Shown: positions 1 to 32,000 of the stretch, in pieces
How the letters are laid out: each line of letters starts with the position of its first letter
How positions within the stretch are numbered: position 1 is the stretch's first letter
Assembly: GCF_003945235.1 (NCBI RefSeq)
Contig: NZ_RSDW01000001.1
Coordinates: 750,001 to 782,000, forward strand
DNA from: Edaphobacter aggregans
GTDB lineage: Bacteria > Acidobacteriota > Terriglobia > Terriglobales > Acidobacteriaceae
DNA length: 32,000 nt
Direction: 5' to 3'
Notes under the pieces: generated by a model
What the model was told of the DNA's origin: nothing
What the model saw: only the letters and a program-made list of their open reading frames with translations
Database searches by the model: none
Translations under genes and position numbers: made by a program

Positions 1-635
1 ACCAAATTCAACAGGATCGTGCCCGAGGGGACTTGCGTTTCAAATTCACGTATGCCGAATTCGAATAGGCCCTGGGTTATGCTGCCATCCGGATGTGTGA
101 CAACTTCGTCTACTCTCGCATCGGCCTCGGCCGTTTCGGTTGCGCTTGGCCCGGTGCGTCGCGGCGGCACTCCAAGTAGCCCTACCTGCAGCGTCGGAAT
201 GTTCAGATGCAACAGATCGTGTGCGGGGGGGCCGTCGTAGAGGAAGGTATGCGTCCATAAAGATTGCGCGAACAATTCTCTGACGCCGTCGCCGGACCCA
301 TCCGGGCTCCCGAAGATCAGCTGGCTGACGCCCACACCGCCATTACCGTCCGACTCCGCAAGTGAAGATGCAAATGCGCCCGAGATGTTGGTTGACCGCC
401 CTGAGGCGTTGACGCCGACCGGAGAAACGTAAAGAAGTTGGCTAGTCTGTATCGGGTCTAATGTAGCGCCGAACAACGGAGCGGAGTTATGAAACACCGT
501 GCCGCCCGGCACAATCGACTCGATCACATTGGCGGAGAGATCGACCGGTATAACAGAATCGGCGTGTACGGTTTGAATGGAAAATACGGAAACGGCCGCA
601 GTGAAAGCGGCCAGCATAATTTGCTGGATTCTCAT
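1..635 (-). CDS. secreted protein of unknown function, N-terminal part only (gene runs off the left edge)
   Basis: The reading frame is open from ATG (635-633) to position 1. It is absent from the supplied ORF track because no stop lies in the window. AGGAGGG SD (complement of 643-649) lies 7 nt upstream. The N-terminus MRIQQIMLAAFTAAVSVFSIQTVHA looks like a Sec signal peptide. No family recognised. Confidence 0.5.
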   Translation of the reverse strand, partial: MRIQQIMLAAFTAAVSVFSIQTVHADSVIPVDLSANVIESIVPGGTVFHNSAPLFGATLDPIQTSQLLYVSPVGVNASGRSTNISGAFASSLAESDGNGGVGVSQLIFGSPDGSGDGVRELFAQSLWTHTFLYDGPPAHDLLHLNIPTLQVGLLGVPPRRTGPSATETAEADARVDEVVTHPDGSITQGLFEFGIREFETQVPSGTILLNL

Positions 636-804
636 CTGGGAACCCTCCTGTCTCGGAATCAGGATGGCCCGCAGCCACAGAAGGCATGCAACTGGCGATA
701 TGCCAGCGATTGACAGTATATGCCTATCGCGACGAAGAGGAGGACAATCGCGCAATCTATCCTCCAATCCACAGCTCAATGCTTGACGCCCACGATAGAC
801 TTAA

Positions 805-931
805 CTCAGAGAAATACAGTCCGGCGCGAGCCGGACTGTATGCTTTAACCAGACTAGAGTCCTGACCGAAGTCCAGACTTAACATCTATTTTTTGAAGAC
901 TTTGCACAATATCCCGGGAGGGGGAGAGTAC
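805..931 (+). repeat. modular intergenic element, copy A
   Basis: Modules: hairpin ACAGTCCGGC-gcga-GCCGGACTGT (816-839), TTTAACC (844-850), AAGTCCAGACTTAA (869-882), GAAGACTTT (895-903), GGGAGGGGGAG-aGTAC (916-931). The element ends directly at the ATG of the GH28 gene. It is alignable with copies at 15215-15330, 26165-26295 and 31340-31475. Confidence 0.75.
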
Positions 932-2332
932 ATGTCCGTAGTCCGAAAACACCTCAGCCGAGCCGCACTTATCGCTGCTCTTACCCTCTCCGCGCACGCC
1001 CAGACAAAAGTATTTTCGGCCAACACCTTCGGAGCCAAACCCGACGGCGGCACGCTCAACACCACCGCTATCCAGAAGGCCATCGACGCAGCCGCCCCAA
1101 CCCACGGCACCGTCACCTTCAACCCCGGCACCTATCTCACGGGCTCCCTCTTCCTCAAATCCGGAGTCACCCTCGCAGTCTCCGAAGGCGTAACCCTCAT
1201 CGGCTCCCAGCGTGTCGAAGACTACCCGATGCTTCCCACCCGCATCGCTGGCATCGAGATGACCTGGCCCGCTGCCCTCATCAATGTCCGTGACCAGCAA
1301 AACGTCACCATCACGGGCCGTGGCACCATCGACGGCGACGGCCCCATCTGGTGGAAGTCCTACTGGGACCTCCGCGCCACCTACGAGCCCAAAGGCCTCC
1401 GCTGGGCATCCGACTACGACGCCCGACGCCCCCGCCTCATCCTCTTCCAGAACTCCTCCAACATCCACCTAGGCGGCGGCATCGTCCTTAAACGTTCCGG
1501 CTTCTGGACCGTCCAGATCCTCTACTCCCACAACGTCACCCTCGACGGCGTCACCATCCGCAATAACGAAGGCGGCAAAGGGCCCTCCACCGACGGCATC
1601 GACATCGACTCATCCCGCGACGTCCTCGTCCAGCACGCCGACATCGACGTCAACGACGACGCCCTCTGCCTCAAAGCTGGCCGCGACTCCGACGGACTCC
1701 GCGTCAACCGGGCAACGGAAAATGTGGTGCTCCGCGATAGCATCATCCGCCACGGAGCAGCCGCCGTCACGATCGGATCCGAAACCTCCGGTGGCTTCCG
1801 CAACATCGAAGCCTACAACCTCACCGCCCTCGCCGGCGTCCCCTCCGGAGTCCTCTTTAAATCCGCCCGCACTCGCGGAGGCTTCGCCGACGACATTCGC
1901 ATCCACGACCTCACCCTCGAAGGCGTAGCCGTCCCCATCCACATCACCATGAACTGGAACCCCACCTATAGCTACGCCACCCTCCCACCCGACCTAAAAG
2001 ACCCACCCCCGTACTACATCACCCTCACCACTCCCGTCACGCCACCCGAAAAGGGACTCGCCCACTTCCACAACGTCCACATCTGGAACATCAAAGCCAC
2101 CGGAGCCAAGCGAGCCTTCGACGTCAGCGCCTACCCCGCCGCCCCGCTCGAGAACTTCAAAATCGACCACCTCAACATCGAAGCCCAGACCGCTGGCACC
2201 ATCGCCAACGCCAAAAACTGGACCCTCACCGACAACACCATCCAAACCGCCGACGGCTCCAAAGTAACACTCACCCAATCCACCCGCGAGCCCGACAACC
2301 CCAAAGACGTCCCCTTCGGAGAACCAAAATAA
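932..2332 (+). CDS. glycoside hydrolase family 28 (polygalacturonase / rhamnogalacturonan hydrolase-like), secreted
   Basis: GH28 blocks are present: STDGIDID, DVNDDALCLKAG, RHGAAAVTIGSE and FKSARTRGG, on a parallel beta-helix-type repeat pattern. Start moved from the track TTG (893) to ATG 932, which has a GGGAGGGGGAG SD. Signal peptide MSVVRKHLSRAALIAALTLSAHAQ. Confidence 0.85.
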   Translation: MSVVRKHLSRAALIAALTLSAHAQTKVFSANTFGAKPDGGTLNTTAIQKAIDAAAPTHGTVTFNPGTYLTGSLFLKSGVTLAVSEGVTLIGSQRVEDYPMLPTRIAGIEMTWPAALINVRDQQNVTITGRGTIDGDGPIWWKSYWDLRATYEPKGLRWASDYDARRPRLILFQNSSNIHLGGGIVLKRSGFWTVQILYSHNVTLDGVTIRNNEGGKGPSTDGIDIDSSRDVLVQHADIDVNDDALCLKAGRDSDGLRVNRATENVVLRDSIIRHGAAAVTIGSETSGGFRNIEAYNLTALAGVPSGVLFKSARTRGGFADDIRIHDLTLEGVAVPIHITMNWNPTYSYATLPPDLKDPPPYYITLTTPVTPPEKGLAHFHNVHIWNIKATGAKRAFDVSAYPAAPLENFKIDHLNIEAQTAGTIANAKNWTLTDNTIQTADGSKVTLTQSTREPDNPKDVPFGEPK

Positions 2333-2395
2333 ACCTCCGTGAGGTTGCTGAAAATACTCTCGTTTCGAAAGGGGTGCGACTTGCCTCTACCCAAA

Positions 2396-2454
2396 GCGTC
2401 ATCCTGAGCGGAGGCGCGCGCTTTTTGCGCGTCGAAGTCGAAGGACCCCGAAGG
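2396..2454. repeat. REP-like GC-rich hairpin element between convergent genes
   Basis: The sequence gcgtcatcctgagcggaggcgcgcgctttttgcgcgtcgaagtcgaaggaccccgaagg contains a CGCGC-ttttt-GCGCG hairpin. It lies between the stop codons of GH28 and the RNB gene. It resembles dispersed extragenic repeats I recall from Acidobacteriota, but that recollection is not verifiable here. Confidence 0.4.
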
Positions 2455-2511
2455 TTAACAACCCACCTCAGATCTTCATACCTTTCAGCCACAACAACCT
2501 GGAACCCCACC

Positions 2512-3972
2512 CTACGCACGCCCAAAATCGATAAACGCATGCTGCGGATTGGTATGCAGCAGGGTCACATCCACCATGTCCCCAACATCCAGCCCATGCT
2601 CGCCCCGCACCACCTTCCCCTCAACCGGAGGATCGAACACCCGTACATAAACTCCCTTGTCGTTAGCTCCTGTAATCACTCCATGGAACGTCTTCCCGAT
2701 GCTCCCCGCCAGTGCCACCGCAGCAACCCGCTTCACCATCGCCCGTTCCACCTTGCGCGCCGCCGAGTCTCGCTCATTGCAATGCTTCGCAATCGCTGCC
2801 AACTCGTCGGCCGTGTAGGGCGGAGCCTTGCCATCCAGCCACGCGTCCACCACCCGCTGCGTTACGAGATCAGGAAATCTCCGGTTCGGCGCCGTTGAGT
2901 GAGCATAATCCTGAGCCGCCAGCCCAAAGTGCCCCGGGGGATCGTCTTCATCACCCTTAGCCAGCACATACTCCCCCGGCCCCATCAGCTTAATAATCGA
3001 CAACGACAGATCCGGATAGTGCACCGCATCCGCCGCCCGCTGCGCCTGCAAGAACGCATTCAGAGCACCCGAATCAGGTTGCGACGGCAACACCGTTCCA
3101 TGCCGACCCACCAACTCCACAATCCGAGCCCATCGCTCCGGAGACCGCACCACGCGCTGAATACACGACCGTTTCGCCGCCCGCAGCGTCTTCGCCATCG
3201 TCTCGTTCGCGGCAATCATCAACTCCTCAATCAGGTCCGCCGCCCGATTGTGAAATACCGCCTTGATCGACTTCACCTGACCATCCACCATCACCGGATC
3301 AGCCTCAACCCGGTTGAACTCCAGCGCTCCCATCCTCACCCGCTGCCCATGCAGCGCAATCGCCGCCTCATCCTGCAGCCGCAACTGCTCCTGCAACTCA
3401 ACCGATGCCGCGACCTTCGCATCCGCCGCACCCGTACCCTCCAGCCACGGCCCTACCCGGCTGTAAGCCAGCTGCGCCTTGTTGTTGACGAGAGCCCGAT
3501 AAATACTAGTTTGCCCCACCGCACCCTCACCATCCACCACAAACTCGACGACATGCGCCGCACGATCCTGCCCCTCATTCAGCGACGTCAAATCCGTCGA
3601 AAGCTCCGTCGGCAGCATCGAGAAATTCCGCACCGCCGTATACACCGTCTGCGTCTGTTCCCGCGCAAACTCATCCAGCGGAGTGTCCTTCAAAACCCAT
3701 GCCGCAACATCCGCAATCCCCACCCGCACACGGATGCCGCCCTCTACCCGCTCCGCAACCTCAACCTGGTCGAGATCGCGCGAAGTATCGTTGTCAATCG
3801 AAGACCACATCAACCCACGCAGATCGCGCTCACCAGCATCGGTGGCCTTCGCCTGCGCCGCACGAATCGCAGCCACCTGCTCGTCACACCCATCAGGATA
3901 TCCAACAACAAACCCCTCGCGAATCATCTCAGCGGAGGCAGCAGCAACCAGATCAAACCCATTATTATGCAT
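2512..3972 (-). CDS. RNB-domain exoribonuclease (RNase II/R family, short form) with C-terminal S1 domain
   Basis: RNB motif I SIDNDTSRDLDQ (residues 58-69) and an RNB core. The C-terminal S1-like segment is GKTFHGVITGANDKGVYVRVFDPPVEGKVV. At 486 aa there is no room for the N-terminal cold-shock domains of RNase II/R. Confidence 0.8.
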   Translation of the reverse strand: MHNNGFDLVAAASAEMIREGFVVGYPDGCDEQVAAIRAAQAKATDAGERDLRGLMWSSIDNDTSRDLDQVEVAERVEGGIRVRVGIADVAAWVLKDTPLDEFAREQTQTVYTAVRNFSMLPTELSTDLTSLNEGQDRAAHVVEFVVDGEGAVGQTSIYRALVNNKAQLAYSRVGPWLEGTGAADAKVAASVELQEQLRLQDEAAIALHGQRVRMGALEFNRVEADPVMVDGQVKSIKAVFHNRAADLIEELMIAANETMAKTLRAAKRSCIQRVVRSPERWARIVELVGRHGTVLPSQPDSGALNAFLQAQRAADAVHYPDLSLSIIKLMGPGEYVLAKGDEDDPPGHFGLAAQDYAHSTAPNRRFPDLVTQRVVDAWLDGKAPPYTADELAAIAKHCNERDSAARKVERAMVKRVAAVALAGSIGKTFHGVITGANDKGVYVRVFDPPVEGKVVRGEHGLDVGDMVDVTLLHTNPQHAFIDFGRA

Positions 3973-4010
3973 GCAAATGGAAGCCTACCACGCAATCCAT
4001 CACAACAACT

Positions 4011-4451
4011 TCAACAAGCCGGACTCCGTCGATATACGGTCCGAATGACATAGTCCTTCTGCGGCCCACGAACCTCATGCCGCACCTCAAAGCTCCCATC
4101 AGACCGAACCATATACCCAGAGAGATAAAGATCATTCACACACACATGACGAGCCTCACCCACAAGATCATCGCCACTCGTCACAAACCGCATCACATGG
4201 AAGAGCTCACGCGTATCGGCAAACCGCACCGCAAACCCATCATCTCTCTTCTCATAGACGTAGCTCTGCCGGCTATGCAGCGTCTGTCCACCCTTCAGAC
4301 AGAGCTCACCCGACTCCTCATACAAAGCCGTCTCCCCATCCAGCCGTGTGAACCGCGCATAGCCTTTCATGCAGCCACACCCCGAAATCTCGCGCTCCAG
4401 GCTCCACTCTCCAAGCAGCCCCTCGAACACTCCACCCGCGACGCTCATCAC
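4011..4451 (-). CDS. small hypothetical protein, DUF6314-like (family assignment from memory of the G-x-W-x-L-x-R-x-I N-terminal pattern)
   Basis: 146-aa ORF starting at GTG 4451 or ATG 4448, only 3-6 nt after the rhaB stop (4455-4457), so probably co-translated with the rhamnose operon. N-terminus GEWSLEREI...GYARF. Confidence 0.6.
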   Translation of the reverse strand: MMSVAGGVFEGLLGEWSLEREISGCGCMKGYARFTRLDGETALYEESGELCLKGGQTLHSRQSYVYEKRDDGFAVRFADTRELFHVMRFVTSGDDLVGEARHVCVNDLYLSGYMVRSDGSFEVRHEVRGPQKDYVIRTVYRRSPAC

Positions 4452-4454
4452 TCG

Positions 4455-5921
4455 TCAGCCTATCGCGCCCACAAACAACCCAGCCCACCGCGAAACCTGC
4501 TCCGCATAAGCCCCCGTCACCGCATCCCGGCCACCCTCCAGCACCGCCAGCTGCACCGCAAAGTTCCCCACCGTCGAACTCTCCGCCGCCCCACGAAAGA
4601 CCTCCAACCCCGTAGCCTCCGCCGTAAGCCGGTTCAAAAAATCATTCTGACTAGCCCCACCCACAACAAACAACCGCTTCAACTTCTTCCCGCTATGAAG
4701 CGCAATCCTGTCTAGCACCTTCGCATACCGAGCCGCCAGACTATGAAAGATCAAGCTGGCAAACACCGGAGCATTCTCAGCTCCCTCATCCAGCGCCTCA
4801 TACCCCTTCCTCACCCGCTGGGCATTGATTCGCTGCGGCATCCGGCCAGCCAGCAGCAAATCCGGATCATCAACATCCAGCAACCCGCGCGGCTTCGCAG
4901 TCTTCTCTGCCGCAGCCACCAACTCCGGCACAGTCCAAGCCCGTCCGCCCGCGGCCCACGCATCCATACACTGCCGAATCAGCCACATCCCATTTACATT
5001 CTTGTGAAAGCAGATTCTTCCCCCAACAGCACCCAGATTCGTAAAATTCTCCTCACGCGCCTCCTCCCCATTGCGAGGCTGCTCCAGCACCGTCCCCACC
5101 AGCGACCACGTCCCCGAGCTGATATAAGCCCAGTCATTCCCTGTCGCCGGAATCCCCGCAATCGCCGAAGCAGTATCATGGCAAGCCGGAGCGATCAGAA
5201 CCGCATTCCGCAACTCCGGAAGCTCTGCCAACGGCCCGCTCAATCGCCCCACCTCCGTTCCCGGTGGAACAATCTTCGCCGCGCAGGCAAGATCAAGCTC
5301 AGCTGCCTGAAATATCTCCCGGCACCACTGCGGCTTATACAGCTCCACCATCTGCGTATGTGTAGCATTCGTATGCTCAGCCACGCGAGCCCCACCCCAC
5401 CGCGACAGAATGTACTCCGGCAGATTCAGCCACTGCCGTCCCTCCGGCACTCCATCCAGCGCGTCCGCATAAAGCTGATACAGCGTATTGATCCGCAACA
5501 GCTGAACACCCGTCAGCTCCCGCAAGCGCTCCGGCCCGATCTTCCGATGCAGTGACCGCTCCGCCTTCACCGTCCGCTCATCGCGATAGCAGAAAGGATC
5601 GCCCAGCGGCAGCCCCTTCGCATCGAGCCGAACATAGTCCACCGCCCACCCGTCGACAGCAATCGACCGCACACCCTCCGTCGCAATCGAAGCACATCGC
5701 CGAACCCCTTCTTCGAGTCCGTCGACAATCATCGCCAAATCCCAGCGCAGCCCCCCATCCACCTCACGCGGAGCATTCACAAACCGGTGCACCAGCTCAA
5801 TCGCCGGCTTACCCTTCACCCACCGCAGCAGCGAAACCCGGCAGCTCTCCGCCCCCAGGTCCACCGCAATCGAAGCTCGCTTATCCTTCGGCAGTAACGC
5901 CATCCCAGGCGTTCTCCTCAT
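4455..5921 (-). CDS. rhaB: rhamnulokinase (FGGY carbohydrate kinase)
   Basis: FGGY kinase with an RhaB-like N-terminus ...IAVDLGAESCRVSLL. The start is set at ATG 5921-5919, which forms an ATGA overlap with the rhaEW stop (tcat at 5918-5921 on the + strand). The alternative ATG is at 5903. The track ORF start (6020) lies inside the upstream gene. Confidence 0.85.
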   Translation of the reverse strand: MRRTPGMALLPKDKRASIAVDLGAESCRVSLLRWVKGKPAIELVHRFVNAPREVDGGLRWDLAMIVDGLEEGVRRCASIATEGVRSIAVDGWAVDYVRLDAKGLPLGDPFCYRDERTVKAERSLHRKIGPERLRELTGVQLLRINTLYQLYADALDGVPEGRQWLNLPEYILSRWGGARVAEHTNATHTQMVELYKPQWCREIFQAAELDLACAAKIVPPGTEVGRLSGPLAELPELRNAVLIAPACHDTASAIAGIPATGNDWAYISSGTWSLVGTVLEQPRNGEEAREENFTNLGAVGGRICFHKNVNGMWLIRQCMDAWAAGGRAWTVPELVAAAEKTAKPRGLLDVDDPDLLLAGRMPQRINAQRVRKGYEALDEGAENAPVFASLIFHSLAARYAKVLDRIALHSGKKLKRLFVVGGASQNDFLNRLTAEATGLEVFRGAAESSTVGNFAVQLAVLEGGRDAVTGAYAEQVSRWAGLFVGAIG

Positions 5922-8131
5922 CGCAAATAGGCCTCGGTCAACCCGCCGTCCACTGGAATCAGATGCCCCGTTGTGCACCGTGCCAGCGGCCCGGCAAGAA
6001 ACATAATCGCCTGCGCACAATCCTTCGGATCGATCGGCTGATGCGTCAGCGTCCGCGTGGCATAGAACTTCGCCAGCTCATTCCGCAGCCCGTCATCTGT
6101 GTCCTTCTCATCAAACGGCAGCTTGTACTTCTTCAGCGAAGCAATCACGCGATCCCGCGGAAACATCGTCGACCCCTTCACCACCGTAGCCGGCGAAATC
6201 CCATTCACCCGCACCTTCGGAGCCATGCTCACCGCCAGCTCCCGCACCAGATGGCTCAGCGCAGCCTTGCTCACGTCATAGGCCTCGCTGCCTCGCTTGG
6301 CCACAACCGCATTCGCCGAACTCGTCAGCACGACACTCGCGTCAATTCCCTGCTCAGCAAACACCTTCGCCGCCTCATCGGCCAGCAGATAGTTCGCCGT
6401 AACATTGACCTCCAGCGTCAACGCCCACTGAGCATCGCTGATCACGCCATCCGGCGAGGAAGGAAACAACGCAGCCGTATTGATCAAAATATCGATCCCG
6501 CCAAACTGATTCGTCGTAGCCTCAAGCGCAGCCTTGATCGCCTTCCTATCTCGAATGTCGATGCTAGTCCAGCTAACCGCTTCCTTACCGGCAATCGCCT
6601 TGATCTCATCCGCCACCTTCTCCGCACCGGCAACATCGCGGTCCGCAACCACAACATGAGCCCCACGCTCAGCAGCCAGCAAAGCCACCTCACGCCCAAT
6701 CCCGCTGCCACCGCCAACAATCAGAGCAACCCGCCGGCTCAACTCCTTCTCAGGAGGCTGCCTGCGAATCTTAGCCTCCTCCAGCTTCCAGTACTCAATC
6801 CGGAACGCCTCACTAGGCGGCAACGCCACATAATTCGAGTACACCGTAAACTGATCCGCCGAAGCAGCCGGTCCAGCCTGAGGAATCTCCTTGCAATCCA
6901 CACCAGCACCCAGCGCACCAGCCCCTTGCATCACGCCTATCGCATTGATGTAGAACTCACCCGTGATCCGCGACTCAGTCTTATTCTTCCCAAAGCTGAA
7001 CATCCCCACGCCCGGCACCAGCACCACCGTAGGACTCGCGTCGCGCACCGCAGGCGAATCCGGCAAAGCATGCTTCTTGTAATACTCCGCATACTCCGCC
7101 CTGTACGTCTCCAGAGCCATCTCAATCAGCTCCTTCAACTCCCCAGGCTCTCCCGCAGGATTCCACTTCACAAACATCGGCCGAATCTTCGTCCGGATAA
7201 AGTGGTCCGGGCAACTCGTCCCCAGATGCGCCAGCTTCTCCGCCTGCGCCGAGTTCACAAAATCCAGCACCTGTTTCGAATCCGAAAAGCTCCCAATCCA
7301 CCGCTGCTTCCGCGAAACCGCGCCCCGCAGATACGGCATAATCCCCGCAGCAATCTCCGCGCGATCCTCCCGCGCCTTCACCGCCTCCCCACCGAAGTGA
7401 TTATGCCCAGCCACCGCTCCATGCCGCTCAATAAACTGCCCCAGCTGATCGATGATCGTGATCGTATTCAGATAGCTCTCACGCTGCGTATCGCCCCACG
7501 TAAACAGCCCATGCCCACCCAGCACCACACCATCACAACCGGGCGTCTCGGCCACAATCTTTTTCAACATCATCCCCAGCTCAAACCCTGGCCTCTGCCA
7601 CGGTAGCCAGGCGAGCTTATGTCCAAACTCCTTATTGAACTCCTCCATCTTCAACTTCCCATTCGCCGAGGCCGCCAGCGCGATCCCCCAGTCCGGATGC
7701 AGATGGTCCACATGCGCAAATGGCAAAAACCCATGCAACGGAGTATCGATCGAAGCCGCCACAGGATTATTCCCAAACGTACACAGCGGATACATATCCA
7801 CCATCTCGTCTTCCAGTTCAACCCCGCGATACATCTTCTCCAGCGCCAGCAGCTTATCCAGATACAGCGTCGCAAACCCCGCTCGCTTGATGCTTCCCAG
7901 GTCCCCCCCACTACCCTTCACCCAAAGAATCTTCTTCGTCTGCCCATCCACCGGATCCACCTGCTCCAGCTTCGAACTTGTATTGCCCCCGCCAAAGTTC
8001 GTAATCCGCAGGTCCGAGCCCAACAAATTCGATCGATACCTCAGAAGCTCAGGCTCATCCAGCTTCGACGCCACCGCGTCATCCCAACGATCCTCCAAAA
8101 ACTTCAACCCACTCTTCGCCGTCATCTTCAA
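5918..8131 (-). CDS. rhaEW: bifunctional rhamnulose-1-phosphate aldolase / L-lactaldehyde dehydrogenase (class II aldolase N-domain + SDR C-domain)
   Basis: 737 aa. N-terminus LKFLEDRWDD...LLRYRSNLLGSDLRITNFGGGNTSSK is typical of YuxG/RhaEW. The C-terminal SDR has IVGGGSGIGREVA (Rossmann) and YDVSKAAL (YxxxK). Adjacent to rhaB. Confidence 0.9.
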   Translation of the reverse strand: MKMTAKSGLKFLEDRWDDAVASKLDEPELLRYRSNLLGSDLRITNFGGGNTSSKLEQVDPVDGQTKKILWVKGSGGDLGSIKRAGFATLYLDKLLALEKMYRGVELEDEMVDMYPLCTFGNNPVAASIDTPLHGFLPFAHVDHLHPDWGIALAASANGKLKMEEFNKEFGHKLAWLPWQRPGFELGMMLKKIVAETPGCDGVVLGGHGLFTWGDTQRESYLNTITIIDQLGQFIERHGAVAGHNHFGGEAVKAREDRAEIAAGIMPYLRGAVSRKQRWIGSFSDSKQVLDFVNSAQAEKLAHLGTSCPDHFIRTKIRPMFVKWNPAGEPGELKELIEMALETYRAEYAEYYKKHALPDSPAVRDASPTVVLVPGVGMFSFGKNKTESRITGEFYINAIGVMQGAGALGAGVDCKEIPQAGPAASADQFTVYSNYVALPPSEAFRIEYWKLEEAKIRRQPPEKELSRRVALIVGGGSGIGREVALLAAERGAHVVVADRDVAGAEKVADEIKAIAGKEAVSWTSIDIRDRKAIKAALEATTNQFGGIDILINTAALFPSSPDGVISDAQWALTLEVNVTANYLLADEAAKVFAEQGIDASVVLTSSANAVVAKRGSEAYDVSKAALSHLVRELAVSMAPKVRVNGISPATVVKGSTMFPRDRVIASLKKYKLPFDEKDTDDGLRNELAKFYATRTLTHQPIDPKDCAQAIMFLAGPLARCTTGHLIPVDGGLTEAYLR

Positions 8132-8198
8132 ACCTCAAATCTTTCGTTTCGCCGTAACGCAGGCGCACTACCACGCCGTCCATCATTCCACACTCAAG

Positions 8199-8219
8199 AC
8201 CAATACAGCAACTATTTCC
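8199..8219 (-). promoter_or_regulatory. candidate operator, motif RGAAAY-N8-TATTGR (site upstream of rhaEW)
   Basis: The minus strand reads GGAAAT-AGTTGCTG-TATTGGT, 68-88 nt upstream of the rhaEW ATG. The same architecture occurs at 10698-10718, 13841-13862 and 21797-21817. Confidence 0.4.
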
Positions 8220-8246
8220 AATGTGAAAAACGTCTAGGACCGCCCA

Positions 8247-9371
8247 CTATTCAACTGCAAGCAACGACTCCCGCGTCACCATCTTGTGAGCCACATAGTT
8301 ATAAGGCGGCACCGTCTGCCCACGCAACAGCGATAGCCCCAGGTGAATCAGGCTCGGCCCATACGACCCAGCCTCATGCGACACAGATCCAATCAGCGGC
8401 GACTTATCTTTCTTCATCTCCGATATCACCTCGGCAATGCAGTCCTGCCCCACAATCGCCACATGCTTCTCGCGTTTCAGCTCTCGCACCGCTTCCACCG
8501 CACCCAGCGCACTCGAGTCTGTCGCCGCCGCAATCAGAATGTGTTTGTCCTTAGGATGTCGCTGCAAAAAGTCCGACACCAGCTTCTTACTCTTGTCCCG
8601 CATTCCGCGCCCGTCGATCCGCACAAACGACTCCACCGGCAGCTCCGGAATCCCGCTCCTCACACCCTCAAACGCCCCCGTGATTCTGCTCTGCACCAGC
8701 GGCCCGGCCTCCTGCAGATCAAGCCCCAGCACCCACTGAACGGTGCCCTCCCAGTTCGCCTTCGCAAACGCCGCCAGCGTCTGACCAGCCTCAATCCCAA
8801 CCCGATAGTTATCCACCCCAAAGTAAGTCGCATGAGGATGCGGAATATCGATCGCGATCAGCGGAATATTCGCCGCCGCAATCCTATCGCCGATCATCGG
8901 CGCCACCTCCTGCTCCACCTGGAACTCAATCACAAGATCAACCTTGCTCCGGACAAACTCGTCGGCATTCTTCAACGCCGTGGGTCCGTCGTATCGATTG
9001 TCCAGCACCATTAGATCCACGCCCACCGAAGCCGCCGCATCCCTCAGACTCTCCGTCACCTCATTCGAGAACGGCATATCCGCGCTTTGCCCCGCGAACC
9101 CAAACCGCATCTTCTTCGGCCGCGTCACCTGTCGATACATACCATCCGGCGACTGCGACAGATACCCTCGATGCACAAACGTCTTCAGCACCCGGTACAC
9201 CGTCGTCTTCGAGATTCGCGTCTGACGATGGATCGCCTCCAGCGTCATTGGCTGATTCTCTGCCTGCAGCAATTCAAGAATATCCAGCGCCTTCGAAAGC
9301 ACTGGAATCAGATACAGTCTCTTCGTCGTCTTCCGTCCCGCCATAAGCTCCTTGGGCAGAGGCATAAGCAC
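8247..9371 (-). CDS. transcriptional regulator: IclR-type winged HTH fused to a periplasmic-binding-protein type I (LacI/RbsB-like) sugar-binding domain
   Basis: The N-terminal LSKALDILELLQAENQPMTLEAIHRQTRISKTTVYRVLKTFVHRGYL looks like an IclR HTH. The rest (RFGFAGQSADMPFSNEVTESLRDAA...VDLVIEFQ...IPLIAIDIPH...VGQDC) looks like a PBP1 sugar-binding fold. GTG start at 9371; the alternative ATG is at 9365. Confidence 0.75.
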   Translation of the reverse strand: MLMPLPKELMAGRKTTKRLYLIPVLSKALDILELLQAENQPMTLEAIHRQTRISKTTVYRVLKTFVHRGYLSQSPDGMYRQVTRPKKMRFGFAGQSADMPFSNEVTESLRDAAASVGVDLMVLDNRYDGPTALKNADEFVRSKVDLVIEFQVEQEVAPMIGDRIAAANIPLIAIDIPHPHATYFGVDNYRVGIEAGQTLAAFAKANWEGTVQWVLGLDLQEAGPLVQSRITGAFEGVRSGIPELPVESFVRIDGRGMRDKSKKLVSDFLQRHPKDKHILIAAATDSSALGAVEAVRELKREKHVAIVGQDCIAEVISEMKKDKSPLIGSVSHEAGSYGPSLIHLGLSLLRGQTVPPYNYVAHKMVTRESLLAVE

Positions 9372-9461
9372 TCAGCCGCTCCATTATGCGGCACAAAGAC
9401 TTATTCCGCTAATGGAATTCGTACGATTCGCGTTTCCAAATCGTCAGCAAGCCCGAAAACT

Positions 9462-10667
9462 TCACGCATAGCTGGAAACACTACGAGCATTCCTGCTGCT
9501 GCGTTCCTGCGTCACCCTCTCCACATACCCGCCCTCTGCCAAAGCCTTCAATGGATCAACCGGGAGTCCCCGTGCCACTCTCCACTCTCGGACAATCGGC
9601 CGCACATCCTGCCAGAACGCCCCACGGAAGCACTCCTCCGCCTCAACCAGTCGGCAAGCATCCTGCAACTCCGCCAACCGCACCTGGTCGATCAGCGCAG
9701 CCTTCGCATAAAGCTCCTGAGCGGTCACGACCGTCTGGACCATTGCCTCCATCTTGCCCTTCAGGTTGTGGCTCTGATCGATCATGAACGCCACCTCTGC
9801 ACGTTCATCCTCCCTCGCACTCACAATCTCGTGGAATATCCGGAACACCTGATAAGGATCGATCGACCCCAGCGTCAGATCATCATCCGCATACTTTCGG
9901 TCGTTGAAGTGGAAACCACCCAACGCTCCCAGATGCAGCAGCCACGCCACTACCTGCTCGATGTTTGTTCCCTGATAGTGATGCCCCGTATCCACCAGCA
10001 CCTTCGCCTTCGGGCCAGCTCGACGCGCCAACTCCAGCGCCATCCCCCAATCCGCGATGTCCGTATGATAGAAAGCCGGCTCAAACGGCTTGTACTCCAC
10101 CAGCATCCTCTGGTCCGCTCCCAGAGCAGCGTGCGTCGCTCCTAGCACCTCCACCATCCACTCAATCCGCCGTCTCACGCTCTGCGTCCCCGGATAGTTC
10201 GACCCATCCGCGATCCAAAGCGACACATCCTTCGATCCCAGCGCCCGCCCGATCTCCACCGAATCCAGCAAATGAGCCAGCGCCCGCCCCCGTATCTCCG
10301 CACTCGGATTGGCAATCGACCCGAACTTATACTCCTGATCCTGGAAAAGGTTCGGATTGATTGATCCCGACCTCACCCCATACTTCTTTTCAAGCTCTCG
10401 AATCGTCGCAACATCCTTCACCCCACCCGGCAGGTCCCAAAGCACATGCAGCGCCACCGTCGGACTCGCTCCCGTCAGGGCATTCACCTGCCCGGCGTCG
10501 GAAAACTTCTCTTCAATCGTCGTCGCCGCCCCACCCTGCACAAACTTGCCAAACCGAGTCCCCGTATTCGCAAAGCCCCATGACGGCACCTCAATCCGAA
10601 AGCCATCCAGGGCACGCCAAATCTTCTCCGCATCCCGCTCCGCTGCGCCTGCCCCGTTCACTGTCAT
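9462..10667 (-). CDS. rhaI: L-rhamnose isomerase (xylose-isomerase-like TIM barrel, Streptomyces/P. stutzeri type)
   Basis: Sequence WGFANTGTRFGKF...TIEEKFSDAGQV...VDTGHH...FHFNDRKYADDDL. Start moved to ATG 10667, which has a GGAGGGG SD 4 nt upstream. The track start (10769) would read through the promoter-like region. Confidence 0.85.
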   Translation of the reverse strand: MTVNGAGAAERDAEKIWRALDGFRIEVPSWGFANTGTRFGKFVQGGAATTIEEKFSDAGQVNALTGASPTVALHVLWDLPGGVKDVATIRELEKKYGVRSGSINPNLFQDQEYKFGSIANPSAEIRGRALAHLLDSVEIGRALGSKDVSLWIADGSNYPGTQSVRRRIEWMVEVLGATHAALGADQRMLVEYKPFEPAFYHTDIADWGMALELARRAGPKAKVLVDTGHHYQGTNIEQVVAWLLHLGALGGFHFNDRKYADDDLTLGSIDPYQVFRIFHEIVSAREDERAEVAFMIDQSHNLKGKMEAMVQTVVTAQELYAKAALIDQVRLAELQDACRLVEAEECFRGAFWQDVRPIVREWRVARGLPVDPLKALAEGGYVERVTQERSSRNARSVSSYA

Positions 10668-10697
10668 CGCACCCCTCCAGCCCTGCAAATCGTACTT

Positions 10698-10718
10698 AGA
10701 AATATACTCTCTATTGAA
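10698..10718 (+). promoter_or_regulatory. candidate operator, motif RGAAAY-N8-TATTGR (rhaI promoter)
   Basis: The plus strand reads AGAAAT-ATACTCTC-TATTGAA, 31-51 nt upstream of the rhaI ATG. It overlaps a TATATT -10-like hexamer on the minus strand (10706-10701). Confidence 0.45.
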
Positions 10719-10787
10719 ACATAAGCAGACTGCACCATCCCCCCAACCCTTGTCAAAGAGTTTCTTCACCCATCAGGCCATTCCGCC

Positions 10788-10841
10788 AGAGCAAATTTCG
10801 TGATGAAGAGCAAATTCGCGATTAGAGATGGAGCAAACTTC
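10788..10841 (+). repeat. three direct repeats AGAGCAAATTTC / AGAGCAAATTC / GGAGCAAACTTC upstream of rhaI
   Basis: Repeats at 10788-10799, 10807-10817 and 10830-10841, with start-to-start spacing of 19 and 23 nt. Located 120-175 nt upstream of rhaI. Confidence 0.5.
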
Positions 10842-10877
10842 TCGCAGTGAGCGCCAACGGTGCAGCCTATACCAGCC

Positions 10878-10931
10878 TGGGGCAACGCCCCATGTCTACG
10901 GATTTCCCCTAGCAACGAGGGCTGAAAGCCC
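10878..10931. repeat. REP-like short GC hairpins
   Basis: TGGGGC-aac-GCCCCA (10878-10892) and GGGCT-gaa-AGCCC (10919-10931) lie in the 325-bp rhaI-lutC spacer. Similar GGGGC-taaa-GCCCC / GGCT-ga-AGCC hairpins occur at 31587-31640. Confidence 0.4.
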
Positions 10932-10992
10932 GACCCATATCTTCTTCCTACTCCCTGAAATGCACGTCGGGAGATTCGTCATAAGCCTCGAT

Positions 10993-11664
10993 TCAAAGCT
11001 CCCCAGTGAGCACCACATCGAGAAACCTCGGCCCGTGTACTCCCTTGATCCGCGTCATCTCGATATCCGCCGTAGCCGAAGGCCCCGAAAAGAACGTCGT
11101 CGGCAACTCAGCCGTAGACGCCAACCGATCCATCGCCTCCGGAACCGTCTCCACCACATCCTCCACCCGCACCACACAAAGGTGATAATCCGGGACCAGC
11201 GTAGCCGCCCGTTTCCCCTGCCCCGCCACATTCTGGAGCACGACCGTACCCGTCTCCGCAATCGCCACCGTCGAGCCGGTCATCACCCCATCGAACCCAT
11301 CCAGTTCCGAAGCCGACAACCCCTCATCCACCACAAACTCAAATCCCGCCGGAAGCAACTCCGCCTCAATCCCTACCGGAACAACCATCCGTCGCTTACC
11401 ACGTTTAGCCAGCATTTCTCCAACAGCTACCGCAATTCCACCACGACCTACCCGCACAACATGCGCGTCATAATCCCTCAGCCGATCCTCCAGCAACTCA
11501 ATCACCGCCTGCCGCTCAAGCGAAGCCTTTCGCCGATACCCCCGCTCCACGCCCGCCCACGCGGCCCGCACACCAGCTTCATCGCTAGCCCCACCCTTGG
11601 CCGCACAAATCCGCCGCAAAACCTCAGCCCTCGCAGCCGAATTTGTAACTATCTCAGTTGCCAT
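10993..11664 (-). CDS. lutC: lactate utilization protein C (LUD domain)
   Basis: LutC-like sequence ...VPVGIEAELLP...GVMTGSTVAIAETGTVVL...RAATLVPDYHLCVV...FFSGPSATADIE. It follows lutB. Start taken as ATG 11664 (G-rich SD just upstream). The alternative GTG is at 11691. Confidence 0.8.
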   Translation of the reverse strand: MATEIVTNSAARAEVLRRICAAKGGASDEAGVRAAWAGVERGYRRKASLERQAVIELLEDRLRDYDAHVVRVGRGGIAVAVGEMLAKRGKRRMVVPVGIEAELLPAGFEFVVDEGLSASELDGFDGVMTGSTVAIAETGTVVLQNVAGQGKRAATLVPDYHLCVVRVEDVVETVPEAMDRLASTAELPTTFFSGPSATADIEMTRIKGVHGPRFLDVVLTGEL

Positions 11665-13093
11665 TCTTCCCCCGGCTCTCCCACCACTCACGAAACGTCT
11701 CTTTCGGCATGGCCTGCAGATCCCTCACCTGCGTCCACCCACCCAAAATCCCCGGCAACCAGCCAATCCACCCCTCACCCTGACCATCCTTCCGCACCAG
11801 CGGAGCCTCGGCCATACGCCCAAGCCGTTGCGCCGCCCTGAATCTTGCCTCGCTCCGGAAGATCATCCCCATCGTCTTCATCGCCAGCGACTCGGCATTC
11901 AGCCCATTCTGTTTCACGACCTTATTCCGCAGATGAATCAATACCTCCGGAATATTGATCTTCACCGGACAAACCTCATAGCAAGCCCCGCACAGCGACG
12001 AAGCATAAGGCAGCGACTGCGCATGATGCATCTCCTGCAACTGCGGCGTCAGAATCGCACCGATTGGCCCCGCGTACACGCTCCCATACGCATGCCCACC
12101 CGTCTGTCGATACACCGGGCAAGCATTCTGGCAAGCCCCACACCGAATGCAATTCAGCGTCTGCCGCCCCTCCTCATCCGCCAGAATCTCCGTCCGCGCA
12201 TTATCCATCAGCACCACATGAAACGTCTGCGGCCCATCCCCCGCCCGCACGCCCGTCCAAATCGAGTTGTACGGATTCATCCGCTCGCCGGTCGCCGAAC
12301 GTGGCAACAACTGCAGCACAACCTCCAGGTCCTGATACCGCGGCAACACCTTATCGATCCCCGCAATCGTAATCAGCGTCTCTGGCAGCGTCAGGCACAT
12401 TCGCCCATTGCCTTCGCTCTCGACGATGCAAACCCCGCCAGTCTCCGCGATCAAAAAATTCGCCCCGCTAACCCCCGTCTTAACCCGCAGAAACTTCTCT
12501 CGCAGAAACCGCCGAGCCGCATCCGCCAGATCCTCCGGCTTCTCACCCAACTCCGGCAGATTCATCTCCCGTTGAAAAATCTCCCGAATCTGCTGCCGGT
12601 TCTTATGCAGCGCCGGAACCACAATATGCGAAGGCTGATCACGCCCCAGCTGAATAATCAGCTCTGCCAGATCCGTCTCATACGCCCGAATCCCCGCCGC
12701 CTCCAGCGCGTCATTCAGATGAATCTCCTCGGTCGTCATCGACTTAATCTTGATGACCTCATCCGATCCAGAAGCCTTCACCAGAGCAGTAACAATCTGC
12801 CGAGCCTCCGCCGCATCCCGAGCCCAATGCACCACCCCACCAGATCGCGTGCAGTTCCGTTCAAACTCCTCCAGATAAAAATCCAGATTCTCCATCGTGT
12901 GCTGACGAATCTGCTTCCCCGCCTCACGCAACTGCTGCCAATCCGGCATCTCGTCCACCACACGAGCCCGCTTAGCCTGAATCACCTCCGTAGCATGACG
13001 AACATTCTTCCTGAGCTGCGTATCCCCCATCGCAGCCTTCGCCGCCATCGGAAACGCAGGCGAAGTCGTTGGGTCCAGCACCGCTCCACTCAT
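11654..13093 (-). CDS. lutB: lactate utilization protein B (4Fe-4S, LutB/LldF)
   Basis: Two ferredoxin-type cysteine clusters, CIRCGACQNACPVY and CGACYEVCPVKI, plus a DUF162/LUD region. ATGA overlap with the lutA stop (tcat at 13090-13093). Confidence 0.9.
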   Translation of the reverse strand: MSGAVLDPTTSPAFPMAAKAAMGDTQLRKNVRHATEVIQAKRARVVDEMPDWQQLREAGKQIRQHTMENLDFYLEEFERNCTRSGGVVHWARDAAEARQIVTALVKASGSDEVIKIKSMTTEEIHLNDALEAAGIRAYETDLAELIIQLGRDQPSHIVVPALHKNRQQIREIFQREMNLPELGEKPEDLADAARRFLREKFLRVKTGVSGANFLIAETGGVCIVESEGNGRMCLTLPETLITIAGIDKVLPRYQDLEVVLQLLPRSATGERMNPYNSIWTGVRAGDGPQTFHVVLMDNARTEILADEEGRQTLNCIRCGACQNACPVYRQTGGHAYGSVYAGPIGAILTPQLQEMHHAQSLPYASSLCGACYEVCPVKINIPEVLIHLRNKVVKQNGLNAESLAMKTMGMIFRSEARFRAAQRLGRMAEAPLVRKDGQGEGWIGWLPGILGGWTQVRDLQAMPKETFREWWESRGKNGN

Positions 13094-13827
13094 CGCGCAC
13101 CCTCTTCCCCAGCCAGAATCTCCGCCAAATGCACCGTCTTAACCCCCGTCCGCTGCCGATGCAGACCCCCCTGAATATGCATCAAGCACGAGTTATCGCA
13201 AGCAGTACAAGCCTCCGCCCCCGTATTCAGCACAGCCGTAGTCTTCTCCGCCAGCATCGCGCTCGAAACCTCCGCGTTCTTCACGGCAAACGTCCCACCG
13301 AACCCACAGCACTGCTCCAGCCCCTCAATCTCGACGAGATCAATCCCCCGCACAGCCTTCAGCAGCCTCTGAGGCCCATCTCCCAACCCAAGATTCCGCA
13401 ACCCATGGCAGCTGGCGTGATACGTCACGCGATGCGGATAATAGGCCCCCACATCCTCCAGCTCCAACCGCTTCGTCAAAAACTCCGAAAACTCAAACAC
13501 CCGAGGCACCAGCGCCTCAACCTCAGCAATCAGCTTCTCGTCTTTCAGCGAAGCCGCCATCTTCGGATAATGATCACGAATCATCGCCACACAAGAAGAA
13601 GAAGGCACCACCACCGCCTCCGCCCCCTTGAACTGCTCCACAAACCGGGCCACCAGCGGCAGGGCTTCCGCCTGATACCCTGTATTCCAATGCATCTGTC
13701 CGCAGCACGTCTGACCCGCGGGAAACTCCACCGTATGCCCCAGCCGTTCCAGCACCCTGACTACGGCCTTGCCAGTCTCAGGAAACAGCGTGTCGTTGTA
13801 GCAGGTAATAAACAGCGAGACTCGCAG
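13090..13827 (-). CDS. lutA: lactate utilization protein A ((Fe-S)-binding, CCG-domain oxidoreductase)
   Basis: CCG motifs (TCCGQMH and QCCGFGG). The track ORF starts at GTG 13755. The same frame stays open upstream and encodes LRVSLFITCYNDTLFPETGKAVVR, the conserved LutA N-terminus including its first Cys. The only plausible initiator there is CTG 13827-13825, 4 nt after GGAGGG (13837-13832). The 5' end is therefore uncertain. Confidence 0.8.
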   Translation of the reverse strand: MRVSLFITCYNDTLFPETGKAVVRVLERLGHTVEFPAGQTCCGQMHWNTGYQAEALPLVARFVEQFKGAEAVVVPSSSCVAMIRDHYPKMAASLKDEKLIAEVEALVPRVFEFSEFLTKRLELEDVGAYYPHRVTYHASCHGLRNLGLGDGPQRLLKAVRGIDLVEIEGLEQCCGFGGTFAVKNAEVSSAMLAEKTTAVLNTGAEACTACDNSCLMHIQGGLHRQRTGVKTVHLAEILAGEEGAR

Positions 13828-13840
13828 AACACCCTCCGCA

Positions 13841-13862
13841 ATTCAATAGAAATTCAATTTCC
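13841..13862 (-). promoter_or_regulatory. candidate operator, motif RGAAAY-N8-TATTGR (lutA / rhaT divergent region)
   Basis: The minus strand reads GGAAAT-TGAATTTC-TATTGAAT. On the plus strand it reads ATTCAAT-aga-AATTCAAT, a direct repeat. It shares TTCAATAGA and about 17 of 22 positions with the rhaI site. Confidence 0.45.
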
Positions 13863-13931
13863 CCAACGCAACTCGCGTCAGGTACGATAGTACGCGCTAA
13901 CGATCCATTATTATTCACCGAACGAGGACTC

Positions 13932-15152
13932 GTGGGACCTAATCCGTTTATTGGCGTTATCTATCACTGGATCGGCGGTTTCGCCTCCGCAACAAACTTC
14001 ATCCCCTTCCGCGGCATCAAGCGCTGGTCGTGGGAGATCTACTGGCTCATCCAGGGCTTCGCCGCATGGATCGTCGCGCCCACCCTCCTCGGCTCGATCT
14101 TCGTCCCCAACCTATTCGGTATCATCCACCAGGTCTACGTCACGAACCCCAAAAACGTCCTGCTCGCCTTCCTCTTCGGAGTTCTCTGGGGAGTCGGCGG
14201 CATCACCTTCGGGCTCGCCATCCGTTACCTCGGCATCGCACTCGGTTATGCCATTGCGCTAGGACTCTGCGCTGCGTTCGGCACCGTCGTTCCGCCGATC
14301 GCTCATGGCCAGTTCGGTGCCATCCTCCATTCGACCGCTGGCCAGATCATCCTGCTCGGCGTCCTCGTCTGCCTCATCGGAGTAGCTGTCAACGGAGCTG
14401 CCGGCGTCTCCAAGGAGCGCGAGATCACCCCCGAAGAAAAGGCCGAGGCCGGCGAAACCGACTACAACTTCGGCAAGGGCATCGCCATCGCCATCCTTGC
14501 CGGATTCATGAGTTCCTTCTTCGCCTTCGGCCTCGACGCCGGAAAGCCCATCGGCGACCTCGCCCGCACCCAACTCCTCGCCGCAGGCAGACTGGACCTC
14601 TGGCAAAACCTCCCCATCCTCGTCGTCGTCCTCTGGGGAGGCTTCGTCACCAACTTCATCTGGTCAGCCATCCTCATCTTCCAGAACGGCTCCGTCCGCC
14701 AGTTCGCCGGCGAGCCCGGCAGCAACCCCATGCGAGCCACCCACGCCACAGGCCAGACTCTGGTCGACTTCGACCCTCTCGACCCCTCCACTTATGACCG
14801 CCTCGCCCCGCGCACACTCATCGCCAACTACATCTTCGCTGCGCTCGCCGGAGTCATCTGGTATTTCCAGTTCTTCTTCTACTCCATGGGCCAAACAAAG
14901 ATGGGCAAGTACGACTTCTCCTCCTGGACCCTCCACATGGCCAGCATCATCATCTTCGCCACCCTATGGGGCCTCTTCCTCAAAGAGTGGCGCGGAACCA
15001 GCCGCCGCACCAAAACCCTGGTAGCCACCGGCCTCTTCCTCCTTATCAGTTCCACAGTCGTAGTCGGCTACGGCAACTACTTGAAAGCCAACCAGGACGG
15101 CATCAAAATCATCTCCACCCAACTAATCCTGTCAAGCCCCAAAACGCACTAA
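13932..15152 (+). CDS. rhaT: L-rhamnose:proton symporter
   Basis: Alignable by eye with E. coli RhaT (IGG.ASA..F.PF...KRWSWE..W; LGYAIALGL; WYFQFFFYS.G; KEW). GTG start at 13932 with a GAGGA SD at 13924-13928. About 10 predicted TM segments. Confidence 0.9.
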   Translation: MGPNPFIGVIYHWIGGFASATNFIPFRGIKRWSWEIYWLIQGFAAWIVAPTLLGSIFVPNLFGIIHQVYVTNPKNVLLAFLFGVLWGVGGITFGLAIRYLGIALGYAIALGLCAAFGTVVPPIAHGQFGAILHSTAGQIILLGVLVCLIGVAVNGAAGVSKEREITPEEKAEAGETDYNFGKGIAIAILAGFMSSFFAFGLDAGKPIGDLARTQLLAAGRLDLWQNLPILVVVLWGGFVTNFIWSAILIFQNGSVRQFAGEPGSNPMRATHATGQTLVDFDPLDPSTYDRLAPRTLIANYIFAALAGVIWYFQFFFYSMGQTKMGKYDFSSWTLHMASIIIFATLWGLFLKEWRGTSRRTKTLVATGLFLLISSTVVVGYGNYLKANQDGIKIISTQLILSSPKTH

Positions 15153-15214
15153 GCCTCATAGAATCATTCAGATCCCTCTGGCATATCAATTTCCCTCAAC
15201 CCGATATACTGGAA

Positions 15215-15330
15215 ATAGCGACAAAAAGCCCCGGCCACCACCGGGGCTTTTTCATTATGCAAGGAGGAAGTCCAGACCTAAGTCATCTGTTCCGAAGACT
15301 TTAGGACAATAAGTACGGGAATGGGGTACT
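15215..15330 (+). repeat. modular intergenic element, copy B
   Basis: Modules: hairpin (15223-15252), AAGTCCAGACCTAA (15268-15281), GAAGACTTT (15294-15302), GGGAATGGGGTAC, which ends on the galT stop codon (cta at 15329-15331). It lacks the TTTAACC module. Confidence 0.7.
15223..15252. terminator. bidirectional intrinsic terminator between rhaT and galT
   Basis: AAAAAGCCCCGG-ccacca-CCGGGGCTTTTT is a perfect 12-nt-arm hairpin with an A-tract and a T-tract flank, so it can act on both strands. It is also the hairpin module of repeat copy B. Confidence 0.75.
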
Positions 15331-16363
15331 ACCGCAAAGCAGCCCGCCGCAGCGTCTCAGCCGCCGACTCAGGAGTGATATCCCGCTGCGGCCCGCCCAG
15401 CAACTCAAACCCAACCATGAACTTCCGGATGGTAGCCGAGCGCAGCAGCGGCGGATAGAAGTGAACATGAAAATGCCACCCTGGATGCTCCTTCCCATCG
15501 GAAGGCTGCGGATGTAGTCCCATCGAGTAAGGAAACGGCGTATCGAAGACCTTGTCATAAGTCGCCGTCACCTCCTTCAGAATCGCCGAAAAGCAATCCC
15601 GCTCCTCTGACGTCATCGCTTCTAGATCGGCGATGTGCCGGTCAGGAAGAATCATCACCTCAAAGGGCCAAACTGCCCAGAACGGAACCACAGCAACGAA
15701 CGCATCGTTCGCCGCCACCACCCGTTCCCCCAACGCAACCTCCATCGCCCGATACTCGCAAAGCAGACAGCACCCGTGTTCCTTCAAATACGCATCCTGC
15801 CCGGCTTGCTCCGCGACAACCTCATTCGGCAACGACCGGCTCGCCCAGATCTGCCCATGCGGATGCGGATTGCTGGCCCCCATCATGGCCCCGCGATTCT
15901 CAAACACCTGCACGTAGGAGATGTCCTCCCGCGAAACAAGCTCCAGCGACTGCTCAGCCCACACATCCACCACCGCACGAATCCCCCCCACCGACATCGT
16001 CGCCAGGGTCAGATCATGCCGAGGCGAAAAGCAGATCACCCGGCACACCCCACTCTCCCCCTCAGCAACAAGCAGCCCCTTACCCTCTTCATCGCTCGAA
16101 AATCGAGGAGTGTCCGGCTTCAAGGCCGCAAAGTCGTTTTCAAACACATAGGTGCTCGTATACTTGTCCGTCCGAGCCCCGCCAGCCCGCACATTCCCCG
16201 GACACAGATAGCACTCCGGATCGTACTGCAGCGCCGGTGGAGCAGCCGTCTTCTCCGTCTGTCCCTGCCACGGCCGCTGCGTCCGATGCGGCGAAACCAG
16301 CACCCACTCCCGCTTCAAGGGATTGAACCGCCGATGAGGATTCTGCTGAGCCAGTGGATTCAA
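15329..16363 (-). CDS. galT: galactose-1-phosphate uridylyltransferase (HIT family, class I)
   Basis: Motifs [32 protein letters not shown] and HPHGQIWA (HxHxQ). TTG start forms a TTGA overlap with the galK stop. Confidence 0.9.
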
Positions 16364-17532
16364 GCTGCCCCCACCTTCGCCGCCAGCGCAATCGCACCAT
16401 CGGAAGGCTCACACACAAAGCACTGCGCTTCGATCCCAGTAGCCGCGGCATACTCGCGCCGCACTGCCTCCACGAACTGCTCCGTCTTCTCTACACTCAC
16501 CACATTCACAGTACAGCCCCCAAACCCGCCCCCCGTAATCCGCGCTCCAAAACACCCCGATTGCCGCATTGCAATCTCGACCAGCGTATCCACCTCGGCG
16601 CAACTTGCGGCGAAATCATCCCGCATGCTCGCATGAGCCTCAACCATCAACTTCCCGAACCGCTCCATATCCCCATCCAGCAAAGCCTCCCGAGCCGCTA
16701 TCACCCGCGCATTCTCGGTAATGATGTGCCTGCATCGCGCAAAGCTCTCCGGAGTCATCTTCCCTCTACAAGCCTCCAGATCCTCAAGCGTCGCATCACG
16801 CAGCAGCTCAATTCCCTTGCGTTCTCGGCGCAACACCGCCTGCCCAGCCTCGACCTCGTCACTCCGATCCCCATACTCCCCCGCCGCCACGTCATGCTTA
16901 ACCATAGAGTTGCAGATCACGACGCGCTCCTGCTCGGGCAGAGGCAGTAACTCAAACTCCAGCGATCGGCAGTCCAGCAACATCGCGCGATGCGCCACCG
17001 CACCCGTCACCACAAACTGGTCCATGATCCCGCTCTTGGCCCCCACATACTCGTTCTCGGCTCTGCGGCAAAGCGTGGCGATCTTCTCCATCGGCAGCGT
17101 CACCCCCGCATGCCCCAGCAAGGCCATCGCCGTGGCCACCTCAATCGAGGCGGATGAGCTCAGTCCGGCCCCCAGCGGCACATTCCCCATCAACGTCAAG
17201 CTGAAGCCCCCCACGTCAATCCCCTCCTGCAACAGGCACCACAGCACCCCCGCCGGGTAGTCGCTCCACTCCCCTCGCGCACGTCCCAGCGAAGCAATCT
17301 CAAAAGAGGCTTCTTCTTCAAAGTTGGCCGAGTAGAACACAGCCCTGCCATCCTCACGCGGACTGACGACAGCCGCCGTGCGGAAGTCAATCGCCATGGG
17401 CAACACGAACCCACCCGTATAGTCCGTATGTTCTCCAATTAAATTCACACGCGCCGGCGCCGAAAACAACTGCCCATTTCGATCAAACCGCTGTCGATGC
17501 GCCCGCAGCGCCTGCTCGTCATCCACCCTCAT
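16360..17532 (-). CDS. galK: galactokinase (GHMP kinase)
   Basis: Motifs [24 protein letters not shown] and [15 protein letters not shown], plus [10 protein letters not shown]. Confidence 0.9.
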
Positions 17533-17640
17533 TCAACGCACCATGCCGTATCAAAAATTGCAAGACAAACTCATCCTACAACGTCCGGCCCACTTCAATG
17601 TAACCGATTTCCTCAAACAAACACGCCACCCCGAAGACAA

Positions 17641-17700
17641 ACTATCGAAAACTGAAAATCCCCGGACCAGATGCGGACAGCTGTGCATCTGACCCGGGGA
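17641..17700 (-). terminator. intrinsic terminator downstream of the TonB-dependent receptor
   Basis: 16-nt arms TCCCCGGACCAGATGC / GCATCTGACCCGGGGA (17659-17700, with a 2-nt internal mismatch). On the minus strand they are followed by TTTTCAGTTTTCG. Confidence 0.7.
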
Positions 17701-17718
17701 TAGTGAAAGACAGCAAGA

Positions 17719-20700
17719 CTAGAAGACAAACCTTCCAGAGAACTGGAACGCCCGAGGATCGCCGCTGGCATTAGCGACCGCGCCGAAGGAGGCGGTATCT
17801 ACATTGACGCCAATTGTGTTGTTCGAAGCGTTATTGCCAAAATACACTCTGTTCGTCACATTCTGACAATCCACACCGAAGATGAACTTCGCACGCTCCG
17901 TGATGTCAAACTGGCGCCGCAAAGCGCTGGTCCAGTTGTAGACACCCATCCCGCGCAGAGCATAAGGCGCGATACGCGGCGCATCGCCGATCATATAGTT
18001 CCCCACGTCGCAGAATGGACCCGATGATGTGAGGCACGGAACCAGGGTCGTCTTTGTAGACCCGCTGCCGCCCCCAGCAATCTGGTTCAGACTAGTTGCC
18101 GAGGAATTGCCTGGATTCGCCGTCATGTACTTCATCGTACCGAGCGTCGCAGCCGTCACGCCCTTACCCCAGCCTCCGTTAATCCGCACCGAACCGAGGT
18201 AGTTCGGGTTGACGTCCGGCATACACGTACCCTGCCCGAGACTCTGGTTACCACCGCAAGTGGCAGTAATCGCCAGCGGCAGGCCCGACGTGTACTGGAA
18301 GATGTTCGAGAACGACCATCCTCCGGCAAGCGCGCGGACAAGGAAGTGCTCGCCGCCGATCTTGCCCTTTCCGAACGGAAGCTCGTAGACCCCAAAGATG
18401 CTCAGGTTCTGCGGCTGGCTATTGATACTCAGCGAGCGGTCGATGCGGTTCTGCGCCCAGGCATGCCCGGCGAGCGTCGCCGAGGCCGGAATCGCCCACC
18501 CGCTACGCGCTGTGCCGGCATCGTCGATATTCTTCGAATACGTGTAGTTGATATTCATCGTCAACCCATGCCACGAGCGAGCACCGACCGAAAGTTGGAA
18601 TGCGTTGTAGTTTGCGTTGGCGATATCGCCCCACGTGTCCGTCGTGCCGGAGTACTGCGGCATCCACGTCAGCATATGTGCGATGGTTGCATTCGAGTTA
18701 ACTCCTGCTGCCGCGACGTAACCCGCGTACGGAACCGGCAGCGTAAGGCCGGTTGCCGTCTGTGCCGCATTGATGTTGGCCTGCGTTGCCGGCAGACCGA
18801 GGTATGACTGCAAAGCAAACCACTTCGGATCGAGTTGCCCCGCCTGCAGACCACGCATATTGTTCGCGCCAGCGAGGAAGTGACTCTGGCTGCCGGCGTA
18901 GTTCAACGAGACTGTAATGGCGTTCGTGACTTCTTTCTGCATGCCGAAGTTCCAGAAGATGAACTGTGGCGCACGACCGGCCAGATACGGATCGGCATAA
19001 GCGATGCCTGTGCCATTCCCGCCGGACTTCCCAGCGGAGGTTACGTAGAAGCCCGTACCCTGTCCTTGTGTTGCCGCGCTAATCGGCGCTGGACTCGGCA
19101 GTACATATCCTGGTCCGCCGTAGTTGGCATTCGGTGACGAGAATGCCGGATTATTGTTCAGCCAAAATGCAGGAGCTGCAGTAGGCCCGGCGGCAACGTC
19201 CGTAAATGACAGCGCCGTATTGAATCCAGCCTGTCCCGTTCCGGTGCCAGCCCCGGTCGCTCCGCCCGTGCCGCCAGCATGCGAGAACAACACGCCCCAG
19301 CCTCCGCGGAAAACCGTCTTGTCGTCAGGTGAGTAAGCAAAACCGAGCCTCGGGCCGAAGTTCTTATAGAAGTTGTCTACTGGCGTCCGGCAGTTGCAGC
19401 TTACGCCCGCACCGCCATGGTTCCCGGCAAACTGCAGGGCTCCTGGATTTCCAGTAATTGGATTGGCGATGTTCGGATTGAGGAACGACCAGCGATCCTG
19501 ACTTTCCGTATAGGTCGGTATCCAGTCCCAGCGCAGCCCGAGGTTCAGCGTCAGCTTCGGGGTCACCTTGTAGTCATCTTGGAAGTAGAACGCATAGGGA
19601 CGGAAGCGTCCGCCTACCAGGCTGAACGGCTGAAGCGTCGTGCTCGAAGCGTTCACCGCACCCAGGAGGAAGCTGGCGTACGAGTACCCCGTCGTTGAGT
19701 CATAGCTGAAGCTCGAACCGCTCTTCGTAATATTGCCCGTCTCATTTGGACTCCAGGTGAGCGAAGTGGGCGTGGAAGGGCCGTCCGCCGTGCTGGCGTT
19801 GTTCTGCAGCCACTGGAGCTGCCCGCCGAAGTTCATCGAGTGCTTGCCCTTCAGCCAGTTCACGTTGTCCACAAGCGTAAATGTGTTCGAGACATTGGTC
19901 GTCGTTGGCGTATTGCCCACCCAGCCAAAGGACGTTGCGGAGGTAGTCGGACCCGCAGGAGGATTATTGCCGGTGAACGTGGTATTGGCTGCATTCTGCG
20001 AGCCCTGTCCCGCTGGCAGTCCAGTAATGCCCGAAGCCGCGAGCCCATACTTGCTGGGGTTCGTGCTCCCCGTAATGTTCTGAACGGGAGGGCCGCCAAA
20101 ATTCATGAAACCAAATTTGAACTGGTTTACAACATGCGGAGTGAAGGTAAACGTGTGCTGTAGATCTGCCCAGTGCCCGCCGACGGTCGAGATCGTGGTC
20201 GCATAGTACGGAACTGGCAGCGGCGCCGCAGTGGAGCTGGCCGTATAAGGAGAAGCGTGCCGGTTCCCGCCTGTAATGGCAAACGAAAGCGTCTGCCGGT
20301 CCGAGATGTTGTAATCTACGCGGCCCGAATAGAGCCAGTTGTCGTACCCCTGCGGTACACCACCGAGATAATTGTTGACGGTGCCATTATTTGTGCCTGG
20401 GCTGTTCGGCGCAGGCAGGAATTGCTGCTGGTACTGGGTGATCGGCGAAAGATAGCCAGCCGGAATGACGTTCTTGGTAGGGATGCCATTCTTCATGCCC
20501 ATGAACTGCTGGCGCGCACAGGTTTGGCTTGTCCCGGATCCTGTGCAAGCGGTGGTTGTAGGGTCGTAGATTGGTGTTGAGAGCTCAGTAAAATCGCCCT
20601 GCCGCATCAGCAACGTCGGAACCGTGGTCGCACTCGGGTTAACGCCCTGATGCGAGTGGAATCGGTCATACGTCGCAAAAAAGAAGAGCTTGTCACGCCC

Positions 20701-21675
20701 TTTGACGATGAACGGGATCTTGACCGGGCCGCCTACCGCGAAGCCGATTTCATTCTGATTCTCCGCCGGCTTCGGCCCCGGGACCGTCACCAACTGGCCA
20801 TTCTGAACCACCTGCTGCGTGTTGCCGCCGCCTGGCTTTGACGAGAACGACCAGGCATCAAACACCGTATTCCGGAAGTACCCGAAGATCGCGCCATGGT
20901 ACATATTTCCGCCCGACCTCAGGTTGTAGTTCTCGAGCCCCGCGCCCTGATACTCCGCCGAGAAGCCGCTCGTCACCACCTTCACCTGGTCGATCGACTC
21001 CAGCGGAACGATGTTGAACACCGGACGATTGTCGGCCTGCTGGCTCAGCGTCGTTATCGGCAGACCATCGACATACAGTTCACCGAGCCGCTGCGCCGTT
21101 CCACCGATGATCGAAGACCGGCCTCCCGGAGGCACCTGCGCTCCGGGCAGAAGGTTCGAGAACTGCGTGATATCGCGCTGCTGCAGGCCAGTGATCATGA
21201 TCGGCAGCTTCTGAATGTAGTTGTTGTCGATCGTGCCGCCAAGCGTTGGGTTCGTCGTCTCGAGCGCCGGTGGTGCGGCAGAGACGGTCACCGTCTCCGC
21301 CTGAGTGCCCGTCTTCAGGCTGATATTGAGGCCTACGTTGCTCATAGCATTGACAACGAGGTTTTCCTGCAGGAAAGTGGCAAACCCGTTGGCCGTGACC
21401 GTCACGGTATAGGTGCCGGGGTTCAGCGGGGAGATGTTGTAGAGACCACCGGAGGACGACGTGCGCACAGTCTCAATCCCTGTGGCAACATTGCGCGCGG
21501 TAATCGAGGCGTTCGGGACGACAGCGCCTGAAACGTCCGTCACCGTGCCGCTGATAGCGCCTTGACCACCGGTCTGCGCCACCACAGGAATAGCCATCAG
21601 CCCGCATATCACCAGAACAACCAGCCCAGCTACCCGATTCATCCAGCCAGTACTCCACATCTTTGTTACTCGCAT
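17719..21675 (-). CDS. TonB-dependent outer-membrane receptor with N-terminal carboxypeptidase-regulatory-like domain
   Basis: 1,318 aa from ATG 21675 (AGGAGG SD 6 nt upstream). Signal peptide ...LVICGLMAIPVVAQ. CarboxypepD_reg-like segment GAISGTVTDVSGAVVPNASITARNVATG...GTYTVTVTANGF. Plug/barrel-type sequence, and a C-terminal ...FSGRFVF ending in Phe. Confidence 0.85.
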   Translation of the reverse strand: MRVTKMWSTGWMNRVAGLVVLVICGLMAIPVVAQTGGQGAISGTVTDVSGAVVPNASITARNVATGIETVRTSSSGGLYNISPLNPGTYTVTVTANGFATFLQENLVVNAMSNVGLNISLKTGTQAETVTVSAAPPALETTNPTLGGTIDNNYIQKLPIMITGLQQRDITQFSNLLPGAQVPPGGRSSIIGGTAQRLGELYVDGLPITTLSQQADNRPVFNIVPLESIDQVKVVTSGFSAEYQGAGLENYNLRSGGNMYHGAIFGYFRNTVFDAWSFSSKPGGGNTQQVVQNGQLVTVPGPKPAENQNEIGFAVGGPVKIPFIVKGRDKLFFFATYDRFHSHQGVNPSATTVPTLLMRQGDFTELSTPIYDPTTTACTGSGTSQTCARQQFMGMKNGIPTKNVIPAGYLSPITQYQQQFLPAPNSPGTNNGTVNNYLGGVPQGYDNWLYSGRVDYNISDRQTLSFAITGGNRHASPYTASSTAAPLPVPYYATTISTVGGHWADLQHTFTFTPHVVNQFKFGFMNFGGPPVQNITGSTNPSKYGLAASGITGLPAGQGSQNAANTTFTGNNPPAGPTTSATSFGWVGNTPTTTNVSNTFTLVDNVNWLKGKHSMNFGGQLQWLQNNASTADGPSTPTSLTWSPNETGNITKSGSSFSYDSTTGYSYASFLLGAVNASSTTLQPFSLVGGRFRPYAFYFQDDYKVTPKLTLNLGLRWDWIPTYTESQDRWSFLNPNIANPITGNPGALQFAGNHGGAGVSCNCRTPVDNFYKNFGPRLGFAYSPDDKTVFRGGWGVLFSHAGGTGGATGAGTGTGQAGFNTALSFTDVAAGPTAAPAFWLNNNPAFSSPNANYGGPGYVLPSPAPISAATQGQGTGFYVTSAGKSGGNGTGIAYADPYLAGRAPQFIFWNFGMQKEVTNAITVSLNYAGSQSHFLAGANNMRGLQAGQLDPKWFALQSYLGLPATQANINAAQTATGLTLPVPYAGYVAAAGVNSNATIAHMLTWMPQYSGTTDTWGDIANANYNAFQLSVGARSWHGLTMNINYTYSKNIDDAGTARSGWAIPASATLAGHAWAQNRIDRSLSINSQPQNLSIFGVYELPFGKGKIGGEHFLVRALAGGWSFSNIFQYTSGLPLAITATCGGNQSLGQGTCMPDVNPNYLGSVRINGGWGKGVTAATLGTMKYMTANPGNSSATSLNQIAGGGSGSTKTTLVPCLTSSGPFCDVGNYMIGDAPRIAPYALRGMGVYNWTSALRRQFDITERAKFIFGVDCQNVTNRVYFGNNASNNTIGVNVDTASFGAVANASGDPRAFQFSGRFVF

Positions 21676-21771
21676 CGCCAACCTCCTGGAAGCCTTCACT
21701 CTGTCGCCCACGCATGCATGTCTCGGCCAAATGGTTCGACCACGTTATGTACGTTTTTTGGCTCGAACGAA

Positions 21772-21801
21772 AATCTACGGGAACGAGAAAACAAGTGTCA
21801 A
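21772..21801 (-). promoter_or_regulatory. sigma70-like promoter for the TonB-dependent receptor
   Basis: The minus strand reads TTGACA (21801-21796), an 18-nt spacer, then TAGATT (21777-21772). It sits in an unusually AT-rich 200-bp spacer, about 95 nt upstream of the ATG. Confidence 0.4.
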
Positions 21802-21817
21802 TAGAAAAATTGTTCCC
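21797..21817 (-). promoter_or_regulatory. candidate operator, motif RGAAAY-N8-TATTGR (receptor promoter, overlaps -35)
   Basis: The minus strand reads GGGAAC-AATTTTTC-TATTGAC. The TATTGAC part overlaps the TTGACA -35 box. Confidence 0.35.
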
Positions 21818-21875
21818 AAATCAAAATTTGACAAACAAATTTCTCGTAAGCAGCTATGTTGAAACCGCTCGACGT

Positions 21876-24458
21876 CTATTCTTCCCGCAGCACTTCCAGC
21901 GGTTTCTGCCCCAGTATCCGGTGACTCGCCACCCATCCCGTAACCACCGTTAGGGCCGCAGTAGCCAGCAACGCCGCCCCATTCCACACCCAATGGAAGT
22001 GATACGCCGCCTCCATCCGCACTAGCAGCGTCCTAGCAATCAGATTGGCAAAGCCAATCCCCACCAGCCCCGCCACCAGCCCCAGCACCGCAAACTCAAT
22101 CGAAAACACCGTAGCAATCCGAGCCCGCGTAGCTCCAAGCGTCTTCAGCACCACGACCTCACGAATCCTCCGATACCGCGTTCCAGCAATCGAACTCGCC
22201 AGAATGATAATCCCCGCAAAGATGCTAAACGCCGCCAGAAACTGAATTACATACGTGATCTGCAACACCACCGACCGCACCGTCTCCAGCGCCTGCGCAA
22301 CATTGATCACCGTAACCGTCGGATACGCCGCATACAGCGCCCGCTGCAACTCACCCACCCGTGCCGGATCGACATGAATCCCCCCATACCAAACCACCGG
22401 CAGGCCCTTCAGCGGAGCGGGCGGCAAAATAAACTCCGCGCGCGAATACGCATGTTGCCCATCCGACTTAATCAACGGACCCACCGTAGCGACAAACTGC
22501 GTATCCTGCGCGGCAAATGTAATGTGCGAGCCCAACTTCACTCCCAGTCGTTGCGCAGTCCGTTGCCCGATCGCCACCATCGGCTGCGTCTCCTTCGGGT
22601 CCCACCACTTCCCTGCCACAATCGTCGTCCCCGGCGGCGGCCCCTCCGACCACGTCAAATTAATCGACTGCAACATCCGCTTCGGAAAATTCGAAAGCTT
22701 GGCCTGATTCGCCGGAACCCCATCAATCGCGATAATCCGCGACGACACCACCGGCAGCAACTCCGGCTCCGACGTCACACTCTTCTGCGACTTCAGCAGC
22801 GCTCGCATCCCGTTTATCTCGTCGTTCGTAATGTCGATAAGAAAGACATTCGGCAGATTAGGCGCACTCGAAATATGCAACTCCGTCACCACCGCCTGCT
22901 GCACCAGGTAAACCGCCATAATCTGCATCACACCCATTCCCAGCGCCGCCAGAAGAGCAGCCGAAGGATTCCCCGGCCGATACAGATTCGCCAGCCCATG
23001 TCGCACCGCCGAAGGCAAACTCAGCCGTGTCGTATTCAAAAACCACCGCAACCCCGCCAGCACAGCAGCCGAAGCCGCCAGCAACACCGCCAATACCCCA
23101 ACCAGTCCCAGCGAAAACACCTTCCCCACAGTAGCCGAGTCCGAAAGCGTAGTAGCAATCGCCGCCAGCCCAGCCAGAATCAGCGCAGCCGCAGCAATCT
23201 GGGCCAGATTCTTTCGAAGCTTGCGAAAGATCGCCGTCACAAAAGGATCGTCGTTATCCTCCACCGCCCGCCGCAAGATCAAAATCGGCCGCACATTCCG
23301 AATATCCAGCAGCAGAGGCAGCGTAAACAGAAGCGTAGTCAAAACACCCGCGCCCAGCCCCGTCAAAACAGTACGCAACTGAATATGCAGATCCGTTTCA
23401 AAATTAACAAACTTCGAAAGGAAGTACGGAAACGCCAGCTGGACTCCCACACCAAGCGCCACACCCAACAAGCCCCCCAGCAAACCCAGCATCAACGTTT
23501 GCAGCAGATAGATCTTGATAATCTGCCCGGACCGCGCACCCAGCGACTTCATAATCGCAATCGTATCCAGCCGCTGCTGCAGATGCGCCCGCATCGCCAT
23601 CGCAACACCCACCGCGCCCAGTACCAACGCCACCAGACTCATCAGCGACAACAAACTTGTCGCCCGATCCAACCCCTGCGTCAGCGCCGGATTCGTCTCA
23701 CGATAGTCGACGACCTGCGACTCCGGCAGCAACTTCACCAGACGATCCTTCAAGTCCCCCACAGCCTTGTCCGATATCGGCGCGCCGCCAGCAGGCTTCG
23801 GAACCTTGAACAAAAATCTCTGCCCTGCGTGACTCCCCGGAGCCAACAGCCCACTAGCCTCTAACCCCTCTCGCGAAATGAGCACGCGAGGCCCCGCAGC
23901 AAAATTCCCCGACAAACGATCCGGCTCATTCACCACAACCGCCGCAATCCGAAACAGCTGATTGCCAATCTTTAGCTGATCGCCCAGATTCAGCTTCAGC
24001 CGAACCAGCAGATCATCCGCCACCGCCACAGCATCCGGCTTCAGCGTCTCCCTCAGCGATGCCTTAGGCGACAGCTCCACTTCCCCATAAAACGGATACA
24101 GCTCCGGATCGACAGCCTTCAGCGAAACCAGCAACGGATCAAGCGTCTTCGCCGCCGAAGCCATCGAAAGCAGCTCCGTCACAGGCGTCATCTCGATTCC
24201 CTGCTGCTCAATCTCGTCCAACCCCTTCTGCTGCTCAGGCGTCGGCTGCATAAACATCCGCGCCGAAAGGTCCGCCGCCATAATGCTCCGCGCCCGATTC
24301 AGCAGCGTCGCCCGAAACGAAGACGAGAATCCCCGAACCCCAGTCAGCGCAGCCACGCCAATGGCCACCGACAAAATCACAAAGAAGAACTTACCCTTCG
24401 ACGAGCGCATCTCGCGAACGGCAATCTTGGCAGCAGAACGATAAGAAAGGGTCGCCAT
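21876..24458 (-). CDS. ABC transporter permease, double FtsX-domain (YbbP/MacB-type, about 10 TM)
   Basis: 860 aa from ATG 24458, 1 nt after the ATPase stop. N-terminus MATLSYRSAAKIAVREMRSSKGKFFFVILSVAIGVAAL. Two FtsX-like TM bundles are separated by large loops. Confidence 0.85.
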   Translation of the reverse strand: MATLSYRSAAKIAVREMRSSKGKFFFVILSVAIGVAALTGVRGFSSSFRATLLNRARSIMAADLSARMFMQPTPEQQKGLDEIEQQGIEMTPVTELLSMASAAKTLDPLLVSLKAVDPELYPFYGEVELSPKASLRETLKPDAVAVADDLLVRLKLNLGDQLKIGNQLFRIAAVVVNEPDRLSGNFAAGPRVLISREGLEASGLLAPGSHAGQRFLFKVPKPAGGAPISDKAVGDLKDRLVKLLPESQVVDYRETNPALTQGLDRATSLLSLMSLVALVLGAVGVAMAMRAHLQQRLDTIAIMKSLGARSGQIIKIYLLQTLMLGLLGGLLGVALGVGVQLAFPYFLSKFVNFETDLHIQLRTVLTGLGAGVLTTLLFTLPLLLDIRNVRPILILRRAVEDNDDPFVTAIFRKLRKNLAQIAAAALILAGLAAIATTLSDSATVGKVFSLGLVGVLAVLLAASAAVLAGLRWFLNTTRLSLPSAVRHGLANLYRPGNPSAALLAALGMGVMQIMAVYLVQQAVVTELHISSAPNLPNVFLIDITNDEINGMRALLKSQKSVTSEPELLPVVSSRIIAIDGVPANQAKLSNFPKRMLQSINLTWSEGPPPGTTIVAGKWWDPKETQPMVAIGQRTAQRLGVKLGSHITFAAQDTQFVATVGPLIKSDGQHAYSRAEFILPPAPLKGLPVVWYGGIHVDPARVGELQRALYAAYPTVTVINVAQALETVRSVVLQITYVIQFLAAFSIFAGIIILASSIAGTRYRRIREVVVLKTLGATRARIATVFSIEFAVLGLVAGLVGIGFANLIARTLLVRMEAAYHFHWVWNGAALLATAALTVVTGWVASHRILGQKPLEVLREE

Positions 24459-24459
24459 A

Positions 24460-25245
24460 TCAGGACCGCGCGCCCACAGCAGCCACACCCGGCATCTCCG
24501 CAGGCTGCGCATTCATCTCATCCGAAATAATCAGCCCATCGCGCAGCGTAATTCGCCTGTTCGCATAGCTCGCAAGCATAGGATCATGCGTCACCAGCAC
24601 CAGCGTCGTTCCCTCCGTGCGATTCAGGTTCAGCAGCAGCTCCAGCACATGCGCCCCATTCACCGTATCCAGATTCCCCGTAGGCTCATCCGCCAGCACA
24701 ATTGGAGGCCGCAGAATAAAAGCCCGCGCCAACGCCACCCGCTGCTGTTCCCCACCCGAAAGCTGCACAGGATAGTGCTCCATCCGATCACCCAGACCCA
24801 CATTCACCAGCAAATCCCGTGCCCGCGCCAAACCAGCCTTCGCATCCTGAGCCTCGGCATTCAGCTCATACGGCAGTAGCACGTTCTCCAGCGCCGTAAG
24901 CGTAGGAATCAACTGATACGACTGAAAGACAAACCCGATCGTCTTACCCCGCACCTGCGCCAGCTTGTCCTCCGGCAGATAACTAATCGCCGCGCCATTC
25001 AGGTACACATTGCCCGTGCTGGGAGTATCCAACCCCGCCAGCAACCCCAGCAACGTCGACTTACCCGAACCCGACGAACCCATAATCGCCGCAAACTGTC
25101 CCTGCGGAACCGTAAAGTCCAAGCCCTTCAAAATGTCCACCGTACGTGGGCCATTGCGAATCGATTTACGAAGTCCTTCTACTGCAATCATAGGAGCCCC
25201 TTGAGGTTCACCTTGAAATACGGTCTCAACTGCGGATTGGTTCAC
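24460..25245 (-). CDS. ABC transporter ATP-binding protein (YbbA/LolD/MacB-type)
   Basis: Walker A GSSGSGKST, signature LSGGEQQRVALARA, Walker B VLADEPT. GTG start at 25245; the alternative is ATG at residue 19. Confidence 0.9.
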   Translation of the reverse strand: MNQSAVETVFQGEPQGAPMIAVEGLRKSIRNGPRTVDILKGLDFTVPQGQFAAIMGSSGSGKSTLLGLLAGLDTPSTGNVYLNGAAISYLPEDKLAQVRGKTIGFVFQSYQLIPTLTALENVLLPYELNAEAQDAKAGLARARDLLVNVGLGDRMEHYPVQLSGGEQQRVALARAFILRPPIVLADEPTGNLDTVNGAHVLELLLNLNRTEGTTLVLVTHDPMLASYANRRITLRDGLIISDEMNAQPAEMPGVAAVGARS

Positions 25246-25298
25246 CTGTCAGATCTCCCTTGCGTCTACATCATTGGAGGTTTGGTAGATTCATAACG

Positions 25299-26039
25299 AT
25301 GCGGCGAATTGGATTTCTTCTTATACTAGCGGGTCTCTCTCTCAACACCATCGGATGCAAGCCCGACCGCGCCACGCAACAATCATCGACCATTGACGCG
25401 CGCCCAACCGACCTTCCCCGCCAGGAGACCGCCTACCCATCAGTCGCATCGGCCTCGCCCGCCTCTGACTCCGATGCCGCAAAAGATCCCCGACCGCGCA
25501 TAGTCGCCTTCGGAGACAGCCTCACCGCAGGCTACGGAACCGAAGCTGGCCAGAGCTACCCCGAGTTCCTCCAGCAGGACCTGGACCGTCTCGGCTACCA
25601 CTACCGCGTCATCAACGCCGGTATCAGCGGAAACACCACCAAAGACGGGGTAGAACGCATCCCCTCCATCATCGCCATGAAGCCCGCCGTCGTCATCGTC
25701 GAGTTCGGCGGCAACGACGGCCTGCGCGGCCTGCGCATCGAAGACTCCCGCGCCAACCTCGACAAGATCGTCTCCACCCTCCAGGCCAGCGGAACCAAAG
25801 TCGTCCTGGCCGGCATCTCCCTGCCCCCGGACTACGGCCCCGATTACATCCGCCAGTTCAACGAAACCTACACTCTGCTCGCCAAGAAGTACCACGTCCC
25901 CCTGCTTCCCTTCCTCCTCAAGGACGTCTATGGAGTTGACGGCATGATGCAACACGACCGAACCCACGCCACAGCCCAGGGCAACCAGGTGGTGGCCCAA
26001 AACGTCCTTCCACTGATCACCCCACTCCTCAAAAAATAG
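25299..26039 (+). CDS. SGNH/GDSL hydrolase (TesA/arylesterase-like), probable lipoprotein
   Basis: Block I VAFGDSLTAGYG, block III FGGNDG, block V DRTHATAQG. Start set at ATG 25299, giving MRRIGFLLILAGLSLNTIGC (signal plus lipobox-like Cys). Confidence 0.85.
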   Translation: MRRIGFLLILAGLSLNTIGCKPDRATQQSSTIDARPTDLPRQETAYPSVASASPASDSDAAKDPRPRIVAFGDSLTAGYGTEAGQSYPEFLQQDLDRLGYHYRVINAGISGNTTKDGVERIPSIIAMKPAVVIVEFGGNDGLRGLRIEDSRANLDKIVSTLQASGTKVVLAGISLPPDYGPDYIRQFNETYTLLAKKYHVPLLPFLLKDVYGVDGMMQHDRTHATAQGNQVVAQNVLPLITPLLKK

Positions 26040-26164
26040 CCCTCACCGTTTTGGCCGCTGCTTTTGCCGTTGGTCTCGCTGTTGTCAACCCCATCCCACC
26101 CTAACCCATTCAAAACCAATAACATCCAAGTGCCAATCCATTACTTCCTCGCCGGTATAATAGA

Positions 26165-26295
26165 AATAGAAACAAAAAGAGCCCCAGGCAATACTGGGCT
26201 CTCCGTATTTAACCTGATACCTGATAACCAGACCAAGTCCAGACTTAAAGTCTCTCAATCGAATACGTTAGAACCAAAGTATAGGGGGAGGATAC
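26165..26295 (+). repeat. modular intergenic element, copy C
   Basis: Modules: hairpin AGAGCCCCAG-gcaata-CTGGGCTCT (26178-26202), TTTAACC (26208-26214), AAGTCCAGACTTAA (26235-26248), AGGGGGAGGATAC, which ends at the truB stop (tta at 26296-26298). Confidence 0.7.
26171..26202 (-). terminator. intrinsic terminator of the GT2-PTPS-PTPS-folE-truB transcription unit
   Basis: On the minus strand the hairpin AGAGCCCAG...CTGGGGCTCT is followed by TTTTTGTTTC. It lies about 95 nt downstream of the truB stop. Confidence 0.65.
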
Positions 26296-27168
26296 TTACC
26301 CCATCACCACCGTAGGCTGCATCAACGTTCCGGCGACGCGACGCACAATAGCAATCAACTCCGTCGGGCTAACAAAAACCTTCACCAAGGGAGCCGAGGA
26401 AAAATCCGGCAAGTTTACCTGCATCCCGTTCCTCAGACGACCCGCCACCTGATCGTCCACAGTCACGCAGGGCATCTCTGGCAAAAGCGTCCGCGGATGC
26501 GGCAACAGACCAGGTATCTCGTCGACAGAAGCCTGCTTCAACTGCTCCACCGTAATCGCCTCAGCAAGCGTAAAAACCCCCGCCCGCGTCCGCCGAAGCG
26601 AAGAAAGATGAGCGCCGCAACCAGCCAGTTGACCAAGCTCATGTGCAACCGAGCGAACGTAACCACCCGCCGAAACTTCCATCTCAAAAGCCGCGACATT
26701 GCCCTCAAGCGACGTCAGCTCAAACCGATGGATCGTAATCCGTGCCGCTTTCACCGGAACCTCGACCCCCGCCCGCGCCAACTTATGCGCCGGCACACCA
26801 TTAATCTTCTTAGCCGAGTAAACAGGAGGAACCTGATCAACCTCATCCTTGAACCGAGCAGCCAACTCCCGCAACTCCCTCAAAGACCGCTCCAGCGGCA
26901 CCGGAGAAGCAGCAGGAACTCCTTCCGCGTCGAACGTATCCGTAGCAAAGCCAAACCGGATATGGCCCTCATAATGTTTCTCCGCCTGACCAAAAAACTG
27001 AGCAAGCCGCGTGCACTTCCCCAAAAGGAGCGGAAGCACACCCGTAGCCATAGGATCGAGCGTGCCAAGATGGCCAATCGATTTTTCGCCAGTAGCTCGG
27101 CGAACGATTGCAACAACGTCGTGTGATGTAAGACCGGAAGGTTTATCGAGTACTAGAAGACCATTCAT
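26296..27168 (-). CDS. truB: tRNA pseudouridine(55) synthase
   Basis: Motifs LLVLDKPSGLTSHDVV and GHLGTLDPMATGVLPLLLG (catalytic Asp motif), plus a PUA-like C-terminus. Confidence 0.9.
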   Translation of the reverse strand: MNGLLVLDKPSGLTSHDVVAIVRRATGEKSIGHLGTLDPMATGVLPLLLGKCTRLAQFFGQAEKHYEGHIRFGFATDTFDAEGVPAASPVPLERSLRELRELAARFKDEVDQVPPVYSAKKINGVPAHKLARAGVEVPVKAARITIHRFELTSLEGNVAAFEMEVSAGGYVRSVAHELGQLAGCGAHLSSLRRTRAGVFTLAEAITVEQLKQASVDEIPGLLPHPRTLLPEMPCVTVDDQVAGRLRNGMQVNLPDFSSAPLVKVFVSPTELIAIVRRVAGTLMQPTVVMG

Positions 27169-27187
27169 TCAACTTCTAGTTTAGCGT

Positions 27188-27793
27188 CTAGAAGCTGCTC
27201 CCCTGGCGCCGGACAAGAGAAAGGAACTCATTCCGCGTCTGCAACTGCGTCTTGAACACACCCAGCATCGCGGAAGTAACCGTGCTGGAATGCTGCTTCT
27301 CCACTCCACGCATCATCATGCAAAGATGCTGCGCCTCAAGGATCACCGCAACGCCCTGAGGATTGATCGCCTCCGTAATAGCTTCACCAACCTGAGTTGT
27401 CAGCCGCTCCTGAACCTGTAGTCGCCGCGCAAACACATCCACCAAACGAGGAATCTTACTCAGCCCGATGACCTTGCCATTTGGAACATAAGCAATATGA
27501 GCCTTGCCAAAGAAAGGAAGCAGATGATGCTCACACATCGAGAAGAACTCAATGTCCTTGACGATCACCATCTCGTCATAATCAACATCGAAGAGCGCAT
27601 CATGCAGCACATCCGTCACATTCATCGTGTAACCGCGCGTAAGGAACGCCATGGACTTCTCCATACGCTCCGGAGTTCGCAGAAGTCCATCGCGCGTGGG
27701 ATCTTCGCCAATGCGGGTCAGCATTTCACGATAGAGATCCTGTGTGGAAACAGCTTCGAGGCTAGTTTCAATTGTGGCTTGCGTACTTGCCAT
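27188..27793 (-). CDS. folE: GTP cyclohydrolase I (type 1)
   Basis: Motifs [50 protein letters not shown] and HLCMMMRGV. Confidence 0.9.
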
Positions 27794-27804
27794 GTTGAAC
27801 CTTT

Positions 27805-28212
27805 CTAAAATGCACCTGCAAAATCAAAGGAGTTATTACTCGTCTCCTCAACGTGAACGCTCTCAAGATGAGCAGCGGTGAACTTCGAGAAGATGCGATA
27901 AATCTCGATGCTTAGATTTTCGGTAGTTGTAACCGTATCCCGAAAGCAATCGAGCGTATTGAGATTCATCTGATCAAACTGTGCAATCAGATTTGTTTGC
28001 GCAAAATCATCAAGCTCCGCAAGGTTGCAAACCATGCCAGTAACTGAATCGACCGGGCCGCTCAGCGTGACCTGAACCATGTAGTTATGTCCATGTCCAT
28101 GTGGGTTATTGCACTTGCCATATACAACACGATTCCGATCATCATCATAAGCCTCAGCATGCAGCCTATGCGAGGCCGAGAAGTGGTAGCGGCGCGACAG
28201 ATGAGCCTTCAC
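27805..28212 (-). CDS. 6-pyruvoyl-tetrahydropterin / 6-carboxy-tetrahydropterin synthase family protein, divergent paralog
   Basis: COG0720-type sequence FSASHRL...[13 protein letters not shown]...TTEN...VEET. GTG start forms a GTGA overlap with the upstream paralog. The position of the catalytic Asp-His pair reads D80-Q81. Confidence 0.85.
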
Positions 28213-28622
28213 GATTGCTCTCCATAGTAGTCAGCGAAGAGATCAGGCATTTCATATATCCGAACACGGTGAAGCTTCGCATTAGGAATCTTGTTCTCCA
28301 AGCGATTCCACACTGCGATAGCAATGTTTTCGGTCGTAGGTATCGCCTTCGCGAATTCTGGCACCTCAAGATTCAAGTGACGGTGGTCATAAACGCTGAC
28401 GACCTCTTGCTCAAGAATGTCCTTGAGCTGCTTGAGGTCTACAACGAAGCCAGAAGTCGGATCCACCTCACCCGCGACGGTAACTTCGAGCGTGTAGTTG
28501 TGGCCATGACCATTGCGGTTGGCGCATTTGCCAAAAATGCGTTCGTTCTCCTCAAGCGACCACGCGTCGTTCCAGTAGTAGTGGGCTGAGGAGAATTCGG
28601 CTTTGCGAGTAAGAAAAATCAT
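28209..28622 (-). CDS. 6-pyruvoyl-tetrahydropterin / 6-carboxy-tetrahydropterin synthase (PTPS/QueD family)
   Basis: FSSAH...GKCANRNGHGHNY...YDHRHLN...TTENIA...IYEM closely parallels eukaryote-type PTPS. The true start is ATG 28622 (137 aa). The track ORF (to 29012) is an upstream extension that overlaps the GT2 gene. Confidence 0.85.
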   Translation of the reverse strand: MIFLTRKAEFSSAHYYWNDAWSLEENERIFGKCANRNGHGHNYTLEVTVAGEVDPTSGFVVDLKQLKDILEQEVVSVYDHRHLNLEVPEFAKAIPTTENIAIAVWNRLENKIPNAKLHRVRIYEMPDLFADYYGEQS

Positions 28623-28678
28623 CGTTGCTCTTTCATTAGACGTGCATTTGAACCATGCGGATGCAAATCGCAGCCACG

Positions 28679-29758
28679 CTAGCGGCCAACATTGTAACTG
28701 CGTCCCTTCCAGCTCACCGACTTTTTGATGTGATGTTGCATAACGCTGCGAAGTAAAAGATATACGAACATCGGTATACCCAGGATAGACATTGCAACAT
28801 CGAGCGTCGGAAAGTTGGAGCGGGCAACTCGAGCATAGAAACGCCAAAGCGTACGAGCCCATAACAGCAATATGGCCGCACGCTGCCAGGTCACAAGCCA
28901 CGGAAGACCAAGAGCAAGCGCAGGCAGCCCAACGAAGAGCAGCAGATCGAGTATGCGCCACGCAGCGAGATATATCGGCCGAGGAAACAACAGGGCAAGA
29001 TTCTTCGTCCACCCTTCAATCATGTCCGCGGTACTGCGGTACATCCGCGTTGAGAGCGCTTCAGGTGCATATCGAAAGCGAATCACACGCTTTGCACGCT
29101 TGATATTACGTGCAAGCGCTACATCCTCGAGGACGTTCATGCCAACCGCACGATGTCCACCAATGGAGAAGTAGGCATCGGACTCGACCAGCAGAAACTG
29201 ACCATTTGCTGCCGCCAGACCCCGCCCAGGGTCGTTGACCTGGTTTGAAGGATAGACCGATGCCAGCTCCGAGAACACCAGCGGCATCAGGGCGCGCTGC
29301 CAGAAGCCGCTAACGATCTGGCGCGGCGAGTACGATAGCAGGACTGCCTTGTGCCTCTCGGCCTCGCGGAGTGAGCGCGACAGAGAGAGGGGCTCATGGA
29401 TCGTGTCGGCGTCAGTAAACAACAGCCACTTGCCATTTGCGATCTGCGCTGCTGCCCAGCAGGCGTTGTTCTTGCCCGTGAAACCTCCTCGCGAGCTCAG
29501 ATCGAGCGGAGGCGCGTCGAGGACTGTAATGCCTTGATGGTTTGCCGCGAACTCGGTGGCGATCTCGCGAGTTCGATCGGTCGAGGCGTCGTTGACGACG
29601 ATGATCTCCCATTGCAGTCCGAGCGCGAAGCCAGGTTCGGACTGGCTCACGAGGGAGGTCAGGCAGGTTGGCAGCGCCTGTTCTTCGTTACGTGCGGGGA
29701 TGATGACGGAGAGCTCAAGTTCGGGGCTTGGGTCAGGATTCTGGTCGGTTGATTCCAC
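28679..29758 (-). CDS. glycosyltransferase family 2 (GT-A) with C-terminal transmembrane segments
   Basis: LSVIIPARNEE...IIVVNDASTDRT...GKNNACWAAA...LLFTDADTIHEP (DxD). The C-terminal about 100 aa is hydrophobic (LAAWRILDLLLFVGLPALALGLPWLV..., ILGIPMFVYLLL). GTG start at 29758. Substrate not inferable. Confidence 0.8.
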   Translation of the reverse strand: MESTDQNPDPSPELELSVIIPARNEEQALPTCLTSLVSQSEPGFALGLQWEIIVVNDASTDRTREIATEFAANHQGITVLDAPPLDLSSRGGFTGKNNACWAAAQIANGKWLLFTDADTIHEPLSLSRSLREAERHKAVLLSYSPRQIVSGFWQRALMPLVFSELASVYPSNQVNDPGRGLAAANGQFLLVESDAYFSIGGHRAVGMNVLEDVALARNIKRAKRVIRFRYAPEALSTRMYRSTADMIEGWTKNLALLFPRPIYLAAWRILDLLLFVGLPALALGLPWLVTWQRAAILLLWARTLWRFYARVARSNFPTLDVAMSILGIPMFVYLLLRSVMQHHIKKSVSWKGRSYNVGR

Positions 29759-29788
29759 GACTTCGTATTATAGGAAGTGGAGTCAATT

Positions 29789-30271
29789 GTGCGTAAATTT
29801 TGGGCGAGTGCTGTTTTGGTGGTGTTGTTGGTGACCGGGTGTGACCGTGGAGATCATCCGGGGAACATCGGCAAGGCTGCTCCGCAGTTTGTGATGAGCG
29901 ATGGGACGCGAACGGTTGACCTGAGCAAGCTTCGCGGGCGGGTTGTGCTGCTGAACCTCTGGGCGACGTACTGCGCGCCATGCATCGAGGAGTTGCCGAG
30001 CCTGCTCGCATTGCAGAAGAAGATGCCCGATATTGCTGTGGTTGCGGTCAGCATGGATCAGGATCCCGACGTCTATCGGAAGTTTCTTGTTGACCACCAT
30101 GTCGATGTGCTCACCGTGCGAGACGAGGAGATGAAGGTCAATGCCTTGTATGGAACGGTACAGATTCCTGAGACCTACGTGATCGACAGGCAGGGGGTTC
30201 TGCGCCGGAAGTTCGTTGGCGCTCAGGACTGGACCAAGCCGGAGATCATGGATTTTTTGCGGAAGATGTAG
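29789..30271 (+). CDS. TlpA-family thiol:disulfide oxidoreductase (redoxin), lipoprotein
   Basis: WATYCAPC active-site CxxC in a thioredoxin fold. Start set at GTG 29789 (GGAG at 29779-29782, 6-nt spacer), giving MRKFWASAVLVVLLVTGC with a lipobox. The track start is 29777. Confidence 0.85.
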   Translation: MRKFWASAVLVVLLVTGCDRGDHPGNIGKAAPQFVMSDGTRTVDLSKLRGRVVLLNLWATYCAPCIEELPSLLALQKKMPDIAVVAVSMDQDPDVYRKFLVDHHVDVLTVRDEEMKVNALYGTVQIPETYVIDRQGVLRRKFVGAQDWTKPEIMDFLRKM

Positions 30272-30863
30272 CCAGCGGCGCTTCTTTGCGAATGTCAATG
30301 GCACGTGCGCCTGCTCGATGAGCTGCTTCGAGGCCCTCGTCTGAGTCTTCGAAGACGATGCACGCTGCCGGATCGACCTTCATGCGGCGCGCAGCTTCGA
30401 GATAGACGTCTGGCGCTGGCTTTCCGTGCTTCACATCGTCGGCCGTGACGATGTAGTCGAAGAGAGACCGCAGTCCAACGTTGACCAGAGTGGCTTCCAC
30501 GTTCTCAAGAACTCCGTTCGATGCGACCGCCATAGGCACACGACCGTGCCAGACGCGAGCGATGTCCGCGACAAAGGTGATCTCTTCGATCAGGGGAATC
30601 GCTGCCTGGTAGGCGATGTTGTTGCGCGCGAAGAAGGCTGCGCGATCGATCGGCGGAGGGTTGAATGCTGCTTCGTACTCGTCGATCAACGGATCAGGAC
30701 CGAGTCCGTGTCTCAGGTGGTACCAGTCGGCGGTCATGGTAAGGCCAAGCGGCTTGAGCGCCTGCTGGATCGAGCGAAGATGCGCGGGAGCACTGTCGAC
30801 CAGCGTCCCATCGCAGTCGAAGATCAGCGCGGAGAACGTCCCTTCGATAAGCGAGATTGCCAT
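30246..30863 (-). CDS. HAD-IA family hydrolase (phosphatase / beta-phosphoglucomutase-like)
   Basis: Motif I FDCDGTLVDS, motif II ASNG, motif III HGKPAPD, motif IV FEDSDEG. The 3' end overlaps the convergent redoxin gene by 26 nt. Confidence 0.85.
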   Translation of the reverse strand: MAISLIEGTFSALIFDCDGTLVDSAPAHLRSIQQALKPLGLTMTADWYHLRHGLGPDPLIDEYEAAFNPPPIDRAAFFARNNIAYQAAIPLIEEITFVADIARVWHGRVPMAVASNGVLENVEATLVNVGLRSLFDYIVTADDVKHGKPAPDVYLEAARRMKVDPAACIVFEDSDEGLEAAHRAGARAIDIRKEAPLATSSAKNP

Positions 30864-31339
30864 AAGTTGATTTTATGGTTTCGGAGGTCTTCTTTACGCG
30901 TTGAAGAGGTCGCACCCGGGAGAGCGACCGCGGATTTGCACGGATAGACGCGGATGGAAGGTGAAAAGGCATAACAGCGATTTGCACCGATGACACCGAT
31001 GGAGTTGGTGGGTTTTCTGCTGTGGCTTGTAGGGTGGGGAGGATTTGGGGTTTGGGTTCTTGGGTGGGTTTGTCTTGGGCGAACTGGTCGAGGAGTTGGC
31101 GCATGATGCTCTTGGGACGGCCAGCGGCGGTGTCCTGGTCGTACTCGGATTGAGGGGCGAGGAGGCCTTGTTCGGGGTCGGTGGTGATGTCTTCGATGGG
31201 TGTGGCTTGGGTTGCGTAAGGGTCGGCGGCGGGTGGTGTGGTGGTAGTAGCAGAAGTCTTCGTGGCGCAGGCATGGGCTGCCGCAGCTGTGGCCGTCGGT
31301 GAAGATGTGGCGGCATTGGTAGCGTTTTGGTTCGGTCAT
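30824..31339 (-). pseudogene. Cys/His-rich small protein gene with an apparent frame change (possible pseudogene or sequence error)
   Basis: ATG 31339 follows a GGGGGAG SD. The first about 38 codons give MTEPKRYQCRHIFTDGHSCGSPCLRHEDFCYYHH (C-x9-C-x3-C-x6-C). After about nt 115 this frame becomes R/P/H-rich low complexity. The +1 frame reads a more protein-like PYATQATPIEDITTDPEQGLLAPQSEYDQDTAAGRPKSIMRQLLDQFAQDKPTQEP. All three frames stay open into or up to the HAD gene. Confidence 0.45.
30908..30990. repeat. REP-like element (hairpin plus duplicated GATTTGCAC)
   Basis: GGTCGC-N10-GCGACC hairpin (30908-30929). The 9-mer GATTTGCAC occurs twice (30933-30941 and 30979-30987). It lies inside the 3' part of all three open minus-strand frames of the upstream gene. 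Confidence 0.4.
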
Positions 31340-31475
31340 GATGGGTACTCCCCCTGGTGGACGTAAGATCTCAAAGTCTTCGAACGAAATGGTTTAGGTC
31401 TGGACTTCTGGTCTGTGGGTTAAATGCGAAGAGCCCCGGCTTTCGCCTGAGGGCTCTTTTTGTGTCTAGTTCTAT
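31340..31475 (-). repeat. modular intergenic element, copy D (inverted orientation)
   Basis: Read on the minus strand: hairpin AGAGCCC...GGGCTCT (31457-31430), TTTAACC (31424-31418), AAGTCCAGACCTAA (31407-31394), GAAGACTTT (31381-31373), GGGGGAGTAC, then 6 nt, then ATG 31339. Confidence 0.75.
31429..31462 (+). terminator. terminator-like hairpin plus T-tract with no upstream plus-strand gene
   Basis: AAGAGCCCCGGC-tttc-GCC-tga-GGGCTCTT followed by TTTTGTGTC on the plus strand. It is the hairpin module of copy D. Confidence 0.5.
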
Positions 31476-31586
31476 TTTAGCGGGTCGAGGGGAATGATTA
31501 GGCACGGAGATGTGCTTTGGAATGTGGAGGATACGTAGGTTGGGGGCTTGACAAGGTTTTGGGCTGGGATAGGAAGGCATACCCCA

Positions 31587-31640
31587 GGGGGCTAAAGCCC
31601 CTTTTTCTTGCTCGAGGAGAGAGACCCAGGGGCTGAAGCC
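31587..31640. repeat. REP-like GC hairpins
   Basis: GGGGC-taaa-GCCCC followed by TTTTTCTTG (31587-31610), and GGCT-ga-AGCC within CCCAGGGGCTGAAGCCTTGGGG (31626-31647). Confidence 0.4.
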
Positions 31641-31655
31641 TTGGGGTGCCTAGAT

Positions 31656-31700
31656 GCAACGGCAACTGCAACGGCAACAGCAGATCCCTGCAGATCCCTG
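31656..31700 (+). repeat. short tandem repeats: (GCAACN)x4 followed by a 10-bp duplication CAGATCCCTG x2
   Basis: gcaacg gcaact gcaacg gcaaca gca (31656-31682), then cagatccctg cagatccctg (31681-31700). Confidence 0.8.
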
Positions 31701-31807
31701 CGGATGACAAGCAAGAAAGCACTGCAAAAACGAGAGCTGGCGGGGGTAGGGGGATACTTTTACGCGGTGTCGAAAGCTGCTTCCGCCATCTTGATATGAT
31801 CGATTGC

Positions 31808-32000
31808 ATGACACAACTTGATGTTTTGTACCGGTATGGAGTGCCACCGACGGAGGCTGCTGCGCTGGCAATTGCCCGGACTCGCGAAGTCTATGGCGTG
31901 CGACGGGTTGAGTTCAACGAGGCGGAGAAGACCGTCCGGGTAGAGTACGACGCAACGCGGCTGAACGAGGCCACGATTCATCAGCTGCTGCGACGCGCCG
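31808..32000 (+). CDS. hypothetical protein, N-terminal part only (runs off the right edge)
   Basis: ATG 31808 (an in-frame ATG also lies at 31796), open to the window end. Translation: MTQLDVLYRYGVPPTEAAALAIARTREVYGVRRVEFNEAEKTVRVEYDATRLNEATIHQLLRRA. G-ending codons fit the local strand bias. No SD seen and no family recognised. Confidence 0.4.
   Translation, partial: MTQLDVLYRYGVPPTEAAALAIARTREVYGVRRVEFNEAEKTVRVEYDATRLNEATIHQLLRRA

Follow-up and report, generated by a model that had tools for sequence, protein, structure and literature searches.

What kind of element recurs four times within 32 kb, each time filling the space up to a start or a stop codon? The preliminary description of the window (the whole 32-kb stretch of DNA analyzed here) reported four copies, A to D, of a modular intergenic element of ~115 to 135 bp and proposed a MITE/REP-like mobile module, a family of cis-regulatory leaders, or a small-RNA family. 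All four copies were located where they had been placed, with the same block order in each (Table 1).

Four copies in the window and a family in the Acidobacteriaceae

The left box of the element, AAGTCCAGACYTAA, matched exactly at four places in the window, three on the plus strand and one on the minus strand, and nowhere else at up to two mismatches. Shuffles set the chance expectation at 0.20 matches, and none of 100 shuffled sequences reached four, which bears out the near-invariant core reported for the four copies. A spacer of exactly 12 nt separates the left box from a second box in each copy, and this spacer is followed in all of them by GAAKACKTT and then by a G-run. The second box reads GAAGACTTT in copies A, B, and D and GAATACGTT in copy C, and TTTAACC is present in A, C, and D and missing from B; both had been correctly ascribed to three of the four copies. 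In copy A, GTAC directly adjoins the ATG at 932 of a GH28 hydrolase gene (Pfam), i.e., the distance is 0 nt as first described, whereas in copy D 5 nt, and not 6, lie between GGGGGAG-TAC and the ATG at 31339 of a conserved gene for a Cys-rich protein (MTEPKRYQCRHIF...). The latter gene carries the upstream motif also in L016, L038, L083, L086, L105, L019/L076, and L090. The ends of copies B (GGGAATGGGGTAC) and C (GGGGGAGGATAC) run into the stop codons of galT and truB, as the coordinates bear out; both genes lie on the minus strand and their identities were confirmed by Pfam. Specifically, copy B shares part of its TAC with the stop codon of galT (CTA, 15329-15331), and copy C adjoins that of truB (TTA, 26296-26298). 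The left-hand neighbors of these two copies are RhaT, which ends at 15152, and a GDSL esterase, which ends at 26039, respectively.

Table 1. Core units and accessory features of copies A to D in the window
Copy	Feature	Position	Strand	Details
A	Upstream TTGACG-N7-TAGACT	783..801	+	CTTGACA-N7-TAnAAT arrangement, as in other loci
A	Accessory hairpin TACAGTCCGGC/GCCGGACTGTA	815..840	+	-24.8 kcal/mol, z -7.1
A	TTTAACC	844-850	+	
A	CCAGAC/CCTGAC repeats	849-866	+	
A	Core unit	869..931	+	Left box 869-882; T-rich spacer 883-894
A	Right box GAAGACTTTG	895-904	+	
A	G-run	916-926	+	GTAC 928-931
B	Promoter-like module TATACT-GGAAATAG	15205..15219	+	-10-like hexamer and start-site context; pattern match
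B	Accessory hairpin GCCCCGG/CCGGGGC	15228..15252	.	-20.5 kcal/mol, z -5.3
B	Core unit	15268..15330	+	Left box 15268-15281
B	Right box GAAGACTTTA	15294-15303	+	
B	G-run GGGAATGGGG	15318-15327	+	
C	Promoter-like module TATAAT-AGAAATAG	26156..26169	+	Pattern match
C	Accessory hairpin and TTTAACC	26179..26214	.	Hairpin 26179-26201; TTTAACC 26208-26214, then CCTGATA repeats; -14.3 kcal/mol, z -3.3
C	Core unit	26235..26295	+	Left box 26235-26248
C	Degenerate right box GAATACGTTA	26261-26270	+	
C	G-run GGGGGAGG	26284-26291	+	ATAC 26292-26295
D	Promoter-like module TAAAAT-AGAACTAG	31461..31479	-	Pattern match
D	Accessory hairpin and TTTAACC	31418..31456	-	Hairpin 31456-31431; TTTAACC 31424-31418; -19.9 kcal/mol, z -4.3
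D	Core unit	31345..31407	-	Left box 31407-31394
D	Right box GAAGACTTTG	31381-31372	-	
D	G-run GGGGGAG	31354-31348	-	GTAC 31348-31345

The family was delimited by a scan of one genome per species with the pattern AAGTCCAGACYTAA-N12-GAA, which matched at least 120 loci, nearly all of them in Acidobacteriaceae. The matches listed come from dozens of genomes, including Granulicella, Edaphobacter, Tunturiibacter, Bryocella, and many metagenome-assembled genomes (MAGs). Removal of eight weak or chance matches (five degenerate family members and three chance hits) left 117 copies, so that the family numbers at least 117. Positions A30, C31, T32, T33, and T34, which lie outside the search pattern, are invariant in at least 115 of these 117 copies among the matches listed. 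A wider search could have disclosed no more copies, or a generic similarity alone; that doubt about the preliminary description falls, because at least 117 copies that keep the AAGTCCAGACYTAA/GAAGACTTT core, with near-invariant columns beyond the pattern, were recovered from dozens of Acidobacteriaceae genomes. The description therefore captured a real, repeated, and modular intergenic family but drew it too wide: the conserved unit is only ~60 bp long, from AAGTCC to the G-run. It consists of AAGTCCAGACYTAA, the T-rich 12-nt spacer with near-invariant T residues at +20, +23, and +24, GAAKACTTTR, GCGCA, an A- or T-run, and the G-run at ~+48 to +58, with (G/A)TAC beside the end of the G-run in ~40% of the copies among the matches listed. 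Its left edge is sharp, with conservation ending abruptly left of the first A and extending for 60 bp on one side only.

The left box is a near-palindrome of 12 bp, AAGTC-CA-GACYT, and its half-sites AAGTC/GACTT are repeated, with extra AAGACTTT boxes upstream in several loci. A profile search of the flanks of the listed loci uncovered variants that keep TAA-N12-GAAKACTTTR with a different left box, often another palindrome, at the same distance; in one family, the left box is tandemly iterated with a period of ~11 bp. The same search found ~1 further copy per 30 kb of these flanks, and extrapolation from ~1 copy per 10 to 30 kb suggests perhaps a few hundred copies per genome. This family of ~60-bp intergenic motifs of soil Acidobacteriaceae is apparently undescribed: a literature search returned no paper in which the sequence appears for bacteria, no work that deals with promoters or repeats of acidobacteria, and no start-site maps for this family.

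Strong hairpins lie upstream of all four window cores (-14 to -25 kcal/mol, z -3.3 to -7.1), and their sequences differ, in agreement with the preliminary description, which had them conserved in position only; across the family, however, they are a minority feature. The hairpin and TTTAACC are found in about a quarter of the copies among the matches listed, and a hairpin with a T-tract on its far side accompanies only 27 of 109 family members among them (~25%). Accordingly, the claim that the galT and truB 3' ends carry a hairpin and T-tract terminator stands for B and C but does not extend to most of the family. The hairpin of copy B is flanked by an A-tract at one end and a T-tract at the other; it lies 76 nt past the RhaT stop codon and looks like a two-way terminator. 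No intrinsic terminator (GC-rich hairpin plus U-tract) was found inside the core unit. The A-tract, the hairpin, TTTAACC, and the CCAGAC-like repeats are accessories of a minority subset that includes this window. In 25 of 107 copies among the matches listed, B, C, and D included, the same strand carries, 61 to 240 nt upstream, a promoter-like module made up of the hexamer TAnnnT and, behind it, an A-rich stretch that ends in YAG; none of three equally large control sets contains it. This module resembles the rRNA promoter of L090, TTGACA-17-TACCTT-AGAAAAGTAG.

Gene boundaries and strand polarity

Among the matches listed, 113 of 117 copies lie outside predicted genes. The G-run is followed by a start codon in 26 of 107 listed copies, mostly 1 to 15 nt on, and by the stop codon of a convergent gene in 54 of the 107, at a distance of no more than 13 nt in 33 of these. 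Abutment on a start or stop codon, first described for this window, is a statistical property of the whole family. According to a cruder gene finder, and again among the matches listed, the right-hand neighbor is co-oriented in 46 cases and convergent in 51, and the left-hand neighbor is co-oriented in 52 and divergent in 32; all four neighbor configurations occur, and 23 copies lie between converging genes. One such convergent case is borne out by RefSeq on a plasmid of Granulicella tundricola, where 4 nt separate the end of the motif from the stop codon of xylA. The flanking genes are diverse housekeeping and carbohydrate genes with no common function suggestive of a regulon, and no tRNA gene is adjacent as a downstream target. 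Copies at divergent genes were discarded as proof of promoter activity, the gene calls being too uncertain.

The orientation of the motif follows strand composition. Its written strand is the C-rich, or more fully the C/A-rich, strand, as GC skew is negative in 99 of the 113 8-kb loci among the matches listed (mean -0.15), and within ±1.5 kb the rule is obeyed by 134 of 143 units (94%), including units with other left boxes. Motif orientation is independent of the direction of the neighboring genes. Neighboring genes on either strand have the same skew sign, and because of this the polarity is not a by-product of gene direction. Third-codon-position GC skew reaches 0.5 to 0.78 and is tied to the DNA strand rather than to the gene; in the window, it amounts to -0.77 for GH28 and -0.62 for RhaT on one strand and to +0.55 for galT and +0.52 for truB on the other. 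Skew is about -0.3 over most of the length of the window and flips its sign at ~29.6 kb; copy D, the sole minus-strand copy, lies in the flipped part. The link of orientation to strand composition was not part of the preliminary description.

A replication origin at the skew switch of the window (27 to 30 kb) was rejected, since this region contains folE, PTPS, glycosyltransferase, AhpC, and HAD hydrolase genes instead of origin-type genes. A role of the motif as a skew-domain boundary was rejected as well, the averaged skew profile having no step at the motif. Plasmid pACIX902 has two skew arms with a switch near repA/parA, and both of its motif copies point toward this switch; its annotated genes of both orientations follow the arm, with an arm effect of ~0.35 to 0.5 and a gene effect of ~0.1 to 0.25. 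In MAG chromosomes, the skew switches sign again and again (on one of them, -0.26 gives way to +0.30 in the space of 16 kb), and a survey reported low replichore-scale bias in the phylum (PMC4613354). The polarity may be determined by a replication direction scrambled by rearrangements or by some other domain-level process.

Candidate roles of the unit

We tentatively read the unit as a protein-recognized promoter/leader cassette that would fire toward the adjacent gene boundary, in sense or antisense. The invariant blocks, their fixed spacing, the free T-rich spacer, the sharp left edge, and the one-sided conservation over 60 bp make up the pattern of a DNA recognition site plus a transcribed leader. 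We infer the initiation of transcription and its direction, the binding of a protein to the left box, and the antisense role of B- and C-type copies as follows. A putative DNA-binding protein would recognize the left box, placed where a -35 element would be, and GAAKACTTTR would supply a -10-like hexamer, (T/G)ACTTT, whose second-position A and sixth-position T are kept in at least 115 of 117 copies among the matches listed. Transcription on the written strand would start near GCGCA or the A-run, and the short leader of the transcript would be unstructured, with the G-run as its dominant part. In copies that precede a start codon, such as A and D, the G-run would be the Shine-Dalgarno sequence of the gene that begins there; where a convergent stop codon follows, as in copies B and C, the product would be a noncoding transcript antisense to the 3' end of that gene (galT or truB). 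Copies A and D would then be ordinary in kind, each with an upstream terminator hairpin, a promoter, and a ribosome-binding site. The preliminary description was right that generic terminators plus a Shine-Dalgarno sequence are insufficient to account for the copies, but, given this promoter-like layout and the second such module upstream of a quarter of the copies, it dismissed an ordinary promoter too fast.

Several features of the family argue for the promoter cassette. The left box is swapped for other palindromes or iterated every ~11 bp, like regulator sites on promoters. The hexamer (T/G)ACTTT followed by GCGCAAAAAGTA resembles both the -10/start context of the L090 rRNA promoter and the promoter-like modules found upstream. 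Co-oriented right-hand genes mostly start 1 to 15 nt past the G-run, and a location flush with a start or stop codon is natural if the cassette sits at a fixed short distance from the boundary across which it fires. The core folds worse than dinucleotide shuffles, with a mean z of +0.60 ± 0.09 on the written strand and +0.32 on the other, which fits an accessible leader; the left flank is structured (z -1.0). The four window cores are also unstructured, that of copy A having a z of +1.19 as RNA. Finally, the 62-bp unit is as conserved between orthologous loci as the neighboring coding sequence.

Other observations sit badly with a promoter. Among the matches listed, roughly one copy in two points at the 3' end of a convergent gene, and one in three is flanked by a converging pair; an antisense product has to be assumed there, because no mRNA can be driven in convergent cases. 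An orientation that follows strand composition is unlike that of any ordinary regulon. The -35-like match is weak, consisting of GAC alone with an 18-bp spacer, and the G-run is kept where it cannot serve as a Shine-Dalgarno sequence, both in copies of the B/C type and in L100 and L108, whose start codons are 20 to 25 nt distant. In addition, a quarter of the copies have a separate promoter-like module upstream, and the core could be an operator or a leader there. In a by-eye comparison, none of the sigma-54, sigma-28, ECF, and Bacteroidetes-type promoter consensus sequences fitted the unit.

Nearly as likely as the promoter cassette is a polar DNA site of architectural or roadblock type, the boxes of which would be bound as duplex by a putative host protein. 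Such a site could act, for example, as an insulator or RNA polymerase roadblock at gene boundaries, as a site for a topoisomerase or a nucleoid protein, or as a signal oriented by replication, working in a REP/BIME-like manner; it would start no transcription, and its G-run would have been recruited as a Shine-Dalgarno sequence only in copies that happen to precede a start codon. Indifference to gene direction, evident from the occurrence of all four neighbor configurations, and strand polarity fit this possibility better than they fit the promoter cassette. It is also consistent with the aim of both pACIX902 copies at the skew switch, with invariant blocks that lack RNA covariation, with the repeated half-sites and the extra upstream boxes, and with flanking genes that share no function. 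The polar DNA site, however, leaves unexplained the G-run end flush with start or stop codons, the presence of an A/T run and a G-run within the conserved unit, and the conservation of the "variable" columns at each orthologous locus. Moreover, its G-run is on the strand opposite to that of KOPS-type signals.

A rather improbable extension, applicable to either role, ties the use of the element to the way in which a strand-asymmetric process runs, replication being the simplest choice. Cassettes might fire only against the fork; genes on the C-rich strand would then be transcribed into mRNAs, genes on the G-rich strand would have their 3' ends covered by antisense RNAs, and the G6AG5 run near the start could act as a ribosome platform or an R-loop seed. 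Or else the motif might help to set kilobase-scale strand asymmetry. If the polarity is functional, the motif would be a genuinely new kind of intergenic signal.

The record of inheritance bears on a third reading, which we consider unlikely: a relic or domesticated interspersed repeat of REP/MITE-like nature, spread by strand-specific copying (e.g., single-strand transposition into the lagging-strand template), which would fix its orientation relative to replication, with old copies partly co-opted as ribosome-binding sites or 3' ends. Many dispersed intergenic copies, four in 32 kb here and about one per 30 kb in the flanks of other loci, a strand polarity like that of IS200/IS605-type insertions, and the frequent (G/A)TAC at the end of the G-run would suit such an origin. 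So would a localized replacement detected between the window and its 97% relative L127, in which the flanks are 91 to 93% identical and an internal 38-nt segment is only about half identical. Copies are also slightly more alike within genomes than between them (spacer identity of 0.53 versus 0.42; upstream 40 nt, 0.28 versus 0.26). Yet the spacer and flanks are near random among the copies of one genome, the window copies being 0.33 to 0.50 identical to each other in the spacer. The unit has neither terminal inverted repeats nor subterminal hairpins: its left end, AAGTCCAGAC, and its right end, the G-run plus TAC, are not complementary. Multi-copy loci are same-strand tandems without inverted pairs around a gene, and no transposase was found associated with them.

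In orthologous pairs, the 62-bp unit is 0.8 to 0.9 identical, like the neighboring coding sequence, against ~0.5 for the remaining intergenic DNA, and therefore the unit has been inherited vertically under constraint at each locus. The copy after galT is kept in 8 of the ~14 closest galT relatives (metagenome loci), with boxes that drift stepwise. In the close relatives L128 and L132, the motif is absent at galT and the neighboring gene is also different; neither a clean empty site nor a target duplication was seen at the galT loci of close relatives. Boxes that are invariant across genera, together with orthologues that drift gradually, point to purifying selection at fixed loci. The MITE/REP-like mobile module originally proposed is not supported, in view of the missing inverted ends, the near-random unconstrained columns within a genome, and the persistence of orthologues.

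It is just as doubtful that the unit works as RNA, linear and without structure, in transcripts of either orientation, serving the right-hand gene either in its 5' untranslated region (UTR), with the G-run as ribosome-binding site, or in its 3' UTR, with a C-run resembling an anti-Shine-Dalgarno sequence. The two kinds of transcript might base-pair or share an RNA-binding protein. The element always falls in a UTR of the right-hand gene, its core avoids self-structure, and the galT and truB transcripts would cross the elements of copies B and C before reaching the hairpin. Invariant blocks at fixed spacing without covariation would also be expected if many RNAs had to stay mutually complementary. 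This proposal nevertheless requires two complementary RNAs to be both functional and leaves strand polarity unexplained. Furthermore, an A-tract for termination of the convergent transcript is present in only 3 of 16 stop-codon-class hairpins, and left boxes that can be exchanged for other palindromes or iterated in tandem have the look of DNA sites.

The last reading takes the copies for structured small RNAs or for leaders of a riboswitch-like kind. RNAalifold on the four copies, applied to both strands, returned only the accessory hairpin and an AAGTC/GACTT stem, and this stem is broken in 30% of the 117 copies among the matches listed; position 29, opposite an invariant C, is G in 81 and T in 35 of the listed copies. 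The G-run of a few copies is bracketed by AAGTAC...GTACTT, of which copy C has one compensatory variant. However, a GUAC...GUAC stem that would display the G-run in a CsrA-like manner was rejected, as it forms 1.77 pairs on average compared with 1.82 for shuffled partners. No long-range covariation was detected, mutual information being confined to adjacent columns. No Rfam family matched over the element, either in the window at the gathering score and at E ≤ 5 or in five loci at E ≤ 10; the suggested check against acidobacterial motifs came out negative, with no match to Acido-1 or Acido-Lenti-1 at E ≤ 5. The sequences thus bring a structured RNA, whether a cis-regulatory leader or a small RNA as initially envisaged, close to exclusion. 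Collectively, a structured RNA and a young MITE are both unlikely because there is no Rfam match, no covariation, poor folding, no inverted ends, low likeness within genomes, and vertical inheritance. No single reading explains everything.

Significance and comparison with known systems

Acidobacteriaceae are among the most abundant soil bacteria, and, to our knowledge, almost nothing is known about the control of acidobacterial genes. Near-invariance across genera combined with high repetition implies that the motif must be read by conserved cell machinery, and identification of its reader would open gene regulation or chromosome biology in the phylum. A link of orientation to very strong strand asymmetry is unusual for an intergenic element. 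It offers a handle on whether this asymmetry is replication driven or organized in local domains and on whether bacterial gene boundaries can harbor elements with a polarity relative to replication. In practical terms, the motif is a candidate cassette for strong ribosome binding and expression in acidobacterial genetics, and it could serve as a marker with which annotated gene starts are corrected.

The REP/BIME elements of enterobacteria and pseudomonads are likewise short, strictly extragenic, present in many copies per genome, and located near gene ends in any gene orientation, and they are bound by host proteins. REPs, however, form hairpins from their imperfect palindromes and are associated with RAYT transposases, whereas the motif has no hairpin, its one-sided series of blocks finishes with a G-run, it has been conserved from genus to genus, and it is strongly strand polar. 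MITEs, IS200/IS605-derived palindrome-associated elements, BOX, and Correia elements are also dispersed modular intergenic repeats, and IS200/IS605 insertions are polar with respect to replication. The motif differs from all of these in its lack of inverted ends, subterminal hairpins, target duplications, and high within-genome similarity, and in its long orthologous retention. The Rfam motifs Acido-1 and Acido-Lenti-1 come from the same phylum and are intergenic, but neither matched over the motif at any threshold tried. Acido-Lenti-1 was found only ~400 nt from the motif in L036, as a separate feature.

A sigma-70-type promoter with an operator at -35 (e.g., a Pho-box or class II activator arrangement) shares with the motif a pair of boxes kept at a constant distance by a T-rich spacer, a GC-rich stretch past the -10-like box, an A-rich start context, a Shine-Dalgarno sequence, and an upstream box that can be swapped or iterated with helical period. 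The motif departs from such promoters in that half of its copies have no gene to express, its -35 element is poor, and its orientation is set by strand composition. KOPS (GGGNAGGG) and Chi resemble the motif in their strong orientation bias with strand asymmetry, and the G-run of the motif often contains GGGNAGGG. These signals are nonetheless 5- to 8-mers that lie mostly inside genes on the G-rich leading strand, whereas the motif spans 60 bp, is intergenic, and has its G-run on the C-rich strand; being on the wrong strand, the G-run was rejected as a KOPS. The motif is REP/BIME-like in distribution, resembles an operator-bearing promoter in layout, and is akin to KOPS and Chi in polarity, and it differs in defining features from each of these systems and from MITEs and Rfam families.

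Strand asymmetry along the window

The window is marked by extreme strand asymmetry, with a GC skew of about -0.3 and a third-codon-position skew of 0.5 to 0.77. This skew is set by the DNA strand and not by the gene strand, so that galT, truB, and the FtsX-like gene have codon endings opposite to those of GH28, RhaT, and the GDSL esterase. Its sign switches near 29.6 kb, a position at which replication-origin genes are absent. Along MAG chromosomes as a group, skew sign forms a mosaic. An inverted duplicate of the motif and a downstream Cys-rich gene occurs at two loci 16 kb apart on the same contig (L019 and L076), and local skew at these duplicates is opposite (+0.30 and -0.26). Two zero-skew patches lie within the skewed region of the window, one corresponding to a TonB-dependent-receptor-like gene and the other to a folE/PTPS/glycosyltransferase stretch that also has a lower GC content (0.48 to 0.52). 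On the plasmid pACIX902, receptor genes exhibit a large gene-level skew, which could cancel the arm-level skew.

Coordinates of features in the window and in related loci
Feature	Window	Other loci	Basis
C-rich plus strand	801-17600; 21600-27200		GC skew
G-rich plus strand	29600-31600		GC skew
Zero-skew patches	17719-21711; 27200-29600		
-10-like TAnAAT with upstream box	15170-15210; 26125-26161; 31515-31474 (-)	Other family loci	
Box TTTGACAAAC and AGCTAT	21828-21866		
C/A-rich tandem repeats	849-866; 26213-26234	L016, L083, L086, L095	
galT-side motif copy compared	15268-15330	L127:3535-3600	
Sub-family example		L044:1235-1500	
Acido-Lenti-1 RNA		L036:2537-2581 (-)	Rfam RF01687, 49.7 bits

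Variation within and beside the motif

Comparison of the galT-side copy in the window with that of the L127 locus revealed only ~50% identity over a 38-nt stretch inside the motif, in a pair whose GalT proteins are 97% identical and whose flanks are 91 to 93% identical. Over these 38 nt the window is matched better by the more distant L129. The internal stretch looks like a replaced segment, putatively originating from conversion by another copy or from local hypermutation. Short C/A-rich tandem repeats separate the hairpin from the core and vary in period (CCTGATA, CTAACAAC, AGCTAGCC, and CCTGGAC); they may be products of slippage or a spacer poor in G. Family-wide, TAG is the stop codon of about 19 of the 32 convergent genes that end at most 13 nt from the G-run, a share that seems high for a GC-rich genome, with motif-adjacent genes alone counted. 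The Acido-Lenti-1 RNA is a separate feature ~400 nt from the motif.

A sub-family with a short reading frame

In the loci L003, L044, L047, L058, L066, L081, L110, and L114, a conserved reading frame of 27 codons (MTEATETRRIFAFTTSHALSASLTSIF) comes after the motif and tandem AGTCCAGAC repeats. Its TGA stop falls within a second unit, in the GAATACTTT box; the left box of this second unit differs and is palindromic (CTCGCGCGCTTAGCGCGAG). The ATG of the reading frame is missing from two members. Across the sub-family, ATCTTCGCCTT is invariant and synonymous changes are absent, which suggests constraint at the nucleotide level.

Boxes and promoter-like modules outside the core

The box TTTGACAAAC of the window, followed 18 nt on by AGCTAT, faces the stop codon of the FtsX-like gene (21876) and coincides exactly with the start of a skewed domain. 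The CTTGACAAAC box found at this site also occurs 55 to 85 nt upstream of the motif in ~20 other loci, where a recognizable -10 at 17 bp is absent. The -10-like TAnAAT is preceded by TTGGCA/CTGGCA at ~21 nt or by CTTGACA at just 7 nt. Neither spacing suits a sigma-70 promoter; by contrast, the rRNA promoter at L090 has the normal spacing of 17.

Follow-up and report, generated by a model that had tools for sequence, protein, structure and literature searches.

Strand asymmetry in a chromosomal segment of Edaphobacter aggregans and a low-skew patch beside a putative tRNA-linked variable spot

In bacterial chromosomes the leading strand carries more G than C and more T than A, and the chromosomal origin (oriC) combines a cluster of DnaA boxes with an AT-rich unwinding element, often near dnaA or dnaN. 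A strong imbalance of G and C between strands at four-fold degenerate sites is also a feature of animal mitochondrial genomes. For the surroundings of the E. coli loci rfb and hsd, Milkman reportedly used the term "bastions of polymorphism". We know of no description of recombination made visible by the loss of strand skew. The usual skew of bacterial sequences is put at about 2.5% in a passage of PMC8941118, and phylum mean skews do not exceed 0.10, the Acidobacteria having the lowest value (0.009; PMC4613354). In the literature we found no description of extreme skew in the Acidobacteriaceae.

The stretch analysed here, 32,000 nucleotides from Edaphobacter aggregans (NZ_RSDW01000001.1, positions 750,001 to 782,000; hereafter the window), resembles the replication-associated GC and AT skew of bacteria in that its asymmetry is regional and independent of gene orientation, couples an excess of G over C to one of T over A on the same strand, peaks at synonymous sites, is lower in spacers and has a gene-rich G-rich strand. 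It differs in amplitude, which is far higher (about 0.3 over the whole sequence and 0.76 at four-fold sites), and in that the link to fork direction is one that we infer. The imbalance at four-fold sites is similar to that of animal mitochondrial genomes, although these are another type of replicon with another mode of replication, and nothing here indicates long single-stranded intermediates. Likeness to bacterial oriC is confined to the polarity of a sign change and to divergent gene orientation; the window has no DnaA-box clusters, dnaA, AT-rich spacer or room, and the switch is not conserved in syntenic relatives. A further parallel is with recombination-rich core genes at hypervariable or tRNA-linked loci, as conserved genes here lie beside a spot with unrelated cargo. 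The locus shares with those of the Milkman type a raised divergence between clades and near-identical tracts in otherwise diverged lineages, but exchange is visible here through lost strand skew. Unlike tRNA-linked variable regions, it yielded no integrase or att repeat, and the tRNA-Arg gene lies outside the window.

Size and reach of the strand asymmetry

The window lies in a chromosome arm with exceptionally strong replication-type strand asymmetry: G and T abound on the minus strand, which bears most of the genes. Our recount gave the same figure as the first-pass annotation, 20 of the 23 genes to the left of the junction between a family-2 glycosyltransferase (GT2) gene and a redoxin gene. 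The GC skew of the plus strand is about -0.3 across 0.9-27.2 kb regardless of gene orientation (values for its two parts are given in Table 1) and +0.217 over 29777-32000. Pooled over the four-fold sites of the left domain, the plus strand has 353 G and 2530 C (-0.76), and the skew lies between -0.55 and -0.85 in each of the 17 left-domain genes. Those encoded on the plus strand keep the regional sign (GH28 -0.85, rhaT -0.76, SGNH hydrolase -0.62). The AT skew is opposite to the GC skew (+0.45 at four-fold sites), and all 11 intergenic spacers have the same skew sign as the genes, at smaller amplitude. The sign of the asymmetry follows the DNA strand regionally and not the orientation of single genes, as in replication-type asymmetry. 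It had been described beforehand as extreme and bound to the strand independently of the genes, which the four-fold values on both strands bear out, and the hand counts of G and C in single 60-nt lines on which that description drew are correct to within one base.

Comparable patterns are found in related genomes, for each of which a stretch of 21-31 kb was read. In locus L171, which is 92-93% identical to the window, the -0.3 domain runs 10 kb further left, and five successive plus-strand genes have skews of -0.3 to -0.38; the longest stretch of uniform skew that could be assembled for the window lineage, from L171 and the window, is about 36 kb. Orthologues of the SGNH hydrolase and redoxin genes share the skew sign of their neighbours in most of 80 loci, and the amplitude within the family varies between genomes from about 0.05 to 0.3. 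Replication direction is the presumed cause of the asymmetry. The amplitude is itself the noteworthy feature of the window: one strand has a C:G ratio of 7:1 at silent sites, in the phylum for which the lowest skew has been published (PMC4613354). This merits attention, and related genomes differ several-fold in amplitude. An asymmetry of this size, if driven by replication, would imply an unusually lopsided regime of mutation or repair in these lineages, which could be traced by comparing high-skew with low-skew relatives.

A skew mosaic along the window

The strong skew extends to the boundary between truB and folE, at about 27.2 kb, so that the first-pass annotation placed the change too far to the right when it described a flip of sign at 29.76-29.79 kb: the intervening operon has no net skew (Table 1), the four-fold values of folE, the two PTPS genes and GT2 being -0.30, -0.12, +0.18 and +0.02, respectively. 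Together the redoxin and HAD genes have a skew of +0.139 at all sites and of +0.16 at four-fold sites (74 G versus 54 C, p=0.09), which divides into +0.35 for redoxin and +0.01 for HAD. Redoxin is the sole conserved gene right of the junction with a clearly positive skew; copies identical to its 160-aa product are encoded on three other contigs.

The window's only strongly G-rich lines fall inside an insertion that is not found in relatives of about 88% identity. One of them, 31021-31080, had been cited as part of the reversal; its count was right, but it belongs to this lineage-specific DNA. The insertion carries intergenic repeats of the dispersed type, and its minus strand has a Cys-rich ORF that is apparently frameshifted; its repeat has further copies at 26122-26214 (inverted) and 15189-15302. 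Four short-read contigs of closer relatives all stop at the equivalent of window positions 31037-31129, and the contigs nearest to the window (94-98.5% identical) all terminate within the 30.9-31.8 kb repeat region.

A skew of about zero is also found in the gene for a TonB-dependent receptor, inside the skewed domain, and in the first 850 bases, which makes the window a mosaic and not a pair of domains. The receptor has 72% amino-acid identity to its counterpart in L002, as against 97% for the flanking FtsX gene, and is probably an allelic replacement. Homology to L171 begins at window position 1058.

Table 1. Features of the window, with plus-strand GC skews
Feature	Position	Strand	Remarks
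Left-end patch without skew	1-850		GC skew +0.008; non-homologous to L171
Strongly skewed domain, part 1	893-17532		Skew -0.317; plus strand C/A-rich; genes assigned by Pfam: GH28, RNase II-type, rhamnose/lactate-utilisation genes, rhaT, galTK
TonB-dependent receptor gene	17719-21711	-	Skew -0.013 overall, -0.17 at four-fold sites
Strongly skewed domain, part 2	21876-27168		Skew -0.262; four-fold skew -0.81 (FtsX) to -0.55 (truB); FtsX permease, ABC ATPase, SGNH hydrolase (plus strand), truB
folE-PTPS-PTPS-GT2 operon	27188-29758	-	Pfam; skew -0.018 (p=0.52); G+C lowered, 0.53
Recombination tract spanning the junction	29300-30900		99.1% identical to L163, which is otherwise 8.5% diverged
Imperfect palindrome with TATAAT hexamer	29761-29778	-	CTTCCTATAATACGAAGT on the minus strand; directly before the GT2 start codon
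Redoxin/AhpC-TSA gene	29789-30271	+	Pfam; four-fold sites G 37, C 18
HAD-family hydrolase gene	30246-30863	-	Pfam; four-fold sites G 37, C 36, i.e. no skew
Lineage-specific insertion, 0.9 kb	30864-31770		Skew +0.346; missing in L002, L046 and L167
Small HMA-like gene, start	31808-32000	+	Weak Pfam HMA match

In relatives (L162, L167, L169, L170 and L173) the HMA-like gene at the right end of the window always has a tRNA-Arg(TCG) gene within about 30-55 bp downstream, and a tRNA-Arg(TCG) gene is accordingly expected just past the window end. An Rfam search of 25.5-32 kb gave no match. The cargo beyond tRNA-Arg differs three ways, between L002/L162, L046 and L167: L002 has SMODS/SLATT genes followed by a TonB-like gene whose skew is -0.28, L046 has a transposase of the IS110 type and further genes of about zero skew, and L167 has a different gene of 718 aa, also with about zero skew. 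Neither an integrase nor a tRNA-derived direct repeat (at least 14 bases of the tRNA end) was found beside tRNA-Arg in L162 and L046. A tRNA gene at the boundary and differing cargo, as at tRNA-linked hypervariable spots, are seen in the sequence of these relatives, beyond the end of the window.

Recombination and the alternative explanations

We consider it rather likely that the low-skew segment is a recombinant patch beside this hypervariable spot, and neither an origin nor an inversion endpoint. The observations behind this reading are the mosaic of skew, synteny across the junction, absent origin hallmarks, variable cargo past tRNA-Arg in relatives, and recombination tracts; the varied skew states of orthologues, the length of the left domain with its indifference to gene orientation, and the pattern of polarised four-fold substitutions also count in its favour. 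The order of redoxin and the divergent GT2-PTPS-PTPS-folE genes is kept in 80 of 80 related genomes, with truB next in most. An inversion endpoint at about 29.77 kb, which the first-pass annotation had offered as an alternative, does not agree with this unbroken gene order, and one and the same recombination tract covers both sides of the site.

That tract is defined by near-identity to an otherwise diverged locus, L163, over 29.3-30.9 kb. The window and L163 differ at 14 of 1499 bases (0.9%) over 29.4-30.9 kb and by 8.7% over 21.9-25.9 kb; their divergence, 8.3% up to about 27.9 kb, is 2.5% beyond that point and reaches 11.2% in a stretch of about 400 bases within 28.9-29.4 kb. Against L002, the divergence of the same segment rises from 8.0% to 11.7-14.6%, and against L046 from 10.7% to 17%. 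Such abrupt changes in divergence, out of line with the flanks, are those of homologous recombination. A general fallback of the earlier annotation, a local rearrangement scar, comes closest to these data, in the form of a recombinant tract with a separate history.

In the mechanism that we propose, strand asymmetry would be borne by DNA long in place, and the DNA from about 27.2 kb to the window end would have a history different from that of the left domain. The conserved pterin/glycosyltransferase-redoxin-HAD block adjoins the HMA-like gene and the expected tRNA-Arg, where close relatives hold unrelated cargo, and the segment from about 27.2 kb may be a mosaic of homologous-recombination tracts swapped between lineages. 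Across the family the block is found in both orientations with respect to the asymmetry, which is slight in some lineages, so that imported alleles would be weakly or oppositely skewed and could produce a patch of zero net skew. The apparent strong reversal would then come from the small insertion, which bears repeats and is G-rich in its own right. We infer that imported ancestry, and not local replication behaviour, lies behind the missing skew.

On this reading the flip itself would be ordinary, a recombinant patch adjoining a variable spot. Because the background skew is so strong, DNA that has newly arrived or been turned shows as a skew-free or reversed patch; the insertion, the recombination tract, the allele of the TonB receptor and the patch at the left end are examples here. 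Skew would therefore allow recombination and gene flow to be mapped with high sensitivity in soil bacteria that are abundant but difficult to culture.

The skew states of relatives are varied. Orthologues of the block are all-positive, all-negative or graded, with one uniform sign in most genomes of the same synteny; GC3 skew stays near +0.6 from gene to gene in L010, L023 and L076, stays near -0.7 in L013, L034 and L044, and in the window clade is graded. No sustained positive domain follows the block in the three closest relatives whose sequence continues past it: in L002 the cumulative skew is still falling over 17 kb past truB, and in L046 and L167 the skew is about zero to the right of the block. 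In L169 and L170 it goes from about -0.2 to about zero at the HMA-like/tRNA-Arg pair. Among 55 related loci, eight of the nine clear changes of skew sign run from negative to positive, seven at the pterin/GT2-redoxin block. Part of this excess is expected, since the loci were centred on the block and the positive state is commoner. Recombination does not fully explain the recurrence.

It is unlikely that the patch is instead the remnant of an inversion, in which the block or a larger segment was turned relative to replication and its synonymous sites are now part-way to equilibrium. Such events have parallels in relatives, as L006 and L013 have the tRNA-redoxin...truB segment turned round in place, and in L004, L082 and L083 the HMA-like/tRNA-Arg pair is found at the opposite end of the block; within the window inverted copies of the intergenic repeat flank the block (26122-26214 and about 31418-31513). 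However, the gene order of the window is the commonest, so that two successive inversions would be needed, and the bracketed segment is graded rather than uniform (truB -0.55, GT2 about zero). Were the segment simply relaxing in the same regime as the left domain, about 73% of the changes should be of the left-domain type, but 51% are observed, and the near-identity to L163 requires recombination in any case. Complementary-rate asymmetry among polarised four-fold substitutions is about 3.8 in the left domain, 1.5 in folE-GT2 and 0.8 in redoxin/HAD, from small counts and with a parsimony (window and L002, outgroup L046) that is biased under skewed composition. In the L065/L076/L077 trio both domains seem to lose skew, which is the known artefact of parsimony under such composition.

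We think it very improbable that the block is a chromosomal origin or an initiation zone poor in DnaA boxes, with forks diverging at about 28-30 kb and the transition blurred by recombination. The polarity is of the origin type, with the 20 minus-strand genes of the left side directed away from the site, the local substitution pattern is near-symmetric, and L006 and L013 have the block inverted at its site, a type of change known around origins. The change from negative to positive repeats at the block with flanking synteny kept in L005, L035 and the L065/L076/L077 clade, and L026 also switches there, though its left flank matched no other locus. On the other hand, the sign is uniform across the block in most genomes of the same synteny, the cumulative skew of L002 continues downward to the right and that of L046 and L167 is flat, and the gene at which the skew crosses zero varies from genome to genome (locus coordinates 7 to 13.5 kb). 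A switch at the same site is not conserved in syntenic relatives, which are uniformly positive, uniformly negative or graded.

The hallmarks of an origin are likewise missing, as the first-pass annotation had itself remarked. The window has five TTATCCACA-like 9-mers with one mismatch versus 4.0 expected, although the acidobacterial box may differ, and none of these lies between 22.9 and 32 kb; clusters of at least three boxes per 500 bp are absent from the window and from about 160 related loci. A tblastn search with an E. coli DnaA query gave no match in the window or in 161 loci, dnaA is absent within 10 kb in every locus, and dnaA, dnaN, gyrB and parAB do not occur among the Pfam assignments of all window genes. 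An AT-rich unwinding element was not found in the non-coding DNA, where the spacer at the junction is of 18 bp and the 200-base windows surrounding it have a G+C of 0.55-0.61; there is no intergenic room, and the spacer is occupied by a conserved, putative promoter motif. The suggestion of a replication origin at the junction is not supported, given the missing hallmarks, the size of the spacer, the occurrence of every skew state in syntenic relatives and the lack of a positive domain beyond the block in the three closest of them with sequence there.

The recurrent transitions from negative to positive at the block are found in several Acidobacteriaceae genera with synteny intact on both sides. 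That they mark an initiation zone without a canonical DnaA-box cluster and not beside dnaA, blurred in the window patch by recombination, is a suggestion to which we give very little weight; were it true, these bacteria would have an atypical origin together with a strand asymmetry stronger than any known from other bacterial chromosomes. tRNA genes in the related loci, viewed as an indicator of the leading strand, are uninformative in this respect because nearly all matches are one orthologous tRNA-Arg.

An asymmetry due to transcription, under which coding strands would gain G and T and the divergent transcription of GT2 and redoxin would produce the flip, would suit the nearby divergent promoter, the G-rich coding strands of most left-domain genes and the excess of four-fold over intergenic skew, but is barely credible given that the minority-strand genes (GH28, rhaT, SGNH) bear the regional sign, that the skew of the minus-strand HAD gene and Cys-rich ORF is independent of their own orientation, that the five successive plus-strand genes of L171 are C-rich, and that nearly all block genes of L034, L044 and L013 have C-rich coding strands.

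The spacer between GT2 and redoxin

A consensus scan of 29.5-32 kb found no full sigma-70 promoter. The palindrome of the spacer was considered as a dif site and rejected: by eye it has about 8 bases in common with what we take to be the B. subtilis XerC arm, and the XerD arm is absent. The spacer motif is present in 66 of 80 related loci at three substitutions or fewer, 22 of them exact, and the 18-bp spacer is a conserved divergent spacer with a putative promoter/operator role.

Strand asymmetry of the left domain

Pfam assignments and related loci place the window in the Edaphobacter/Granulicella group of the Acidobacteriaceae, and among the collected genomes the MAG contig L002 comes closest to it (about 89% DNA identity). 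After a short stretch without assignment come GH28 (plus strand), an RNase II-type gene, DUF6314 and an FGGY kinase, then a rhamnulose-phosphate aldolase/dehydrogenase, a regulator and an isomerase, lutCBA, rhaT (plus), galT, galK, a TonB-dependent receptor (1330 aa), an FtsX-type permease, an ABC ATPase, an SGNH hydrolase (plus), truB, folE, two PTPS genes and a family-2 glycosyltransferase (GT2). Divergent from GT2 is a redoxin gene (plus), followed by a HAD hydrolase (minus), a region without assignment and, at the right end, the first part of a small HMA-like gene (plus). Rhamnose catabolism is encoded by a cluster of the FGGY kinase, the fused aldolase/dehydrogenase, the isomerase, RhaT and a regulator of the IclR type that has a sugar-binding domain; interleaved with these genes is lutABC, which would serve the lactaldehyde/lactate branch. 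The cluster of folE (GTP cyclohydrolase I), two 6-pyruvoyl-tetrahydropterin synthase (PTPS) paralogues and GT2 is conserved across the family, which hints that a glycosylated pterin is made.

The first-pass annotation described an extreme asymmetry independent of gene orientation, from line counts that are correct within one base, and this description holds. Four-fold skew lies between −0.55 and −0.85 in 17 of 17 left-domain genes on both strands; plus-strand genes share the regional sign (GH28 −0.85, rhaT −0.76, SGNH −0.62), as do 11 of 11 spacers at lower amplitude, and AT skew at the four-fold sites is +0.45. In the relative L171 (92–93% identical) the −0.3 domain runs at least 10 kb past the window's left start, across five consecutive plus-strand genes. 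A passage in PMC8941118 gives the usual GC skew as “typically around 2.5%”, and in a survey of 1111 genomes Acidobacteria had the lowest mean bias among the phyla quoted (0.009; top phylum mean 0.10) (PMC4613354). No description of an asymmetry of this amplitude was found in the literature searched; what merits pursuit is the amplitude, and the prospect of tracing recently exchanged DNA by it.

Because it is regional, blind to gene orientation, strongest at silent sites and couples G over C with T over A, the asymmetry behaves like leading/lagging-strand mutational bias, with fork direction as the probable cause. Four-fold substitutions were polarised between the window and L002 with the close relative L046 as outgroup, a parsimony that is biased under skewed composition. 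Plus-strand values per four-fold site in the left domain are 0.118 for A>C versus 0 for T>G, 0.089 for G>C versus 0.020 for C>G, and 0.111 for G>A versus 0.046 for C>T. Since A>C and G>C are as asymmetric as G>A, this spectrum of small counts probably reflects more than cytosine deamination alone.

Position of the skew change

Features of the window, with plus-strand GC skew and divergence from L163
Feature	Position	All sites	Four-fold sites	Divergence
Left-end bases	1–850	+0.008	+0.02 (ORF 3–800)	
ORF (minus strand) at left end	3–800			
Left domain	up to ~27.2 kb (truB/folE boundary)	~−0.3	−0.76 (G 353, C 2530)	
Left domain, first part	893–17532	−0.317		
Rhamnose cluster	4455–15152			
Repeat	15189–15302			
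TonB-receptor gene	17719–21711	−0.013	−0.17	
Left domain, second part	21876–27168	−0.262		
Segment	21.9–25.9 kb			8.7%
Repeat	26122–26214			
Segment	26.3–27.9 kb			8.3%
folE, PTPS, PTPS, GT2	27188–29758	−0.018 (p=0.52)	−0.05 (n.s.)	
Segment	27.9–28.9 kb			2.5% (zero differences over 28.4–28.7 kb)
Segment	28.9–29.4 kb			11.2%
Segment	29.4–30.9 kb			0.9% (14 differences in 1499 bases)
GT2/redoxin spacer	29761–29778			
Redoxin + HAD		+0.139	+0.16 (G 74, C 54; p=0.09)	
Cys-rich ORF (minus strand)	30824–31339			
Insertion	30864–31770	+0.346		
Second frame in Cys-rich ORF	30894–31316			
Repeat	31373–31513			
Repeat	31568–31728			

The window is a mosaic of skew. A sign flip had been placed at 29.76–29.79 kb; the asymmetry stands, but the step does not, as strong skew already ends at about 27.2 kb and the four-fold values tabulated beyond it are weak. 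Of the strong reversal described to the right, the G-rich lines at 31021–31080 are real but lie inside the insertion, and redoxin and HAD together reach only the modest value tabulated, with HAD alone at 37 versus 36. Along the strand that carries GT2, third-position (GC3) skew is graded, from +0.74 in FtsX through +0.52 in truB, +0.32 in folE and about 0 in GT2 to −0.31 in redoxin. Both PTPS genes have an intrinsic GC3 offset of about −0.3 in all genomes.

Probable exchange beside the tRNA-Arg gene

We fetched 80 genome loci, each with the GT2 orthologue at its centre, and took GC3 skew on the GT2-carrying strand for the block from folE to redoxin and HAD. It is about +0.6 throughout in L010, L012, L022, L023, L037, L065, L076 and L077, about −0.7 throughout in L013, L034, L044 and L070, weak in L016, L029, L049, L073 and L074, and graded from negative to positive in the window clade (L001, L002, L046), L005, L006/L007, L021 and L026. 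Divergence from the close relative L163 (a 132.8-kb contig collinear with 19797–31129) changes abruptly along the block (table), and in the same skew-free segment L002 and L046 become more distant from the window (8.0% to 11.7–14.6% and 10.7% to 17%, respectively). The changes mark recombination tracts bounded near 27.8, 28.9 and 29.3 kb, and the 29.77-kb junction lies inside one of them.

A tRNA-Arg(TCG) gene follows the HMA-like gene by about 30–55 bp in all relatives examined, and past it three relatives at 87–89% identity carry three unrelated DNAs. L002/L162 (one relative) have SMODS and SLATT genes and SRAP, then a TonB-like receptor and GH106 genes (plus), then mixed small patches, with skew of about 0, then −0.28 and about −0.1; L046 has an IS110 transposase, a dehydrogenase and a chromate transporter, and L167 a different 718-aa gene, both with skew of about 0. 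Cumulative skew in L162 is still falling for 17 kb, so there the block is only a plateau. In L169 and L170, which have another left context, the HMA-like/tRNA-Arg pair marks the exact point where skew of about −0.2 gives way to skew of about 0. In L162, the nearest of the long relatives, positions 5874–7359 directly after the tRNA code for proteins with SMODS and SLATT_4 domains, which may form a nucleotide-signalling defence pair; an SRAP-domain protein comes next.

Two further patches lie within the left domain or at its end. Given its near-zero skew in a −0.3 domain and 72% amino acid identity to L002, versus 97% for the adjoining FtsX, the TonB-receptor gene looks like an allelic replacement of a surface receptor. 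Homology to L171 starts at base 1058, which makes the first 850 bases, free of skew, lineage-specific DNA as well; the ORF there has no Pfam match, and L171 has GH35, GH106 and a GyrI-like gene in place of 1–1057.

We propose that strong asymmetry is carried by DNA long resident in one orientation, and that the block beside the tRNA-Arg spot would be exchanged between lineages by homologous recombination, with or alongside variable cargo. As different family members have the block in either orientation relative to the asymmetry, and some show little asymmetry, imported alleles would dilute the skew to about zero, an effect fading with distance from the spot. Complementary-rate ratios of the polarised substitutions (about 3.8 in the left domain, 1.5 in folE–GT2 and 0.8 in redoxin/HAD; small counts) fit such exchange. 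Import, not local replication behaviour, probably removes the skew, and the sign change is best explained by a recombinant patch of low skew and local extent, together with a small insertion, at the margin of a long chromosome arm with extreme skew.

This insertion (30.9–31.8 kb) is where each of four short-read assemblies from closer relatives breaks. Its Cys-rich ORF starts MTEPKRYQCRHIFTDGHSCGSPCLRHEDFCYYHH, continues as low-complexity R/P/H sequence, matches no Pfam family and lacks homologues among the fetched loci; its sequence suggests a frameshift, and the second frame reads like normal protein. The insertion also contains dispersed intergenic repeats (about 100–160 bases, MITE- or REP-like), of which further copies lie at 26122–26214 and 15189–15302 and in spacers of L004, L009, L034, L046, L059 and L065; one inverted pair brackets the truB-to-HAD block.

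Unlikely origin and breakpoint readings of the junction

Among 55 loci of at least 20 kb (1.16 Mb in total) there are nine clear sign changes, eight of them from negative to positive and seven of those eight at the block. This recurrence is accounted for only in part by the centring of loci on the block, the commoner positive state and the adjacent hotspot, and may reflect an origin-like zone in some genera; applied to this window, we consider that reading highly improbable. At several switching loci both flanks are syntenic with non-switching genomes (the L005 group set against L020, L024, L025 and L031; the L076 clade against L044 and L051). In L065, L076 and L077, at about 7.5–10 kb, a clean change from −0.3 to +0.3 spans feoB, feoA, tRNA-Arg, HMA-like, redoxin and GT2, uniform for at least 8 kb to the left and 11 kb to the right; no DnaA boxes are present at this switch, and the same gene order occurs in non-switching genomes (L044 is negative throughout).

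An origin of diverging forks at 29.77 kb itself, suggested by the first-pass annotation from the polarity, is not supported. As that reader saw, oriC hallmarks are absent: neither a dnaA gene (E. coli DnaA query) nor a cluster of at least three DnaA boxes per 500 bp (by a consensus that may not be the acidobacterial one) occurs in the window or about 160 fetched loci. The 18-base spacer carries, on the minus (GT2) strand, CTTCCTATAATACGAAGT, an imperfect palindrome that encloses a perfect TATAAT; the palindrome stops 2 bases short of the GTG with which GT2 starts. With up to three substitutions allowed the motif is found in 66 of 80 related loci (exact in 22). The spacer is probably a compact divergent promoter/operator and leaves no room for an origin. 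Its TATAAT ends 8 bases upstream of that start codon, so transcripts of the folE-PTPS-GT2 operon may be leaderless.

Nor is the junction an inversion or rearrangement endpoint, the other explanation offered, since redoxin lies divergent beside GT2-PTPS-PTPS-folE in 80 of 80 loci. Next to folE is truB in most of these loci, with SGNH-ABC-FtsX and galKT in many.
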